DNA of 64,000 nucleotides from assembly GCA_049512315.1 (NCBI GenBank), contig JBEKXF010000002.1, positions 1 to 64,000 on the forward strand, written 5' to 3'. The number at the start of each line of letters is the position of its first letter. The stretch's first letter is position 1. The stretch is from Candidatus Aminicenantales bacterium (lineage in GTDB: Bacteria; Acidobacteriota; Aminicenantia; Aminicenantales; Saccharicenantaceae). Made by a program: the position numbers and the translations under genes. The notes beneath the pieces were generated by a model, which saw only the letters and a program-made list of their open reading frames with translations, searched no databases and had not been told where the DNA came from. Below, one piece after another: positions 1 through 64,000 of this stretch.

Positions 1-151
1 TCCGAGCGCTTGGGTTGACGGAGGCCACTTAGATGTCGCCGTCACAACAGTGTCCGGGACGGCTCTTGCCGCGTGTGAGCCAATTCAAGTTAACCAAGTT
101 AAGTTTTTGCCCGAAAAGCCGGTTAATTAGCGGCCAGGGTTGGGACTCTCC

Positions 152-240
152 CCGTGTGCCAGCCGTGTGCCGGTGGCGTGCCAGATTAGGTTGAAAACGC
201 CGGAAGATTACGGTTTCGGACGGAAAGACGATGAGGGGTC
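152..240 (+). repeat. Integrase arm-like sequence (three 11-bp-periodic GTGTGCC-type repeats plus tail); diverged direct copy of 43865-44020
   Basis: 152-206 aligns to 43865-43920 with about 7 mismatches and 1 indel; tail gattaggttgaaaa...cggaaag matches 43963-44020. Confidence 0.7.
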
Positions 241-263
241 AAGGCTCATACTGCTCACCGAAA

Positions 264-2264
264 CTATTTAAATACAAAGCTCGGACCGCCTTCGAGGGCG
301 ATCCGGCTCTGGATGCCGTGTTCGGAGAATCCCGGCCCTACCCCAAACTTTAGATTGACATCCGTCTCGAGGGCCATGTCTTGATATCCGTTTTTATCCA
401 CCGTCACTGACCAGCCAGTCTTGGCTTCTAACTCGGCGCGCGGTATCGGGCCTTCCGCAACAGCAAACTTTGCTCCCCCCCCCACCCAGACGGTCGTTTC
501 TCCCTTTTTCCGATTATACTCCACCGAGGCCATGAGACCCTCCCCGGCCTCGAATTTTACGGACTCGCAGGACAGCGTCAAGTCGAAGCCTGGGGAGAGT
601 CCCCAGTGACGCTCTTCCGGGCATCGGCCAGCCTTGTCCTGGGGAGAGGGATCTTCGATCTGCTGCGGAGTCGGGGGGGGCGGCGGGATACACTCCAAAT
701 CTGAATAGGCTTTGCCTGTGGCCAGGGCGCGCTGGGCCCAGCCGAGGATATTGAGATAAGGATTAAGAACGTTCATCCGACGTTCGTTATTTTCGAACTT
801 GTTCAAGTCGGGACGATGGATCCTGGCGAGAATAGGGTCGGTAAAGCAGACATAATCGGTGACTACCTGCCGATAGTCGTCCCAATTATCTTTAAACAGC
901 TTGTAAATCGCCGCGTATTGATCTGCAAGGTATTTCTTTTTCTGGAGGCAATGCTGGTATTCCTCCTCTTTCTCCTTCTGCAGGACCCTGTCGATGCAGG
1001 CCTGGTTATCGCCGCACGCCAATAGCTCCTGGTTCAGGGCTTGCATTCGCTGATTATAGGCCATTTCTTGATTGCCAAACGCCTGGATTCCAGACTGGGC
1101 GATCTCATTCCAGTCATTCAGGCCGTCCCCGTATCTTTTTAAGTAACCCCGGTCACCGAGGAAAATTTGATAGATATCGTCCAGCATGAAGAGCTCTTTC
1201 TCGTAGGTCCTGGGGTAAATGACGGACCGCGCGCTCCTCTGGACCGTCGGTTCAGCCTGGCCGAACGAGGACTGGGCCAGTGGATTTACGGCTTGAACGC
1301 GCTGTGTCAACTCTTCTCCGACCTTCTGCGTCAGATTCCCGACGGCCTCAAGGTCCTCATCGGTGCCGCCCGGCTGGCGGCCTATTGGAAGCTCAGGAAG
1401 CTGGTAGTCGCAGGGCGTTTCTTGTCCTATGGCGACCGGCTGGGAATCGGTGAGCGTGTTTCCGGCATCCTTAGCGGCCTGCTCGGACTCCATGAGGGCG
1501 GACGCGCCCACAGGGGAGAAACGGATCCTCAGCGATTGGCGCAGATAGGAGGCGGCAAGGACATGATTGCCCTTGCACCTTGCGATGAGGCCCAGGCCAA
1601 GTTTTGGACCTGAGAGGCCGGGGGCCAGCCCCTCGGCTCTTTCAAAATAGGTCTTGGCGTTCTGCGAGTCGCCGATATCGTAGAAAAGCCAGGCCAGGTT
1701 GAGGATCACCAGGGAGACTCCGGGTCTCAGCTTGTCTGCATAGAGGAGGACGAGACAGGCCCGGGCATAATCGTTCACCCCGAGAAGCGCAACACCGAGG
1801 TTATTAGCCGTCAGGGCATCTCCGGGCTTCTTCAGGGCACTCTGGGCCAACACGTATACGGAAGCTGAACCGGCGCCCATGCCGGCCAGGAGCGCGCCCA
1901 AGTTGGGCCCGTCCGTCTCTTGCGGGGCACTCTCCAAGCCTCGGTCTATCTCCGGCCGAGTCTTCGCCAAACGGTTGCCGTACTCCCGGACCAGGTCTTG
2001 CAGCAGGCTCGCATACTCGTCGGATGTGGGCGGCCGATTCGGCATTCCAGCGAGCTTCGACTTCGGAGGACAGGGCTCTCCCTCCTGAGGCTGCTCGCCC
2101 TTCTTAATGATTTCCTGTGTCGGCCCGGCATCAGACGAATCCTCAACCGAACAGGGCAGGCCATGAGCGCGCCGGCCTTGTGTCGTTGATGCCCGCGTCT
2201 GGAGAATGAATACGCAGGCCAGGGCGAGCAGACTCAGCTTCAGAATGATGAGAGTCTTTTTCAT
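264..2264 (-). CDS. Secreted TPR-repeat protein
   Basis: Signal-peptide-like MKKTLIILKLSLLALACV start (2264); TPR helices ANNLGVALL, LNLAWLFYDIGD, LGLGLIA. Confidence 0.75.
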   Translation of the reverse strand: MKKTLIILKLSLLALACVFILQTRASTTQGRRAHGLPCSVEDSSDAGPTQEIIKKGEQPQEGEPCPPKSKLAGMPNRPPTSDEYASLLQDLVREYGNRLAKTRPEIDRGLESAPQETDGPNLGALLAGMGAGSASVYVLAQSALKKPGDALTANNLGVALLGVNDYARACLVLLYADKLRPGVSLVILNLAWLFYDIGDSQNAKTYFERAEGLAPGLSGPKLGLGLIARCKGNHVLAASYLRQSLRIRFSPVGASALMESEQAAKDAGNTLTDSQPVAIGQETPCDYQLPELPIGRQPGGTDEDLEAVGNLTQKVGEELTQRVQAVNPLAQSSFGQAEPTVQRSARSVIYPRTYEKELFMLDDIYQIFLGDRGYLKRYGDGLNDWNEIAQSGIQAFGNQEMAYNQRMQALNQELLACGDNQACIDRVLQKEKEEEYQHCLQKKKYLADQYAAIYKLFKDNWDDYRQVVTDYVCFTDPILARIHRPDLNKFENNERRMNVLNPYLNILGWAQRALATGKAYSDLECIPPPPPTPQQIEDPSPQDKAGRCPEERHWGLSPGFDLTLSCESVKFEAGEGLMASVEYNRKKGETTVWVGGGAKFAVAEGPIPRAELEAKTGWSVTVDKNGYQDMALETDVNLKFGVGPGFSEHGIQSRIALEGGPSFVFK

Positions 2265-2346
2265 CAATGACGAGCCGCGACAACGTCGAAGCCGATCGTG
2301 CATGGCATCTCTCCTATAGGAAAATGTCGACAAGAACTCCTGGTCT

Positions 2347-3546
2347 TCAATCGAACAGGGCCATGACCTTGTTCCAGTCGAGTGTATCCCTGAGTTCCAG
2401 GATCCGGAGTTGAGCAGGGTCGGGATTTTCCGGGTGGCGGCGAGCCTCCTCAGCCGAGCGCAGCCCGATAATCACGATCGACTGAAGGGCCGTCCGGGGC
2501 AAGGATTTGTTGAAAAATTCCGGATTGGGGGAAACGAGAGGCCGGGCCCCGGCCTCGTTCGGTTCCACCAGGCCCGAGGCGCGCAGGCTCGTCTTCCAGT
2601 CCCCGAAGTAGGCCTGTGAGGCTCGCTCCTGGGGTGTCAGGGAAGCGAGCTCCGCTTGAAGTGCTTTCAGGTATTCGCCCGGGATGAAGCGCAACCAGCC
2701 GGGATGCTCAGCGGCATCCTTTTTTATCTGGAGGCCAACTCCTTGTGCGTTCTTTTCTGCTTCCTCGCGGTCCGCCTTATCGAGCCGGGCGAGGTTCTGT
2801 TGCGATTCATTAAGACTCTCTTGCTCCGCCTTGGCGGCTTTCTGCGCCCAGTCCATCGCATGACGGAGGAAACGCTCGCGGGTTACGGGAATCCATGATG
2901 GCTTTTGAATTTTCGTAAAGACCACGGCGTCGCATTCGTACAAGGGCCGGCCCTGGAGGACGCCGACGGCTTTTGGCGTATAGAAGAATGTCCCTAGTTC
3001 GTCCTCCATGTGCCTTGTGTTCGTCTCCGCCCCCCCGTCCTCATAGACTTCCTTGCCCGTCTCGCGGATCCCGGTGAAGATAGGATTGAGCTCATTGATG
3101 AATATCCATAACTCATCCGGCTCATCGACATCGGGCTGGCCCGCGGTATTGATGATATAGGGCGCGAGCTTGATGCACACATTGCCATGGACCGGCCAAA
3201 ATGGACGAGGGTTCATTTCCTCCCAGCCCCAGGGAAAGCCCCAGTCGACGTCCCCCCCGTGGCTCGCTTCGACGCCCACCGGCGGGTTGAGGGTTTTCGC
3301 TTCTCGAAAGATCGCAACCAGTTTCTGCAATTTCTGGATGAAGATACTGCGTTCTTGTTCGGTCAGGCCAGAGGCCGCCTCGTCATTCATGTCGATCGCT
3401 CCGGGACGCCACTTTCCGACTTTATCCGGCTGGTAGTGAGTTTCCGCGTCGTTCTGGGCCAGGGCCGATTGAGGAGTAACAAGCATGATGGCACAAAACC
3501 CAAAGAAAGCTATTCGACCGACAGCCATCGTTCTTGATCTGCTCAC
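2347..3546 (-). CDS. Secreted hypothetical protein
   Basis: 399-aa ORF, AGGAGG RBS before GTG, signal peptide ending ALA-Q; co-oriented with the TPR gene. Confidence 0.75.
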   Translation of the reverse strand: MSRSRTMAVGRIAFFGFCAIMLVTPQSALAQNDAETHYQPDKVGKWRPGAIDMNDEAASGLTEQERSIFIQKLQKLVAIFREAKTLNPPVGVEASHGGDVDWGFPWGWEEMNPRPFWPVHGNVCIKLAPYIINTAGQPDVDEPDELWIFINELNPIFTGIRETGKEVYEDGGAETNTRHMEDELGTFFYTPKAVGVLQGRPLYECDAVVFTKIQKPSWIPVTRERFLRHAMDWAQKAAKAEQESLNESQQNLARLDKADREEAEKNAQGVGLQIKKDAAEHPGWLRFIPGEYLKALQAELASLTPQERASQAYFGDWKTSLRASGLVEPNEAGARPLVSPNPEFFNKSLPRTALQSIVIIGLRSAEEARRHPENPDPAQLRILELRDTLDWNKVMALFD

Positions 3547-3879
3547 GTCTGCCTCCTTTTATTCCCTATGGTCAGGAATCCCTTTCCCCAGCGCGCGCAT
3601 ACGTCAACATGAGATCTTGAAGGGATGCTCCCCACTTGAGCCGATGATATCGCCGGTTGCAGATTTGTGTCAAGAACTCGAAATCCGGAGGCCCGGAACC
3701 TCGGAAGGCAGATTGTCGGGTAGATCGTTGATTTTCTCGGGGCAACAGGGGCAAATTAATGCCGTACATTAATATACGATTATATAACCCACCTCAAACA
3801 CAATAGTCTCGAGGACCAAATCAAAATCTTAAGGGAAGCCCGGGGGAAACTCTGCCCCGAGGCGGCATAAGGGGGAAGC

Positions 3880-4125
3880 ATGTCTAATCTCACGGATCGA
3901 AATGTCGGGGAGTTCTTTGCCCCCGATGCGGGGAGGGCCATCGAAAACATCAAGGCCCTCCTATCGGACATCCAAGCCGAGCGCAGAGAGAGGGGCACCG
4001 GTCCTGAACCGTTCAGCCCGGGGGAGCGCGAGCGATTCGCCGGCAAGGCCCTAGAGTTGCTCCAGGCGCTCTCGGAAGAAAACGCCGACGATGCCTATAT
4101 CGAGGTATCGGACGGCGAATATTAA
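3880..4125 (+). CDS. Small hypothetical protein upstream of primase
   Basis: 81-aa ORF with G-rich RBS, ends 15 bp before the primase start. Confidence 0.55.
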   Translation: MSNLTDRNVGEFFAPDAGRAIENIKALLSDIQAERRERGTGPEPFSPGERERFAGKALELLQALSEENADDAYIEVSDGEY

Positions 4126-4140
4126 CAAGGGAGAAAATCA

Positions 4141-7050
4141 ATGCCTAACACGACAAACAACCTATCGGAAACAAAACAGTTTATCGAAGCCTTATTTTCC
4201 CGTTACTTCAAGGACCACGACGGCCACGTTGAGCTGCGACTCATCGGCCAGGACACCGGGTCGAAATTCTACTCCAAGGGCGAGATCGGGGAAAACGACT
4301 GGGCCGAAATCGAGCGGCTCAACGCGTCTTATCATGTCTATTTCGGGGTGAACCCCCGCCCCCTGAGCAGAGCCAAAAAGCAGGACGACATCGTGGACGT
4401 CGTCTGCCTCTGGGCCGACGTCGACGGGAAAGACTTCGAGGGGGGCAAGGAAGAGGCACTGCGGCGCGCGCGGGGATTCCCAATCGCCCCGTCCATCGTG
4501 GCCGACTCGGGTCACGGCTGTCACTGCTACTGGATGCTAGCCGAACCGATCATCGGCCTGGCCGGCGAACAGCGTCTCCGGTTCAAGCGGATCCTCGCCG
4601 GGCTCGTGAAGGAACTGGGGGGCGACCGCAGCAGGGTGAACCTCGACTCCTGCCTCAGGCTTCCTGGCACCCTGAACATCAAGGAAGGAGGGCCCATCGC
4701 ATGCCGAATTCTGGCCCTCACGGACCAGGTATACGGGCTGGAGGATTTCGAGCGGTTCGAAGACGCTGGCTACCAGGAGCCCGCCGGGGCGGACGAGCCC
4801 CTCCCCGCCTTCGGGTCCAAGACGAAATCAATCAGCCTGGATGATGCGCAATCCGCAAAGGCGGACGTGGAAGGACTCGAGATCTCCTCCAAGACCAAGA
4901 ACCTCATCCTCACCGGGTCCCTGCTGCGGGAGAAGGGAGCGGACAGGACCAGGTCGGGAAGGGACTTTTCCATCATCTGCTCCCTTATCTACTGGGACTA
5001 CGATTACCAGACCATCCACAGCGTCTTCTTCAATCCCTTCCTCGGCTGCTCGAACAGGATAACGCAAGAGGGCAACGGCGAGAAGGCCCTCAAATGGGAC
5101 GTCCAATCGGCCTTGAAGAGGGTTCAGAAACGGAGGAGCAAGGGCACCCCGCAGAGCATGCAGATAGCCGCGATCAAGTCCACCAAGTACATGACCGTCG
5201 ACCAGAAGCGCCAGGAGATCGGGGCCTTCATCGTGCAGGACCTGCTGACCGGCCCCGAGGCCGCAGGCCGGGGATTCAAGGACCAGGACACAGGGGCCTA
5301 TTACTTTTTCGACAAGGAAGAGAAGATGCTCATGGCCCTTACGGGAACCGATTTTTACTGCTTCATGCGGGAGCGGTTCGGCCTCGCCAACAAGGACTTC
5401 GAGGAATACAGGGACGCCGTCATGGCCGCCATCTGGACCTCCAAGAGCTCGGTCGTCCCCAGGCGGTTCGCTTATTGGAGCCAGGACGAGTTCACCCTCT
5501 ACGTCAGCGACAACGCCAACGGCGTCCATAAGCTGGACGGGATGAAGATCGAGCTCTGCGACAACGGCGTCGACGGCGTCTTTTTCGAGTACGACCCTTC
5601 CCTTTTGCCCTTCACCTTCAACCGAGACCTGCCGGCGGTCAACTATTTCGAGTCCCCCGCCAAGAGGGGGAGCATCGAGCTGGACGATCTGGGGCTGGAC
5701 CTCGAGCGGTTCGACGGGAGCGACAACCTCCTGAGACGGTTCCTGATCGACAGGGCCTCCTTCACCCAAGACGCGGGCAGTCGCCTTTCGCCGGAAGCGC
5801 ACAGGCTGCTCCTGGTCGTCTACTTCTATTCCCTCTTCTTCGAGTCCATGATGCGGGAGAAACCCGTGGCCTGCTTCATAGGGACCAAGGAGAGCGGGAA
5901 GTCGTTTCTCGCCTCGTCCATAGGGAAGATATTCTTCGGGGACAGGTACGAAAGCACGGGCCTGCCCAAGTCGCCCCACGACCTGGCCGTGGTCATGGAG
6001 AAGAGGCCCTACCTGGTCATCGACAACCTCGACAGCTACCTCAAGAGCGAGATGCTGAACCTTCTGTGCGCGGTCGCGACCGGCGTCACGGAGGCCAACC
6101 GGGCGCTTTACACGGACAACGATATGATCTGGTTCACCCCTCGGTGCTTTCTGGCGATCACGTCGAGGGAGCCCAAGTTCACGCGGGACGATTTCGTCAG
6201 CCGGCTCCTGGTGTTCAACATGCAGAAGATCGACAACCCCCTCTCCCGCTCGGAGCTGATCGATTCGTTGCTACAGAACCGCTCGGCGATCATGGCCGAG
6301 GCCCTGGCGAACCTCAACTCGATCGTCAAGATCCTCCTCCTCCAGGAGGACCGCAAACTCTGCGCGGGAAAAAGCTGGCGTCCGACCCCGTGCTATTCGC
6401 GCCTGGCCGACTGGGAGACGTTCGGCAGAAAGATCTGCTGCCCCTCGACGAGGGACAAGTTCACATCGACCATCCAATCCATGAACCAGACGAAGGACGA
6501 ATTCGTCCTGGAGGATGATCAACTCTACCAGGTCCTGAATTACGCCATTTACGAAGGCGATCAAACCGTCCGGGATCTCTCCGCCCAGGAGCTGTACTCG
6601 AGATTGGTCGAGACCTCCGAGGGCATGAAGATGGAGGGCTTCGCCAAGCACTACAGGAACGCCAGATCAATGGCCAAGCACCTGGCCAACATCGTCAGCG
6701 AACTGCGGCAGAAATTCGTGGTCGATATCATCGAAAAGGGCGGGAGGAGGAAATTATACAGCTTCAAGGCCATTGGAGGCGACCAATCCGTCCCCGAGGA
6801 AACAACCGAAGCTGTCGAGACGCCGGCGCGCAAAAGCATCGAACGGCCAACAGACGAAGTGATCCTAACCGAAGTCGTACGGAGGGCCGCCGAACTCCGC
6901 GCTAAGGATCCCAACTTCAAACTCCAATCAGCCGAGGAGCTAGAAGCCGCCGATTTAAAACGCTGGGATAGAGAAGAAAAAGAACGTCAGGCAGGACTCG
7001 GGAATAAGGAGGACGGGGAACAGGCAGACGAAACATCAGATCAGGATTAA
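4141..7050 (+). CDS. RepB-type DNA primase fused to P-loop helicase (mobile-element replication protein)
   Basis: VYFGVNPR, LWADVD, SGHGCHCYW, LRLPGT primase motifs; C-terminal Walker A GTKESGKS and Walker B LVIDN. Confidence 0.85.
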   Translation: MPNTTNNLSETKQFIEALFSRYFKDHDGHVELRLIGQDTGSKFYSKGEIGENDWAEIERLNASYHVYFGVNPRPLSRAKKQDDIVDVVCLWADVDGKDFEGGKEEALRRARGFPIAPSIVADSGHGCHCYWMLAEPIIGLAGEQRLRFKRILAGLVKELGGDRSRVNLDSCLRLPGTLNIKEGGPIACRILALTDQVYGLEDFERFEDAGYQEPAGADEPLPAFGSKTKSISLDDAQSAKADVEGLEISSKTKNLILTGSLLREKGADRTRSGRDFSIICSLIYWDYDYQTIHSVFFNPFLGCSNRITQEGNGEKALKWDVQSALKRVQKRRSKGTPQSMQIAAIKSTKYMTVDQKRQEIGAFIVQDLLTGPEAAGRGFKDQDTGAYYFFDKEEKMLMALTGTDFYCFMRERFGLANKDFEEYRDAVMAAIWTSKSSVVPRRFAYWSQDEFTLYVSDNANGVHKLDGMKIELCDNGVDGVFFEYDPSLLPFTFNRDLPAVNYFESPAKRGSIELDDLGLDLERFDGSDNLLRRFLIDRASFTQDAGSRLSPEAHRLLLVVYFYSLFFESMMREKPVACFIGTKESGKSFLASSIGKIFFGDRYESTGLPKSPHDLAVVMEKRPYLVIDNLDSYLKSEMLNLLCAVATGVTEANRALYTDNDMIWFTPRCFLAITSREPKFTRDDFVSRLLVFNMQKIDNPLSRSELIDSLLQNRSAIMAEALANLNSIVKILLLQEDRKLCAGKSWRPTPCYSRLADWETFGRKICCPSTRDKFTSTIQSMNQTKDEFVLEDDQLYQVLNYAIYEGDQTVRDLSAQELYSRLVETSEGMKMEGFAKHYRNARSMAKHLANIVSELRQKFVVDIIEKGGRRKLYSFKAIGGDQSVPEETTEAVETPARKSIERPTDEVILTEVVRRAAELRAKDPNFKLQSAEELEAADLKRWDREEKERQAGLGNKEDGEQADETSDQD

Positions 7051-7112
7051 TCGGCAAGGCGGGGCCGCCTGGGTGATGCTCTAGCCTGTCTGGTCACGCC
7101 CAGGAAGAGACT

Positions 7113-7808
7113 TTATGGGCGGTTCCAGGTAATTTCGCAAGCAAGGAACTCGCTTATTACCAAGCGAACGAGGATAACGTCGTCGAGGAAGGTTAAATAC
7201 CGGTACCTGCCAGGTTGCACCACGATCCAATCCGCGGCCCCAGTGCGAGATTGGACTTGCCTTGTGAGCGCCCGGCTCCCCGTTTCTGCCAATAATGAGA
7301 ATCTTGGGGGTGTCTCAAACAGGTCGAGTTCGCCGCTGCTTAAGGCAGCCAACGGGCGAAACATAAGCGAATCTGGGCTAGAGAGAATGGGCTCGCCAAG
7401 CTCATAAGCCACATGGCCTTGGCCTAACTTGTGCATAAGGCTTGCGATTCTACTGCTATCTTCTTCAAGCAATAACCATCCACGTATCCGCTCCGAAGCA
7501 TCACCCAGTTTGGATGCAATTCCGGGCTTACTCGACAGAATCTTCCTTATTTTCTTGCGGTTTATGCCGTCGATAGAGGCCGAGCCCGCCCGGGCCCACT
7601 CGATTAAGCAAGGCACATATTCTTCGTCCTTGGAAAAATCAGAATTGCATTTCTGGCAGGGGTGGATAGTCGGCAGGTTCTTCGGGTAAGGTTCATCAAG
7701 CAGCACTTTGGAAGGCACGTGGTCTCTGTTCTTTGGTTCTGTGGTCCGTCCGCAATAAGGGCAGAATATTTTATTACGTTCGTCTGAGAAGTCTCTTATT
7801 TGTCCCAC
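7113..7808 (-). CDS. HNH-type endonuclease domain protein
   Basis: CPYCG...DHVP...CQKCN zinc/HNH pattern. Confidence 0.75.
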   Translation of the reverse strand: MGQIRDFSDERNKIFCPYCGRTTEPKNRDHVPSKVLLDEPYPKNLPTIHPCQKCNSDFSKDEEYVPCLIEWARAGSASIDGINRKKIRKILSSKPGIASKLGDASERIRGWLLLEEDSSRIASLMHKLGQGHVAYELGEPILSSPDSLMFRPLAALSSGELDLFETPPRFSLLAETGSRALTRQVQSRTGAADWIVVQPGRYRYLTFLDDVILVRLVISEFLACEITWNRP

Positions 7809-7845
7809 CCGTTTTGCTTCCGTATAGAAACCGATATGGGTCCGA

Positions 7846-8610
7846 TTACCACTTTTTTTTAGTACTCGCCGCCGTCAAAGCGGACTTGCATAATCCTACT
7901 GCGTTAAATTGGCACGCTTCGCACTTATGTGCCTTCCTGGTCGGGAGAGCAGCCCTCTGTTTTTTCCAATACCCAATAGCCCAGTCGAGATTCTTTTTCG
8001 TATTGTCCAGCGAATAAGAATAAAGTTGCCCATACAGCCCACGCCCTTCAATGTTCGTTCTTTCTAATCTTCTTTGGCGCATTTTGAGCGCTTCTGCTTG
8101 CAAGAGAGGAGTGATATCGTCGCAAACATCTTCAAGTTCCTTCATTTCTGGTTCAACGATAACAATCCCGCAAATCAGATTATTTGTATCAAGGTAGTTT
8201 TTGTGCAATAGGAAGCCGTAAGTGTCTACTTGGATTCGATGCGACGGAAAGATACGTTTATGCTTAGAGAACTTATAGTCCAATAAAAAAAGAGCTTTCC
8301 CGCCCTTAATTGAGAAATAGTCTGGTATGCCCTTGATTCTGACGCCTCGATAGACGCCTTCAAAACGGATTTCCCTAAAAGACGCCGGTTTCCCGCTCTT
8401 AATGAGTTCTTTAATTTCTTTTTCCGTTAGTTCTTCAGTTTCACTTGCGAACAGTTCATGTATCGATGTCCCATAGGTTAATTCAGGTGAAGTGAATTCG
8501 ATCCCTGGATGCCTATACTGCAGTTCTACCGCCTTTTCACAATACCATTGTTCTGCGATTATCGAAGCCGGAATAAAATTCAGATCGAATCGAATCTGGG
8601 CCCTTCCCAT
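7846..8610 (-). CDS. Cas4-like PD-(D/E)XK nuclease with Fe-S cysteines
   Basis: N-terminal Cys (WYCEK), GTSIH, GIPD, DYK, QxxxY, C-terminal CEAC...C. Confidence 0.75.
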   Translation of the reverse strand: MGRAQIRFDLNFIPASIIAEQWYCEKAVELQYRHPGIEFTSPELTYGTSIHELFASETEELTEKEIKELIKSGKPASFREIRFEGVYRGVRIKGIPDYFSIKGGKALFLLDYKFSKHKRIFPSHRIQVDTYGFLLHKNYLDTNNLICGIVIVEPEMKELEDVCDDITPLLQAEALKMRQRRLERTNIEGRGLYGQLYSYSLDNTKKNLDWAIGYWKKQRAALPTRKAHKCEACQFNAVGLCKSALTAASTKKKW

Positions 8611-8822
8611 TGCCTTTTACTCCCCCCGTTATCCTATAACGCCAATCCCGACTGCGCAATGAATAATATCGCTGCCTAGACTATAAGGCCGGCGGGGAGG
8701 CCGGGTGGGGACCCGGGCGCTCCCCCATTCCTGTTGAAAGGGCGCTGGTTGGGCGGATGTTTGGCCTCACACCTAAAGGACGACGATGGGCAGTTTGTTT
8801 TCTTACCCTCTTTGGAGCGCCT

Positions 8823-8943
8823 TAGTGAATGTAGTGAATGTGGTGAGGTTGCGAAATATTCCTTTAGGGAAAATGTGCTGTTTTTATGACACAATTATAT
8901 ACACGTTATTAAAAGCGCTATTTTAAATTCACTATATTCACTA
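8823..8943. repeat. Iteron-like inverted repeat cluster around AT-rich core (putative ori)
   Basis: tagtgaatg x2 plus a degenerate third copy at 8823-8849; inverted attcacta x2 at 8927-8943. Confidence 0.6.
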
Positions 8944-9050
8944 TTCTCCCTTTGATAGAGGACCTTGGTCCCCAAAAAGATGTACCCTCCCCCGGTTTTG
9001 CCGGCGGTCGGTCAGCAGCCAGTCGGCCCGGGCGCCCTATTTAACTGGAG

Positions 9051-9444
9051 GTGTTAGAGCCGGGAGATCTTCACCGTTCGCTGCCGAAGACGGTTGTCCT
9101 GGATGACGTCCTGTGCATCAAGCGGCTGAGGACGGTTAACTCGGGATATCTGGTGAGGTGGCGAGGCCGGAGGTTCGTGCCAGTGCGGCCGTCTCTGACT
9201 CTTCGACGTCAGAAGATCGTGGTGCTGGAACGGTTCGGTGGCCGGGTATCTTTCCGGTTCAAGGGCGAGGATCTGGAGTATCAGGAAGTCGGGGAACCCG
9301 GGCCGAAGAAGACTGAGCCGCCTCCGATCAGGCCGAGGTCAAAGCCCCCAAATTACACCCCTCCGCCGACCCATCCCTGGCGGCATCTGACCTTCAGAGC
9401 TGGGCATCCATGGTAGAACCGGAACTATTCACTATGCCTTGACA
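9051..9444 (+). pseudogene. ISNCY (IS1202-like) transposase C-terminal remnant with right end
   Basis: GDLHRSLP..LDDVLCIK..RTV..PPPTHPWR tail; terminus ...gccttgaca at 9444; N-terminal DDE part absent. Confidence 0.7.
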
Positions 9445-9498
9445 AGCTAAAAATACTACTTGATTATTATGCCCACGCCAGTATACATTATGTGTGCA

Positions 9499-10134
9499 AT
9501 GGCCACGAGCAAAAAGGACAACTATTCCCAAAAAGAAATTGAGTTGCTACGTCATATTAGAAACGCAATCATGCAATCAGGTCGTAGCCCATCCATAAGA
9601 GATATGCAAAAGACGATGGGATATAAGTCTCCCAGATCTGTGACGGTATTATTGCGGCGCCTAATTGACAAAGGTGTGATAAAAAAACACGGGTCAAGGG
9701 GGTTGGCCATTGCCAATGAGCCTGAGAAGACCCAATATAATGCTCTTACAATTAATGTTCCGCTTGTCGGCGAGGCCTCTTGCGGATTTCCACTTCTAGC
9801 CGAAGAACATATCCTGGCTATGATTCCTGTTTCAACCGAGTTGGCCACTCCTCCACATCGGTACTTTTTATTACGTGCGAGAGGCGATTCGATGGACAAA
9901 GCGGGAATAGAAGACGGTGATATAATTCTGGTTAGACAACAGCCTACTGCAAAAAACGGAGACATTGTCGTTGCTCTGATTGACTCTGAAACGACAATCA
10001 AATACGTCTTTAAAGAAAAAGAACTTCTCATACTAAAGCCATTTTCCAGGAACAATAGCCATACCCCAATCGTCTTGCATCGTGACTTTATTGTACAGGG
10101 AGTAGTTGTAAGATCACTAGGCAAGATAAATTAA
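9499..10134 (+). CDS. lexA: LexA-family repressor (S24 autopeptidase)
   Basis: wHTH GRSPSIRDMQKTMGYKS; VPLVGEASCG cleavage loop; GDSM Ser and TIK Lys; start uncertain (9460-9499). Confidence 0.9.
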   Translation: MATSKKDNYSQKEIELLRHIRNAIMQSGRSPSIRDMQKTMGYKSPRSVTVLLRRLIDKGVIKKHGSRGLAIANEPEKTQYNALTINVPLVGEASCGFPLLAEEHILAMIPVSTELATPPHRYFLLRARGDSMDKAGIEDGDIILVRQQPTAKNGDIVVALIDSETTIKYVFKEKELLILKPFSRNNSHTPIVLHRDFIVQGVVVRSLGKIN

Positions 10135-10145
10135 TCAAGAGGGAA

Positions 10146-12137
10146 ATGATGAGATCTAAAGCCAAGCAGAGGGTCGCAAGAAACAAATTATCAGTTGTTT
10201 CACTATTCTCAGGAGCCGGAGGTTTAGATCTGGGTTTTATTCAAGCAGGTCATGAAGTAGTTTGGGCAGTAGATAATGACATAGACAGCGCAGGTACTTA
10301 CGAGAAGAACATAGGCAATCACATTATTTGTGAGAATATTGAAAAAATTAGATCGGCAGAAATACCGACTGCCGATGTAATCATCGCCGGACTTCCCTGC
10401 CAAGGGTTTTCTGTCGCGAACAAGTTCCGTTCAGGAGGAGATGGAAGGAACAATCTCTATCAAGAAATGCTGCGGATTATACGCGACAAACAGCCAAAAT
10501 GGTTTGTTGCAGAAAACGTAAGGGGAATCCTAAACCTCGACAATGGTAATTTCTTTATCAAGATTGTCGACGCCTTTAAGAGTGCAGGTTACCAAATTAG
10601 CCATAGAATTGTTAACATGGCAGATTACGGAGTGCCTCAAACTCGCATAAGAGTGATTATTATCGGAACTAGGAACGACATTGCACACATAAGAGTAGAT
10701 TTTCCAGCTCAAACACATTCAAAAGACGGCAAGAATCATATCAAATGGAAATCAATAAGTGAGGCGCTAAGGGAACTTCGCGATTTAAGGCCCACACTAA
10801 ATTTGGATGGTTCAAGATACGGAGTTTCATATAGAGATTATTCGGGGCATAGAAAAACCGACGGTTCCAAACCTAGCCCGACAATAACTGCACGGGGAGA
10901 TGGGGGAGGCGGCGTAAACGCTGTGCCTCATCCTAATGGCAAACGCAGGTTGAATGTCCGTGAATCCGCATGGATGCAGACCTTCCCTTGTGACTTTGAA
11001 TTTGTAGGCTCAACTAATTCTGCCTATAGGCAAATAGGCAATGCCGTGCCAGTGAAGTATTCTTATCTGTTAGCAAAACAGTTCAAGACGGCGTTGAAAA
11101 GGGATGCAATAAAAGCGAAGTCCGGCAACAAGATCGGACTCCAGCCCAAGGTCGTTTCATTATTTTCTGGAGCGGGGGGAATGGACCTGGGATTTAAACA
11201 AGCAGGATTTGATATAGTCTGGGCAAATGATAATTTTAAGGATGCAACAGAGACATATAAGAAAAATCTTGGCAACATCATCCCAAGCGATATTAAAGAT
11301 ATCAAAGTAAAAGAAATTCCTGATGCCGACATAGTGATTGGGGGCTTCCCGTGTCAGGGTTTTTCGATAGCCAATATGAATAGACACTTAGATGACAGCA
11401 GAAACTTGATGTATAGGAAGTTTGTAGAGATTGTCAATAAGAAACAACCCCAATATTTCTTGGCAGAAAATGTAAAAGGAATTCTAAACCTTGCTAAAGG
11501 TGCCATTTTTAGGTGCATATTAAACGATTTCACAAACGCCGGCTATAACTGTTCGTACGCGCTGTTAAATGCGGCTGATTATGGAGTGCCACAAATCAGA
11601 GAAAGGGTCTTTATCTTGGGCATAAGGTCTGACCTTAATCCTCTGATTGATTTCCCCCCGCGTCCAACACACGCTAACAGGCACATATCTGTCGGAGAAG
11701 CCCTAGAAAACATTCCAGAGCCAGATGAAGAACACATACTAAAGAACCATGAATATTCGAGATTTAAGTTAAAGTTCAATGGTTATATCTGCCATAGGTT
11801 TACGGATCCAAAGAAGCCGTCGCCAACTTTTACAGCCCGTGGGGATGGAAAAGGCGGCGCGATGGTTATGCATCACCCATCGAATAAACGAAGACTATCA
11901 TGCAGGGAAGCAGCATGTATTCAAGGTTTTCCACTTGATTATGAGTTTTGTGGAACAATGACTTCTGTTTATAGACAAATAGGTAATGCTGTGCCTCCTC
12001 CCCTGGCTAGGGCAGTAGCGGAGAGGATCTATAAGCATATCATGACTAATCGAAAAGGACTTGGAACCCAATCCGAAAAGAATCGAGGAGCTACTTCCGG
12101 GAAAGACAGTCAGCAATTGTCTTTAGAGTTTCACTAA
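10146..12137 (+). CDS. DNA (cytosine-5)-methyltransferase with two complete tandem MTase domains
   Basis: FSGAGG, PCQGFS, ENV, QxRxR, RQIGNAVP motifs each present twice. Confidence 0.95.
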   Translation: MMRSKAKQRVARNKLSVVSLFSGAGGLDLGFIQAGHEVVWAVDNDIDSAGTYEKNIGNHIICENIEKIRSAEIPTADVIIAGLPCQGFSVANKFRSGGDGRNNLYQEMLRIIRDKQPKWFVAENVRGILNLDNGNFFIKIVDAFKSAGYQISHRIVNMADYGVPQTRIRVIIIGTRNDIAHIRVDFPAQTHSKDGKNHIKWKSISEALRELRDLRPTLNLDGSRYGVSYRDYSGHRKTDGSKPSPTITARGDGGGGVNAVPHPNGKRRLNVRESAWMQTFPCDFEFVGSTNSAYRQIGNAVPVKYSYLLAKQFKTALKRDAIKAKSGNKIGLQPKVVSLFSGAGGMDLGFKQAGFDIVWANDNFKDATETYKKNLGNIIPSDIKDIKVKEIPDADIVIGGFPCQGFSIANMNRHLDDSRNLMYRKFVEIVNKKQPQYFLAENVKGILNLAKGAIFRCILNDFTNAGYNCSYALLNAADYGVPQIRERVFILGIRSDLNPLIDFPPRPTHANRHISVGEALENIPEPDEEHILKNHEYSRFKLKFNGYICHRFTDPKKPSPTFTARGDGKGGAMVMHHPSNKRRLSCREAACIQGFPLDYEFCGTMTSVYRQIGNAVPPPLARAVAERIYKHIMTNRKGLGTQSEKNRGATSGKDSQQLSLEFH

Positions 12138-13188
12138 TTGATAATTTGTTTGTTGCTGCGTAAGTTTTTATTTCATTAGCAAGTTTGCCCAGTTCAAATT
12201 TCTCAGGGTAAGCCCAGGGGCTCGTTGCCCAATCATAACCATGAGGAATTCTTTTACAGAACTCTCGCTTTTGTTGATTGCAGAAGCGGCACAAGGCCAT
12301 TAGTTTTTGCTTATAGTTTTGTTCTGTCAAGCTATCTGCTTGGAAGATGACAGGAATTCTGTGGTCAGGCGCCAGGTCATATTCTGGATAAACAAAGTGG
12401 CAAATCTGGCATGTATAATTATGCTGCTTATATAGTTCATTCCTCCAGCGTTGCGATATATTTGTACGTTGAACTTGTGAACTTAGGTTTTGTTCTCTTT
12501 TCAATAGTTGATACATTTGCTGTTGAGAACCCTGAACATTCTTCCGAAATACTTTCATCCCGGCCTCTTCGCCCTGGCGAGGCCAACCTTCGTTTCTGAG
12601 TACATCTGCGGTTTTGCTTGGATCGCCGTAGTGCCTTTTTATGGTCGAATCACTGAACTTAAAGGGGATGGCTAGTTGCGGCCGCAGATTATTCGGGATA
12701 TTAATTTCCAAGACGTTTCGCCCGTGCGGTTTTAGGTCATACAAAACGCAGAGGACTGCAATGGTTCTTGCTTTAGAAAGGAATTTATATTTTAGATACT
12801 TATCTCCGTCACCTATCTCAAAAACTATGAACTTAGAACTTCCGTACGGAGAGGGCTCGCCTTGCCTTATTCCGCGCAACGCCTCGTTTAACTCTGGGCC
12901 GTATCGATCGGCCGCAATTTGACTGCCAGAAGAAATAGTCCCCGTAAAATCCGTTGTTGAGTTCCTTCGCCATTGAATGGACCTTGGCCAGCCTTTTATA
13001 TGGCAATTAAGCCTAGGGCGGAGTCTCCAAAAAGAATTTGAATCTGGAGCCAAAGAATGCAATAGACGCGAGTGGAATTCCATTCTGGCAAAATCATCGG
13101 CACAGGCTTTTTTAGTTATTTTCACCAATATTGTTGAATCGGTTATTTCAAGAGAGACAAAATCGCCAACAAATTTATTAGCAGACAT
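12091..13188 (-). CDS. HNH endonuclease, probable cognate restriction enzyme
   Basis: CQIC...PDHRIP...LCRFCNQQKR; lies between the MTase and vsr. Confidence 0.75.
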   Translation of the reverse strand: MSANKFVGDFVSLEITDSTILVKITKKACADDFARMEFHSRLLHSLAPDSNSFWRLRPRLNCHIKGWPRSIQWRRNSTTDFTGTISSGSQIAADRYGPELNEALRGIRQGEPSPYGSSKFIVFEIGDGDKYLKYKFLSKARTIAVLCVLYDLKPHGRNVLEINIPNNLRPQLAIPFKFSDSTIKRHYGDPSKTADVLRNEGWPRQGEEAGMKVFRKNVQGSQQQMYQLLKREQNLSSQVQRTNISQRWRNELYKQHNYTCQICHFVYPEYDLAPDHRIPVIFQADSLTEQNYKQKLMALCRFCNQQKREFCKRIPHGYDWATSPWAYPEKFELGKLANEIKTYAATNKLSISETLKTIADCLSRK

Positions 13189-13254
13189 AAGTAACTAAAG
13201 GATATATGCAAGGACACTTACAATCAAGCAAAAAAGAGTTTATATTACAAAATC

Positions 13255-13683
13255 ATGGCAGACGTGTTCTCTAAAGAAAAACGATCGTTCGTGATGTCGC
13301 GAATCCGCAGCAGAGGGAACAAAAATACAGAATTAGCACTAATTAGGTTACTTCGCATTAACAAGATAACGGGATGGAGGCGCCACCCGAACCTTCCAGG
13401 GAAGCCAGACATAATCTTCAGAAAGCATAAATTATCTATCTTTGCGGATGGATGTTTTTGGCATGGGTGTCCAAAATGTTACAAACCGCCTAAGAGCAAC
13501 GCGAATTATTGGAGAATGAAAATTGAAAGGAATCGTAAGCGGGACAAGGAAATAAACAGGGAACTCAAGAATAAAGGTTGGAAGATTATAAGGCTTTGGG
13601 AATGTGCACTTAAGAGAAGGCCAAATCATTGTGTCGCTCGTATAAAAAGAATAATCACCGTTTATGGACGCGGGGCACATTAG
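13255..13683 (+). CDS. vsr: Very short patch repair endonuclease
   Basis: MADVFSKEKRSFVMSRIRS, LPGKPD, DGCFWHGC, WECAL. Confidence 0.95.
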   Translation: MADVFSKEKRSFVMSRIRSRGNKNTELALIRLLRINKITGWRRHPNLPGKPDIIFRKHKLSIFADGCFWHGCPKCYKPPKSNANYWRMKIERNRKRDKEINRELKNKGWKIIRLWECALKRRPNHCVARIKRIITVYGRGAH

Positions 13684-13820
13684 GCGGGTGTTGGCCTCAA
13701 AAGGAATAGACGATGGTTAGAGGGTGGGATTCTCAAAAAGTTCGGTTGTCTTTTTATACCCATAGAGTTAAAATTCTAATTGGTCAGTGTTTTCGTTCCA
13801 AAAATGAGAAGGAGGCCTAA

Positions 13821-14030
13821 GTGAATAAGCCTAACCAAGGAAAGCAAGACGCCTCTTCAACAATTTCATTGGAAAAAGAACTGAGCTATATAAGGAAACT
13901 GTTGGTCCTCTGGCTAATGAAGGCCGGAGCCACTCAAGACGAAATCGGGGCCGCGCTTGGGATAGACCAAAGTGCGGTCAGCAGGATGCTTCAAGGCAAA
14001 AAGATAAAGAAATTCACTGAAACAAAATAA
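13821..14030 (+). CDS. Small HTH protein
   Basis: TQDEIGAALGIDQSAVSRML; AGGAGG RBS before GTG. Confidence 0.75.
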   Translation: MNKPNQGKQDASSTISLEKELSYIRKLLVLWLMKAGATQDEIGAALGIDQSAVSRMLQGKKIKKFTETK

Positions 14031-14047
14031 AGAATAATATTCCTATT

Positions 14048-14821
14048 ATGACAGCCTATCGAAAATTAAGGGCCGAACTACTAAAACGCCTTAAATGTTC
14101 GCCTCAGGCCCTTTCTCAAAGGATCTCCACGATCAGGAAACACATTGGGCCGTTTTCTACCAAAGAGGGTGTTTATATAGTCGCCCATGAACAAGGATTG
14201 GATTTGTCAAAATATATTGGCCAAGAAACAATGGCCCAAGTTCGCGCCATCCTCAGCCGCAAAACTCATAGCCCAGCTCCTCCTCCAATACCTATTAGGC
14301 GATCCAAAAAAACAGCCCTAATTAAACTCAACAATGAGTTGCCAAGGGTTGACGCGCTGCTGTCAACTTCCCTGGTTGAAGACGCGAGAAAAATGTCTGG
14401 AATATACCCTACGTATTACGTCCTGGAAAACTCACTTCGAGTGGTAATAATAAGAATTCTTGAAAGAAAATATGGGTCCGATTGGTGGGAGAAGAAAGTT
14501 CCGGTTGACCCAAAAAGAAATGTCGCCTCTAGAAAAAGCGAAGAGGATAAAAAACCTTGGACAGGCAAACGCGGGCAGCATGAGATTTTTTATTCCGATT
14601 TTAAAGACTTAAAGAGCATAATCAGGGCAAATGCAGCGGATTTTAAGCCTATTTTTATGGACCTAGAATGGATCGCCCAAAAGCTTACTGAATTGGAAAA
14701 TCCCAGGAATATTGTCGCGCATCATAACCCCCTCGATAAGAACGACATAAAAAGAATAGAGGTCTTTTTTGCCGATTGGATTAAATTGCTAGGTAAGAAA
14801 AAGCAGTTGATTCCAGCTTAG
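14048..14821 (+). CDS. Swt1-like HEPN domain protein
   Basis: LENSLR..YGSDWW, YSDFKDL, RNIVAH (RxxxxH). Confidence 0.8.
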   Translation: MTAYRKLRAELLKRLKCSPQALSQRISTIRKHIGPFSTKEGVYIVAHEQGLDLSKYIGQETMAQVRAILSRKTHSPAPPPIPIRRSKKTALIKLNNELPRVDALLSTSLVEDARKMSGIYPTYYVLENSLRVVIIRILERKYGSDWWEKKVPVDPKRNVASRKSEEDKKPWTGKRGQHEIFYSDFKDLKSIIRANAADFKPIFMDLEWIAQKLTELENPRNIVAHHNPLDKNDIKRIEVFFADWIKLLGKKKQLIPA

Positions 14822-15286
14822 GACCTCAAGGGTCTTCACTAGGAATTGCTAACGCCTTTCCCAATCACCTCCTAATCCCCCTTGAATGCGACTTCTCAAT
14901 GGCCACAGATCGGCCTGCAACCAAGACTATGGCTGCCCGAAAGGCCCCTGGGCATAACTCCCTGCCCGCACGCCTGTCCCCGGATTGCCCGAGGGGCCCA
15001 AGGCGGGGCAGCCCCTTGCCCTATGCTTGCCCGGGCCGTCCGGACGCGACCTGGGGCGAACGGGGGCCGTCCGGCGGCCGCCGTACAGGGCGATGCGCGG
15101 CCCTTTTGGCGCCCCGAAGGCCCTTTTGGCGGCCCCAGGCAAATTTTTGCCCCGATTTTGGGCACCCCCTCCCGGGCCGGCCATATCTTGGGAGCAAGCA
15201 AAAGTTGCAAATTTTTTAGTTAGGCTATGTGCAAGCCCGCTTTTTCACGGTACATATATTCTTGGGTGCTAAAGGAGGGTACATCA

Positions 15287-15940
15287 ATGAAAGAAGCCAA
15301 GGGCAACGGAATCAAGCCCGAACCGAAGCGGCTGCCTATCGTTTGGGCGCGGACCGGGGACATTGTTATCGCCTGCGAGGACATCCAGTTCGACGGCGAG
15401 CCCGAGCCCAGGATCAAGGCCGGCGGCATCGGGCGAATCAAGGCGCAGGAGGATCACATATCCTTTGTCCGCTGGCGGAACGGGCGCCGCTTCTGGCTCT
15501 CGAACACGTGGCTCGACAAGTGCCTCATGGTCAGGGAGGGGAACGGCGACGACGCTGGGCAGGGCTGGGCGACGGACAACGCCTCGCCTGCCGTGAAGAA
15601 GGAGGCCAACGACCGCTTCGTCCAAGACCTCAGGGAAATGGGCCGCAGGGAGAAAGAGCGGGAGGCCAAGCGGGAGCACAACCTCATCGGCCGCATGGCG
15701 AAGGTGGCTGGCCCTCGCGCCCTTGCCGCAGGCAAGTTCCAACAGGGCGACCGTTCCGCTGAGACGATTGAAACCCTCAAGCGGGCCGACAGTCTGATGG
15801 ACCGCATCGAGGCCAAAATGGGCAAGCCGAAATTCAAGCCGTCCCCGTCCCGGTTCGGCTGGAACGACGACCCAGAGGGCGACATCGAAATCGACAAGAG
15901 ACACTGGGACAAAATCCCCGACGACGGATGGGAGAACTGA
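15287..15940 (+). CDS. Hypothetical protein
   Basis: AAGGAGG RBS, ORF ends 1 bp before the recombinase. Confidence 0.65.
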   Translation: MKEAKGNGIKPEPKRLPIVWARTGDIVIACEDIQFDGEPEPRIKAGGIGRIKAQEDHISFVRWRNGRRFWLSNTWLDKCLMVREGNGDDAGQGWATDNASPAVKKEANDRFVQDLREMGRREKEREAKREHNLIGRMAKVAGPRALAAGKFQQGDRSAETIETLKRADSLMDRIEAKMGKPKFKPSPSRFGWNDDPEGDIEIDKRHWDKIPDDGWEN

Positions 15941-15941
15941 C

Positions 15942-16550
15942 GTGGCGGGAAGACCAAAAGGCACGACAATCAATCGGGCCCGGTACTTCACCGATGACGA
16001 GCTCGCGCGGTTCATGAGGGCGGCCCGCCGGCACGGGAGGAAGTGGGACTGCCTCTGGTCGCTCGTCTACTTCTTCGCGATGAGGATCGGCGAGGCCGTC
16101 TCCCTCCGGCTGGAGGACGTCGGCCTCGACGCCCACCAGATCACGGTCAGGGCGGAGAAGGGCGGGCTCTCAAGGACCTACGACATCCCGGAGAAGCTCG
16201 AGAGGAAACTCAAGGCGTGGCTGAAGGAGAGGGCCGGGAGGGCCTACGCGGAGGAGAACCCCCACCTATTCCCCTCGAAAGTACTGCCCAGGACCGGTCA
16301 CATGACCCAGGAGTCGGGGTGGAAGCTGTTTCAATCGACGTGCAGAAAGGCGGGCCTGGCGAACCCCCACAGCCCCCACGACCTCCGCCACACCTGCGCG
16401 AGCCAGATGGCGGCCAAGGGCGACTCGCTCGTCCAGATCGCCCGGTGGCTCAGGCACAAGAACGTGGCAAGTTCAGAGAGGTATTTATCGGACATGAATT
16501 CCGCCGAACATGAAAGGGAAATGGAACGGCGGTCAGCAAAATTTCTTTGA
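15942..16550 (+). CDS. Tyrosine recombinase, catalytic domain only
   Basis: MRIGE (R), AEKGG (K), HDLRH, LRH, SERY (Y); 202 aa. Confidence 0.9.
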   Translation: MAGRPKGTTINRARYFTDDELARFMRAARRHGRKWDCLWSLVYFFAMRIGEAVSLRLEDVGLDAHQITVRAEKGGLSRTYDIPEKLERKLKAWLKERAGRAYAEENPHLFPSKVLPRTGHMTQESGWKLFQSTCRKAGLANPHSPHDLRHTCASQMAAKGDSLVQIARWLRHKNVASSERYLSDMNSAEHEREMERRSAKFL

Positions 16551-16558
16551 GGATTTAA

Positions 16559-17425
16559 ATGGAAACCCAAAACAGACCGATAACAATTGAGGGGCCGTCC
16601 CCCGAGGCCAGGCGAGCCATGAACGCCATGGCATTCGAGGTCTTCAGAGGCCTAAGGGACTGCCTAACGTCCAACAACGGGCTCTACGAGGCCGATGACT
16701 TCATTCAGGACTTCGTCGCCTCGGGCCGGTGGCACGGCTGGCCCGAAAGCAAGGGCGACTGGAGGAGCTACCTCCAGGCCATAAAATACCGGCGATTGAA
16801 TGAGAACGAGTCGCCGGTCTGCTGGGCCAGCCAGATCAGGCTCAAAGCAGATAACGAGGGAAACGAGGAGGCCTATCCGGAGGGCGTTCCGCTTGGAAGG
16901 GGCACCGACATGAACCCCGAAGCCCCGCTGGAGGCCCAAGAGAGGGGCCTAGAGGCCACCGAAACCCATACCCCGGCCCTTCCCCTGGCCAAGGGCTGGA
17001 TTGAGGCCCGAGGGCCCAAAGAGATGCGCTTCTTGAAACGCCTCTTCTGCGAAGTGGAGGCCGGTCGGATGACGGCCGACCGGGCCATCGAACTGTTCTT
17101 CGCTGCCGTCACCCTCGAGAACGCCGACCGCAAGCTGACCCTCCCCAGCCTGAAGGACCAGAGGCGCGTCCTAATCCGGCGGCTCCTGCGGACCGGCATC
17201 ACGGGCACCTTTGAAGGGAAGGAGCTGGCCGAGATATTCGGCCTGTCCCAGGCCTCCATCTCCATGCTCAAGCGCGAGGCCCCGCCGGAGCCCGTGACCG
17301 AGGCCCAGGTGGACGAATTGTGGGCGGAAGCCGAGGCAGAACTGGCCAAGCGGGAAGATGATGTCCGCCTGAAGACCTCAAAAGTCATCGACGCCCGGGC
17401 GAACAAGAACATTCGTCCAGACTGA
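16559..17425 (+). CDS. Hypothetical protein with C-terminal HTH
   Basis: GKELAEIFGLSQASISMLK. Confidence 0.65.
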   Translation: METQNRPITIEGPSPEARRAMNAMAFEVFRGLRDCLTSNNGLYEADDFIQDFVASGRWHGWPESKGDWRSYLQAIKYRRLNENESPVCWASQIRLKADNEGNEEAYPEGVPLGRGTDMNPEAPLEAQERGLEATETHTPALPLAKGWIEARGPKEMRFLKRLFCEVEAGRMTADRAIELFFAAVTLENADRKLTLPSLKDQRRVLIRRLLRTGITGTFEGKELAEIFGLSQASISMLKREAPPEPVTEAQVDELWAEAEAELAKREDDVRLKTSKVIDARANKNIRPD

Positions 17426-17459
17426 TCCACTTTAGCCATCAGACCGAGATTTGATTCCC

Positions 17460-17472
17460 CTTAGGCACGCCA
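17460..17472 (+). other. tRNA-Arg 3'-end fragment (att-like)
   Basis: cttaggcacgcca is the exact reverse complement of 43669-43681. Confidence 0.6.
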
Positions 17473-17586
17473 CATCTCGCCTGAGTTTTCGGATTCACCC
17501 TATTTCGGCAGACGGCCGGCCTTCTCTCGTCTATAGTAGGTGTCGGCGTCGGGGCACCGGATGATAATGTTATCTATGCCACTAAT

Positions 17587-17946
17587 TCAAGCATGTGGTC
17601 CATGCTTATTCCAGCTCTCCAACGCAGACTCAACGTTGTCATATATCTCTAGGATTGTGTCTATCCTGCAGGCCCTGAAAAAGCCGAGTGTTTTTGGAGA
17701 TCCTGATACCAATTTTAGTTGTCCTCCGGCGTCCGCTATCGAAACGTAAGAGGCGAGGATATCTCCCATACCAACATCGCTATTGATTTCGGCCTTTTCC
17801 AAATTAAAAATAATTTTCCTTTCGCCTATTTTCAATCTGGCCTTTATGAGTTCTTCGAGCGTCGGAATCAAGCGGGTTTCCTTCGTATAGGCCCCAACGA
17901 TATCGAAAACGACAACATCCCCCAAAGTCCTCGATTCAATATTCAT
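17587..17946 (-). CDS. STAS domain anti-sigma factor antagonist
   Basis: MNIESRTLGDVVVFDIVG..KIIFNL..GGQLKLV..EIYDNVESALES. Confidence 0.85.
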   Translation of the reverse strand: MNIESRTLGDVVVFDIVGAYTKETRLIPTLEELIKARLKIGERKIIFNLEKAEINSDVGMGDILASYVSIADAGGQLKLVSGSPKTLGFFRACRIDTILEIYDNVESALESWNKHGPHA

Positions 17947-18027
17947 GACCTCCCCGCGTTTCTCATTTTTGAATAACAGAAATTAGGGGATAATTCAAGG
18001 CCGCGGGAATTCAACATAGCAAAGCCC

Positions 18028-18074
18028 TGGACTCCAAATCTAAAGGTCGGAGGTTCGAATCCTCTCAGGCACGC
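18028..18074 (+). pseudogene. Degenerate 3' half of tRNA-Arg (att remnant)
   Basis: tggactccaaatctaaaggtcggaggttcgaatcctctcaggcacgc; 4 mismatches to the reverse complement of the 43669 copy. Confidence 0.8.
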
Positions 18075-18102
18075 TAATCGGGGGTAGGTTCATCACCGGG
18101 TT

Positions 18103-18143
18103 TTCTCTCATTATATCTGGACCGATTTTAGGGAGGCAGGTCA
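18103..18143 (+). mobile_element. Orphan IS3-family-like terminal repeat
   Basis: ctctcattatatctggaccgattttagggaggcaggtca resembles IS3 right ends; no transposase adjacent. Confidence 0.55.
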
Positions 18144-18385
18144 GATGACGCCGACGACTTTCCCGCGGTGCAGAAGAGTCACAGGTTCATATCGATGGAG
18201 CGCTCCCGGGACGTTTTTCATTCGCCGCCTGAGGTCGAGGACGGATGCTTCCAATTGGCCCTCCCGCACCAGGCACGGCGCGGCCGGTCGTGCTGTTCAC
18301 TTCAGATGTACACTTAGTTAGAAAGGCCTGTCAATTCGTCGAAGTCAACTATTCCGACGCACCGGGGCGAAGATTTTCTCATTTG

Positions 18386-20143
18386 TTACTCCAGCCGGGC
18401 TGCGCCGGGCCTTTTCTCCGCTCCGATTCGGACGGTGAGCTTGCCGCCCTCGGCGGCTTCGAACCGGACAAGTTTGGGCGGCCGGATCCCCTCGTCCCAC
18501 GTGAAGAAATCCCGCTCGCCCGAGGGGTAGAGGCGCAGCCGCACATTCAGGCCGCGTACGGACCTGCCCAGGAGCCTGCCCTCCACCTTGATGTCCCAGA
18601 CGTAGGTCATATCGACATGGCCCTTCTCGCAGGTAAACCGGACAACCGTCTCGTCCCGGTCCTGCGTTCTGGCCGTGCCGAGGACTTCATGGCGAAGGAC
18701 CTTGTCGTGGTCCTTCTCGATCGTTTGATACGAATCCGTCCAGCTGGCCTTAAGGCGTTCGATCGGCACTTGACCGCCATACGCCTTGAAGAGCGGCGCG
18801 AAATCGCCCTTCACGTTGCCCGCGATGATCTGCTCCGTGAGACTGCTGAGCTTGTCGAGGCGCCCCGGCTCGGCCTCGCTGACGGAATTGAGGGCCGCGA
18901 ACGCCTTCCTGCCCTCCGCCTCGATGAAAAGGGCGTTACCCTCGGTTGTCAAGCGATAGCCGCCCGCGTCTTGGCCGGGCAGGCGATAGGTTCCGGCAAG
19001 CGTCGCAAGGGCCGCTTCGCCGAGGTCCACAATCTCGGGGATCGCCGGATAAGGCACGCCCGCATGGAACCGCATGCCGAGCTCGCGGAGCAGGGAATTC
19101 GCGGAGCGGTTCTCGGAGATCACGTTGGTCATGAAGAAGACGACGAGCCCGGTGTCGGGGACGATGGCCAAGTCGGCGAAATAGATCCCGTTCCCGCCAT
19201 TATGCGTGACGATCTTTTTCCCGTCGGGGGCCGTGGCGATAGACCAGCCGTAGCCGTAGGACGTGCCGCCGCCCTCGCTTACGTGCGGCGCCCAAAGTTT
19301 TTTCATGGACTCCGGCGTGAGGACGCGCCCCGCGAGCAGCGCACGGGCCCAACGGAGCATGTCGTAGGCCGTCATGTGGATTCCGCCGTTGGCGCGGAGC
19401 GCCCAGTGCGGACCGTCGGCGGCCATGGGGCGTTCGAGAATCGTGCCCCAGAGCTTGCCCGAGAGGTAGCCCTTCGCCAGGCGGCCTTCGCCCCAAAGCG
19501 GGAGCTTGTAGCCCGTTTCGTACATGCCGTTCGGGAGGAACAGGCGCTCGCGGACGAAAGACTCGTAGCTTTCGCCCGAGAGCTTTTCGATGATCGCACC
19601 GAGGAGGCTGAAGTTCGCGTTCTCGTAGGAATAGCCGGCGCCGGGCGTGAAGCGAAGGGGACGCGCGAAGACCTTGCGCAGGTAATCGGCGAGCGGGACG
19701 GGGTCGTAGTCGTCGACGTCGTCGGGGTCGGTGAGGCCTGAGGAATGGGTCAGCAGCTGATGGAGAGCGATCGCGGCCTTGTCGGCGGGGACGTCGAGGA
19801 AATAGCGGGAGATGGGGTCGGTGACGTGAAGGCGCCCTTCTTCCTCGAGCTTGAGGATGGCGGCGGCGGTGAATTGCTTGGTGATCGAGCCGATATCGGA
19901 CACGGTGCCCGGCGTCCAGCGGAGGTTGCGCTCACGGTCGGCCAGGCCGAAGCCTTCGGCGAAGAGGGGTGATTCGCCGCGCGCGATAAGGACGACGCCG
20001 GCAAACCCGAGTTTCTCCAGACGCTGGAGGTAGGTTCGGGTATCGGCGATGGCGGCCTGATCTGAGGGTGAGGGGGCGTCTGCGGCCATGAACATGAGAG
20101 CTGTCAATCCGGTAACGCAGATGCGGACACTTCGTGAATTCAT
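18386..20143 (-). CDS. Serine hydrolase, beta-lactamase/AmpC family
   Basis: GSITKQF (SxxK), LLTHSSG, YSYEN, HNGG; signal peptide. Confidence 0.9.
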   Translation of the reverse strand: MNSRSVRICVTGLTALMFMAADAPSPSDQAAIADTRTYLQRLEKLGFAGVVLIARGESPLFAEGFGLADRERNLRWTPGTVSDIGSITKQFTAAAILKLEEEGRLHVTDPISRYFLDVPADKAAIALHQLLTHSSGLTDPDDVDDYDPVPLADYLRKVFARPLRFTPGAGYSYENANFSLLGAIIEKLSGESYESFVRERLFLPNGMYETGYKLPLWGEGRLAKGYLSGKLWGTILERPMAADGPHWALRANGGIHMTAYDMLRWARALLAGRVLTPESMKKLWAPHVSEGGGTSYGYGWSIATAPDGKKIVTHNGGNGIYFADLAIVPDTGLVVFFMTNVISENRSANSLLRELGMRFHAGVPYPAIPEIVDLGEAALATLAGTYRLPGQDAGGYRLTTEGNALFIEAEGRKAFAALNSVSEAEPGRLDKLSSLTEQIIAGNVKGDFAPLFKAYGGQVPIERLKASWTDSYQTIEKDHDKVLRHEVLGTARTQDRDETVVRFTCEKGHVDMTYVWDIKVEGRLLGRSVRGLNVRLRLYPSGERDFFTWDEGIRPPKLVRFEAAEGGKLTVRIGAEKRPGAARLE

Positions 20144-20248
20144 GCGGCCATGATACCACACTTGGGATGAGTGAGGTGATTTGAACCCCCAACTATTTAG
20201 CATATCTCCCGGAAACTGAATTCATTCTGCCTAGGTTGGGCGGAGGGA

Positions 20249-20779
20249 ATGAAGATGACATACGAAACCGAGCTGATAAATTCGTCGAGCAGGCCGATCA
20301 CCGTCTGGGACGCGACTGGCCCGCCCCTTTTCGCTGTTCTTCCAGGCAATAAGCGAATCCTAGAGAGCGTCTCGCCCCGTACCCTCTACAGCCGATATTC
20401 GCGCGTCGAGTGGGCGCCCGACGGGGGCGTCGTCCTGACCCCGCGCCCCGGCTTCGAGATGCCTCAGGCAGCCGCCGGGGAGTGGCCCATCGTCCTCAGG
20501 AACATCGACGGCGGGGACGTGGAGACCAGGGAGCTCGAGGGCATCGGCGAGGTCCACGTCCCCCGCGGCATCCCGGTAGTGGTGTTCTGCCCGCCCGACT
20601 CCCCGCTCGCCGCCTACAAGGAGCTCCGCATCGCGGTAACCGCGGAATGGGTCGAGTCGAGAACTTTCCGAGGCTACGCCTACAAGAGCGAACGCCTCAA
20701 GGACACCTGGATCGAGCGCGACGAGGCAGACCTTAAGAGGCTTGACGAGATTCTGGCAGAGACGGGAAGCGACAGATGA
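20249..20779 (+). CDS. Hypothetical protein, paralog of 20926-21513
   Basis: Shares ETELIN, PGxxKRI, YxRYSR, DG, RGIP, RLDE with its neighbour. Confidence 0.75.
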   Translation: MKMTYETELINSSSRPITVWDATGPPLFAVLPGNKRILESVSPRTLYSRYSRVEWAPDGGVVLTPRPGFEMPQAAAGEWPIVLRNIDGGDVETRELEGIGEVHVPRGIPVVVFCPPDSPLAAYKELRIAVTAEWVESRTFRGYAYKSERLKDTWIERDEADLKRLDEILAETGSDR

Positions 20780-20925
20780 AGGGACAGAAGCTGACTTCAT
20801 TCGAACTGCTCCTCTCCTCAAATCGCCCGGTGCAACGAAAGAATGCGGCGGGACGGGGGTGTCCGGGTTTGCTCCTGACGGAACGTGCTCCCGCCCCGCC
20901 CTCCATTCCCTTTTAGGAGGTACAA

Positions 20926-21513
20926 ATGAAAATCAACCCCAATGATTTGTTTGAAACGGAACTTATAAACAAGACCGACGGCGAAAAGATCGTCCTGGAG
21001 TACAGGAAGGAGATGCTGAGGCTCGGCCCGGGCGAAACGAAGCGGATCCATTCGATCGCGCCCACGACGAGCTATGCCCGCTACAGCCGGATCGTCTTCG
21101 AGAAGGACGGCAGCGTGAGCCACAAGGTCAACCCGAAATGGGCCCCTCCCCCGTCGTGGGAAGGCCGCTGGGTCCTGGAGATCGTGAACGAGGCCTATGA
21201 GCACCAAACGATGAGAATAAACCAGGAGAGCGTCTCGGCGTACCGGGGAATCCCCAGGCTTGCGCCCGTCGACATCGACGACCCCCTCGTTTGGGTGCAG
21301 AGGCTGATCATCAAGGAGGCCGTCGAGAGGATGCAGGACGGCTGCCACCCGGGCTACCTGAAGGAGCAGCGGCGGGTCGTCTCCGTCAGGGAACTGCGGC
21401 CGAAACGTGACCTCCTGGCGATCAAGGCCCGGCTGGACGAGCTCGTGGGGGCCAAAGTCATGCGGCCCTTTGCCCTGCCCCCTGATGTAAGGGCGAAGCT
21501 CCAGGAAGACTGA
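20926..21513 (+). CDS. Hypothetical protein, paralog of 20249-20779
   Basis: AGGAGG RBS; shared motifs; ends 8 bp before the terminase-like gene. Confidence 0.75.
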   Translation: MKINPNDLFETELINKTDGEKIVLEYRKEMLRLGPGETKRIHSIAPTTSYARYSRIVFEKDGSVSHKVNPKWAPPPSWEGRWVLEIVNEAYEHQTMRINQESVSAYRGIPRLAPVDIDDPLVWVQRLIIKEAVERMQDGCHPGYLKEQRRVVSVRELRPKRDLLAIKARLDELVGAKVMRPFALPPDVRAKLQED

Positions 21514-21521
21514 GTTCGCTT

Positions 21522-23132
21522 ATGGCCCAGTGCCAGGCGCTCCGTGTTGACGGCCGCCCCTGCGGCATGAAGGCCCTCCGGGGCGAGCCGTTCTGCGTCC
21601 GCCACAGCGAGAAGACCAGCCCTAGGGACATTATCGAAGCCATGTTCGACAGGCGGGCCTTCGGGAAGCAGTTCCACGACCCGGCGACGTGGTCGAACTG
21701 GGTCGTGTGCCTAAAGACGATCTATGGCCTTCAACTGACGTCCCAAGAACTTGAAATCTTCAGAGCCTGCACCGGAAGGGCCCATCCTCGGCCAGGGGGC
21801 TACGAGGAGGTTTTCATCATCGCCGGGAGGCAGGGCGGGAAGTCAACGACCATGGGCTTCGTGGCCGCATACGAGGCGGCCCTGGGCGGCTGGGAGAAGA
21901 AGGTCGGCCCGGGCGAGCAATGGAACATCTTCTGCCTGGCCGACACGAGGGAGCAGGCGGGCATCGTCTTCGGCAACATCAAGCGGTTCCTTAAACCCTT
22001 CCAGAGGCTCGTCAGGCGCGAGACGAACGACGAGCTCGACCTCGTCAACGGGGCTCACATCGCCGTCAAGGCGTCGGACTTCAGGTCGGTCAGGGGCTGG
22101 CGGCTGGCCCTGGTCGTCCTCGACGAAGTGGGGTTCTTCCCCAATGACAACGTCGACGAGCTCGTCTCGGCGCTGACGCCCTCGATCATCCCCGGCGGCC
22201 GGCTGATAGGCATCTCCAGCCCGAACAGGAAGGCGGGTTCGCTCTGGGCCCTATACGAAAAGTTTTGGGGGCGGGACGACGCCGACACGCTCGTCTTCAA
22301 GGCACCGACTAAGCTCCTAAACCCGACTTTCTCGGACAGGAAGATCGCCCGGGACATGGAACGGGACCCAGAGAGGTGCAGGGCAGAGTACGAGGCCGAG
22401 TTCCGAGATGACACAGGAGCGCTCTTCGACGGGGAGAAGCTAAAGGCCGCGGCGACAGGAAAGGAAAGGCCGGCCGAGAAGGGCGTGAGATACCAGGCTT
22501 TCATCGACGCCTCCGCGGGCAAGAACGATAGCATGACGCTGGCCATTGCCCACGCCTTTGAGGAAACGGTCTATCTCGACTTGGTCCGCGAAAATGCGCC
22601 GCCCTTTGACTTCGTCAAAGTTGTCGAAGGATATGCAGACCTCTTGCGAGAATATAGCATCCATGAATGCTGGGGCGACAGGTATGCGTTCGCCTCGCTC
22701 GAGAGCCAGCTCAGGTGGCACAGGATCGCCCTGAACCAGAGCAAGGCCAATGCCACCGAATTCTATCTGAAGTTGAAAGCGCTCCTCCAGGCAGGGGCCG
22801 TGGTCCTCTTGGATGACAAGAAGCTGACCGACCAACTGAAGCGGCTCGAGCTCCAGACGCTGCCCAGCGGGGCCGAGAGGATCGACCACCCGAAGAACGC
22901 CAACGACGACGTGGCCTCGGCTGCGGCCGGGGCGATCTACCATGTGTGCAAGGGGATGGCGTCCAGGCAGCCCACGCCTGGAATCGTCGTCCAAAGGCAC
23001 GAGCACCCAGACCTGCAGCGCGAAAAGGAGCTGGCGGCAAAGGAAGGGTTGGAGAACTGCGAAAAAGAGATGATGGACTACATCAACGAAACTGAAGGGG
23101 GGCTCAGCATTCCAGTCAAGCCTGGGCGCTAA
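21522..23132 (+). CDS. Terminase large subunit-like ATPase/nuclease with N-terminal Cys/His finger
   Basis: AGRQGGKST Walker A, VVLDE Walker B, ISSP, EYEAEF, FIDASAG..DS and DHP..NDD nuclease acids. Confidence 0.8.
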   Translation: MAQCQALRVDGRPCGMKALRGEPFCVRHSEKTSPRDIIEAMFDRRAFGKQFHDPATWSNWVVCLKTIYGLQLTSQELEIFRACTGRAHPRPGGYEEVFIIAGRQGGKSTTMGFVAAYEAALGGWEKKVGPGEQWNIFCLADTREQAGIVFGNIKRFLKPFQRLVRRETNDELDLVNGAHIAVKASDFRSVRGWRLALVVLDEVGFFPNDNVDELVSALTPSIIPGGRLIGISSPNRKAGSLWALYEKFWGRDDADTLVFKAPTKLLNPTFSDRKIARDMERDPERCRAEYEAEFRDDTGALFDGEKLKAAATGKERPAEKGVRYQAFIDASAGKNDSMTLAIAHAFEETVYLDLVRENAPPFDFVKVVEGYADLLREYSIHECWGDRYAFASLESQLRWHRIALNQSKANATEFYLKLKALLQAGAVVLLDDKKLTDQLKRLELQTLPSGAERIDHPKNANDDVASAAAGAIYHVCKGMASRQPTPGIVVQRHEHPDLQREKELAAKEGLENCEKEMMDYINETEGGLSIPVKPGR

Positions 23133-23226
23133 TCTGTCCCCTTAAAACACCCCTAAACCCCTTCCCTGAAATCCTGATGGCCCACGGGTTCCGGCTTTAA
23201 CTCTAAAGGCCAGCAAAGCCCCCCCC

Positions 23227-24132
23227 TCAGTCCTTGCCGAATATCCAAATCGCCGTGTGCCCTTCTACAGTGAGACGAGCGTCCGGTCCAAACCTGTATT
23301 CGGTTCTCGGCTCGACGGCTCTCTTCAGCGTGCAGACAACCTTACGGATCCGGTAAGTTGGGTTCGGCAGCGTGCTCACGAAGAACGTGAAAGTCCCCTC
23401 ATGATATGCCTTCTTTCCGCGGTCTTCGGAGACGCTGTATCCGAGCGCCGTGACGAACTTATCGAAGGATACGCTTTCGGATGCGTCAAGCTCGAGATGC
23501 ACTTCCGAAAGATCATTGAAGAGCCTCGATTCAAAAGCTTTCTTCTCCTCAGATGTCGTGTATCGAGAGGCGTTGTAGCCGTGGCGATCAAACAGGCCAT
23601 CCTTCGTGAGTTCGATATTGCGGAACTTGATGTAGTCGCTGCGGAAATCCATCAGCCAGGTGCTGAAAGCCACCTTGTCGAGGGACTGAAGGCGGATGCT
23701 GTCGAACCAAGGGATGTTGTCTTTCCCCTCGACCTTCCTCGATAGATCGGAGAGCGTTTTCTCACCCGGCAAAGAGTCCAGTTTCCTTTTGATCGCTCCG
23801 CCGCTGCCCAGCCTTGAAGCGCTGAAACCAATCCCTGATGAGCCGTCCGTGAGACCCTCGGAGCCGCCCGGCGCGAAAAGTTCCAGGTAAGCGCGCCAGC
23901 CCATGAGGTAGGTTCCCGTCCAACTCTCGGTGACGGTCTTGATGGTTTCCTGCTCGAACATACTGAATTGTTCGGAGATGAACGCCGACTTAGCGATCGA
24001 ATCAATCGTGCCCTTTTGAAGCGTCACGTAAACATGGTTTAGCTCGACCGACGGCTGGCCTGGCGTTTGTGCCCAGAGCGAAACCGCGAAGACCAAGGCC
24101 GCTATGCTGACCACAAGAGTAGTGCTTTTCAT
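23227..24132 (-). CDS. Secreted DUF5829-like protein
   Basis: Signal peptide MKSTTLVV; LNHVYVTL, WTGTYL.G..YLELF. Confidence 0.7.
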   Translation of the reverse strand: MKSTTLVVSIAALVFAVSLWAQTPGQPSVELNHVYVTLQKGTIDSIAKSAFISEQFSMFEQETIKTVTESWTGTYLMGWRAYLELFAPGGSEGLTDGSSGIGFSASRLGSGGAIKRKLDSLPGEKTLSDLSRKVEGKDNIPWFDSIRLQSLDKVAFSTWLMDFRSDYIKFRNIELTKDGLFDRHGYNASRYTTSEEKKAFESRLFNDLSEVHLELDASESVSFDKFVTALGYSVSEDRGKKAYHEGTFTFFVSTLPNPTYRIRKVVCTLKRAVEPRTEYRFGPDARLTVEGHTAIWIFGKD

Positions 24133-24178
24133 CTTCCCTCCCTGTTTGGACTGAAAACCTATATTAAGGCCTTCAACC

Positions 24179-27100
24179 CTAAAGACCGGCCAGCCTCCGC
24201 TTGGCGTCCGTAACCTCGGGCAGGCCCGGGTCGGCGTCCTTCCAGAGGTCGAGGAATTTGCGGTAGTTCGTGATGGCTCGCGTCTTGTCTCCCTGCTGCT
24301 CGGCGATCTTCCCCAGCATGTAGAACGCATTGGCGTAGAGGTCGCCATGCCAAACCCTTCCGATTGTTAGCCGTGTGATTTTTTCACATTCTTTGCAAGA
24401 TTTCTCCAGATCCCCAGACTTGTATAGGGATAGGGCAAGACCGTAAAAGTAGATAGCATGGTCAAACTCACGACCAGGATCGCTTTCGAACCGCAGTCGG
24501 GCGCACGCCCTTCCAAAAAAGTCTAAAGCCTTCTTATGGTTCCCATTTCCAAGCTCTATCAGCCCCAGTATGTATTCAAAGAACCGAAGCTCTTCTGTGT
24601 TGATGCCCGTATCGATCAGAGCTTTCAGCTCCGCGGCGGTCTTTCTTGCCTCATCGAACGATTTCATCTTCGCCTGAATTCTTCCTTTGACGAAAAGGTC
24701 TCTTTTTTGCTGACTTGGTAAATAGGACAGTGCGGATTCACCCGCTGATTTTCGATACTCGGCCGAGAGCTTCAGATGCTGACCAAAAGCCTGATAGGCT
24801 TCTTCATAGCGACCGGCTTTTTCCAGCGCGACTGCCAAATCCACATATGCTCCTGCCTCCTTTTCTTTGTCTCCTTTCGATTTCTCGAGATCCTGTCGGC
24901 ACAGGTTGACGTTCTCATTGAATTTTCCGCGGCTCAGAAGAAGTGCATCATAACCTAGGATCTTCTCCGCGCCGGCGAGATCGTCTTTGGAGAGAAGGGC
25001 CCAACCCATTTGGTATTTCCACCAAACAGGGTCGAGGAGATAGTTTTTTTCCGCCTCGCTAACAGCAAGGTCGAACAGCCTTCGGCATAAGTAGCTAGAA
25101 ACCAACGCAGAGCGAACATAGGAATTATCTTCGACGTCCTGGAGGAACGAACGGCACAGATTCTCTGCTTTTTGATATAACCCTTTCGCCATATAACCGC
25201 CCGCCAGGCCTCCGACGATGAAGGCGTTGCTTCGGTTCTGATTCGCGACTTCGTAGTGTTGAATAGACTTGTCAATGTCTCCGGCCAAATCATATGTGAA
25301 AGCCAAAGCGGAATGGCCCACGGCGTCGCTGGGGTAGGCCTTCACCAGTTTTTCTAAGATCTCGATGGCCTTCGCATAATCCTCGTCGTTACTAAAGACC
25401 TGAGCTTCGATGAGCAGCCGCTCGTTTTCAGGAAGCCGCGTGCTCAGCTCGAGAGCTTTCTTGAAGTATTTCCGGGCTTCAGCGGCATGCCCGAGATTAT
25501 TGTGTACCATCGCAAGTGATCGATAAGCCATGGCGAATTCGGGGTCTATTTCCACCGCTTTCTCCATGTAGGCGATGGCCTGTTCATATTCCAGTTTGTA
25601 AATGTGTCTCCTGCCTTCAATGTAATACTTGAGGGCTTCGGGAGAAGAGGTGGTGATCTTACCCGCCTCTTTTTCGACGTCGCTGGCAATCTGAGTCGCA
25701 GTGAGGTTAAGCCCTTCCTTGACCTGCCGCACTAACTCATCAACCTTGGCGATAATGTCCTTCTCATCACGGGCTTCAAGCCGGAGGTCTGTCGATCTCT
25801 CGGCAGTGCCCGGCTTCTGTAGGCCGGCGGTGATGATGAAGCCTTCGCCGGCCTTGATGAAGCTCCCTCTCAGGACATGGCTGGCCCGGGTCTGGGCGGC
25901 GATCTTTTCGATATCTTCCGAGGAATATTTTCTGGCGTCTGTAAGGCCGAGTTTCTTGAGGGTTGTGTAGATTTCCTCACTGGTAACGACTCGTCGGATG
26001 TACTTTGACTGGGAGATGTCCGTGTTGATCAGCTCTGCCAGCACTTCACGTAAATAATCCAGCTTTGAATCTCCAGACTTGTTCTCAAAGTAAAGGATAG
26101 CGAGCGTCGGCTGACCTGACGCGGTAGGAGACGGAGCAGCCTTATTCGAAGGGATAATGCGCCAGAGGAGGAGGCCGACTGCAACCAGAGCGAGTAGCGC
26201 AATGGCTGGGATGATCAATTTCTTCGCCGAAAAAGTAACCGTGATCTGCCTGGAGGTCATCGGTCTGCGTTTCGCGACGATGCGCTCCGTCGTCGGCAAT
26301 CCCTGCTCGACCTGCTCCAGGTCCGCGTGCAGGTCCTCTGCCGTCTGATAACGCTTCCCCTTGTCCTTCTCCAGGCACTTCAAGATCACTCTGCTCAGGC
26401 CCTCAGGAATCTGGGTGTTGAGCTCCCGTGGATTCCGCGGCCGCTCGCTCTTGTGCTTGACGGCGATAGTTAACGGCGTATCGCCCTCGAACGGGACCCG
26501 GCCAGTGACCATCTCGAAAAGGATGACCCCGAGCGAGTAGATATCCGATCTCTGATCGACCTCCTTGCCCTCGACCTGCTCCGGGCTCATATATTCCGGT
26601 GTGCCGATCATCACCCCGGCGCCCGTGATGCTCTTGGCCGAAAGCGACCGGGCGATCCCGAAGTCCATGATCCGGGCGTTCCCGTCCTCGTCCACCATGA
26701 TGTTCTGGGGCTTCAAATCCCGATGGGCGATCCCGAGGTGATGGGCCTCCGCCAGGCCTTCGCAGATCTGCTTCGCGATCGAGACCGCCCTGCCGGTTCC
26801 TAGCTGGCCGGTCTTACGGATGAGTTTCTTCAAGTCCTCGCCCGGAACATACTCCATCGTGATGAAGGTCGTGCCCTCGGCCTTGCCCAGGTCGAACATC
26901 CGGCAGACATTCCTATGGCTGATTTTCCGGGCGAGCTTTAGCTCATTTGAGAAGCGTTCGACCGTCTCCTTGTCCAGGGCGATCTCAGGCCGCAGGAGCT
27001 TGAGGGCGACCTTCTCTTTGATGTCAGTGTCTTGGACTTTGTAGACCCGGCCCATGCCGCCGTGGCCGAGCTCCTCGATCACTTGGTACCGGCCGGCGAA

Positions 27101-27256
27101 CGTGGAGCCTGTGGTGAGCTCACGAACCGGCGTTTGAAGGGTCTCTGTCATGACCGGAGGATGTTCCTGGGACGGAGGGAGTTGCGTGCCGCACTCCCCG
27201 CAGAACTTCACGGTATCAGGATTATCGGCATGACAGGTCGGGCACTTGTTGGCCAC
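24179..27256 (-). CDS. Ser/Thr protein kinase with zinc ribbon, TM segment and TPR repeats
   Basis: CPTC..FCGECG; GHGGMG, VALK, HRDLKPQN, DFG, GTPEYMSPE; C-terminal TPRs. Confidence 0.95.
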   Translation of the reverse strand: MANKCPTCHADNPDTVKFCGECGTQLPPSQEHPPVMTETLQTPVRELTTGSTFAGRYQVIEELGHGGMGRVYKVQDTDIKEKVALKLLRPEIALDKETVERFSNELKLARKISHRNVCRMFDLGKAEGTTFITMEYVPGEDLKKLIRKTGQLGTGRAVSIAKQICEGLAEAHHLGIAHRDLKPQNIMVDEDGNARIMDFGIARSLSAKSITGAGVMIGTPEYMSPEQVEGKEVDQRSDIYSLGVILFEMVTGRVPFEGDTPLTIAVKHKSERPRNPRELNTQIPEGLSRVILKCLEKDKGKRYQTAEDLHADLEQVEQGLPTTERIVAKRRPMTSRQITVTFSAKKLIIPAIALLALVAVGLLLWRIIPSNKAAPSPTASGQPTLAILYFENKSGDSKLDYLREVLAELINTDISQSKYIRRVVTSEEIYTTLKKLGLTDARKYSSEDIEKIAAQTRASHVLRGSFIKAGEGFIITAGLQKPGTAERSTDLRLEARDEKDIIAKVDELVRQVKEGLNLTATQIASDVEKEAGKITTSSPEALKYYIEGRRHIYKLEYEQAIAYMEKAVEIDPEFAMAYRSLAMVHNNLGHAAEARKYFKKALELSTRLPENERLLIEAQVFSNDEDYAKAIEILEKLVKAYPSDAVGHSALAFTYDLAGDIDKSIQHYEVANQNRSNAFIVGGLAGGYMAKGLYQKAENLCRSFLQDVEDNSYVRSALVSSYLCRRLFDLAVSEAEKNYLLDPVWWKYQMGWALLSKDDLAGAEKILGYDALLLSRGKFNENVNLCRQDLEKSKGDKEKEAGAYVDLAVALEKAGRYEEAYQAFGQHLKLSAEYRKSAGESALSYLPSQQKRDLFVKGRIQAKMKSFDEARKTAAELKALIDTGINTEELRFFEYILGLIELGNGNHKKALDFFGRACARLRFESDPGREFDHAIYFYGLALSLYKSGDLEKSCKECEKITRLTIGRVWHGDLYANAFYMLGKIAEQQGDKTRAITNYRKFLDLWKDADPGLPEVTDAKRRLAGL

Positions 27257-27317
27257 TGCTGGCCCCCTTTTCTATGCAGGCCTCAGATTAACAGAGGGAT
27301 GAGCGGGAAGTCAAACT

Positions 27318-27339
27318 TGGGCGCGCCCAGAGGGATTCG
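27318..27339 (-). other. tRNA-Arg-like 3'-end remnant (possible left att)
   Basis: tgggcgcgcccagagggattcg resembles tggcgtgcctaagaggattcg at 43669 in the same orientation (15/21). Confidence 0.45.
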
Positions 27340-27487
27340 CCCCTCCCCGAAACCCCGATAGCCTACGATCCCAGTAGGATTAGTGTTTTCCGCATTCCGC
27401 CCGTTATCTGCGGCTTGCTGACGGACATTCTTGTGTGCTTTCCGGGACCGGTCTGAGATCGTCTACATCGTCCTCTGGAAGGCTGGC

Positions 27488-27679
27488 CGGCTGCCCAAAA
27501 GCAAGCAGGCCGCCCGCGTCGCCGCCAAGCATCCGGTGACCCTCGACAAGCGCTTCATCCACGCCAGGCCGGAGCGGAAGGAGGAGGACTAGGTCCGCAC
27601 AGCCCCATTGGTCATTAAGCCCCGCCTGGAAGGCGAGGCTTTTCTTATGTTCTTAGTTCGATTTATTGAGGGCAGGTCA
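27488..27679 (+). repeat. Dispersed repeat copy 1 (peptide remnant + terminator + IS3-like end)
   Basis: Encodes RLPKSKQAARVAAKHPVTLDKRFIHARPERKEED*; hairpin 27617-27643; ends gagggcaggtca. Confidence 0.9.
27617..27643 (+). terminator. Intrinsic terminator in repeat copy 1
   Basis: aagccccgcc-tggaa-ggcgaggctttt. Confidence 0.65.
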
Positions 27680-27808
27680 GAACGACTTGGCCAGATTCCA
27701 CGTCCTTGTGCCAAAGAAGAGAGACGTGTGAATCCCCGCCAAGCTCTCTAGCCAGGGAACTAACCTTGCTCGGTTGCGGATTGTAAAGCGGATTGCTATG
27801 ATTAATTC

Positions 27809-28435
27809 ATGCATCTATGGCGCAAGAGACATATGCGCACCCTGCTGTTGGTCACAGCCGTGCTGGTCGTCCTGCCAAGTTATTTGCGGCTCTATTCACT
27901 CACAGGGGGTTCGGCAGCCCCGACAATTCTACGTGGCGACAGATTTGTTGTGAATCGCGCGGCGTACGATTTGCGAGTACCATATTCCCGCATTACGTTA
28001 TTCCGTACGCGTTCGTTGCGGCGTGGAGACATAGTCCAGGCCCAGCTCCCCGCCCGCATCGGAATTGACATCAAGCGTGTTCTTGGGTTACCTGGCGAAA
28101 CGATTGAAGTGCGTGAGAATCGTGTCATTGTCAATGGCCGGCCCCTACCTGTTCAGTCGCTTGACAACATCGATTTCGGCTGGGTGCCAACGGCATACCG
28201 CATAGGATCTACGGTCGTGATGGAGGACGGCCACTGGGCCGCCTACACGCCCGGAAAGAACCAGTATCGGAGTTCCCCGCCTGTCCAGCTTGGTCCCGGA
28301 GAGTACTTTCTGATGGGTGACAACCGGGATAATAGCTTTGATTCACGTGCATTTGGTCCAGTATCTAGGGAACGGATTTTCGGCAAAGTGATTGCGGTGA
28401 TCCCGACCCGCCAACGTGTTGCGAAGCGCGATTAA
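27809..28435 (+). CDS. lepB: Signal peptidase I
   Basis: GGSAAPT..GD (Ser), IKRVLGLPGE (Lys), GDNRDNSFDSR. Confidence 0.9.
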   Translation: MHLWRKRHMRTLLLVTAVLVVLPSYLRLYSLTGGSAAPTILRGDRFVVNRAAYDLRVPYSRITLFRTRSLRRGDIVQAQLPARIGIDIKRVLGLPGETIEVRENRVIVNGRPLPVQSLDNIDFGWVPTAYRIGSTVVMEDGHWAAYTPGKNQYRSSPPVQLGPGEYFLMGDNRDNSFDSRAFGPVSRERIFGKVIAVIPTRQRVAKRD

Positions 28436-28450
28436 AGAACTTGCCGGGAG

Positions 28451-28584
28451 TGACTTTCCCCGCTCAACGTATCACCTCTGAAGTGAGATCTTCGAGCACC
28501 CGCGCCGAGCGCGTCGCGGCCAAGCACCCCGTGACGCTGGACAAGCGCTTCGTCCACCCCAGGCCGGAGCGGAAGGGAAAGTGA
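28451..28584 (+). repeat. Dispersed repeat copy 2 (IS3-like end + peptide remnant)
   Basis: tgactttccccgctcaacgtatcacc... then AERVAAKHPVTLDKRFVHPRPERKGK*. Confidence 0.9.
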
Positions 28585-28658
28585 ACAGGCCGGACGCCAG
28601 AAGCGCCGTGCCGATTGGGGCGACGTTATTTAAGAAATGACCGCTTGATAGGGTCACT

Positions 28659-29678
28659 TCATCCGTCGCGGTCGAACCATCCCTTCGATAATAGGCATAC
28701 AACGCAGAACTTACCCCCCGGCGTCACCTCCGTTAAATCGTCCTTGTACGTGATGGTTCCGCACCCATCGCAGATCCTGTTGTCAATGCCGATAAGCTCA
28801 GCGTCAGTGAGAGCGAGATCCGCAATGATCCGGGGGTTCGTCCGGCAGTACAAGCAGAGGAAGAGACCCGGCCTTACCTCGGTCAATTCTCCCTCCCAAT
28901 ACAATTTTTCACACCCGTCGCACTCCGCGATCTCGCTCGGGTTCCGCTCTTCGCGGATGATCGGGGCGTCGACTCGCTGCTCTGCCTCCGTCGGCGGGTC
29001 AACGGGCTGCTCCTTGGGGTCGAACGTGCGCTCTGGCGCTGCCTCCTTTTGCTCCTTAGCTTCGAGCGCACGCTCCGATGCTGGATCTTTGCCTGCCTGG
29101 CCCATCCCATTACGCTGCGTCCCAGGCTGGCTCTCAGTTCTCTTGTTGGTGAAAATGACCTCACCCCTGGTTGATTCGTTTTGGCTTGTGACAATCGCGC
29201 CAGGGACCCTTTCCCTGAATATTCGAGGCACGCCGTCTCTCACCCTATTGAGTCTCATCTGGCGGTTGCGCCGATCGACTTCCGATTCGCTCTCCCCAGT
29301 CGCCCAAAGCCCGTCCATGACTTTCCGCAGTTCAAATCCGATGGTATCAACAAGCTCAACACTGCGCCCGTCAACCAGCAGAACGTTTGAACCGAATATT
29401 TTGGCGCACGGCAGATGGGCCAACTCCCAAAGCGTCTGCAGCTCCTCTACTGATTGGCCCTTGGTGACCCGGCCAAGGATCTCCGGATCTTTATAACGGT
29501 CAAAACTGATGTAAAGGGAAAAACCCTTCTCGCCGTTCTCGAATGTGAATGTCACTCCCCCCGGACATCCGTAGCGGCGCCTGAAGGGTCCGGCCTCGAG
29601 GTCTTTTTCGACGAGCTCGTCATCATCAAAAAGTACGTACAGAAGGTTCTTTGACCTATGCAGGGAGATTTCCATCAT
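28659..29678 (-). CDS. Hypothetical protein with two C-terminal zinc-ribbon repeats
   Basis: CDGCEKLYWEGELTEVRPGLFLCLYC and CDGCGTITYKDDLTEVTPGGKFCVVC. Confidence 0.65.
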   Translation of the reverse strand: MMEISLHRSKNLLYVLFDDDELVEKDLEAGPFRRRYGCPGGVTFTFENGEKGFSLYISFDRYKDPEILGRVTKGQSVEELQTLWELAHLPCAKIFGSNVLLVDGRSVELVDTIGFELRKVMDGLWATGESESEVDRRNRQMRLNRVRDGVPRIFRERVPGAIVTSQNESTRGEVIFTNKRTESQPGTQRNGMGQAGKDPASERALEAKEQKEAAPERTFDPKEQPVDPPTEAEQRVDAPIIREERNPSEIAECDGCEKLYWEGELTEVRPGLFLCLYCRTNPRIIADLALTDAELIGIDNRICDGCGTITYKDDLTEVTPGGKFCVVCLLSKGWFDRDG

Positions 29679-29839
29679 CGCACCGCCTTTCTCTGTTCCC
29701 GAGGTCATTTAAGCACAGATTCCCAAGGGCGCGTCAACTTATTTCGCCGCATTCAATTCCATCTCCCCGGAAAGCTCCCTTTGCATTCTGGAATTGCCCA
29801 AGTGAAACTGATTCCATTCCCGCCCCAGAGAGGTTGTCC

Positions 29840-30562
29840 TCAATTGCGTCCATTCCAAGTGGAAGCGTGTGCTCGGAACTTGGCGAAAGTCTTATTGCCG
29901 CAACAGACGTCGCCGAAGAAATCGGCCCGCATCTTTTCAAGGGCCCTCTCTCCCGCGTCATTGGCGGCCGACCCGGGGTGCAGCACCCTGGCCGTCTCGT
30001 TCCTTCGTTCCTGGTCTATCATCTTGTTGACCTTCTTCAAGTCGCCCGCAAAATCCGGGGTTTTAATAGGGGTGCTCAGATGTTCCGCTATCCATCTCAA
30101 CTCCTCAGATTCTTTCTCATACCCTATCCATTGCCAACTGCAGAGATTGGCCCATTTTTCCCTGGCGATGGGGAGCATGTATTTTTCGGTCGCGCCTGTC
30201 TCTTTCTTCGCGCTTTCCGGCAGGGACTTCCACTCGGGCCACTCCCTCGTGTCGACATAGAAAAAGGTCCCGCGCGAGTCTGTGGAAAGGATGAACCAGT
30301 TGACGCAACAGGCGTACGTGAGTTTCGCACACCACGCTGCCCGGTTCTTTCTCTTGGTCTCGACGTATCTTGCCCAGCCCGCCTTCACTATGGGCTTATG
30401 CTTTGAGCAGTACCCGGCACGGCTTCCCCAATACAACCGGCCGCAGTCGTGAAACCGACAATTATTGAGCGACTTGCCTCCGGACGAGAAGTATCTGTTG
30501 CAGATTCCTACCAACCAAAGCCCGACTTTGCCGTGCTTCTTCCTACTGTAGATCATGCTCAT
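29840..30562 (-). CDS. Cys/Trp-rich hypothetical protein
   Basis: 240-aa ORF co-oriented between two unknown genes; CRFHDC..YCSKH. Confidence 0.55.
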   Translation of the reverse strand: MSMIYSRKKHGKVGLWLVGICNRYFSSGGKSLNNCRFHDCGRLYWGSRAGYCSKHKPIVKAGWARYVETKRKNRAAWCAKLTYACCVNWFILSTDSRGTFFYVDTREWPEWKSLPESAKKETGATEKYMLPIAREKWANLCSWQWIGYEKESEELRWIAEHLSTPIKTPDFAGDLKKVNKMIDQERRNETARVLHPGSAANDAGERALEKMRADFFGDVCCGNKTFAKFRAHASTWNGRN

Positions 30563-30651
30563 GTCAGGACGCTTTCACCGCATTCGCGACCGCGGGCACG
30601 GGGCAGGCGATGACGGCCGGGGACTCGTTGCTTCCAGAACAACGGCTGTTT

Positions 30652-32166
30652 TCATTGGCGCTCTTTATCACGGGATTTCGCCTCCTTCTCCGAATAGACG
30701 GAATTCGTTGTCTCCACCAGGTCCCTGGGAATAATGGCCCAAAGTTTCCATTCGCTATCGGCCAGAACTTCCCAGCCTTCAGAAACCGGCATGCCGGTGA
30801 TGCTCTCTCCTTTGCGATAACGTTTTCCGTTCTCGGCGACGATGTCGACCTTCGGCTTCAGCCGCCAGCCCGTGTAAACCAATTTTAAGACGCGACTCAT
30901 CGGCAGCTCATCGGGCCACTTCGCGCACGTAACCCTTATCTCCGGCGGGGTCGCATTTACGGCCCGGCTACTGTTGAACCAGCGAGCACGGGTCCCCGCT
31001 TTAACCATGCTGTCCGGAATGATCATCGAAGGCGTGACGTCGACCTTGACTATGTTGCTGTTATCGTCGCCGGTTCTTTCGCGGGTGCGCCAAGTGTCTT
31101 CTATAAACTCCGAATACTCGGCTCCGACCTTCCATCCCGTGTCGACGCGACTGCCGACAATGAACTTCCCGGCCGGAATGAACTTTCCATGTCTGAGGGG
31201 AACATTGACCTTACACTCCAGCCATTGCAAGTCATCGAGTTTACGGAACGGTTCTTCAACTTCCACCGCGCTGTCCGGGATAAGGAGCGAGTGTTGGTCG
31301 CCCACAAGGTCGATTATCCAGCCTTCCGACACCGGAAAACCCAGACCGCGTGTTCCAGCTCCATAGCCAAGACCGGGCGAAAATTCAATGGCTGTTTTGA
31401 GCGTTATCCAACATGCGGTCTCCAATCGACCGGAAGTCTCTTCCCGCTTTGGGATCTTTTTCACGGGCAGTCCCAAGGGCTTTATCGCCTCGACCACTTC
31501 AAGGGGGACAATGGTGGAATAGCCATCATCAAACTCTACACGCCAGCCAACCCCACGCCCATCCCAGAGAATAGCCCACAAACTCGGGCTGGGCCCCGGA
31601 CGACCTAGAACAACAGTCCCGGCTGGGACAACCATTCCCGCTTTAATCGTGATGTCGTACTTGAACTTCAGCCATCGCACGCCATCGTCCTTTGGCTTCT
31701 TCTCGACGGTCACATGTTGCTCCTTAAGTTCACGAGTCATGACACCCTTCTCAACTGCTTCATGGATCACGGGGTTGAAGGAAACAGGACCTGCATTTGG
31801 GTACTGGCTCAGTATCCGGGATCGAATTTCCAGAAATTCTTCCCGGGTCCCCTTGAAAAGGTAGCAAGTCCCTTTACAGTCGGGACACTCTTTCCACGTT
31901 CGTCCCTCATCAACATCCAAGACGCCGCGACCCTTACAGGTTCGGCAAGTCTCTGTTCGACGGCCGATCAACTCGTGGACCAACTGGCAGTGCGGGCCCA
32001 TGGGCTGAAAGCCCGTCCGCCTTAGGTAAGCACTCATCCATTCGATCGTGCCCAGATGCCACCCATCGTACTCACCAGGTTGTCCACAATTCCTACAATT
32101 GGGAGTCCCCATGCCAACGACATGGGGAGAACACTTACAACGCGGACGCCACATTTTCCCGGGCAT
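30652..32166 (-). CDS. Hypothetical protein: N-terminal zinc fingers plus four beta-rich repeats
   Basis: AAGGAGG RBS; CRNC, CRTCKGRG..CPDCKG; repeats of W..K..I....G....G....G.P...GW. Confidence 0.75.
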   Translation of the reverse strand: MPGKMWRPRCKCSPHVVGMGTPNCRNCGQPGEYDGWHLGTIEWMSAYLRRTGFQPMGPHCQLVHELIGRRTETCRTCKGRGVLDVDEGRTWKECPDCKGTCYLFKGTREEFLEIRSRILSQYPNAGPVSFNPVIHEAVEKGVMTRELKEQHVTVEKKPKDDGVRWLKFKYDITIKAGMVVPAGTVVLGRPGPSPSLWAILWDGRGVGWRVEFDDGYSTIVPLEVVEAIKPLGLPVKKIPKREETSGRLETACWITLKTAIEFSPGLGYGAGTRGLGFPVSEGWIIDLVGDQHSLLIPDSAVEVEEPFRKLDDLQWLECKVNVPLRHGKFIPAGKFIVGSRVDTGWKVGAEYSEFIEDTWRTRERTGDDNSNIVKVDVTPSMIIPDSMVKAGTRARWFNSSRAVNATPPEIRVTCAKWPDELPMSRVLKLVYTGWRLKPKVDIVAENGKRYRKGESITGMPVSEGWEVLADSEWKLWAIIPRDLVETTNSVYSEKEAKSRDKERQ

Positions 32167-32237
32167 GACTGTAACCTCCTTATCAGCGTCAGGAGGCCGG
32201 GTATCTGAGGGGAGCGGAAAGCGGATTGGCGGGCAAC

Positions 32238-32271
32238 AAAAAACCCGCTTCTCCTGGCTCAGGAGAGCGGG
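32238..32271 (-). terminator. Riboswitch expression-platform terminator
   Basis: Minus strand cccgctctcctg-agc-caggagaagcggg-tttttt. Confidence 0.85.
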
Positions 32272-32281
32272 TCATATCGCC

Positions 32282-32393
32282 CGGACACTTTGTTGCCGCT
32301 TTCTCAGCGACCGCATCCTCGCTCCGTGCGAGTGGCACCTTGGGTGTCCGTCCCAGGTTGCCGGGCCCTGCATTAGAGGGCCTCTCCTGATGC
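32282..32393 (-). ncRNA. SAM-I/IV-type riboswitch
   Basis: P1 gcatc/gatgc, AGGAGA, P2 ggccct/agggcc, CGGCAACC..AGGTGCC P3, P4 ctcgc/gcgag, P5 gtcgct/agcggc, pseudoknot cggacac/gtgtccg. Confidence 0.88.
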
Positions 32394-32400
32394 CGAATAT

Positions 32401-32429
32401 AATATAAGCTCTGGGACCCGGAAAATCAA
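32401..32429 (-). promoter_or_regulatory. Sigma70-type promoter of the riboswitch leader
   Basis: TTGATT-17 bp-TATATT, 7 nt upstream of P1. Confidence 0.7.
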
Positions 32430-32504
32430 GCGTTTCTACAGTATTCCTCTGGAAAACGAACAGACAAAGCTATTCCATTACGGTTTTTTCGAAGGCCCTC
32501 GTGT

Positions 32505-32576
32505 TCACATTCGGCACTCCGACGCCTTACATAACTTGCAAATGAGCTGTTCCGGAGTGAACCATACCCTGCCCAT
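32505..32576 (-). pseudogene. IS3-family OrfA N-terminal remnant
   Basis: MGRVWFTPEQLICKL resembles IS3 OrfA starts (..FTPEQIIxKL). Confidence 0.5.
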
Positions 32577-32640
32577 CGAGACTCCCCCCCGGCTGACCGG
32601 GCAACTGCTGGGAGTTGTTATGCGGCTTGGAAGAGTTTGC

Positions 32641-32809
32641 CGCCCGCCCAAGAACGAGCGCGTCGCCGCCAAGCACCCCGCGACGCTGGATCGGCGGTTC
32701 ATCCACCCCGGGCCGGAGAAGAGGGAGGAGTAGGGCGGCCGGTCTATAAGCCCCGTTGGAAGGCGGGGCTTTTTTATATTCTCAGTTCGATTAATTCGGG
32801 GACAGGTCT
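32641..32809 (+). repeat. Dispersed repeat copy 3 (peptide remnant + terminator + IS3-like end)
   Basis: RPPKNERVAAKHPATLDRRFIHPGPEKREE*; hairpin 32748-32775; ends ggggacaggtct. Confidence 0.9.
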
Positions 32810-32830
32810 CTCGGGCACGAATGGAGATGA

Positions 32831-34594
32831 TTATAAAGTGCTCTTGTGCGGAGGAGTCCTATAATCAAGGCCCACCATTAGCGGTTCCGGTTCGTCTTCA
32901 TACTGGAGTCGGTTTCGCCGGTAGAGAAAATGGATTTGATAGGCTCTGATCCCGATAACCGCCACTAGAACGCCCGCATAAAAATATATGAAGCCTAGAG
33001 GCGACCGAAGGAGTGCCAGTTCTAGACGGCTCATGACGTTGATATAAGCAATGAACCCTAACAGATAAAAGAGCCAGAAGAATTGGATTCTTTCTTTCCC
33101 TGGAAGATAGGAACATGTAAAGGGGATCTTAAGAGAGCGGATGAGGAGGATTTCCATAACGAGGATCGATACGGCTAATCCGTAAAGAGAATGATAGAAC
33201 GCCGTTTGGGGATCCCAAAGCACTGTGTAGACGGCAAAGATAAGAATGAACAGGGGACAAAGTCTCAAAAGCAGGATAGCTTTCCTGAGGCCAGTAAAGT
33301 AGGCCAGGATCTGAGGCCTCTCCGTCAAACGAAAGACCCAATTTGCCTCAAGGGAAACTGGCACATTCATAACGGATCTCAGGCCTAAAAGAAGAGCAAA
33401 GGACAGGACCAAGGGAATGGAAACCAAAGTTGCATTGATACTGAGAAGGTTGCCCTTTTCGACGGTTCGCATCGTTATAAGAAAGGGCACAAGGGCCACG
33501 CCGCAAGCAAAGTATGTGGCCAAGCGCATTCTATGGAACACGCTACTTCTCAGTGTCTTTCTGTAGAAGTGAAAAATTGCCCGTTGAGTAGAGTTTCTTA
33601 GCAGAATGCTGTTAAAAGCAGTTTCAAGGGACCAGCGGATCTTTCGGAGTCGCAAGCTATGGCCTGCAAGACTTCTCCGGAGCGAACGCCCATAGCTAAG
33701 CCCCATCGTCAAGATGAATACGAAACCCATTACGGCCAAGCCAAATAGCGCATACTTATAATACCCATGAAAAGGCAGCCGGGGGCTTCCCAAAGCTGTC
33801 TCGTATAGGTCGGTGAACCAGAAGGGAGGAAAATAGTTGAAGAAGTGGCCCATTATTGAAGAATCCGATGCGAGCTGTTTTGTGGAGATCAAGTTTTCAA
33901 GGCCGTAAACGAGAATCCTCAAATAGATTAGGATGAGAAATAATTGGAGGATCACAAAGAGGGAACGCAGATATGTCGATACTTTCGTGAAAATCGTAGA
34001 CCCCAATAGGCACTGGAGCAGACCGAAGAGGACGACATAAAAGAAAAACCCAAAAAAACAGGCCGAGAACATTATCAAAAAATGGATGATGGCGTGCCCG
34101 AAAAAGAAGAGCACGCTGGGAGATCGCCACCGAGGGAGGAGCAGGATGAAGAAAGGAGAGGAAAGCAGGTTCAAACCTAAACCGAACAGGCTGGCAAAGA
34201 GCAGCAAACTGGCGAATTTCGCTGACAGGATTGTCCTCGTTCTCAAGGGAAGTGGGTTGAGGTTAGAAGAGTCGCGCCGATCCAGAAATATGAAGTCCCA
34301 CTCGAGGATAGCCATAAAACCCATAATCAGCATGAAGAACGTAATGATGATCATTTTTTCTAACCAGGATTGGCCAGTGTCGCGAGTAAAGTCATACTTC
34401 CCCAGGAACACGTAAGCGACGAGACCAGAAAAAACCGCCAGTGTCGCGAGTATCCCGATCACGCGTTCCTTCATCTGGTCTTCGAAGTCCACGAGGTCAT
34501 TTCTGAAGAGCCGAAGAAAGAAGTGTCGGGTAAGGATCCGGAATTGTCGGGCTTCAAATGAAGCTGCATGCAAGGCGTTCCGGATGGAAATCAA
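32831..34594 (-). CDS. ABC transporter permease (ABC-2-like)
   Basis: Many TM segments; 6 bp downstream of the ABC ATPase. Confidence 0.8.
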   Translation of the reverse strand: MISIRNALHAASFEARQFRILTRHFFLRLFRNDLVDFEDQMKERVIGILATLAVFSGLVAYVFLGKYDFTRDTGQSWLEKMIIITFFMLIMGFMAILEWDFIFLDRRDSSNLNPLPLRTRTILSAKFASLLLFASLFGLGLNLLSSPFFILLLPRWRSPSVLFFFGHAIIHFLIMFSACFFGFFFYVVLFGLLQCLLGSTIFTKVSTYLRSLFVILQLFLILIYLRILVYGLENLISTKQLASDSSIMGHFFNYFPPFWFTDLYETALGSPRLPFHGYYKYALFGLAVMGFVFILTMGLSYGRSLRRSLAGHSLRLRKIRWSLETAFNSILLRNSTQRAIFHFYRKTLRSSVFHRMRLATYFACGVALVPFLITMRTVEKGNLLSINATLVSIPLVLSFALLLGLRSVMNVPVSLEANWVFRLTERPQILAYFTGLRKAILLLRLCPLFILIFAVYTVLWDPQTAFYHSLYGLAVSILVMEILLIRSLKIPFTCSYLPGKERIQFFWLFYLLGFIAYINVMSRLELALLRSPLGFIYFYAGVLVAVIGIRAYQIHFLYRRNRLQYEDEPEPLMVGLDYRTPPHKSTL

Positions 34595-34600
34595 CTTTCC

Positions 34601-35371
34601 TTAACTCCCCCGTTTAATGGCCTCGGCAATGCCCCGGGCCGTTATCTCCGGATTCTCACTGACCACGAGGCGGCTGAAGATCTCTTCCAGGGAGGGGAGG
34701 TTCATCAGGTGGCTAAGGTTCTCAACAGAATCATCAGCTGCGATGATTCCTTTATCGATAATAATAACCCTTGAGCAGACTTTTTCGACGACCTCCAGGA
34801 CGTGGGACGAGTAAATGATTATTTTGCCTTCCTGGGCGAGCAGAGCGAGAAGGTCTTTGACGACGAGAGCCGTGGTAACGTCCAAACCGGATAAAGGTTC
34901 ATCCATCAAAATGACACGAGGATCATGAAGGAGGGCTGAGGCTAAAAGGACCTTCTGAACCATTCCCTTGGAGTAGGATGCCATGGCCATGTCCATCTCT
35001 GAGGACAAACCGAGGAGTTGCATGAGTTCAGTAACCTTGGTTTGTAGAAGGAGATCCGAAAGCCCTCGGAGGCGGCCAACCATGAACAGATAATCCCAGG
35101 CACTCATGTGCTTGTAAACGTCGGATTGCTCAGGGACATATCCGACGGTACTTTTATAAGCAAACATGTTTTGCCTGATCGGGTGACCTTGGTATAGGAT
35201 TTCACCTTCAGTTGGTTCGAGCAACCCAGCCATCATTTTAATCGTTGTGCTCTTCCCGGCTCCGTTCGGACCCAGATACCCGGTAATTTCACCCGGCTTT
35301 AGGACAAAACTCACGTCCCGGACAGCCGGTATGGCCGAATACTTCTTGGTCACTCCCCTGAGTTCAAGCAT
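34601..35371 (-). CDS. ABC transporter ATP-binding protein
   Basis: GPNGAGKST, YSKGM, ILMDEP, SSH. Confidence 0.95.
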   Translation of the reverse strand: MLELRGVTKKYSAIPAVRDVSFVLKPGEITGYLGPNGAGKSTTIKMMAGLLEPTEGEILYQGHPIRQNMFAYKSTVGYVPEQSDVYKHMSAWDYLFMVGRLRGLSDLLLQTKVTELMQLLGLSSEMDMAMASYSKGMVQKVLLASALLHDPRVILMDEPLSGLDVTTALVVKDLLALLAQEGKIIIYSSHVLEVVEKVCSRVIIIDKGIIAADDSVENLSHLMNLPSLEEIFSRLVVSENPEITARGIAEAIKRGS

Positions 35372-35388
35372 GGTTCCCTCGCGTTCAT

Positions 35389-35478
35389 TGACCCCCCCCT
35401 TGAATCTTAAGCGGCTCAGACTTCATGTAGTCGCGGCGCTCGACAAGCGCTTCATCCACCCCAGGCCGGAGCGGAAAA
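35389..35478 (+). repeat. Dispersed repeat copy 4 (truncated)
   Basis: tgacccccccc start; core encodes LDKRFIHPRPERK. Confidence 0.8.
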
Positions 35479-35507
35479 ATGCCATTCAGGAAAAGAAAAC
35501 CAATTCT

Positions 35508-36002
35508 CTATTTTTTAACCCCATACTTACTTTCGAACTCTTTGAGTAGCTTAGCCCGAGCTTTAATGCTGTCAGGGTAAAGGTAGAGGTTCATGATCTC
35601 ATTAGTCACGGCGCCAGCGACTTCGCCGATGGCCCCCCTATCAGCAATATTGATCCGCAACCCATTAACATCTTCGACGAATCCCACAAACTCTTTTTCA
35701 AAGACCGGTGACAGGACTCCCTTCTTGCCCGGCATGACAAACAACCTGAGCACCAACAACACCCGATGGTATCTCTTGAAAAAAAGCGGATCTATTTGGT
35801 TCTGATCTCTTTCTTTAATGGCCTCCGCGTAGAGGGCTTCAAGTCCGGCCGCGTATTCGGCTTCACTGACAGTCGGTCGTTCAGCCGCATTCTTGAACAT
35901 CAAGTTCAGCTTATCAATCAGGACCTTTCCGTCTTTGTCCTGAGCGGCGAGACCAAGGCTAAACATTAGTAACAAGCCAAAAACAAATATTCTTTTTGCC
36001 AT
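35508..36002 (-). CDS. Secreted hypothetical protein
   Basis: Signal peptide; last gene of the sigma/anti-sigma operon. Confidence 0.75.
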   Translation of the reverse strand: MAKRIFVFGLLLMFSLGLAAQDKDGKVLIDKLNLMFKNAAERPTVSEAEYAAGLEALYAEAIKERDQNQIDPLFFKRYHRVLLVLRLFVMPGKKGVLSPVFEKEFVGFVEDVNGLRINIADRGAIGEVAGAVTNEIMNLYLYPDSIKARAKLLKEFESKYGVKK

Positions 36003-36003
36003 A

Positions 36004-36567
36004 TTAGACCTCCTGGTATTTTCTTGAATATTCTAAAAGCCATTTTTCCAGAGTCCTGTCAAAAAAGAGAATGCGGATGGTTTCTTTTAGACCCAGCGGA
36101 GTGTAGTTCTTTTCCGGCTGAGCAATATTTCCCTTCTCATTCTCCGGCTCCGCAGGGGGAACCGCGGATTCGAATATTCGTTCATACGTTGAACCAAATC
36201 CTCCAGGACGTTGGCCCGGAGAGGAGTAATGGAGTACGTGGCTTTGCCCTTCAGAAATCGATTGAATTGTCGGCAAGCTCATGAGGTATTGGGTGATAAA
36301 TCTGCTCTGCCCGAGGGCCTGGTTTGGCGAAGAAGACGGCTTCCTGAAAAGAAAAATAGTGATTATAACGAGCAATAATAAACCAATAAAGTAGGCAGGC
36401 TTTAGGTACCAAGGGAACGATCTTATCCGTTTCGTAGCACTAGGAGCGACTGCCTTCAGAAGACGTTCCTTTAAGGCCGATTCAGGGGAGTTCTTGTCAG
36501 CGCTCTCCAACTCCTCACGTATAAGCCGGTTAATGATCTCTTCCTCACTTCCCATTTTCTCTCCCAT
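36004..36567 (-). CDS. Single-TM protein, putative anti-sigma factor
   Basis: One TM helix; overlaps the ECF sigma 3' end. Confidence 0.6.
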   Translation of the reverse strand: MGEKMGSEEEIINRLIREELESADKNSPESALKERLLKAVAPSATKRIRSFPWYLKPAYFIGLLLLVIITIFLFRKPSSSPNQALGQSRFITQYLMSLPTIQSISEGQSHVLHYSSPGQRPGGFGSTYERIFESAVPPAEPENEKGNIAQPEKNYTPLGLKETIRILFFDRTLEKWLLEYSRKYQEV

Positions 36568-37108
36568 AGCCGTTCTCCTTAAGCTCCTCCATAACCGAGC
36601 GGCGTGCCCGGCTCAGTCGTGACATCACTGTCCCAATCTTAATTCCAAGAGTTTCAGATATTTCCTCATAGGACAACTGCCCATATTCCCGCATAACAAA
36701 CACGTCGCGGAATCTAGTGGGCAAACTCTGCACAGCTCCTTTCAGGACCAGGCCAAGTTCGCCGCGGATTATTGACATTTCGGGGGTATCTCGTTCAACC
36801 ATGGGTAACTGATTATCGTAGAACAACCTTCTATCCTGGCGCTTCTTCCGTAGATGGTTAAGGCAGACATTCCGGGCTATTCTTAAGAGCCAAGGCCTAG
36901 CGGAATTCTGGACTCTTACTGAGCCGATATCTTGCCAAGCTTTCAAATAGACGTCCTGATAAAGTTCCTCAGCATCCGAGAGGTTGATCGAATATCCTAG
37001 GCAGATATGAAAGACAAGGGCTGAATTGGTCAGCAGTTCTTCGAAAAGTTCTCTATCCGGGGAGGCGGCCCTTTCATGCGTGGTATACATCTTCATATAT
37101 ACAGACAC
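36545..37108 (-). CDS. ECF sigma-70 factor
   Basis: DAEELYQDVYLKAW, WLLRIARN, LSYEEISETLGIKIGTVMSRLSRAR. Confidence 0.92.
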   Translation of the reverse strand: MSVYMKMYTTHERAASPDRELFEELLTNSALVFHICLGYSINLSDAEELYQDVYLKAWQDIGSVRVQNSARPWLLRIARNVCLNHLRKKRQDRRLFYDNQLPMVERDTPEMSIIRGELGLVLKGAVQSLPTRFRDVFVMREYGQLSYEEISETLGIKIGTVMSRLSRARRSVMEELKENGYGRENGK

Positions 37109-37175
37109 ATCAAGAGCTTGATTATTCCAAAAGGCACGTTAATTTCTGAACTCGGTAATGCCCAACCCCGGCTGT

Positions 37176-37360
37176 TGACCTACCCCCGCTCAATTTATCA
37201 CCCCTGGATTGAGATTTTCAAGCAAGTACGCCGAGCGCCTCGCTGCGAAACACCCCATGACGCTGGACAAGCGCTTCATCCACCCGAGGCAGGAGCGGAA
37301 GGAGGACTAGGCAAGTCGGGACCGTCGGACGCCAAGCCCCATTGTTTAGGTGGGGCTTTT
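37176..37360 (+). repeat. Dispersed repeat copy 5 (IS3-like end + peptide remnant + terminator)
   Basis: tgacctacccccgctcaatttatcacc..; SKYAERLAAKHPMTLDKRFIHPRQERKED*; hairpin 37334-37360. Confidence 0.9.
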
Positions 37361-37479
37361 ATCATATCTTCCCAGTTTTTCCTCATTTTATTTCGGATCC
37401 AGACTTTGTTTGGGGGGCTTTGTATTGATGTTGCGCTAATTTGTAATGTACAATTCAGTTAGATGAGGGGGATGACCGC

Positions 37480-38106
37480 ATGGCACTAGAACAAACACAG
37501 GCTCAAGTACCGAAGGTTCAGCATATTTGGTGTAGCGTTACGATCAGTAAGAAGATGGAAGATGTTTTCACTGGCTTTATTAACGGCCAAGCGCAGGTGG
37601 GTACAAATATTTCTGAATATGTAGTTTATCTTGCCACACTTGGAGGCAGTCCATTTTCTGCTATCAGTCTCTATAATTTTGTTAAGGCTATCCCACAAAA
37701 GACTACCGTTTATAACATGGGTAACGTTTCTTCAGCTGGCGTCCCCTTCTTTTTGAGTTTTCAAACGAGAATTGGCGTTCCGGACTGTAGTTTTATGGTT
37801 CATCAGACAACACTTGCACGCACAGCGCTGCCTGATAACTTTAACGTCTTTGATTTAGATACGACAAAGGCCAATTTATCAGCGACAGATGATAATACTC
37901 AAAAAATAATTCTGAAAGAAACGACCCCTCGTGCTTCGAAACCTCTTACAGCCGCAATAATTCGGAAGGCCTTTTTAAAATCAACAACGTACCATGCCGC
38001 CGAAGCACAAGCGCATGGTTTTATTGATAAAATAGAACTACCCAAACTGCCAGATACTGGCCTTATATATATTACCGATCAATATCTTGCTACATTGCCT
38101 GGCTAA
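37480..38106 (+). CDS. ClpP/crotonase-like serine protease
   Basis: LATLGGS, GNVSSAG (Ser), FMVH (His), AEAQAHGFID. Confidence 0.8.
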   Translation: MALEQTQAQVPKVQHIWCSVTISKKMEDVFTGFINGQAQVGTNISEYVVYLATLGGSPFSAISLYNFVKAIPQKTTVYNMGNVSSAGVPFFLSFQTRIGVPDCSFMVHQTTLARTALPDNFNVFDLDTTKANLSATDDNTQKIILKETTPRASKPLTAAIIRKAFLKSTTYHAAEAQAHGFIDKIELPKLPDTGLIYITDQYLATLPG

Positions 38107-38236
38107 TGGATAATTATGGCGGTCTGAGCGATGGGGCTTCAGGCCCCCAAAAAACACATCCCAAAGTGGATTCTAACGTCCTTAATAAGGTTCCATCAAA
38201 TGGACGACGAAACCTATTTGCTACACGGATCTTCCG

Positions 38237-39157
38237 ATGAGGTTATCCACAAGACCGAAAGGCAATCGCAGCAAAAAGCATCATTATTTGCCTAGGCACT
38301 ACTTAAGGGGATTCGTCGATAGTGGAAACTGCTTTTTTCTTTACGATAAACTTAATGACAAGATATTGCCCAACCCCCTAACCCCCGATGCCGCTTTCTT
38401 CGAGAACAACTTAAATACAGTATTTTTCCCTATGGGAGGGTCATCGGATTACTTAGAGAATCTTTACGCACTCATTGAAAATGAATCATGGGGTCCATTA
38501 GATAATATTAGGAATTCTACGAACAAGACAAAGATTCGGTTGTTGGATAAGATGCGCCTCTTTCTTTTTCTTCTATTTTTGCATTGGAGATTACCGGGCA
38601 ATATTAAGTATGTTGAGGAGTTATCAAAGGACTTCTTTGTCGCTGATAATGATCTCTGTTTCTTTACGCTCAAGAGTAAGAGTGGTGAAAACGTACCCAA
38701 GGAAGTTTTAGATCTTGTTAGAAACTCTGCTGCATTTAAAAAGTCTTCAAAACTAATGCTTCCATTCGCTCCGTTCTATGACGGCAACTGGAGCGAAAGA
38801 ATAGAAAAATGGAGATTTTTATATACTGGAGACAGCGCCAATTGGTATCTCGTAGGAGACAATCCCATTATCACCAAGGGCGATAACGACCATGACCCCG
38901 TAAATTGCCTTAATGAGTTTGTTTTTCCTGTCTCCGGAAGAATACTTTTAGTAAACACTGACCAACCAATAAAAAGAGATATGCCTCCTGAATTCGTTGT
39001 GCAGGTTAATGTTTCAATCATCGAAAGGGCTCAGAGATTTGCTGCTTGCCAAAATAGAGATTTCTTGGAAGCACTAACAAAGTATTACAGAGGGTATGTT
39101 AATTTCAAACGAACAGACGTGATAATTAGCGACATGTTTGATATGCTAAAACAGTGA
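38237..39157 (+). CDS. DUF4238-like protein
   Basis: HHYLPRHYLRGF N-terminus, GDNPI, FPVS. Confidence 0.75.
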   Translation: MRLSTRPKGNRSKKHHYLPRHYLRGFVDSGNCFFLYDKLNDKILPNPLTPDAAFFENNLNTVFFPMGGSSDYLENLYALIENESWGPLDNIRNSTNKTKIRLLDKMRLFLFLLFLHWRLPGNIKYVEELSKDFFVADNDLCFFTLKSKSGENVPKEVLDLVRNSAAFKKSSKLMLPFAPFYDGNWSERIEKWRFLYTGDSANWYLVGDNPIITKGDNDHDPVNCLNEFVFPVSGRILLVNTDQPIKRDMPPEFVVQVNVSIIERAQRFAACQNRDFLEALTKYYRGYVNFKRTDVIISDMFDMLKQ

Positions 39158-39311
39158 AGGCAAATCCGAATATTGAACCGAAAAAAAACATTTTGGCGAG
39201 GGCCGAATGCAATATTCGATGAGAGAGAGATGCGTACAACTGTTCGTCAGGACCAAGCTAGGCGACAGAATGGTGGCGCAAGATCCTTAGGAACCAGCCT
39301 TCGTTATTAGC

Positions 39312-40223
39312 ATGGCGATAAGAAGACGCTTTCTGGACGTTCCAGATTATACACTGGCCAGTCTTGACGACATCACTGAAGCGCTTGAGAATTGTTCTGC
39401 TCAAACTGAAAAGGACCTCATTGAATTCAAGAAGATCAAAGACAAAATTGAAAAGAACGTTGAAAAAGGCTCTGAGCTCTCGAAAGAAGCCGTTTTAGTC
39501 AAGCGCTACGTCCAATATTGGATGAGCCTGTTAGAAGATTTCCAAGCGGACTTAAAACGAATTCTGGATGAATTGCCCGGAGGCGTCGAGGAACGCCACC
39601 TGGAGGCCCTAAAGCAAATTCACGAGAGAAGCCTTTTTGAACAGGAGCAAAGTTGCAGCCGTTTCGAGGAAAAAGTTATAGAGAATTTGAATAATCAGTC
39701 TTTAGAAACTCTGGCAGACGAGGCTTTCGAACTTGCTTTCCAGGGATTTTACGATAACGTCGTGCTCGTAGATCTCGGCAACCGGCTACGGGCATTTATC
39801 GGAAGCAAAAAGGGCCAGCGGACTAGAACAAAGGGCATAGGACCTTTAGAGGTTCCTCAGGGTTCGTCTTGGGGCGATATATCAATCCGCTTCTTGGACG
39901 GAGAATCCGTGGAGATCAGGGCGGGGAGAAAACCTCTGGGGGCATGGAATTTCGCGGTCTTGGGGTTTGAAGACAAAAGAGCAAAACGGCCAGACCAAGT
40001 ATGGCAGACTCTGTGGTTGTTGGGCCTGAAATGTGGGGAGATTTCGTGGGAAACCAGAAGCGATTCGGGGAGGATAAGACTCACGCTACAAAAGAACATA
40101 TCAATCCTCCGAAAGAGGCTGAAAGCCCTTTTCGCTCTGTCTGAAGATCCATTTTTTCCCTACGATAAGGCAAACGCCTACAAAGCGAAGTTCAACGTAA
40201 TCGCGAATGAAAAAGACGCTTAG
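39312..40223 (+). CDS. Hypothetical protein, possible C-terminal winged helix
   Basis: 303-aa ORF; LQKNISILRKRLK..DPF..Y tail. Confidence 0.65.
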   Translation: MAIRRRFLDVPDYTLASLDDITEALENCSAQTEKDLIEFKKIKDKIEKNVEKGSELSKEAVLVKRYVQYWMSLLEDFQADLKRILDELPGGVEERHLEALKQIHERSLFEQEQSCSRFEEKVIENLNNQSLETLADEAFELAFQGFYDNVVLVDLGNRLRAFIGSKKGQRTRTKGIGPLEVPQGSSWGDISIRFLDGESVEIRAGRKPLGAWNFAVLGFEDKRAKRPDQVWQTLWLLGLKCGEISWETRSDSGRIRLTLQKNISILRKRLKALFALSEDPFFPYDKANAYKAKFNVIANEKDA

Positions 40224-40605
40224 GCCGTTTAGTATATTCGTGGAAAAATAACAGACTCTTCCCCAGCCTGAATTATCAGGCCTTCATACGCAAATTTTTA
40301 CTCAAAGACTAATTATTTTATATCTCCCGCATAATCGATAAGTTCCTCACCGCCGCTCTTCAAAAATATCGGTGAATCCAATATTTCTGCTGAATTTTCA
40401 GCATTTAGGGTGAGGAACAAAATGAACCAGGTTATGAAGTCTCATAAGGGCATCGGCCAACTCAAGACTAGACCGAGGTACGGCAGGAAGCTCGAACTTG
40501 ACGCTTACCTCACCTGGGCGTTCCCATGACAGCCAAGAGCATTTACGGAATGGCGCGACATGTGCGCCCTCGGGCGACACAAAATCTAAGCTAAGGAGTA
40601 ATGAG

Positions 40606-41061
40606 ATGGATAACATCAGCGCTAACACGGTTGGCGGCACGGCAACGTCCCAGGGCAGGACTGGCAAGGCCAACGGCAAGAAGACGCTGCCTCGTAGCGC
40701 CGCCTGCTACTTGTTCGTCGTGCACAGCGTCGTCGATATCATCCGGAGCATGCAAGAAGAGGCCTTGGCAAAACACCGTTTTAACCTAAGGGCCTATGCC
40801 GAGAGCAAGGAAGGAGCCCTGATCGTAGCGGAGTGCGTGGATTACGCAGGGGAATGTCCCAGGTGCTTCAAGAACGCGAAACCGGTCTACTTCAAGCTGG
40901 AGTCAGGATCAGGCCTCTACGTAGAGGCCCCGGAACTCTACGAGCCCCTCTGGAACCCCGAGTCCAGAAAGCTGCAGGAGATGCTCGCTGCCGGGGCGCC
41001 CCTGCAAGCGCGGTACGAGCAATTCGAGAAACAACGGCGGGGGAAGGAGGCCGGAAAGTGA
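40606..41061 (+). CDS. Hypothetical protein, paralog of 41158-41628
   Basis: AAGGAG RBS; PVYF..YVEAPELYEPL..PESRKLQEMLAAGA. Confidence 0.7.
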   Translation: MDNISANTVGGTATSQGRTGKANGKKTLPRSAACYLFVVHSVVDIIRSMQEEALAKHRFNLRAYAESKEGALIVAECVDYAGECPRCFKNAKPVYFKLESGSGLYVEAPELYEPLWNPESRKLQEMLAAGAPLQARYEQFEKQRRGKEAGK

Positions 41062-41157
41062 CCGCTGTGGGGAGGCCCGGACAAACGCCGGGCCTCCCCT
41101 AGGCGGCCTCACGGTCTTATTCGGCCTCACGAAAAACATTAAAAAAGGAGAACTAGA

Positions 41158-41628
41158 ATGAACGTTAACTACACGGATGTCGGGACGGTAGCGTCCCAAA
41201 GCGGGTCAGAGAAAGCCGATCACCGGCGGTCTTTTCACCAAATCCATGGCGCTCGCCTCTGCAAGCTGAAGCAGTGCGCTGCCGGCGCCGAACTCCGCCT
41301 GAACAAGTACGCAGGGGACCTCGGCTGGTTGATAACGCAGACCGCCGGCGAGCAAGATCCATTTCCTGAGGTCCTCGAATGCTTCAAATGCAGTGCGCGG
41401 GACGGCAAGCTCGTCATCGATGATGTCCCCGTCTACTTCATCTGGGACATCGAAGCGGAGAGCTACGTGGAGGCCCAGGAGCTGTACGGACCCATGCAGA
41501 AGCCCGAATCGAAGAAGCTCCAGGAGCTGCTCGCGGCCGGCGCGAGCCTGCGGAGACGCTTCAGGCGGTTTGAGGAAGAACAGCGGCAGAAGGAGGCCGG
41601 TCATGAGCAACGCAAACGAATCTCCTGA
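41158..41628 (+). CDS. Hypothetical protein, paralog of 40606-41061
   Basis: AAGGAG RBS; PVYF..YVEAQELYGPM..PESKKLQELLAAGA. Confidence 0.7.
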   Translation: MNVNYTDVGTVASQSGSEKADHRRSFHQIHGARLCKLKQCAAGAELRLNKYAGDLGWLITQTAGEQDPFPEVLECFKCSARDGKLVIDDVPVYFIWDIEAESYVEAQELYGPMQKPESKKLQELLAAGASLRRRFRRFEEEQRQKEAGHEQRKRIS

Positions 41629-41875
41629 GGCCGCCGAACTCGTAAGGGTAATGGCCCTGGCCAAGCTTCCGCCTGGGGAGATCATAGACAGGCTTCTAGA
41701 CCTGGCCATGGTGTTTGCGACGGGAGTATTGAAGGAAGGCGTGGAAATCAGGAAGGTCACGGTCGGTGAATGCCGAGCAAGATTCGAGGCCATAATGAAA
41801 CTCCGGGTCACCGACGAGGCCTGGATGGCGGTTGCCGAGGCCTATTTCAAGAGGATGCAAGAAAAACCCAACTAA
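41603..41875 (+). CDS. Small hypothetical protein
   Basis: AGGAGG RBS, overlaps the upstream gene. Confidence 0.6.
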   Translation: MSNANESPEAAELVRVMALAKLPPGEIIDRLLDLAMVFATGVLKEGVEIRKVTVGECRARFEAIMKLRVTDEAWMAVAEAYFKRMQEKPN

Positions 41876-41986
41876 CGCACGGGGCGGGGGCCGGGGGTTG
41901 CAGACCCTGGCCCGCTCAACACCTTAAACAAGAGCGTGTGCGGCTGTGCGGGAACACGTTATTATATCGGTTGGAGAAACGTAGCG

Positions 41987-42154
41987 ATGAAAAGGAAGGA
42001 CTTATTCAAGTCGCCGGACCCGAAGGCCGACTACAAGAAACTCATCAACGCCGCTAAGGCGGACCTCGAAGAAGCGATGGAACGGGCAGTCGAGCTCGAC
42101 AATCTCGCTGATCTGGCCAGAGCCCTGGGGAAGGCCGAATGGAGCAAGAAATGA
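41987..42154 (+). CDS. Small hypothetical protein coupled to the recombinase
   Basis: ATGA overlap with the recombinase start at 42151. Confidence 0.5.
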   Translation: MKRKDLFKSPDPKADYKKLINAAKADLEEAMERAVELDNLADLARALGKAEWSKK

Positions 42155-43680
42155 CCGGCGTCATCTGGGTCAGGGTCTCGTCGGTCGAGCAGGCCCGCGG
42201 CTATTCCCCCGACGCCCAACTCAGGGCGCTCAGGGAGGCCGCCAAGCAGAGGTCCATCGACATCGTCAGGGAATTCAAGGTCGCCGAGTCTGCAAAGACC
42301 TCGGAGACGAGGAGGAGGTTCCGCGAGCTGGTCGACTTCATCGGCGAGCACAAGCCCGATTACCTGATCGCCCTAGCCATCGACCGCATAACGCGGAACC
42401 CCGACGACCTCTACGCCATCCACAACCTAATCGACAGGGGCGGCCTCAGCGTTCTACTGGTGAACCAGAACAAAGTCATCAACAGGGACTCCCCTCCCGT
42501 GGACAAGTTCACCTTCATGATGTTCGGGAACATCGCCTACCTCGACAATATGCAGAGGGGTGAGCGGGTGAAAATGGGGATGCTGGAGAAGGCCCGAGGC
42601 GGCGTCTTTCCGTCCCGGGTCCCGGTCGGCTACATGAACGTTCCCGACCCCACGGATCCGTCAAGCAGACGGCCGACGGTCGCTATCGATCCCGCAAGGG
42701 GCCCGCTGATCAGGCTGGCCTTCGAACTCTACGCCCGGGGCGGCCATTCCCTGGCGACCCTCCGCGACGAGCTCAACCGCCGCGGCCTGCGGCAGAGGCC
42801 CACGTCGAAGAACCCGAACGCACCGATAAGCATCTACGGCCTCCAGGTCATCCTCGGCAACCCCTTCTACTACGGCATGGTGAGGTGGGGCAAGCAGGTG
42901 TTCCCGGGCACGCACGAACCGCTGATCTCGGCGGACCTGTTCAACCGGGTCCAGGCCCGCCTCAGGGAGAACTGCAGCTACGCCAAGCCGGCCGCGAAGA
43001 AGCATTTCGCCTTCAAGCCCTTCCTGAGGTGCGGGCACTGCCAGGCCGGTATAACGGCCGAGGAGAAGGAGGGGGCGCACAAGAGCGGCACGTACGTCTA
43101 CTACCACTGCACCCACTCCAAGGACAGGAACTGTCCCCTGGGCATGTTCCGCGAGGAAAAGGTCGACGGGATGTTCGCCGAGGCCCTGGGGAAGCTCTAC
43201 ATCGACGGGGCCATCGCCGGCAAGATCAAGGAGCAGCTGAAATCGGCCCACGGCGAGCAGGAAGGGGCCGACAAGAGGGAGCTGAGGAGGCTCCAGTCGG
43301 AATACACGCGGAAGACGAACCAGCTCGGCCTAATCTACGACGACCGGCTGGACGGCACCATCACGAAGGAGCAGTACAAGGAGAAGCAGGCGGCCCTGGA
43401 GCGGGAGCTGGGGGCGATCCAGGCCGACATCGATAAGCTGGGCAGCGTCAACAGGAAATACAAGGAGGAGGGATCGATCGTCATCGACCTCCTCAGCGGC
43501 TTCAAGGACATCTACCAGGCGGCCGACCTCGAGGGCAAGGCCGCCATCCTCGGCGCGGTCGTCGACAGCGCCAGCCTGAGGGGCGACGACCTCTTCGTTT
43601 CCTGGAAGCAGCCCTTCGACATCCTGTTCACGCTCGGGGAGGGGGAAAGGGTTCTAAGAAAAACAAAATGGCGTGCCTAA
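42151..43680 (+). CDS. Large serine recombinase (integrase)
   Basis: RVSSVEQ (Ser), DRITRN, recombinase domain NPFYYG..HEPLIS, zinc ribbon CGHC..YYHC, coiled coil. Confidence 0.95.
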   Translation: MTGVIWVRVSSVEQARGYSPDAQLRALREAAKQRSIDIVREFKVAESAKTSETRRRFRELVDFIGEHKPDYLIALAIDRITRNPDDLYAIHNLIDRGGLSVLLVNQNKVINRDSPPVDKFTFMMFGNIAYLDNMQRGERVKMGMLEKARGGVFPSRVPVGYMNVPDPTDPSSRRPTVAIDPARGPLIRLAFELYARGGHSLATLRDELNRRGLRQRPTSKNPNAPISIYGLQVILGNPFYYGMVRWGKQVFPGTHEPLISADLFNRVQARLRENCSYAKPAAKKHFAFKPFLRCGHCQAGITAEEKEGAHKSGTYVYYHCTHSKDRNCPLGMFREEKVDGMFAEALGKLYIDGAIAGKIKEQLKSAHGEQEGADKRELRRLQSEYTRKTNQLGLIYDDRLDGTITKEQYKEKQAALERELGAIQADIDKLGSVNRKYKEEGSIVIDLLSGFKDIYQAADLEGKAAILGAVVDSASLRGDDLFVSWKQPFDILFTLGEGERVLRKTKWRA

Positions 43681-43720
43681 GAGGATTCGAACCTCCGACC
43701 TTTGGATCCGGAGTCCAATG
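43669..43720 (-). pseudogene. tRNA-Arg(CCG) 3' two-thirds (att site)
   Basis: Anticodon arm ttgga-ctCCGga-tccaa, T arm ggttcgaatcc, CCA end; D arm and 5' acceptor strand missing. Confidence 0.85.
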
Positions 43721-43864
43721 GTCTATATGCTTGAAAAGGTATCGCAAATTTCTGAGCAGGTTATCTTCTTCGTTATCCTTGAATGGGGGTAACGGGTCAG
43801 TTGGCCAGGCAGGGCTCGCTTAGGGTCCATCTAAAGGGCCTGGATAAGCAGGCAGACCACTCCG

Positions 43865-44020
43865 CCGTGTCACAGCCGTGTGCCCGTGGCGTGCCAGACT
43901 AAATTGCAAACGCCGGGAAGGGCGCAAAATTCCTGTGACGGTTTTGTGACCGTTTTGTGACGGATTAGATTGAAAAGCGCTGAACCTACGGACTCAGACG
44001 GAAAGCGAAAAGAGGTTCGA
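43865..44020 (+). repeat. Two stacked integrase arm-like modules
   Basis: GTGTGCC-type triplet (43865-43920) then TGTGAC(G/C)G x3 at 43934/43945/43956. Confidence 0.7.
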
Positions 44021-44066
44021 GAAAAATTCTAACTCGCTGAAGACAGGGGAAATAAGGCAAAAAAAA

Positions 44067-44143
<77 letters not shown>

Positions 44144-44154
44144 GTACCGGCGTT

Positions 44155-44182
44155 ATTATAGCAAATCCCGCCCATTTGTCAA
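44155..44182 (-). promoter_or_regulatory. tRNA promoter
   Basis: TTGACA-16 bp-TATAAT followed by a GC-rich discriminator. Confidence 0.85.
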
Positions 44183-44242
44183 AGATATTCTGTCCGGGGC
44201 AAAGTTCCCTTCCCCTCCCCTGCTCCCCCGGCAAATTCCGGC

Positions 44243-44271
44243 TTGACTTTATAGCCCGGGGTCAATTTAAT
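44243..44271 (+). promoter_or_regulatory. Putative nuoJ promoter
   Basis: TTGACT-17 bp-TTTAAT, 18 bp before the ATG. Confidence 0.55.
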
Positions 44272-44289
44272 ATAGGGGCGCAATCCATC

Positions 44290-44787
44290 ATGGCCTGGGT
44301 CATTTTCGGTTTCCTCTCCCTCCTCTGCGTCGGCTCTGTCGTGGCCATGATCATTTCCAGGAACCAGGCCCATGACGCCCTTTTCCTGGTCCTCTCGTTC
44401 GCGTCTCTCGGCGGGATCTTCGGCCTCCTCGACGCTCCCTTCGTCGCCGCCGTCCAGGTCATCATCTATGCCGGCGCCATCATGGTCCTTTTCCTCTTCG
44501 CCATCATGACGATCAACCTCAAGGAAAGCCTGCCGCCCGAGAGAAAAAAGGTCGTTTTCGGGATCTCCGCGGTCCTGGGGTGCGTCCTCTTCGCGGAGTT
44601 CCTCATCGTCGCCCGGAGGGCCTTTTTTCACGGGGCGGAAGCCGCTCCTGCCGGAGGGGCGAACCCCGCCGGGCTCGGGCATCTCCTGTTCACCGATTAT
44701 CTGTATCCTTTCGAGCTCACGTCCTTGCTCCTCATCGCCGCGCTTGTCGGGGCCCTGACCTTGGCCGGGAAAAAGGGGTCTTCGTGA
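44290..44787 (+). CDS. nuoJ: NADH-quinone oxidoreductase subunit J
   Basis: QVIIYAGAIMVLFLF, YLYPFELTS. Confidence 0.93.
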   Translation: MAWVIFGFLSLLCVGSVVAMIISRNQAHDALFLVLSFASLGGIFGLLDAPFVAAVQVIIYAGAIMVLFLFAIMTINLKESLPPERKKVVFGISAVLGCVLFAEFLIVARRAFFHGAEAAPAGGANPAGLGHLLFTDYLYPFELTSLLLIAALVGALTLAGKKGSS

Positions 44788-45086
44788 TCCCCGGGTCCGC
44801 CTTCCTCGTCCTGGCCATCGTCCTTTTCGTGCTCGGCGTCCTGGCCTTTTTCATCAAGAGGGACCTCCTGACCCAGTTCATGGCCGTCGAGGTCATGCTC
44901 AATGCCGGGAACCTCGCCTTCCTGGCCCTGGCCAAAGCCTCCGGCAAAGCGGAAGCCCAGGTCATCGTCTTTTTTATCCTGACTGTGGCCGCGGCCGAAG
45001 CCGTCGTCGGGATGGCCATCGTCCTTCACTTTTTTAAACAGCGGAAATCCATCCGGACCGAGGACGTGAGCGGGCTGAAAGGATAA
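44784..45086 (+). CDS. nuoK: NADH-quinone oxidoreductase subunit K
   Basis: EVMLNAGNL, VAAAEAVVG; GTG start overlapping the nuoJ stop. Confidence 0.93.
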   Translation: MIPGSAFLVLAIVLFVLGVLAFFIKRDLLTQFMAVEVMLNAGNLAFLALAKASGKAEAQVIVFFILTVAAAEAVVGMAIVLHFFKQRKSIRTEDVSGLKG

Positions 45087-45087
45087 A

Positions 45088-46995
45088 ATGGCCGGGATCT
45101 TCTGGCTGATACCGCTCATCCCGGCGCTGAGTTCTCTCGTCGTCGTCCTCTTCGGTTCAAGGATCTCCCGGAAGGCGATCTCGCTCCAGGCTTGCCTGGC
45201 GGTTCTGGCTTCGTTCATTCTCTCTTCCGCGGCCTTGGCTCATCTCGTGAGAATGCCCCCGGAGTCGGCCCGCCTCACCAAAACCCTCCTCGGCTGGATC
45301 TCGAGCGGCGCCTTTTCCGCACCGGTAACGTTCTTTTTCGACCCTCTAACGGCCGTCATGTGCCTCGTCGTCACCGGGGTCGGGTTTCTGATCCACATCT
45401 ATTCCGTGGGCTACATGGCGGAAGACCGCTCCTATGCCAGATACTTCGGCCTCCTCAACCTGTTCACCTTCTTCATGCTCGTCCTCGTCATGGCTTCGAA
45501 CATCGTCCTGATGTTCGTCGGCTGGGAGGGCGTCGGCCTCTGCTCCTACCTCCTCATCGGCTTCTGGTTCGAGCGCCCGGCCGCGGCCAAGGCCGGCCTG
45601 AAAGCCTTCATCGTCAACCGGATCGGGGATGCGGCCTTCATTCTGGGCCTTCTCTTTCTTGTCTTGAACGTGGGCAGTCCCGAATTCGCCAAGATCAACG
45701 GGGCGGCCGCCGGCGGGGCTTTGAGCCCGGGACTCGTGACCCTGGCGGCCATCCTGCTTTTCGTCGGCGCAGCAGGTAAGTCCGCCCAGATCCCGCTCTA
45801 TGTCTGGCTCCCGGACGCCATGGAAGGGCCGACGCCGGTCAGCGCCCTCATCCATGCCGCGACCATGGTCACGGCCGGAGTTTACATGGTGGCCAGGCTG
45901 AACGGGCTCTATTCTGCATCCCCGGCCGCCGGGACGATCGTGGCCTTTATCGGGGCGGTGACCGCCGTTTTCGCCGCGTCCATGGCCCTCGTCCAGACGG
46001 ACATCAAGAAGGTCCTGGCCTATTCCACGATCTCACAGATCGGATACATGTTCATCGGCTGCGGCGTCGGGGCCTATGCGGCCGGGATCTTCCACCTCAC
46101 GACCCACGCCTTCTTCAAAAGCCTCCTTTTCCTCGGGGCCGGGAGCGTCATCCACTCCCTTTCCGGCGAGCAGGACATCCGGAAGATGGGAGGACTTCGG
46201 AGGTTCCTGCCGAGGACTTTCCCCGCGTTCCTGGTCGCGGCCCTGGCGATCTCGGGCATCCCTTTCCTTTCGGGCTTTTTCTCCAAGGACGCCATCCTGA
46301 CGAGCGCGTTCGCGGGCGGGCAGTACGCCGTCTGGGCCCTCGGGCTCCTGGGCGCGGGCCTGACCGCCTTTTACATGTTCCGGCTGGTTTTCCTGACTTT
46401 CTTCGGCGAGTCGAGGCTGGGCGAAGAGGCCAAACGCCATCTCCATGAGCCCCCCGGGATCATGACGACCCCTCTCATCATCCTGGCTGTTTTTTCCGCG
46501 CTGGCGGGGTTCATCGGCCTTCCGGCGGTCGTTGGGGAAAAAGCCGACCTTTTCGGCCGCTTCCTCGAGCCGGTCGTCCGGGCGGCCATGGCTCCGTTCC
46601 CGGCGGCCGTCGAATGGAACCTGATCCTCGTCTCCACGGCCGCCGCCGTGGGCGGACTGTTCATCGCCTATCTTTTCTACATCCGGTATCCCCTGGTCCC
46701 GGGCCGGCTGGCCGCGCGGGTCCCACGGATCTATCGAGTCCTCGTCGGCAAGTATTACGTGGACGAGTTCTATGACGCGGTCGTCGTCCGGCCCGCCGTC
46801 CGGGGGTCCGAGCTCGTCTACGCTCACTTCGACCTCAAAGTCATCGACGGAGCCCTCAACGGCTCGGCCGCGGCCGCGAATCTCGCGGGGCTCGGCTTCA
46901 GCCGCCTCCAGACAGGCCTGATCAAGGACTACGCCCTGGCCTTTCTCCTGGGTGTCGTCCTTTTCCTGGGATTTATCCTGTTTTTAAAGATATGA
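45088..46995 (+). CDS. nuoL: NADH-quinone oxidoreductase subunit L
   Basis: GWEGVG, WLPDAMEGPTPVSALIHAATMV, THAFFK. Confidence 0.96.
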   Translation: MAGIFWLIPLIPALSSLVVVLFGSRISRKAISLQACLAVLASFILSSAALAHLVRMPPESARLTKTLLGWISSGAFSAPVTFFFDPLTAVMCLVVTGVGFLIHIYSVGYMAEDRSYARYFGLLNLFTFFMLVLVMASNIVLMFVGWEGVGLCSYLLIGFWFERPAAAKAGLKAFIVNRIGDAAFILGLLFLVLNVGSPEFAKINGAAAGGALSPGLVTLAAILLFVGAAGKSAQIPLYVWLPDAMEGPTPVSALIHAATMVTAGVYMVARLNGLYSASPAAGTIVAFIGAVTAVFAASMALVQTDIKKVLAYSTISQIGYMFIGCGVGAYAAGIFHLTTHAFFKSLLFLGAGSVIHSLSGEQDIRKMGGLRRFLPRTFPAFLVAALAISGIPFLSGFFSKDAILTSAFAGGQYAVWALGLLGAGLTAFYMFRLVFLTFFGESRLGEEAKRHLHEPPGIMTTPLIILAVFSALAGFIGLPAVVGEKADLFGRFLEPVVRAAMAPFPAAVEWNLILVSTAAAVGGLFIAYLFYIRYPLVPGRLAARVPRIYRVLVGKYYVDEFYDAVVVRPAVRGSELVYAHFDLKVIDGALNGSAAAANLAGLGFSRLQTGLIKDYALAFLLGVVLFLGFILFLKI

Positions 46996-48572
46996 CCATG
47001 CCGTTGCTGAGTCTGGTGACGTTCCTGCCCGTTACGGGCGGCCTCGTCCTGATTTTCTTCCCCAGGGAGAGAACGAGAGAGGCCCGCGCCTTTGCCCTGG
47101 CCGTCGCCCTCTTGGCTTTCCTTGTCTCCTTAGCCCTTTATTTCGGCTTCGACGGCGGGTCCGGGGCCGCCCAGTTCGTCGAGCGCGGCCGCTGGATCGG
47201 CTACGGACTTGACTACCACGTCGGGATCGACGGCATCAGCCTCTTCCTCGTCCTCCTCACGACTTTCCTCACGCCCGTCGCGCTCCTCTCCTCCTGGAAG
47301 GCCGTCGACGGGCGGGTCAAGGAATTCTCGTTTTTCATGCTCCTTCTCGAGACCGGGATCATCGGCGTCTTCGTCTCGATGAATCTGTTCCTGTTCTACG
47401 TCTTTTGGGAGGCCATGCTCATCCCGATGTACTTCCTGATCGGAATCTGGGGCGGCCGGCGCCGGATTTATGCGACGCTCAAATTCGTCCTATTCACCAT
47501 GTTCGGCAGTCTCCTGATGCTCGTCGCCATCTTCGTCCTTTATGAGCGGTATCATCAGGCGACCGGGGGCCAATCTCTCGCCTTCCAGGATCTCTACGGC
47601 CTGACCCTGTCGCCCGGGCTCCAAACGTGGCTGTTCCTGGCCTTCGCCCTGGCCTTCGCTATCAAGGTGCCCCTCTTCCCGCTCCATACCTGGCTCCCCG
47701 ACGCCCATGTCGAAGCGCCCACCGCAGGGTCCGTCATCTTGGCGGCCGTGCTCCTCAAGTTGGGCGCCTACGGCTTCCTGCGGCTGGGGCTCCCCCTCTT
47801 CCCCGACGCGGCCCGGACATTTCTCCCGGCGCTTTCGATCCTGGCCGTCATCGGCATCATTTACGGCGGGTTCATGGCCCTCGTCCAGAAGGACATGAAG
47901 TCGCTCGTCGCCTACTCGAGCGTCAGCCACATGGGGCTCATCATGCTGGCCCTGTTTTCTCTGAACCTGGAATCGACGGAAGGCGCGCTTTACCAGATGC
48001 TCAACCACGGCCTGAGCACGGGCGGCCTCTTCCTCTGCGTCGGGGTCCTGTACGAGCGTTCCCACACCCGGTTGATCAGGGACTACGGCGGCGTCAGCCG
48101 GCAGATGCCCGCATTTTCGGCCGTCTTCCTCGTCGCTATGCTTTCCTCGATGGGGCTTCCGGGTCTCAACGGCTTTGTCGGCGAGATCCTGTGCTTCTTC
48201 GGCATCTTCGCCGCGAACAAGGTCCTGGCCGCGCTCGCCGTGTCGACGGCCGTGCTGTCGGCGGCCTACCTCCTCTGGCTCTTCCGCCGGGTGATGCATG
48301 GTCCCATCCTGAACCCCAAGATCCTCGAGTTCAAGGATATGGACAAGCGGGAGCGACTGGTTCTTGGGCCTGTCGTTATCCTCATGTTCTGGCTGGGGCT
48401 TTTCCCGGGGACCGTCCTTCGAAAAATGGACGCTTCGGTCACCCAATATCTCCATAAGGTCAGGCAAGTCGCGAAGGTCCAAGAGAAAATGGCGGAATTG
48501 AGTTTATCGCCCTCTGTGCGGGATGAGTCCGTGAACGGCGTTCACTCTCATTTTGAAAGAGTGCGTGAGTAG
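46992..48572 (+). CDS. nuoM: NADH-quinone oxidoreductase subunit M
   Basis: FWEAMLIPMY, HTWLPDAHVEAPT, AYSSVSHMG. Confidence 0.96.
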   Translation: MTMPLLSLVTFLPVTGGLVLIFFPRERTREARAFALAVALLAFLVSLALYFGFDGGSGAAQFVERGRWIGYGLDYHVGIDGISLFLVLLTTFLTPVALLSSWKAVDGRVKEFSFFMLLLETGIIGVFVSMNLFLFYVFWEAMLIPMYFLIGIWGGRRRIYATLKFVLFTMFGSLLMLVAIFVLYERYHQATGGQSLAFQDLYGLTLSPGLQTWLFLAFALAFAIKVPLFPLHTWLPDAHVEAPTAGSVILAAVLLKLGAYGFLRLGLPLFPDAARTFLPALSILAVIGIIYGGFMALVQKDMKSLVAYSSVSHMGLIMLALFSLNLESTEGALYQMLNHGLSTGGLFLCVGVLYERSHTRLIRDYGGVSRQMPAFSAVFLVAMLSSMGLPGLNGFVGEILCFFGIFAANKVLAALAVSTAVLSAAYLLWLFRRVMHGPILNPKILEFKDMDKRERLVLGPVVILMFWLGLFPGTVLRKMDASVTQYLHKVRQVAKVQEKMAELSLSPSVRDESVNGVHSHFERVRE

Positions 48573-48576
48573 GGCC

Positions 48577-50010
48577 ATGATGAGCTTCTTGGCTTTGGCT
48601 CCTCTTCTGTCGGTCGTCGCCGGGGCGTTGGTCGATATGCTTCTCGAGGCCTTCCTGCCGAAAAAAAACACGGATCACCTCGGTTATGTCGCCCTGGTTT
48701 CGCTCATCTTGAGCGGGTTTTTCTGCATCCGGTCGTGGGGCCGCGATCTGTCCTGTTTCGGGGGGAGCCTGACCCTCGACCGGATGGCCGTCGCCTTCTG
48801 CCTGACCTTCGCGGCCGCCGGCTTTTTCCTCGTGCTCATGAGCCTGAAATATATCGCCCGGGAGGACATGAACCACGGGGAATACTACGCGCTCCTCCTT
48901 CTCGCTCTCTCCGGCGCGATGGTCATGGCCTCGTCGCCGAATATCCTCGTCGTCTTTCTGGGCCTCGAGATACTTTCGGTCTCGAGCTACGCCCTGGCCG
49001 GAATGAAAAAGGAGGACCCGGGATCCTCGGAGGCGGCGGTCAAGTATTTCCTGATGGGAAGCTTCGCCAGCGCCTTCCTGGTCTTCGGCCTGGCCCTTGT
49101 CTATGGCGCTGCCGCGAGCCTGGAACTCAACGGGATCCGGGCGGCCCTGATGGGCCGGGCCGGGAGCCTCGGGCCGGGCGGGTGGGCCGGGCTGGCCCTG
49201 ATTATTGCCGGCTTCGGCTTCAAGATCGCCCTGGTTCCGTTCCACATGTGGGCGCCCGACGTCTACCAGGGAGCGCCGACGCCCGTCACGGCATTCTTTT
49301 CCATCGGACCCAAGCTGGCCGGGTTCGCAGTCCTCTTCCGGCTTCTGGCGCCGCTCTGGAATAAAAGCGTTGCCCAACCCGTTGTCTACTGGCTCCTCTG
49401 GGCGATCGCCGCCCTGACCATGATTGTTGCGAACCTGGCAGCCCTCCGGCAAAGGAACCTCAAGCGCCTCCTGGCGTACTCGAGCATCGCCCACTCCGGG
49501 TATATCCTGTTGGCCGTCCTGGCCGGGGACGGGGCCGGCCTGCTCTTTTACCTCGTCGCCTACCTCTTCATGAATGTGGGAGCCTTCAGCGCGCTCATCG
49601 CCATGACCCGGGAGGGGAAGGAATACCTGGATCTGGATGATTTCGCCGGGATCGGCTTCAAGTACCCGTGGATCGCCGCCTCGTTCGCGATCTTCCTTTT
49701 TTCCCTGGCGGGATTTCCCCCGACCGCCGGCTTCCTGGCCAAGTTCTATGTCTTCAGCGCCGCGGTCAGGCAGGGCCAGGCCGCCCTGGTCGTCATCGCG
49801 GTCCTGGCCAGCCTCGTCTCCGTTTTTTATTACCTTCGGGTCATCGTCTTCATGTACATGAAGGATTCCCTGGCCGCGGTCGATATCGAGATGGATAATC
49901 CCGCGCTTTACCTGGTCCTGTTCCTCTGCCTGTATGGCGTGATCCAGCTCGGGATCTGGCCCGGCAATCTGCTCGTTCTCATTCGCCAGGCAGCCGCGTC
50001 GCTTTTTTGA
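48577..50010 (+). CDS. nuoN: NADH-quinone oxidoreductase subunit N
   Basis: EAAVKYF, PFHMWAPDVYQGAPTP, KRLLAYSSIAH. Confidence 0.96.
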   Translation: MMSFLALAPLLSVVAGALVDMLLEAFLPKKNTDHLGYVALVSLILSGFFCIRSWGRDLSCFGGSLTLDRMAVAFCLTFAAAGFFLVLMSLKYIAREDMNHGEYYALLLLALSGAMVMASSPNILVVFLGLEILSVSSYALAGMKKEDPGSSEAAVKYFLMGSFASAFLVFGLALVYGAAASLELNGIRAALMGRAGSLGPGGWAGLALIIAGFGFKIALVPFHMWAPDVYQGAPTPVTAFFSIGPKLAGFAVLFRLLAPLWNKSVAQPVVYWLLWAIAALTMIVANLAALRQRNLKRLLAYSSIAHSGYILLAVLAGDGAGLLFYLVAYLFMNVGAFSALIAMTREGKEYLDLDDFAGIGFKYPWIAASFAIFLFSLAGFPPTAGFLAKFYVFSAAVRQGQAALVVIAVLASLVSVFYYLRVIVFMYMKDSLAAVDIEMDNPALYLVLFLCLYGVIQLGIWPGNLLVLIRQAAASLF

Positions 50011-50047
50011 GACGCCGGCTCTCCGGATTCCTTATTTGTCAGGGGAG

Positions 50048-51310
50048 CTATTCGAGCTCCCGGCCGCCCGTTTCCGGAATCCAGATCCAGAGGACGGCGG
50101 CGGCCAGGAAGGACAGGGCGATAAGCGAGAAAGCGAAGCCGAAGCCCCTGGTCTGGGCCAATGAGCCGACCACGAACGGGGCCGACGCGCTAACGATCCG
50201 ACCGGTGTTGTAGGTGATTCCCTGGGCGGTGGCCCGGACGGACGTGGGGTAGAGCTCGGCGGTCAGGGCCCCGAAACCGCTGAAATGGCCTGTTCCGAAA
50301 TAGGCGACAAAGGGACCCAAAAGAAGAAGGAATATCGGCTGTTTCGTGCTCGAATAGAGGAAGACAAAAAAGGCCGCCGCGATAAGGAACCCCACGTACG
50401 TCTTTTTCCGGCCGGCCTTGTCGCTGAGGAAGCCGAAGCTGACGTAGCCGAGCCACATCCCGACCTGCATGAAAATGACGAGGCCGGACATGAGACGGGT
50501 GCTCAACCCGACCCCTCCCTGGCCGGCGGCCATCGACAGATACGAGGGGATCCAGAGATTGAGGCCCCACCAGGCGAACAGGGCGAAGGCGTTCATCAGG
50601 GTGACAAGGGCCGTGAGACGGAGTCGGCCTTTCCCGAAGATCAGGCTGAAGCCCGATCCGGACGGTCCGGGCGCGAGGCGCCGGGCTTTCCAGATCTCCG
50701 GGTCCTTGACACGTTTCTGGATCCAGAGAGTGAAGAAAGCCGGGACGACGCCCACGAAAAAGACCGCCCGCCAGCCCCAGCGCGGCATGACCAGGGCCGA
50801 GACCGCGGCGGCCCCCGCGTAGCCGACGGCCCAGGCACTCTGGACAAGGCCCAAGGCCTTGCCCCGGTGCTCGGCCGGCCATGTCTCGGAGACGAGGGAG
50901 GCCCCGCTCGCCCATTCTCCGCCCATCCCCAGCCCGAGAAAGATGCGGAAGACGGCCAGCATGAGGACCCCTGTGGAAAAGCCGCAGGCCGCGGTAAAAA
51001 CCGAGTAAATCAGGACGCTGGCCATCAGGGCCCGCCGCCGTCCGAAGCGGTCGGCCATGAGCCCGAAGCCAAGCCCGCCGAAGGCCGAGGCGAAAAGAGT
51101 CAGGGACCCCAGGAGACCGGCGGTCGACTTGGCGATCCCCAGGTCCGACACCAGGGCCGCCAGGACCATGGCAAAGAGCATGACATCGAAGGAATCCAGC
51201 ATCCAGCCGAAGGCCGCGGCCAGGAGGGCCCGCCTGGAATCCGCCGGCGCGTCCTTCCACCAGGCGAAACGCCGAATGGGGACTACGGACGCCTCTTGGT
51301 GATTTTCCAT
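50048..51310 (-). CDS. MFS transporter
   Basis: ADRFGRR, GLGMGGEW, ELYPTSVRA. Confidence 0.93.
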   Translation of the reverse strand: MENHQEASVVPIRRFAWWKDAPADSRRALLAAAFGWMLDSFDVMLFAMVLAALVSDLGIAKSTAGLLGSLTLFASAFGGLGFGLMADRFGRRRALMASVLIYSVFTAACGFSTGVLMLAVFRIFLGLGMGGEWASGASLVSETWPAEHRGKALGLVQSAWAVGYAGAAAVSALVMPRWGWRAVFFVGVVPAFFTLWIQKRVKDPEIWKARRLAPGPSGSGFSLIFGKGRLRLTALVTLMNAFALFAWWGLNLWIPSYLSMAAGQGGVGLSTRLMSGLVIFMQVGMWLGYVSFGFLSDKAGRKKTYVGFLIAAAFFVFLYSSTKQPIFLLLLGPFVAYFGTGHFSGFGALTAELYPTSVRATAQGITYNTGRIVSASAPFVVGSLAQTRGFGFAFSLIALSFLAAAVLWIWIPETGGRELE

Positions 51311-51450
51311 CAGGATTAGCTTATATTCAGGGAGGTCCGGCTTGTCAAACGGCTCAGGCCCCCCACGTGAGGGAGATAGTACTGCGATCTTACCTGCTAG
51401 GCTCCATAATGCCGTATGACTCTCGGCCCGGCAATGGGGGGGGATTATGC

Positions 51451-51582
51451 TTAACCGGTTTTTTGCTTGCCGCGGATCTGCTCGACGTCGTGAGGAAAAT
51501 TGACGAAGGTCCCGCCGCCCTCGGCATGATGGAGCTTGCCGTCAAACTCGATCCGGCCCGGGTTCTTGCATGTTACGGCCAT
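51451..51582 (-). pseudogene. Short fragment resembling a DUF1905 N-terminus
   Basis: IEFDGKL..GGGTFVNFPHDV, 43 aa only. Confidence 0.35.
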
Positions 51583-51655
51583 GGCGAATCTCCTTCTCGA
51601 AAGAGAGGAATCATGGCCCAGGCGGCTCTCCCGTGTCAATAAGTGGAAAGAAAGG

Positions 51656-52046
51656 AACGGCCGGAGTCGGACGTAAGCCGAATTCTGTTCCCGCCGAAGC
51701 GGGGGCGGTTATTTGTCTAGGCCCCGGATTGCTCCGGGGCGCGAGCGGCCTACCCACCCCCTGGGACGGGCCATCCCAAAGTGGGGTTCGTTTGGCCTTG
51801 CTCCGGATGGGGTTTGCCGTGCCCCTGATGTCGCCATCAGGGCGGTGAGCTCTTGCCTCGCCATTTCACCCTTGCTCCCCGGGGAGGCTGCGCCTGCCCT
51901 GGAGGGCGGTGTCATTTCTGTGGCACTTTCCCCCGGTCGCCCGGAGTCGCCGTTAGCGACCATCCTGCCCTTTGGAGTTCGGACTTTCCTCTCCTCCTTG
52001 TCCCTCGCGGGAAGGAGCGGCAACCGCCTCGCCGACTCCGGCCGTT
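51656..52046 (-). ncRNA. rnpB: RNase P RNA (type A)
   Basis: GAGGAAAGTCC, GTGCCACAGAAA, ACAGAATTCGGCTTA; 15-bp terminal P1 helix. Confidence 0.96.
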
Positions 52047-53410
52047 ATTTTTATGCCGTATTGCTCGAGCTTCTTGTAGAGATTGCTCCGCGGCGTATCG
52101 ATCTCCCTGGCCGTCTGGGAGATGTTCCAGCCGTTCGCTTCGAGCTTGGCCAGGATGAAATCCTTCTCCGCGATATCCCTGAACTCGCGGAGCGTTTTGA
52201 CCCCGCCCGCCGCGGGAAGTCCGACCTCGCGCTCTTCGTGAAAAGGCAGAGGCAAATCCTTCGCCTCTATTGTATCTTTTTCGGTCATGATCATCAACCG
52301 CTCCACGATGTTCTTGAGCTCGCGAACATTGCCCTTCCAGGGGAGATCGGCCATGGCCTCGAGGGCCTCCTTCGAGAATCTCTTGACCTTGAAGTTGTTC
52401 TCCTCAGCGAAGGCCCTCGAGAAGTATTCGACAAGGAGCGGGATGTCCTCCTTCCTGTCCCGGAGAGGCGGCGAGAACAGGGGGACGACGTTCAGCCGGA
52501 AGAAGAGGTCCTCCCGGAAGCGGCCTTCCTGGATTTCCTCCCGGAGGTCCTTGTTCGTGGCCGCGATGACCCGGACGTCCACTTTCGAGATCCGGCTCGA
52601 GCCCACCTTCTGGACCTCTCCCTCCTCGAGGACGCGGAGGACCTTGGACTGGGTCTTGAGGCTCATGTCGGCGATCTCGTCGAGAAAGATCGTCCCGGCG
52701 TCGGCCTGCTCGAACTTGCCCGTCTTCTTCTCGGTGGCGCCCGTGAAGGCCCCCTTCTCGTGGCCGAAAAGCTCGCTCTCGATGAGCTCTTCGGGGATGG
52801 CGGCGCAATTGACCTGGACGAATTTCTCCTTGGCCCGCAGGCTGTTCGCGTGGATCGCCCGGGCGATGAGCTCCTTGCCCGTGCCGCTCTCGCCGTGGAC
52901 GAGGACGGTCGCATTGGTGGGGGCGATCTTAAGGATCTCCTTCCAGAGGCCTTTCATAAGAGGGTGGTTGCCGACGAGCTCGTAATGCTTTTCGGCCCTC
53001 TTCTTGAGGTCCTGGTATTCCCGGGTCAGGCTGTTCTGCTTGAGGGCGTTCCGGATGCTGAGGAGAACCCGTTCGCGATGGAGGGGCTTCTCCAGAAAGT
53101 CGAAGGCGCCGAGCTTGGTCGCCTCGACGGCGGCCTGGATCGTCCCCTGTCCGGAGATCATGATGATCTCCGGGGAATAGGGCTTCTGCTTGAGCTCCGT
53201 CAGGACCTCGAGGCCGTCCTTCCCCGGCATTTTAATATCGAGGAGGGCGAGGTCGATCCCGACGGTCTCCCGAAGCATTTCGAGGCCGTCCTCCCCTGTC
53301 GCGGCTTCGAAGAATTCGTAACCCTCGTATTCGAGGATCATCCGGAGCGACTTGCGGATGTTCTCCTCGTCGTCGATGACGAGGATCCTGGCTGATCGTT
53401 CGGGTCTCAT
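51953..53410 (-). CDS. Sigma-54-dependent response regulator (NtrC/NtrX family)
   Basis: REC domain, GESGTGKE, GAFTGA, Fis-type HTH. Confidence 0.95.
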   Translation of the reverse strand: MRPERSARILVIDDEENIRKSLRMILEYEGYEFFEAATGEDGLEMLRETVGIDLALLDIKMPGKDGLEVLTELKQKPYSPEIIMISGQGTIQAAVEATKLGAFDFLEKPLHRERVLLSIRNALKQNSLTREYQDLKKRAEKHYELVGNHPLMKGLWKEILKIAPTNATVLVHGESGTGKELIARAIHANSLRAKEKFVQVNCAAIPEELIESELFGHEKGAFTGATEKKTGKFEQADAGTIFLDEIADMSLKTQSKVLRVLEEGEVQKVGSSRISKVDVRVIAATNKDLREEIQEGRFREDLFFRLNVVPLFSPPLRDRKEDIPLLVEYFSRAFAEENNFKVKRFSKEALEAMADLPWKGNVRELKNIVERLMIMTEKDTIEAKDLPLPFHEEREVGLPAAGGVKTLREFRDIAEKDFILAKLEANGWNISQTAREIDTPRSNLYKKLEQYGIKITAGVGEAVAAPSREGQGGEESPNSKGQDGR

Positions 53411-53620
53411 GCGCGTTCCCCTGTTCCGGCCGGAATTCTAGCACACTCCGGGGCGCGGGGCAAAAAAATGGAGTAAATGTTCTTTACTAGGCCTGCCCCC
53501 GTTGGGGCGGAGCGGTCTCGTCCTCGGGCTGAAAAACCGGCTTTCTCCCTGGCCCGGGACATCTGGAGTGCTCTCGGGAGTTGTGTTAAACTGGTATAAA
53601 TATTGCACCAGAGGGATTCT

Positions 53621-55009
53621 GTGGCCAGAATTCAGAAAGTCCTGCGGCTCGGAATCATCTTCTCCATCTTCACCCTCTCCCTCCCTCTCATCTCCATGAA
53701 GTCCCAGGAAGAAAACCCCGTCCGGTCGTTCGTTCTGCCCAACGGGCTCAATGTTTTTCTCTACGAGAAGCACGACCTCCCCCTCGTCAACATTGTCGTG
53801 TCCGTCAACGCCGGGTCCAAGGATGAGACCGACGCGACCAACGGGATCGCCCACCTCCTCGAGCACTGCCTCCTTTTCCGGGGCACCGGGTCCAGGTCCG
53901 GGGACGAGGTCAGCCGCGATGTCCGCAGACACGGCGCCTACTTCAATGCCAACACCGGCCAAGACCTGACCGTCTTCGAGATCTCCGTCCCCTCGGGCGA
54001 GTCCGATTATGCCCTGCGGAACCAGAAGGAAGTCCTTTTCGATTTCGCCCTCACCCAGGCCGACCTGGACGAGGAAAAGGCCGTCGTCCTCGAAGAGATG
54101 AACCAGACGGATGACGACCCGCAACGGCACGGGATGGACCTCGTCATGCGGTGCCTTTTCAATGGCCATCCGTACGGGAGGCCCGTCTATGGACGCCCCG
54201 ACGTCGTCCGGGCGGCCCGCGTGGATGAGCTCCGGGACTTCCATACGAAATATTACGTCCCGAACAATTGCGCTCTGGCGGCCGTCGGCGACTTCCGGAG
54301 CCGGGAGATGGAAGAGAGGGTCCGGGCCATCTTCGGGCCATTGGAGAAGGCCGGCCTCGCGCCCGCTTCCATCGCCAAAGCCCGGATTCTCGGGAAGAGC
54401 GTCACCTGTCAAGAGGAAAAAGACGTCAAGGAAGCCTACCTTTTCATCGCCTACATCGGCCCGGATTGTAACCACCCCGACCAGTATGCCATGGACCTGC
54501 TGACGGAAGCCCTGGGCCGCGGTTTCAATCCGCTCCTGAACATCGCCCTGAGGAGCCGGAGGGACCTCGTCCAGAACCTGAATATGGCCTATATCCCCGG
54601 CCGTTTCGGCGGAGCCGTCATCGTTTCCCTGACCCTGGATCCCGGAAATATCGCGGCCGCGACCCGTGAGGCCTTGAACTACCTGAGGAAGTCCCGCGAG
54701 GAGAACTTCTCCCGGGACGATTTCATGGGCGATGATAAATATAACGTCTTTGATTTCCTGGGGAGCGCCAAGAACCAGATCCGGTTTTCGGCGGAGCAGG
54801 CCGAGGAATCGGGCCTGACCTTGGCCTCGTCCCTGGCGCGGTTCATGCTCCAGAACGAGCGCAAGGACCCCGGCAGGTTCTTAGACCACATCGTCAGGAC
54901 AAACTCTGGCGACCTCCGGAAAGCGGCCGCGGTTTATTTCGGTAAGGGGCAGTGCGCCGTCGTTTCGATCGTCCCCAAAAAGGCGGCCGAGGCCGGGAGG
55001 AGGGACTAG
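53621..55009 (+). CDS. M16 zinc peptidase, catalytic subunit
   Basis: GIAHLLEH (HxxEH), NANT, HPYGRP. Confidence 0.9.
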   Translation: MARIQKVLRLGIIFSIFTLSLPLISMKSQEENPVRSFVLPNGLNVFLYEKHDLPLVNIVVSVNAGSKDETDATNGIAHLLEHCLLFRGTGSRSGDEVSRDVRRHGAYFNANTGQDLTVFEISVPSGESDYALRNQKEVLFDFALTQADLDEEKAVVLEEMNQTDDDPQRHGMDLVMRCLFNGHPYGRPVYGRPDVVRAARVDELRDFHTKYYVPNNCALAAVGDFRSREMEERVRAIFGPLEKAGLAPASIAKARILGKSVTCQEEKDVKEAYLFIAYIGPDCNHPDQYAMDLLTEALGRGFNPLLNIALRSRRDLVQNLNMAYIPGRFGGAVIVSLTLDPGNIAAATREALNYLRKSREENFSRDDFMGDDKYNVFDFLGSAKNQIRFSAEQAEESGLTLASSLARFMLQNERKDPGRFLDHIVRTNSGDLRKAAAVYFGKGQCAVVSIVPKKAAEAGRRD

Positions 55010-55011
55010 AA

Positions 55012-56361
55012 ATGGGGCCGGGACGGCGGAGACCTGAAAAAAAGGCAAGGTCATGGATCGTGGTCGCGGCCTGCCTGACCTTTCAGGCCGTCGTCCTCAT
55101 CGCGCAGCAGTTCTCCGGCCCCCCTCCCTGGAAAGAAAAGCCGGAGAAGCTCCGGCTGGTAGCGGGGATGGATTGCCTTTATCAAAGGGATCTGTCCTCC
55201 CCCATCACCTCCGTCCAGCTCTTCATCCCCGGAGGGAAAAGCGCGGTCCCCGGGGGGAAGGACGGCCTTTCCTATCTCGCGACCAGGCTGACCCTCGAGA
55301 TTCCCGACTTCTCGGTCGCCCAGGATATCATGGCCCAGGGGACCCGGATGGGGGTCGCAGTTTTCGAGGACTGCTCGGTCATCAGCGTGGAGTGCTTTTC
55401 CGAAAACCTGGATGACGCCCTCAGGGTGGTCTCGGAGATCGTCCAGAACCCGCTTTTTTCGGGCCTGAGGATCGACAACATCAAGAATGTCATGTCGATC
55501 TACGGCAAGGCCGAGGAGGACGAAGCCGCTGAGGCGGGCCACGGTGCCGCCATGAGGGTATTTTTCGACGGGCAGGGTTATGGAAGCGCGCTTTTCGGTA
55601 CCGGGGCCAGCCTTAAAGCCATCGGGAAAAAGGACATCACGGCGTACTACGCCAGGTTCTTCACCAAGGGCCAGGTCCTGTTCTCCGTGTGTTCCGACCT
55701 TGAGAAAGACAAGGTCCGCCCCCTTCTCGAAAGATATTTCGTGAAATTCAAGGGGGCGCGGGCCGAGGACGGGCTCTCCCCCTCGCCGCCCTCCTTATCC
55801 GTCGACCGGACGATCATCCTTGACAAGGACACGAAACAGACCTATGTGGGCCGGGCCTTCCTCCTTCCCCCCGTGACGGCCGGGAACTGGGCCAAGGGCT
55901 ACCTCCTGGAGGTCCTCCTGGGCAAGGGGCCGGGGTCCCGCCTGTGGGATCTCAGAGCCTCCGGGAGGCTCGCGTACAATGTCGGCGCCCGGATGACCTG
56001 GATGAAGACCTGCGGCGTCCTGGAGGCCTATCTCGAAACGGAGAAAGCAAAAAAAGGCCAGGCGGTCTCGGCCCTGGATGAAACCCTCAGGACGCTCCAC
56101 GAGAAGGGCTTGACGGAGGAAGAGCTGCGGATGACCCGGAGCCTGGCCCGGGCCCAGCTTCTCCGGGCGAACGAGGCCAAGAGACCACGGGCCCAGGCGA
56201 TGGGGGTCTGGGAAGTCCTCGGCCTAGGATTCGATTATCTGTCCAATGTTTTTGACAGCCTCGACGCCGTCAGCGTGGCCGAGATCAACGCCTTCATCAA
56301 GGATGTCCTCGACCTTGACAAGTCCGTCCTGGTCCTCGTCGGCCGCACGAGCCTTCCTTGA
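55012..56361 (+). CDS. M16 peptidase, non-catalytic partner
   Basis: No HxxEH; SRLWDLR..LAY motif. Confidence 0.85.
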   Translation: MGPGRRRPEKKARSWIVVAACLTFQAVVLIAQQFSGPPPWKEKPEKLRLVAGMDCLYQRDLSSPITSVQLFIPGGKSAVPGGKDGLSYLATRLTLEIPDFSVAQDIMAQGTRMGVAVFEDCSVISVECFSENLDDALRVVSEIVQNPLFSGLRIDNIKNVMSIYGKAEEDEAAEAGHGAAMRVFFDGQGYGSALFGTGASLKAIGKKDITAYYARFFTKGQVLFSVCSDLEKDKVRPLLERYFVKFKGARAEDGLSPSPPSLSVDRTIILDKDTKQTYVGRAFLLPPVTAGNWAKGYLLEVLLGKGPGSRLWDLRASGRLAYNVGARMTWMKTCGVLEAYLETEKAKKGQAVSALDETLRTLHEKGLTEEELRMTRSLARAQLLRANEAKRPRAQAMGVWEVLGLGFDYLSNVFDSLDAVSVAEINAFIKDVLDLDKSVLVLVGRTSLP

Positions 56362-56426
56362 ATCCGGCCCGCTCCGCCCGTCTCGTTGTTCAGGTTGATG
56401 GTCTGAACGTTGAGAACGAAAGATGC

Positions 56427-59942
<3,516 letters not shown>

Positions 59943-60059
59943 AGGATGACTCCTTGGTACCGCCCGTGGCGGCGCATGATTCGGGGGGCTCCTGGGCCCT
60001 CGTCCAGGGCGCGGCTCCCCGTCGCTCTATGATCGAACGTCGTCGCCGACGCTCCAGCT

Positions 60060-60665
60060 CTATTCCTTAAGCTCCGTCCTTCCCTCCAGGGCCTTTTTGA
60101 TGGTGACCTGGTCGGCGAAGTCTAGGTCCGACCCCACGGGGAGGCCCATGGCCAGGCGGGTGATCCGGACCCCCAGGTCCTTGAGGACTTTCAGGAGGTA
60201 GAGGGCCGTGGCCTCCCCTTCCACCGTAGGATTGGTGGCGATGATGATCTCCTTGACCGGCCCTTCCTGGACCCGCTTGACGAGCTTTTCCAGCCGGAGC
60301 TCATCCGGACCGCGGCCTTTGAGCGGCGAGAGCGCGCCCAGGAGCACATGGTAGCGGCCGTGGAAAGCGCCGGTCTTCTCGATGGACCAGATGTTGAACG
60401 GCTCCTCGACAACGCAAAGGGCGTCGTCGGACCGGTGGGTGTCGGAACAGATCAGGCACGGGTCGACATGGGTGATGTTGTTGCACCGGGAGCAGTAAAA
60501 GATCTTCCGCTTGGCTTCCCGGATGGCGTCGGCCAGGCGGTTGACGTCCTCGGAGGGCAGGCCGAGGAAATAAAAAGCGATCCGCTGGGCCGTCTTAGCC
60601 CCGATGCCGGGGATCCTCCGCAGTTCTTCGATGAGCTCCTGAAGCGGTTGGGCGTATTCGAACAT
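60060..60665 (-). CDS. recR: Recombination mediator RecR
   Basis: IPGIGAKTAQR, C4 zinc finger, ATNPTVEGEAT. Confidence 0.97.
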   Translation of the reverse strand: MFEYAQPLQELIEELRRIPGIGAKTAQRIAFYFLGLPSEDVNRLADAIREAKRKIFYCSRCNNITHVDPCLICSDTHRSDDALCVVEEPFNIWSIEKTGAFHGRYHVLLGALSPLKGRGPDELRLEKLVKRVQEGPVKEIIIATNPTVEGEATALYLLKVLKDLGVRITRLAMGLPVGSDLDFADQVTIKKALEGRTELKE

Positions 60666-60976
60666 CAGATGATCCCGGGGATTTTCAGGCCTCCCGTGAG
60701 ACCGCCCAGCTTCTGACCCAGGGCCTCGTCCACCTTGGCGGCCGCGTCGTTGAAGGCCGCGACGATGAGGTCCTGGAGCATGTCGATCTCGTCCTTGCTG
60801 ACGACCTCGGGCTCGAGGCGGAGCGAGAGCAAACGCTTCTGGCCGTCGAGGACGACCGTGACCATCCCGCCGCCGCTCGTCCCCTCGGCCCTCATCTCCG
60901 TCATTTCCTTCTGGAGCCTGTCCTGCATCTCCTTGGCGGTCTTCAGCATCTTTTGGAGGTCCATCATGTTCTTCAT
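60665..60976 (-). CDS. ybaB: YbaB/EbfC nucleoid-associated protein
   Basis: SGGGMVTV, LQDLIVAAFNDA; between dnaX and recR. Confidence 0.95.
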   Translation of the reverse strand: MKNMMDLQKMLKTAKEMQDRLQKEMTEMRAEGTSGGGMVTVVLDGQKRLLSLRLEPEVVSKDEIDMLQDLIVAAFNDAAAKVDEALGQKLGGLTGGLKIPGII

Positions 60977-62682
60977 GCTCCGTTCTCCCCGGAACCGAAG
61001 CCCTTGGGTTCCTTGTCCTTGGTGGCCTTGACGGGATCTGCCGACAGGACCTGGGCCTTGAAGGTGTTCATGAAATACTGGACCGTGGGGTCCTTGAGGG
61101 CTGTTTCCATCTCCCGCCCCTGCCCCGGCCCGGGCCGGACGGGGGCTTTCGCGGCCCCACCCTCTTCGGCGAACCGGACGGCCAAGTCGCGGCCGAGGAC
61201 GTCCCGGGCCGCTTTTTCGACGGCCTTGACGTCCTTGTCCTGGATCGTCGTCCCGAAAAATCCCTTGCCCTTCTCGAAAAAAACCTCGATCAGGCTGTCC
61301 CCGATCCGGACCGAAGTGTACTGGGACACGAGAGCGGCCAGCGGGGCCCGGTCCCTGGCCAGCCTCTCGAGGACATGGCCGAACGCTTCTTTTGGGGAGG
61401 GGCCTGGTGGCGTCTGGGCCGGGCGCGGGATCGAGGGCTGGGGAGCGCCCGACACCGGTCCGGCGGCCGGGCGGGGAACGGTCCGGGCCCGATCCGAGGG
61501 CCCCGGCGGCTGGCCCTGGCGGATATCGCCCGAGATCCCGCCGGCTCTCTTCAAGTCCTCGACGTCCCCGATGAGCTCTTTGAGGGGCACGATTTTGCGG
61601 AACTGGCAGAGCTTGATCAGGAAGGTCTCCAGATAGATCCGGGGCTGGGTCGAGTATCTCAACCCCTGCTCTCCCTGCTGGAGGGCCAGCAGGTAACGCA
61701 GGAAGTCCTCCGGGGTCGCCTTCCCGGACTGAGCCCGGAGATCCTGGAGCTCCTCGGCTGTGACGGGCAGAAGGTCCTCGGGCTTTTCCACGGAGCTCAC
61801 GAGAAGGAGGGCCCGGAAATGCTCAATGAGCTTGGAATAGAAGAACCGGAGGTCGTATCCCGAGGCTATGAGGTTCTCGACCAGCGGAAAAACGTCCTGC
61901 GGCCTCTCATCGAGGACGGCCGAGGAAAACAGGGAGAGGATGTCCCGGCCGATCGTCCCGAGGATCGTCTTGAGATCTTCGTCGCTGATGTTCTCTCCGC
62001 TGAAAGCTACGGCCTGGTCGAGCAGGCTCTGGGCGTCCCGCATGCTGCCGTCGGCGGCCTCGGCGACCATGGCCAGCCCCGAGGGCGTGATGGTGATCGC
62101 CTCCTTCCGGGTGATCTCCATCAGGTGGTTGATGATATCTTTGTGGGAAATCTTCTTGAACTCGAAATGCTGGCACCGGGAGACGATGGTGGACGGGACC
62201 TTGTTGAATTCCGTGGTGGCGAAGATAAAGACGGTGTTCGACGGGGGCTCTTCGAGCGTCTTGAGGAGGGCGTTGAAGCCGTCCTTCGTGATCTGGTGGA
62301 CCTCGTCGATGATGACGACCTTGTATCGCGTATAGATCGCCTTGTATTTCAGGGATTCCCTCAGGACCTTGATGTCCTCGATGCCCCGGTTCGAAGCCCC
62401 GTCGATCTCCAGGACATCGATGGCCCGGTCCTCGTTGATGGCGGTGCAGAACTCGCACTTGTTGCACGGATGCGGGGTCGGTCCGTCGACGCAGTTGAGG
62501 GCCTTGGCCAGGATGCGGGCCACGGTCGTTTTGCCCGTCCCCCGCATTCCCGAGAAGAGATAAGCCTGGGTGATCCGGCCGGACGTGATGGCGTTCTGGA
62601 TCGTCTGGACGACGGACTTCTGCCCGATGACCTCCTCGAAATTCTTAGGCCTGTATTTTCGGGCGAATATCAAATAGGACAT
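60973..62682 (-). CDS. dnaX: DNA polymerase III subunit gamma/tau
   Basis: ARKYRP, GMRGTGKTT, IDEVH, NALLKTLEEPP, SRCQ. Confidence 0.97.
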   Translation of the reverse strand: MSYLIFARKYRPKNFEEVIGQKSVVQTIQNAITSGRITQAYLFSGMRGTGKTTVARILAKALNCVDGPTPHPCNKCEFCTAINEDRAIDVLEIDGASNRGIEDIKVLRESLKYKAIYTRYKVVIIDEVHQITKDGFNALLKTLEEPPSNTVFIFATTEFNKVPSTIVSRCQHFEFKKISHKDIINHLMEITRKEAITITPSGLAMVAEAADGSMRDAQSLLDQAVAFSGENISDEDLKTILGTIGRDILSLFSSAVLDERPQDVFPLVENLIASGYDLRFFYSKLIEHFRALLLVSSVEKPEDLLPVTAEELQDLRAQSGKATPEDFLRYLLALQQGEQGLRYSTQPRIYLETFLIKLCQFRKIVPLKELIGDVEDLKRAGGISGDIRQGQPPGPSDRARTVPRPAAGPVSGAPQPSIPRPAQTPPGPSPKEAFGHVLERLARDRAPLAALVSQYTSVRIGDSLIEVFFEKGKGFFGTTIQDKDVKAVEKAARDVLGRDLAVRFAEEGGAAKAPVRPGPGQGREMETALKDPTVQYFMNTFKAQVLSADPVKATKDKEPKGFGSGENGA

Positions 62683-62809
62683 GGGTGACGGCTGCTCGTC
62701 GCCGACAGGAAGCCCTCAGGTTTCCTCGAAAAAAGTAAAACATATCTTAACATAATCCGGCAAAATATCAAGAAAAATCCGCCCCTAATGGGTATAATGA
62801 GGATCACGC

Positions 62810-63694
62810 ATGCCAGATCTTGAAGCGACGGAGCGCGCCTCGAGGACCCGGGGCCTCGTCGAGATCCACATCGCCGTGTTCCTCTTTGGATTCCCGGGGC
62901 TCTTCGGGAAATTGATCGCTCTCTCACCTCCCTTGATCGTTCTCGGCCGGGTCTTTTTCGCCGTCTTGGCTCTGGGCCTGGTCCTAGCCCTCAAACGTCA
63001 ATCGCTGAAAATCTCGCCGGTCCGCGACCTGGCCCTCCTCGCCCTCTGCGGCCTTGTCCTGGCCGCCCATTGGACCATGTTCTTCCGGTCGGTGCAGGTC
63101 TCGACCGTGGCTGTGGGACTCCTGGCCTACTCCAGCTTTCCTGTGTTCACGGCCTTCTTAGAGCCGTTGGCTTTCAGGGAGCCGTGGGATCCCTTGAGCC
63201 TTCTCTTCGCGCTCCTGTCCGCCGCCGGAGTTTTCCTGATGGTCCCCGGATATGACCTGTCGGACCCGGTCTTTCAGGGGGTTCTCTGGGGCCTTGGGGC
63301 GGGGCTGACTTTCGCCGTCCTGACCCTCCTCAACAGAAAGCTTGCCCGGGGGCGATCGGGTCTGACGGTCGCTTTTTACCAGGACCTTTTTGCTCTCGTT
63401 TTCCTTTCGCCGTTCGCGGCCCTCGGGAACTTTGCGCTGACCGGCCGGACGCTCTGGCTCCTCGCCCTGCTGGGGGTCTTCGGCACGGCGGCAGCGCACT
63501 CCCTCTTCATCAACGGGTTGAAGCGCGTCCGGGCCCGGACGGCGAGCATCATCAGTTCCCTTGAGCCCGTGTACGGGATCGTCCTCGCCCTGGTTTTTCT
63601 CGGAGAAATCCCCTCCTCGCGGACGCTTTCGGGAGGGGCCTTGATCCTGGCGGCGGCCCTCCTCGTCACCGTGAGGGCCGCCCGGACGCCCTAA
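62810..63694 (+). CDS. EamA/DMT family transporter
   Basis: About 10 TM segments, SSLEPVYG. Confidence 0.88.
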   Translation: MPDLEATERASRTRGLVEIHIAVFLFGFPGLFGKLIALSPPLIVLGRVFFAVLALGLVLALKRQSLKISPVRDLALLALCGLVLAAHWTMFFRSVQVSTVAVGLLAYSSFPVFTAFLEPLAFREPWDPLSLLFALLSAAGVFLMVPGYDLSDPVFQGVLWGLGAGLTFAVLTLLNRKLARGRSGLTVAFYQDLFALVFLSPFAALGNFALTGRTLWLLALLGVFGTAAAHSLFINGLKRVRARTASIISSLEPVYGIVLALVFLGEIPSSRTLSGGALILAAALLVTVRAARTP

Positions 63695-63709
63695 CTATTC
63701 TTTCCGTCC

Positions 63710-64000
63710 TTATTTCTTTGGCTGACCTTTTTTGATCTTCTGCTCTTCCTCTTTATGCCTTTGAACTAGCTGGGCCTTTTCGGCCTCGTGCCGTTTCTCG
63801 ACCTCGGTGATCCTGGCCTTCGCAGCGGCTTCGACTTTCTGCCGTCCGGCAGGGTTCCGCACGGCGGCTCTGTCGGAATCGGCCTTACGCCGGATCTCTT
63901 GGACCTCGGACTGCTGGTCCTGCTCCAAACGCCGCCGTTCCTGGTCATGGACCTGACGAATGGATTCTTCGGCGGCCTGGGAACTAGGGCGGACGAAACG
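63710..64000 (-). CDS. Partial CDS (charged coiled-coil C-terminus), truncated by the window edge
   Basis: Frame open from 64000 to the stop at 63710. Confidence 0.55.
   Translation of the reverse strand, partial: RFVRPSSQAAEESIRQVHDQERRRLEQDQQSEVQEIRRKADSDRAAVRNPAGRQKVEAAAKARITEVEKRHEAEKAQLVQRHKEEEQKIKKGQPKK

Follow-up and report, generated by a model that had tools for sequence, protein, structure and literature searches.

Aminicenantes are abundant, uncultured bacteria of peat and sediments, and gene exchange among them is little known. In systems that gather gene blocks at defined sites, CcrAB acts on SCC at rlmH, DsiB on ssrA islands and IntI on integron cassettes. CRISPR arrays consist of near-identical repeats of approximately 25-40 nt at a regular spacing of approximately 30-40 nt. 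Tandem accretion at the 3' end of a gene is an already known kind of arrangement, as in the tandem islands at the 3' end of ssrA in Dehalococcoides (PMC3146451). Translocatable units of IS26, and resistance regions interspersed with this element, have also been described (PMC4196232). For IS407A, the inverted repeats are printed in Table 2 of PMC2877748, where the element's target duplication is given as 4 bp.

The window examined in this study (the whole stretch of DNA analyzed, 64 kb in length) belongs to G000, a genome assembled in 77 contigs. Five repeats in this window are what remains of the 3' ends of a small gene that is mobile and multi-copy in Aminicenantes bacteria living in peat. 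They lie at the junctions of an array that runs in one direction and has received different gene blocks by recombination, depending on the strain.

Repeat copies and cargo in the window

The five direct copies span positions 27444-37387, all on the plus strand (nhmmer). A repeat search of the window returned the same families at 77-91% identity, with copies that are 66-91% alike and spaced 995-4149 nt apart, and a core 20-mer had four matches at up to three mismatches where shuffled sequences predict 0.02. The copies share a reading frame that ends in RFIHPRPERKEE followed by a stop codon; each represents the final 25-55 codons of one gene, and three of the five also carry its terminator, a hairpin with a U-tract (3' of copies 1, 3 and 5) that is the only strong hairpin in the repeat. 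The initial annotation had proposed five same-strand copies of a single gene family's 3' end with terminators after these three copies, and these results bear it out, as they do the cargo that it named (signal peptidase I, a riboswitch operon, an ABC transporter, an ECF sigma operon and a ClpP-like gene).

The array begins with the leader and promoter region of a resident small gene (27300..27459, plus strand), which includes a hairpin at 27362-27378 and is 86% identical to full-length leaders; after this stretch, homology jumps to approximately codon 77 of the parent gene. Copy 1 (27460..27679, plus strand; nhmmer 27444-27665, 1.4e-49) contains the final ~44 codons of the gene, a terminator at 27617-27644 and a right end that closes with an IS407-type inverted-repeat tip at 27668-27679. 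It is the parent gene minus approximately 260 bp internally, with ~150 nt of the leader retained, at a conserved place adjoining a Ser/Thr kinase gene. The earlier statement that the window lacks a full-length parent holds insofar as no intact parent gene was found there, but must be amended because copy 1 is that parent with an internal deletion. In a congener (G003:C7), an intact gene lies beside the same kinase and is followed by five fragments with unrelated cargo.

Cargo 1 (27680..28450, plus strand) consists of the signal peptidase I gene lepB (27809-28435; Pfam, NCBIfam) and its upstream spacer. Copy 2 (28451..28656, plus strand; nhmmer 28454-28660, 1.5e-37) follows, with a decayed left module derived from an IRR (L1), a gene-tail core to 28576 and a degenerate tail that has no clear terminator (z -0.34). 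Cargo 2 (28659..32450, minus strand) comprises three ORFs without an assigned family (28659-29708, 29840-30562 and 30652-32166), headed by a SAM-I/IV riboswitch at 32279-32398 and a promoter-like site at 32429-32401. Copy 3 (32594..32809, plus strand; nhmmer 32597-32794, 1.8e-44) is the 3' end of a paralog that has diverged from the small gene (the paralog at G000:C26:32389-32721), and has a terminator at 32748-32771 and a degenerate inverted-repeat tip at its right end. Cargo 3 (32831..35371, minus strand) encodes a permease-like protein (32831-34594) and an ABC ATPase (34601-35371); relatives have orthologs in a patchy distribution, with identities of no more than 35-42%. Copy 4 (35389..35477, plus strand; partial nhmmer match at 35352-35488, 1.2e-16; repeat family D3) is a short remnant with an inverted-repeat-like start and ~45 nt of core, which ends before the stop region and has no terminator. 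Cargo 4 (35508..37108, minus strand) contains an ECF sigma factor gene (36545-37108) and two downstream ORFs without an assigned family. Copy 5 (37176..37387, plus strand; nhmmer 37176-37387, 6.5e-52) consists of an L1 module (37176-37223), the core, a terminator (37334-37358) and a right tail that has decayed. Read on the minus strand, its L1 module has a predicted sigma-70-like promoter at 37221-37192 that points at the ECF sigma gene. The ClpP-like gene of cargo 5 (37480..38106, plus strand) accompanies copy 5 in other strains. Distal to the array lies a large serine recombinase gene (42139..43680, plus strand; Pfam Resolvase, Recombinase and Zn_ribbon_recom), a candidate player in the array.

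The parent gene and its IS-derived ends

The search for a parent gene that the initial annotation had proposed was successful, with full-length ORFs found elsewhere in the genome (G000:C61:4587-4946 and G000:C67:3065-3460) and in relatives, and 61 homologs returned in all. The protein (113-141 aa) has a Lys/Ala-rich head and a helical body and belongs to no known family. The intact gene sits inside a cassette of ~0.75 kb with terminal inverted repeats of the IS407 type (IS3 family), while the widespread short derivative, or unit, consists of L1 (IRR-derived, 48 nt), the gene tail (~90-170 nt), the terminator and an IRL-derived right end, amounting to ~150-310 nt overall. The 12-nt tips of the unit are identical to the inverted repeats of IS407A and to ISPa32, and the left end of the full-length cassette opens with the same tip in four non-redundant copies. 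Alignment of L1 with the IRR of complete IS3-family elements (G009, G002) covers ~48 nt at a mean column identity of 77%, and the right end of the unit has ~22 nt in common with IRL-type ends. No transposase family is represented in the cassette, whose sole ORF is that of the small gene; the terminal repeats and small size fit a miniature inverted-repeat element (MITE) or mobile insertion cassette (MIC). Because IS407-type inverted repeats bound the unit, it is a MIC/MITE derivative rather than a plain gene fragment, and the terminal repeats around the intact gene's cassette make that cassette a MIC.

The fragments retain a coding signature: across 58 unique fragment cores, differences at the three codon positions number 153, 179 and 339, and only three in-frame stops occur. 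Such a signature would be expected if the tails are exchanged with functional genes.

Arrays across populations and how they may have formed

In G000, nhmmer identified 28 copies clustered on 10 of the 77 contigs, with none on contigs C1 and C3-C16, a distribution unlike the random dispersal that would have spoken against an array. At least two copies were present in 44 of 66 sequences, 41 of which have every copy on one strand; these counts are not independent, since many metagenome contigs re-assemble the same populations. When the 66 sequences were collapsed into 29 redundancy groups, 19 of 20 arrays were co-oriented, and the intact gene was the first copy in all 10 groups with exactly one intact gene and two or more copies (chance expectation ~1e-4). 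There are departures from this order: at least one array, that in M_L116, begins with a fragment despite the presence of 9 kb of upstream sequence, and in the merged sequence M_L089 an intact gene lies at the distal end, 11.6 kb past the last fragment.

The cargo between the repeats differs among relatives and sister strains, a comparison that the initial annotation had called for, and the order of the cargo is not fixed. The lepB block is 98-100% identical across four different array contexts and has three neighbor contexts in permuted order, and other cargo clusters likewise recur with changed neighbors. A multi-cassette indel of 7.5 kb separates M_L116 from G003:C27, in a Logan contig from a population of ~90% similarity cargo 4 is absent and 35399 is linked to 37190, and positions 37176-38107 of the window are 85% identical to L102 9903-10827 with unrelated DNA on either side. 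Cargo blocks also show independent depths across samples. Array cargo consists of strain-variable accessory genes that are modular and reshuffled, with beta-lactamase-family serine hydrolases, signal peptidases, ECF sigma operons, reductases, methyltransferases and transporters among the classes represented.

We favor, with about even confidence, an explanation in which the arrays grow by tandem accretion, through recombination that is most probably homologous and takes place in the gene-tail core of the unit. An array would start at a resident copy of the gene, which in the window would be copy 1 beside the Ser/Thr kinase gene. Incoming DNA, consisting of one unit and its cargo, would recombine with the tail of the resident gene or any of the fragments; it could be a circle formed by looping-out between two direct units, or a linear piece taken up by the cell. 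Each event would restore a gene tail and displace the older tail downstream, leaving the cassettes in a co-oriented, one-directional array. Recombination of this kind would be mostly of the RecA type and would take place inside the unit, and at an earlier step an IS3-family transposase of the genome, acting in trans, may have brought units to flank new DNA. Neighboring genes lie on the strand opposite to the unit in 32 of 45 cases on the left and 54 of 86 on the right, and L1 contains a promoter-like site; because cargo genes mostly read against the unit, L1 is probably their promoter and the unit hairpin their terminator. The initial annotation had suggested either an undescribed accretion platform with the unit as a recombination or insertion hotspot, or the residue of serial integration of related elements; the polar, co-oriented arrays fit serial recombination at a gene tail, and the claim that the platform is undescribed is not established.

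In favor of this model, 29 of the 59 unique ends of blocks with at least 95% identity fall in or beside units, spread over model positions -30 to 263. The left ends of copies are scattered over positions 24 to 148, and right ends bunch just past the stop codon at positions 152-160 (~17 of 111 copies). Against homologous recombination, copies of such limited similarity would be a poor substrate for RecA. Moreover, every comparison of the lepB block has one side on which an identity of 98-100% gives way to 70-90% precisely at the inverted-repeat tips; crossing-over within the unit does not predict such breaks, which suggest a further, tip-precise step. No abutted tip-to-tip junction, which would represent a recombination intermediate, was present in 125 loci or in four genomes. 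The absence of target duplications at complete units likewise weighs against the proposed transposition step.

A bolder reading, which we put forward only tentatively, is that of a portable, integron-like gene-capture platform that has no dedicated integrase and uses the tail of a mobile gene as its landing pad. A small cassette with one conserved gene could land anywhere in an Aminicenantes genome, after which unit-tagged gene blocks would pile up in one direction at the gene tail and co-existing populations would trade them. The IS-derived modules would frame each block and supply a promoter and terminator. The small protein, or an IS3 transposase at the inverted-repeat tips, may also take part in the exchange, in which case the tip-precise breaks would be explained.

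It is unlikely that a dedicated site-specific recombinase inserts and excises unit-bounded cassettes at the gene-tail site, an explanation that would leave the architecture unchanged. Arrays that are polar and co-oriented and begin with the intact gene bear the signature of site-specific tandem accretion (PMC3146451), and the bunching of right ends is consistent with such an enzyme. The candidate would be the large serine recombinase near several arrays, or another recombinase: the 513-aa protein distal to the window's array is encoded on the same strand as the repeats, and homologs with 48-69% amino acid identity are similarly placed in L067/L089, G003:C27 and L100. However, breakpoints of near-identical blocks occur across the whole unit, copies have their left ends at scattered positions, and no recombinase specific to the repeat sites was found. 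The serine recombinase gene is separated from the nearest repeat by 2-8 kb and in no case adjoins a repeat boundary; in L089 it is located inside a cargo stretch, and the 20 kb covered at G003:C7 contain an array but no such gene. In addition, serine recombinases need no long identity and therefore do not explain a common core of 90-170 nt. Phage_integrase had no match in the 28 ORFs of the window or the 69 and 85 ORFs of related arrays, so that the 182 ORFs scanned in arrays and their surroundings include no tyrosine integrase.

We consider it improbable that the units were inserted as ordinary MITEs or MICs, each separately, by an IS3-family transposase into gene-poor, tolerant intergenic DNA, with the cargo being local chromosome and the orientation resulting from insertion bias or from selection for the carried promoter and terminator. 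The IS407-type tips, the IRR- and IRL-derived ends, ~15 solo L1 modules elsewhere and a multi-copy IS3-family element in the genome (collapsed at five contig ends of G000) all agree with this explanation, as do the sharp homology breaks at the tips flanking lepB and the non-random strand of neighboring genes. Yet it leaves the intact-first order and co-orientation of the arrays unexplained, and it accounts neither for the coding signature of the fragments nor for cargo that recurs in other orders and contexts. None of the 13 complete units has matching flanks of the kind that a target duplication (3-4 bp) would leave, as opposed to the 4-bp repeats of IS407A, and 61 flank pairs yielded no empty site.

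Assembly chimerism, in which short-read assemblers joined unrelated contigs at a common repeat, is highly improbable: although many G000 contigs end at or near these repeats or at the IS, and Logan contigs from an independent sample break at every repeat, a 16,060-bp metagenome contig (possibly from the same sample) matches 28129-44188 with 100% identity, another MAG has the same architecture within contigs of 150-464 kb, and dozens of contigs from other samples are consistent in strand and order.

Comparison with described systems

Integron arrays resemble this locus in being one-directional rows of small, mostly single-operon accessory-gene cassettes that vary in content by strain and are divided by a recurring separator of ~100-200 nt. 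Here, however, IntI is absent from the ORFs scanned, attI and attC-type hairpins are lacking, the repeat is a gene tail with a terminator, and cargo mostly reads against it, seemingly from its own promoter. An integron was rejected because the scanned ORFs gave no IntI-type match and no inverted repeat of at least 30 nt was found between 25 and 40 kb in the window, and attC was rejected because what is conserved in the repeat is an open reading frame that varies at third codon positions. CRISPR was also rejected, given repeats of 90-250 nt with such divergence and wide spacing. The absence of attC and CRISPR features had been noted initially and still stands.

The MICs and MITEs of the IS407 group (IS3 family) are alike in being short, transposase-free, multi-copy elements whose ends match a resident IS family, with a full form that carries a passenger gene and short forms that are internal-deletion derivatives. 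The present copies differ in lacking target duplications and empty sites, in being strictly co-oriented and sited only downstream of an intact gene, and in having an interior that is a gene tail with a coding signature, between copies of which gene blocks move.

IS26 translocatable units (PMC4196232) also alternate directly oriented element copies with unrelated cargo, move as one element plus one cargo segment that enters beside an existing copy, and leave internal copies without target duplications. IS26 encodes its own IS6-family transposase, which catalyzes the targeted reaction, whereas the repeat here encodes nothing intact. An IS26-type unit was rejected because there is no intact ORF in the repeat beyond the gene tail and because the ends are of the IS3/IS407 type; furthermore, arrays here are polar relative to a gene.

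With ssrA islands, SCC at rlmH and the accretion of cis-mobilizable elements, the locus has in common an intact target that comes first, then direct repeats of its 3' end with cargo between them that is specific to the strain, many islands without an integrase of their own, and a CcrB-like serine recombinase somewhere in the region. The repeat here is 90-250 nt rather than ~20 nt and has IS-derived ends, and the cassettes are small (0.3-7 kb, mostly one to four genes). Crossover points are scattered, and no integration module adjoins the repeats; the serine recombinase lies near four arrays but off the repeat boundaries. As a marker, the gene-tail repeat could help to locate flexible gene pools in metagenomic data from this phylum. 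If the model is right, MITE, IS26-type-unit and gene-tail-island features, for which we found no description in combination, would be united in one system. Unlike the target of 3'-end tandem islands, the target gene here is mobile and multi-copy and thus gives rise to many arrays per genome, so that it would act as a movable attachment site from which arrays could be seeded at many loci.

The repeat copies and their parent gene

The five direct repeats described in the initial annotation were recovered by nhmmer as five plus-strand copies, at 27444-27665 (copy 1), 28454-28660 (copy 2), 32597-32794 (copy 3), 35352-35488 (copy 4, partial) and 37176-37387 (copy 5), with E-values from 1e-16 to 6e-52 and a pairwise likeness of 66-91%. 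A core 20-mer occurs four times in the window at three or fewer mismatches (chance expectation, 0.02). Reading of the ORFs bore out that the copies have in common a reading frame closed by a stop codon, and hairpin prediction agreed with the terminators claimed after copies 1, 3 and 5, where good hairpins lie 3' of the repeat; no good terminator hairpin was found for copy 2, and copy 4 ends short of the terminator part. An Rfam scan returned no family over the repeats.

Each copy is the tail of one small gene, and both its parent and its copy number, which the initial annotation had proposed to seek, could be established. The window is positions 1-64000 of contig C2 in the 3.55-Mb genome G000, which belongs to a Candidatus Aminicenantes bacterium from peat. 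A profile search of this genome counted 28 copies, which are not dispersed at random genome-wide but confined to 10 of 77 contigs, with none on C1 or C3-C16. Intact ORFs were located at C61:4587-4946 (120 aa) and C67:3065-3460 (about 130 aa), and the remaining copies include N-terminal or paralogous pieces. Ahead of the intact gene lies a conserved leader, about 150 nt long (window 27300-27459; C61:4460-4586), with a hairpin (window 27362-27378) present in 22 of 22 non-redundant copies examined; this feature may serve as an RNA regulatory element or as a site to which a protein binds. Copy 1 retains about 150 nt of this leader and then skips to about codon 77; it is the parent gene itself, internally deleted.

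The encoded protein has a head rich in Lys and Ala, a well-conserved helical body and 61 relatives of 68-181 aa, nearly all without a name. No Pfam family was found above cutoff (DUF6115 matched only weakly) and no NCBIfam family above threshold, PHROG matches occurred only at E >= 0.01, and the viral contigs searched held no relatives of the gene. A mediocre AlphaFold model (pLDDT 63.5) has four helices and gave nothing at E <= 0.001 in a fold search, while an Atlas search gave HTH and AT-hook leads at noise level only; that this is a small DNA-binding protein is only a guess. A relation to IS3 OrfA was rejected on comparison.

Polarity of the arrays and movement of their cargo

The gene or its fragments were found in only four of 41 related genomes (25 matches in G000, 15 in G003, 5 in G002 and 1 in G009). 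On contig C7 of G003, an intact gene adjoins the kinase orthologous to that of the window, with the window's terminase-like ORF likewise upstream, and is followed by five fragments on its own strand; the window's cargo is absent. A second array in G003 has eight to nine fragments on a single strand. Ser/Thr kinase-TPR genes flank arrays at two G000 loci (window 24179-27256; C26:39180-41711, which is L005:14180-16711) and at the orthologous G003 locus, possibly by chance. The stretch 14048-23132, upstream of the window's kinase, contains a Swt1-like HEPN ORF and, at 21522-23132, an ORF resembling a terminase large subunit; being syntenic with G003:C7, it is older than the array.

Scanning metagenome contigs by exact pattern yielded 74 stretches representing 70 loci, which together with genome pieces gave 167 copies in 66 sequences. 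In 41 of the 44 sequences with two or more copies, all copies lie on the same strand, and the three mixed-strand exceptions are one locus. Since many contigs re-assemble the same populations, sequences with 1 kb or more in common at >= 97% identity were merged into 29 groups, leaving 19 of 20 groups with two or more copies co-oriented. Ten groups have exactly one intact gene plus one or more other copies, and in all of them the intact gene came first (upstream; chance about 1e-4), with 0.4-19 kb of copy-free sequence 5' of it. One merged sequence has the order FffffFfff (F, intact gene; f, fragment). Against strict polarity, one merged sequence (M_L089) has an intact gene 11.6 kb past six fragments and another (M_L116) begins with a fragment though 9 kb of upstream sequence is present.

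All of the cargo named in the initial annotation was confirmed: signal peptidase I (lepB), riboswitch-headed ORFs, an ABC ATPase with a permease-like ORF and an ECF sigma operon lie between the copies, and a ClpP-like gene comes after copy 5. On the minus strand at 28659-32450, a SAM-I/IV riboswitch (55.9 bits) heads three ORFs (504, 240 and 349 aa) that match nothing in Pfam or NCBIfam and include several Cys-X2-Cys pairs; of 25 other family genomes searched, only 2 have relatives of the first ORF, and these match only its first ~130 residues. At 37400-40400 the GC content drops to 37-45% (50-60% around it); this block, which is probably recently acquired DNA, encodes the ClpP-like protein and a DUF4238 protein besides ORFs that match no family. 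In related arrays, cargo consists of one to a few accessory genes, including beta-lactamase-family hydrolases (at least six), S26 peptidases, ECF sigma operons, flavin reductases, ICMT-like and other methyltransferases, aldo-keto reductases and alpha/beta hydrolases, in addition to a few IS3 transposase genes and serine recombinases.

When the stretches lying between copies were clustered, the same cargo recurred beside different neighbours, and a fixed cargo order in relatives was not seen. The 771-bp lepB block (27680-28450) has 98-100% identity between the window and loci L070/L102 and L114. Its downstream neighbour is the SAM operon in the window and an alpha/beta hydrolase block in L102; in L114, this hydrolase block and the one after it sit upstream of lepB. 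Copy 5 with the ClpP-like gene (37176-38107) is 85% identical in L102, with unrelated DNA on both sides, and ~7.5 kb of cassettes between common flanks distinguish M_L116 from G003:C27. In addition, the window's cargo blocks have independent depths in Logan contigs of other peat samples, and in one Logan contig, from a population that is ~90% similar, the ABC start region continues into copy 5, with the ECF block missing. Logan contigs break at each repeat; most repeat-to-repeat joints have sides of only 21-55 nt, which may stem from other copies or organisms, so these were not counted as deletions or circles.

Insertion-sequence ends and the probable growth of arrays

The short form of the repeat (the unit) consists of a 48-nt left module (L1), the gene tail, the terminator and a right end, and has at its edges a 12-nt tip and the complement of that tip. 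Table 2 of PMC2877748 gives this tip as the inverted repeat of IS407A, which belongs to the IS3 family and generates 4-bp target repeats; ISPa32 has an identical tip. The same tips bound complete IS3-family elements of G009 (1,209 bp, two copies) and G002, with whose right end L1 aligns over its full length (mean column identity 77%), while the unit's right end has ~22 nt in common with left-end-type sequences. The L1-to-tail junction is identical across all L1-bearing units, implying a single origin followed by spread. In four non-redundant copies the full-length cassette opens with this tip too, which places the intact gene in an inverted-repeat-bounded cassette of ~0.75 kb, a mobile insertion cassette as the IS literature uses the term. 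Its ends, size and copy number place the repeat in the MITE/MIC kind; its complete units lack the target duplications that belong to that kind. In G000, an IS3-family element is collapsed at five contig ends (C66, C43, C31, C6 and C63), each with the identical 119-122-nt left end and orfA start, indicating that a multi-copy IS was active recently and interrupts the assembly; transposase is therefore available in trans. A solo IS3-type left-end module (18094-18143) with a perfect inverted-repeat tip and a TATAAT-like box adjoins a beta-lactamase-family gene (18386-20203), and L1 modules standing alone number about 15 elsewhere in the genome.

The array architecture matches what would be produced by tandem accretion at the gene's 3' end, each entry rebuilding the gene with the incoming tail and displacing the old one. 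Such rebuilding is expected to leave a third-position excess and few stops: differences by codon position number 153/179/339 among 58 unique fragment cores, which contain few stops, and 24/20/65 among 16 full-length cores, a pattern that would show tails to pass through functional genes. As for how entries occur, homologous exchange is favoured over site-specific exchange by two results, the spread of breakpoints and the scatter of copy ends. Where homology between sequences (blocks of >= 95% identity) breaks off, 29 of 59 unique ends lie within or alongside units, units and margins making up ~8% of the sequence by a rough estimate from sequence lengths; block ends are spread across the entire unit and copy ends are likewise scattered. 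One result does not agree with this reading: in each lepB comparison, identity falls from 98-100% to 70-90% exactly at an inverted-repeat tip on one side, which suggests a tip-precise step, such as transposase-mediated replacement or targeted insertion beside an end. Copy-out-paste-in elements are reported to join ends of distant copies (PMC9333248, PMC3299598); abutted tip-to-tip junctions, the signature of circles or dimers, numbered zero in 125 loci and four genomes.

Cargo genes mostly read against the unit (opposite strands for 32 of 45 left neighbours and 54 of 86 right neighbours), and L1 carries a predicted sigma-70-like promoter with an extended -10, aimed at the ECF sigma gene, so that the unit probably frames each cassette's expression with a promoter and a terminator.

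The main rival to homologous exchange, as regards the enzyme, is site-specific exchange by a 513-aa serine recombinase, whose gene lies distal to the array and on its strand, both in the window (42139-43680, +) and in three other contexts, but never at a repeat boundary, and is missing from the part of the G003:C7 array that was retrieved. A 3' tRNA fragment (43672-43732, -; Rfam 31.5 bits, without an ARAGORN call) overlaps its stop codon, 330 nt from a complete tRNA-Met (44067-44143, -), and looks like a candidate attachment-site remnant of an integrative element. No intact tRNA matching the fragment was found on the expected side, and a search for a remnant past the recombinase gene gave only chance-level matches of 8-13 nt.

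One-by-one transposition is unlikely as the main process, because it leaves co-orientation, the leading intact gene and moving cargo unexplained, and because there are no target duplications around complete units (0 of 13) and no empty site, all 61 flank pairs being expansions or module repeats. Matching triplets occur at the ends of one of nine distinct cargo blocks, and for empty-site synteny congeners are either too distant (their flanking genes have 62-89% amino-acid identity) or without the locus.

Comparison with known systems

An integron was rejected: no IntI occurs among 182 ORFs scanned, there is no attC-like hairpin, as the initial annotation stated, and the repeat is coding. CRISPR was rejected too. 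The arrays behave like gene-tail tandem islands, and also like IS26-type units (PMC4196232). In Dehalococcoides, ssrA is followed by tandem islands that each end in an ssrA-tail repeat, and many of these islands carry a CcrB-like serine integrase (PMC3146451). Literature searches on Aminicenantes insertion sequences and on the inverted-repeat motif, subscription journals being outside their coverage, returned no description of such arrays. Within the literature searched, the combination of a mobile, multi-copy target gene seeding many polar small-cassette arrays, 90-250-nt repeats and putative IS-derived promoter and terminator modules appears undescribed.

Follow-up and report, generated by a model that had tools for sequence, protein, structure and literature searches.

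It is textbook knowledge that SAM riboswitches control methionine and SAM enzymes. The classical SAM-I riboswitch (S-box) of Bacillota is an OFF switch, in which the P1 helix competes with an antiterminator, and this in turn with an intrinsic terminator. Pairs of a MoxR AAA+ ATPase with a VWA protein occur as CoxD/CoxE-type maturation factors and in MoxR-vWA conflict systems. In phages and prophages, c-di-GMP-I riboswitches are described from C. difficile prophages and glutamine riboswitches from cyanophages and pelagiphages, and both sources call riboswitches rare in phages (McCown et al. 2017, PMC5473149; PMC9004378).

In this study we analyzed a stretch of 64,000 nucleotides, hereafter the window, in which a SAM-I/IV riboswitch precedes three zinc-finger genes. 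The host is an uncultured peat bacterium, and the module lies in a variable part of its genome. Here the SAM riboswitch is conserved before several unrelated, uncharacterised protein families on horizontally moving DNA, and this conservation ties at least five such families to the SAM pool, namely the 349-aa, 504-N and 240-aa families and two cargo families of the host's own contig C17, together with a set of MoxR, VWA and MetK proteins. Since the switch recurs with cargo on small mobile islands of relatives, some cargo function would be ON only at SAM shortage.

The SAM-I/IV leader and its expression platform

The features of the locus are as follows, in window coordinates with the strand in brackets.

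28495..28576 (+): dispersed repeat, one copy, shortly past the end of gene 3
28659..29708 (-): gene 3, ORF of 349 aa with an alpha/beta domain and zinc ribbons
29840..30562 (-): gene 2, ORF of 240 aa with a Cys/His-rich N-terminal part and a conserved core
30652..32166 (-): gene 1, ORF of 504 aa with an N-terminal zinc-finger domain and four repeats
32175..32181 (-): Shine-Dalgarno AAGGAGG of gene 1, 8 nt ahead of its ATG, by sequence reading
32238..32272 (-): intrinsic terminator with a 13-bp stem carrying one bulge, a 3-nt loop and U6, by reading and folding
32279..32398 (-): SAM-I/IV riboswitch aptamer (P1-P5 and pseudoknot), by Rfam RF01725 match
32382..32390 (-): antiterminator 5' strand UCAGGAGAG, covering the end of the P1 5' strand, J1/2 and the start of P2, by sequence reading
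32401..32429 (-): putative sigma-70-like promoter, TTGATT (32429-32424), 17-nt spacer, TATATT (32406-32401), by consensus match
32644..32771 (+): another copy of the dispersed repeat, which includes a terminator hairpin of its own (32748-32771) and lies a short way upstream of the promoter

The RF01725 covariance model matches 32279-32398 on the minus strand over its full length (positions 1-99 of 99), scoring 55.9 bits where the gathering score is 41.1, with an E-value of 1.7e-06 in the 64-kb window, which confirms the complete aptamer that an earlier note had read from the letters. In 17 related leaders of the cargo type, none of them a metK leader, the pairing of P1-P5 is kept in 97.2% of cells and 11 of the 36 aptamer pairs have changed on both sides. 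Slid controls of the helix test gave 33-41% of cells paired, and 0 of 500 shuffles reached either the pairing or the number of covarying pairs, although the shuffle test overstates the case because the 17 leaders are related sequences. The 7-bp pseudoknot of the earlier note, in which the P3 loop CGGACAC pairs with GUGUCCG at 32288-32282 (minus strand), is likewise supported across these related leaders: 90.8% of its cells are paired, three pairs show changes on both sides and six of the seven are well kept, the outermost (seventh) forming in 10 of 17 leaders. Moreover, a 29-nt core of the aptamer is identical letter for letter to cores from other phyla, where the genes that follow are metH, metX-like, Cys/Met-PLP and metK. 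As a control, the Pfam-assigned first ORFs downstream of identical cores proved to be methionine or SAM genes in 34 of 34 cases (65 ORFs scanned). This identity speaks against a variant with another ligand, which had been offered as a second choice, and on the same ground the RNA is predicted to bind SAM.

The promoter proposed earlier is present as a consensus match (9 of 12 positions) and ends 3 nt ahead of the Rfam aptamer start. The terminator, ACCCGCUCUCCUG-AGC-CAGGAGAAGCGGGU followed by U6 (32272-32238, minus strand), has a folding energy of -21.5 kcal/mol and was missed by the consensus scan because of the one-base bulge in its stem; the stem sequence is common to the host metK leader and other cargo leaders. 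Every base of the antiterminator strand UCAGGAGAG (32390-32382) has its complement in CUCUCCUGA (32267-32259) of the terminator 5' arm; the GC-rich hairpin with its U-run and this pairing with the aptamer are mutually exclusive. Folded only to the terminator loop, the leader takes the antiterminator as its structure of minimum free energy (MFE), that is, before the terminator 3' arm is made, in accordance with the antiterminator claimed before; the full leader reaches -86.4 kcal/mol with aptamer and terminator and -80.5 with the antiterminator enforced. The complementarity is conserved and covarying: it extends over 9-12 nt in most related leaders where the script found a simple terminator, and leader L010 carries a compensatory change. 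In addition, a CCUCC box at 32196-32192 could pair with the Shine-Dalgarno AAGGAGG. The platform is built like that of the host metK leader, so that the genes are predicted to be ON at low SAM, as the earlier note had expected, and we infer the OFF logic of the riboswitch from this sequence arrangement.

The cargo genes, their relatives and their genomic context

None of the three window proteins matches a Pfam, NCBIfam, PHROGs or PADLOC family above threshold, and the genes, all Cys-rich, match no methionine or sulfur family, just as had been described; S-AdoMet_synt domains and MetK catalytic motifs are absent from them and occur in sister operons only. The 504-aa protein begins with a zinc-finger domain of about 126 aa bearing two CXXCXGXG motifs (residues 72-103), followed by four beta-rich repeats, which look SH3-like in a low-confidence ESM Atlas model. 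It has 334 matching representatives, mostly to residues 1-126. The DnaJ zinc finger PF00684 scores 16.0 bits in it against a gathering score of 32.7, and the resemblance to DnaJ_CXXCXGXG is limited to CRTCKGRG and CPDCKGTC. The 240-aa protein, with seven homologues, has the conserved core ..FYVDTREWPEW..EKYMLPIAREKW.. and a poor AF2 model (pLDDT 51). In the 349-aa protein, whose true start is likely M11 at 29678, an N-terminal alpha/beta domain is followed by a disordered linker and two CxxC...CxxC zinc ribbons (model pLDDT 73, N-domain 80-94); a search for PDB matches to the N-domain gave no clear one (best Z 4.5). This last family has 34 homologues, and its gene is the only one common to all four operon layouts that contain it. 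Two natural fusions, P0002, which combines the 349-aa family with the beta-repeats known from the 504-aa protein, and P0007, which combines it with the 240-aa family, indicate that the three ORFs, all of them intact, are real and linked genes. They are predicted from their arrangement to be co-transcribed as an operon; internal promoters could sit in the intergenic gaps of 89 and about 130-160 nt.

The linkage of riboswitch and 349-aa gene is kept among relatives. Of 15 metagenome loci of the family, 10 have a SAM-I/IV riboswitch upstream of the gene and on its strand (9 of 14 if the window's own DNA is left aside), and in the other five loci the contig ends 186-1912 nt upstream of the gene, too early to judge; after clustering at 90% identity the switch is found in 6 of 10 clusters, the other four being not assessable. 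The same riboswitch precedes homologues in genomes G003, G009 and G228. Among three weak, partial homologues, G130 and G131 have no riboswitch within 6-10 kb upstream, and none was seen in G125, where the contig is too short to judge. Homologues thus keep the riboswitch, and the outcome that the earlier note had named as refuting its reading, homologues that lack it, is not borne out. Three layouts without a synthetase (504N-like with 349, 240-like with 349, and 504 with 240 and 349) have, in several lineages, an aptamer above threshold and a terminator, both intact. In a sample of relatives, 14 of 24 SAM-I/IV hits stand directly before metK, one more is separated from it by one gene, and nine stand before uncharacterised cargo, four of these in the host genome. 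The window copy is not located upstream of methionine or SAM genes.

As to the distribution, members of the 349-aa family are present in 7 of 339 genomes of the class, and the genomes of the same genus lack them except for a visibly degraded copy with split ORFs in G003. As to the "mobile island" of the earlier note, the 20-40 kb stretch of the window has no synteny in the seven other genomes of the genus and is flanked by recombinase, restriction-modification (R-M) and terminase-like genes, but the riboswitch operon itself is not adjacent to a recombinase. Small islands that encode a resolvase and an integrase carry many of the cargo modules. The island backbone (resolvase, primase or AAA_25, tyrosine integrase) is present in the host's own contig C17, G003, L050 and L053-57 and stands beside tRNA-SeC in two genomes. 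The window has no such backbone of cargo, conserved junction and resolvase with an integrase at a tRNA; behind its 349-aa gene come a dispersed repeat and then a signal peptidase gene in the opposite orientation.

In sister operons a MoxR ATPase, a VWA protein and a divergent SAM synthetase stand ahead of the 349-aa homologue. A MetK-like gene directly precedes the homologue in seven loci, with three S-AdoMet synthetase domains in 3 of 3 copies scanned against Pfam and catalytic motifs kept in 6 of 6 aligned; in L045, L047 and L048 an AAA_5/AAA_3 MoxR-like ATPase is followed by a DUF2201 VWA-like protein. In the papers listed by our literature searches, no pairing of MoxR/VWA genes with both a SAM riboswitch and a divergent SAM synthetase was found. 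Because these operons carry a second SAM synthetase, the SAM link is probably metabolic in origin, and the loss of a met gene, which the earlier note had coupled with chance juxtaposition, holds in part for the window copy. The window leader is 89% identical to the leader of the MoxR-VWA-MetK operon L045. Without a SAM synthetase and an adjacent recombinase, this copy may be a decaying or rearranged derivative.

A probable module responsive to SAM shortage, and other readings

We consider it rather probable that the locus is a SAM-OFF transcriptional switch acting on an accessory module responsive to SAM shortage, which probably derives from a mobile SAM-synthetase operon. With SAM bound, P1 and the pseudoknot would hold, the terminator at 32272-32238 would form and transcription would stop before the genes; at low SAM, the 5' segment of the aptamer would pair with the terminator 5' arm and RNA polymerase would read into the three-gene operon, the zinc-finger proteins of 504, 240 and 349 aa presumably acting as one unit. 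The module belongs to a shuffled family of cargo modules, sporadic in uncultured Aminicenantes-like bacteria and often riding small resolvase/integrase islands. Probably built around a mobile SAM-synthetase operon, it may have had its synthetase part replaced, in the window copy, by other partners of the 349-aa protein. The shuffled cargo, the mobile islands and the sister operons with SAM synthetases make an accessory response to SAM shortage the most likely function of the module. No family, fold or defence model assigns a function to the cargo proteins, and any biochemical role of the cargo is one that we infer.

A role of the cargo in phage defence is possible. Low SAM may signal a phage SAM lyase or an attack on SAM-dependent restriction or BREX, and the cargo, induced by the riboswitch, would then serve as an effector of defence or abortive infection, or as a reserve SAM synthetase where the sister operons are concerned; we hold this to be unlikely. 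Phage SAM lyase has been described as acting against BREX and R-M, and MoxR-vWA pairs are known from conflict systems, both in its favour, as are the defence genes in the accessory regions of cargo modules: a type II R-M system (10146-13188) and a HEPN PDC-M34B protein (14048-14821) in the window, GmrSD, Z1 and DUF4420 genes around the cargo-type leader of G018, a DUF1156 protein with a SNF2 helicase on the host's own contig C36, and an AbiEi/AbiEii pair downstream in L047. These neighbours, however, differ between loci and lie kilobases away; the type II R-M, the sole methyltransferase system of the window, is 16 kb from the module and not conserved together with it. Furthermore, neither the three window proteins nor the MetK-like, VWA and 349-like proteins encoded in L048 matched any family of PADLOC-DB 2.0 (2023 library), and the single match of a cargo protein to a PADLOC model was a weak one, to the P-loop of the MoxR protein; no toxin-like domains were found in the cargo, nor any SAM lyase or phage evidence for the module hosts. 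Searches of IMG/VR and of GenBank phages gave no member of the 349-aa family, which is uninformative either way on a defence role. It is a similarly tentative idea, and an improbable one, that small mobile islands have recruited SAM riboswitches as an alarm for SAM depletion, for example by phage SAM lyases that disarm SAM-dependent restriction, thereby opening a variable cargo slot for a back-up SAM synthetase with MoxR/VWA helpers or for zinc-finger effectors around the 349-aa family. If so, alarm and cargo slot would make up an RNA-based sensor serving immunity or homeostasis on mobile DNA.

It seems still less probable, indeed very unlikely, that the riboswitch lets the island read host SAM as a proxy of growth or starvation, with the zinc-finger proteins as regulators or directionality factors of the resolvase or integrase found behind the cargo in most islands. 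Zinc ribbons often occur in DNA-binding proteins, and a resolvase follows the cargo on the same strand in the host's own C17, G003, L049, L050 and L053-57 across a conserved junction of about 200 nt, with a chain of overlapping small ORFs from cargo into resolvase in L049 and L050. Yet that junction could hold the resolvase's own promoter, no resolvase follows the 349-aa gene in the window, L047, L048 and G228, the host's own C17b has the same backbone with cargo lacking the 349-aa domain, and the cargo content varies to the point of including the enzyme set of MoxR, VWA and MetK. We give just as little credence to a relic, in which the synthetase of a mobile operon was lost here and unrelated genes moved behind its leader, so that their control by SAM would have no adaptive meaning. 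The close identity to the L045 leader, the degraded G003 copy and the window copy itself, which has no island backbone and is bracketed by dispersed repeats, would suit such an origin. Against it, the three synthetase-less layouts keep aptamer and terminator, the 349-aa gene is co-regulated in all layouts with the 504 and 240 families tied to it by fusions, and all window ORFs are intact. The SAM-shortage module remains our preferred reading, and with one ligand and one terminator it offers a simple experimental handle. Should the cargo turn out to secure the SAM supply as a back-up, or to act as a defence set off by the loss of SAM, the contest of phage, mobile element and host over SAM would gain a new level.

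Comparison with known systems

Among known systems, a close one is the host metK leader (contig C13) with its own relatives. It belongs to the same RF01725 family, both the window and C13 copies scoring above the gathering score, and has the same helices, pseudoknot and terminator design, including the stem ACCCGCUCUCCUG..GGAG.AGCGGGU with a U-run. In contrast, the genes behind the window leader are not methionine or SAM enzymes, its P5 is shorter, for a length of 120 nt against 129 nt, and it falls among cargo-type leaders outside the clade of chromosomal metK leaders (support 100/100). With the classical SAM-I riboswitch it shares the principle of OFF-switch competition and the ligand-binding core of clan CL00012; however, its fold is SAM-I/IV with a pseudoknot, its regulon is different, and its antiterminator draws on the 5' side of P1, J1/2 and P2 in place of the P1 3' strand and extends across the whole aptamer.

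On the protein side, PF00684 (DnaJ central zinc finger) and PF15777 (Anti-TRAP) match weakly in 8 and 5 of 46 members of the 504-aa family, all with scores far under the curated cut-offs (16 against 32 bits), and the 504-aa protein differs by a further Cys cluster near its N-terminus and by a conserved DGWH motif, with neither a J-domain nor a chaperone context. The likeness to MoxR AAA+/VWA pairs is confined to the sister operons L045, L047 and L048, these genes being absent from the window. Like the phage-borne riboswitches, the window has a metabolite riboswitch with non-housekeeping genes on horizontally moving DNA; it differs from them in the ligand class and in its carriers, which are small integrative islands and accessory regions and not recognisable phages, with no match to IMG/VR or GenBank phages.

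The leader RNA and its probable ligand

Four matches over the gathering score were found by Rfam cmscan in the whole window, and the leader ahead of the three-gene operon (28659-32429, minus strand) is composed of the following elements.

Elements of the leader
Ending at 32401, minus strand: sigma-70-like promoter TTGATT-17-TATATT, a consensus match, 3 bases ahead of the aptamer
32279-32398, minus strand: SAM-I/IV aptamer (RF01725), 55.9 bits against a threshold of 41.1, full model covered
32272-32238, minus strand: terminator ACCCGCUCUCCUG-AGC-CAGGAGAAGCGGGU followed by six U, fold of -21.5 kcal/mol

The terminator is overlooked by a simple terminator scan because its stem carries one bulged A. 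The aptamer 5' segment UCAGGAGAG (32390-32382, minus strand) is the exact complement of CUCUCCUGA (32267-32259), which lies within the 5' arm of the terminator. The full leader folds as aptamer plus terminator at -86.4 kcal/mol, and enforcing the antiterminator gives -80.5 kcal/mol, a penalty of about 6 kcal/mol; when the leader is folded as far as the terminator loop, which mimics transcription, the antiterminator is the minimum-energy structure. An earlier note on this DNA had described the promoter, P1-P5, a 7-bp pseudoknot, the terminator and the antiterminator, and the Rfam match, sequence reading and folding bear out all of these elements, with the reservation that the pseudoknot helix stands while its seventh pair is weak. 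Further downstream, a CCUCC box lies 11 nt 5' of the Shine-Dalgarno sequence AAGGAGG (32196-32175, minus strand) and could sequester it; boxes like it also occur in related leaders, and in a 251-nt fold this region is paired with the aptamer 5' segment.

Selection on the RNA was assessed in an alignment of 17 leaders not preceding metK (the window leader, three others from the same genome, and the rest from relatives and metagenomes), with pairs counted over P1-P5 plus the pseudoknot. In this alignment pairing holds in 97.2% of cells, two-sided changes occur at 11 of 36 pairs, and none of 500 shuffles matched the pairing or the two-sided-change value, figures that overstate independence because the leaders are related; a control with partners slid by 1-3 columns left 33-41% of cells paired. 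The pseudoknot helix shows compensatory changes at three pairs. Judged from this alignment, the leader structure is clearly maintained, despite the kinship of the sequences. Antiterminator complementarity of 9-12 nt is present in most related leaders where a simple terminator was detected by script, and it covaries in one of them (L010), with GAGCG/CGCUC against GAGAG/CUCUC in the others.

As for the ligand, at least 118 genomes of Acidobacteriota and Actinomycetota share the 29-nt core GGCAACCUGGGACGGACACCCAAGGUGCC without a mismatch. Among 80 core loci with flanks, a crude ORF rule gave a first downstream ORF in 65. Pfam assigned a family to 34 of these ORFs at E <= 1e-12, every one of them a methionine or SAM enzyme. 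The remaining 31 have no Pfam family, and many of them are probably wrong-frame ORFs in high-GC DNA.

Pfam families of first downstream ORFs behind the 29-nt core
Abhydrolase_1, MetX-like by inference: 17 ORFs
MetH-type: 11 ORFs
Cys/Met PLP enzymes: 5 ORFs
MetK: 1 ORF

Because the identical core precedes methionine and SAM enzymes elsewhere, the ligand of the window aptamer is very probably SAM, and we regard it as highly likely that the RNA senses SAM and works as an OFF switch, like the leader before the chromosomal metK of this genome.

A second SAM-I/IV leader type, 113 nt long, was observed on two other contigs of this genome (L001 1501-1640 on C17, L002 1501-1640 on C36) and in a relative (L006, genome G018). 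Its U-run comes straight after the 3' strand of the pseudoknot (..AAAUGUCCAUUUUUU) and a terminator hairpin of its own is absent; the role of terminator stem might fall to the pseudoknot, once stabilised by ligand, or to P5.

The three proteins behind the switch

Genes of the operon
30652-32166, minus strand: 504-aa protein, AAGGAGG 8 nt ahead of the ATG
29840-30562, minus strand: 240-aa ORF
28659-29708, minus strand: 349-aa ORF, homologues of which begin at M11

None of the three proteins reached a Pfam or NCBIfam curated cut-off or gave a PHROGs or PADLOC match above cut-off. The 504-aa protein begins with a zinc-finger domain of about 126 aa holding two CXXCXGXG motifs. In an exhaustive HMMER search with the protein, 334 cluster representatives match with E <= 0.001, almost all being small proteins in which the match is confined to residues 1-126. 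Among 46 members of this N-domain family scanned, a weak DnaJ zinc-finger match was found in 8 and an Anti-TRAP match in 5, and a few members match PHROGs without assigned function; no member was found in 400 other genomes of the phylum at E <= 1e-8 with six candidates scored per genome. Past the N-domain lie four beta-rich repeats, whose low-confidence model in the ESM Atlas itself looks SH3-like; the Atlas feature matches of 0.76-0.77 are leads only, and its structure rows are SH3-like with TM <= 0.28.

The 349-aa protein has 34 homologues. In its AF2 model (mean pLDDT 73), a confident alpha/beta domain at the N-terminus (pLDDT 80-94) is joined through a disordered linker to two zinc ribbons. 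This model had no PDB match at E <= 0.001 in Foldseek, residues 1-165 had no usable match in the ESM Atlas, and the best Z of 4.5 in a wide VIA-align search is within noise, which does not by itself establish a new fold. The 240-aa protein has 7 homologues, and its AF2 model (pLDDT 51) is poor for structure search. Two natural fusions are known among the homologues, one joining a 349-like protein to the repeats of the 504-aa protein (P0002) and the other a 349-like protein to a 240-like domain (P0007); therefore the three gene products very likely cooperate, and we consider it likely that the three genes form one operon and one functional unit.

Conservation of the pairing and its link to SAM synthetase

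One rival reading takes the pairing of riboswitch and genes as a relic, and the earlier note had named a lack of the switch in homologues as grounds against its own proposal. In most loci the switch is retained. Among 15 metagenome loci encoding a relative of the 349-aa protein, one of which (L044) is the window's own DNA, a same-strand SAM-I/IV match (Rfam) lies upstream in 10, or in 9 of 14 non-self loci; in the other five the contig stops 186-1912 nt upstream of the 349-like gene, and in four of these five the space is occupied by genes of a long operon (type B below). After clustering at 90% identity the switch is present in 6 of 10 clusters, the remaining 4 being not assessable. The 349-aa family is present in 7 of 339 species-representative genomes of the class, a sporadic distribution as expected for accessory genes, and a SAM-I/IV match lies near the family gene in G000, G003, G009 and G228. 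Three weak, partial matches to the 349-aa protein come without it, in G130 and G131 within 6-10 kb upstream and in G125 on a contig just 1852 nt long. On these sequences, the link between the riboswitch and the 349-aa gene is conserved.

The genes between the leader and the 349-like gene vary in four layouts.

Layouts ahead of the 349-like gene
Type A: 275-aa protein of the 504-aa N-domain family; G009 and L053-57, degraded in G003
Type B: MoxR-type AAA+ ATPase, DUF2201 VWA-like protein and 371-392-aa MetK-like protein; L045, L047 and L048, and by gene order also L046, L050, L051 and L052
Type C: 240-like protein; L058
Type D: 504-aa and 240-aa proteins; the window

The MetK-like protein of type B carries three S-AdoMet synthetase domains in all three copies scanned, has 28% identity to the host MetK, and keeps the motifs GHPDK, D..D, PD.K, QH, NP.G, GD.G.TGRK..VD.YG and GGG..SGK. 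The window leader is 89% identical to that of the type B locus L045, 76-84% to those of G009, G003, L054 and one of the two C17 units (C17b), 71-72% to L053 and L056, and 69% to its own metK leader. The leader tree groups the eight chromosomal metK leaders together with 100/100 support, apart from all leaders of cargo, as we call the genes behind non-metK SAM-I/IV leaders, and it joins the window to L045 with 92/97. The possibility that the window leader is a direct copy of the host metK leader was dropped in view of that separate clade and of the window's position with L045.

The simplest reading would be a SAM-synthetase operon that is mobile and carries its own riboswitch, with an exchange, in either direction, of the genes that precede the 349-aa gene. 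Under this reading a role of the three genes concerning the SAM pool or SAM synthetase is plausible, because a MetK-like gene repeatedly adjoins the 349-like gene, and we put it forward tentatively. A single complex prediction, run on the N-domain of the 349-like protein of L048 together with two copies of the adjacent MetK-like protein, returned no answer (score 0.00) and counts neither for nor against such a role.

Carriers, surroundings and comparison with known riboswitches

In C17 of this genome, G003, L049, L050 and L053-57, a conserved junction of about 200 nt leads from the cargo into a small serine recombinase. Beyond the recombinase lie an AAA_25 or DnaG-type primase gene and an HTH_17-containing tyrosine integrase; the integrase abuts tRNA-SeC in C17 and G003. 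On C17 two SAM-I/IV-cargo units with their own cargo families stand in tandem, 1.1 kb apart (L030, C17:42377-43663), followed by the resolvase, AAA_25 and the integrase abutting tRNA-SeC (L030 16495-16589), in an island of about 7 kb. The core of the C17b cargo is a small protein family marked by the motif FPYL.TY.V.SFYH.ILLP. The family recurs in G022, flanked by a SAM-I/IV switch and the chromosomal metK (L029 10124-11852), and in G013, ahead of a PARG-like macro-domain gene (L028 8759-9496). A fourth cargo-type copy, on C36, lies beside DUF1156, SNF2-helicase and integrase genes. Thus four of the five SAM-I/IV switches of this genome precede genes without known function; among 24 SAM-I/IV matches in 41 sampled genomes, 9 precede such genes, 14 precede metK directly and 1 via one gene, metK being called from its N-terminal motif with Pfam confirmation for L029 alone. 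In G009 a divergent fluoride riboswitch (L034 3714-3777, plus strand; 56.2 bits, GA 34) lies about 290 nt from a cargo-type SAM-I/IV match.

Surroundings in the window
10146-13188: C-5 cytosine methyltransferase (663 aa, two matched stretches) convergent with a type II restriction-enzyme-like gene
14048-14821: Swt1-like HEPN protein matching the PADLOC candidate PDC-M34B
20187-23200: element with a terminase-like ORF (21522-23132)
27480-27600, 28504-28576, 32659-32771, 35439-35476 and 37220-37306, plus strand: dispersed repeat (BLAST)
42139-43680, plus strand: large serine recombinase
43672-43732, minus strand: weak partial tRNA-like match (31.5 bits)
44067-44143, minus strand: intact tRNA-Met
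51659-52039, minus strand: RNase P RNA, class A, bacterial, 268.6 bits

The operon lies within a 20-kb stretch that has no synteny in the 7 other genomes of the genus, save for a part in G003, and it is flanked on both sides by copies of the dispersed repeat. In its vicinity are the type II R-M pair, the HEPN gene (PDC-M34B), an integrase fragment, the terminase-like element and the large serine recombinase by tRNA-Met. BLAST gives 24 copies of the repeat in the genome, concentrated on a few contigs. The repeat is built from three parts of a small Lys-rich gene (about 120 aa): its leader, its final 30-45 codons (..AAKHPVTLDRRFIHPRPERKEE*) and its terminator hairpin. The gene is present at full length on C61 and C67, and the short copies resemble MITE-like derivatives formed by internal deletion. 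Integron-like attC sites were considered for the flanking repeats and the idea was dropped, since these repeats are what is left of the gene's 3' end and terminator. The stretch with the terminase-like ORF has five more copies in the genome at 84-87% identity (C5, C72, C50, C59 and C43), therefore 20187-23200 is a multi-copy element. The tRNA-like match overlaps the 3' end of the large serine recombinase, 340 nt from tRNA-Met, and may be an attachment-site remnant.

Two further readings compete with the mobile SAM-synthetase operon. The cargo may be a defence effector triggered by SAM loss; the tie to the island's methyltransferase proposed in the earlier note has no support, the R-M pair lying 16 kb off and not travelling with the module. 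No match was found to the N-domain of the 504-aa protein or to the 349-aa protein in GenBank phages (tblastn), to a 349-aa alignment in genome or viral contigs, or to the exact 32-nt core in viral contigs; for the 349-aa family this weighs neither for nor against defence. Alternatively, the cargo may control recombination of the island, in line with its place ahead of the serine recombinase in other copies; the window copy is without the resolvase backbone. The search of sequencing runs listed no RNA run, its three full matches being peat metagenomes (two possibly the source DNA).

A search of the openly accessible full-text literature turned up no paper on a SAM riboswitch carried by a mobile element or placed ahead of genes like these. 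Within that literature the regulon and its carrier appear not to be described. The riboswitch class itself is known, SAM-I/IV having been reported by Weinberg et al. 2010 (PMC2864571). According to McCown et al. 2017 (PMC5473149), phages seldom carry riboswitches; the Melnitz phage paper (PMC9004378) reports a glutamine riboswitch on a phage.
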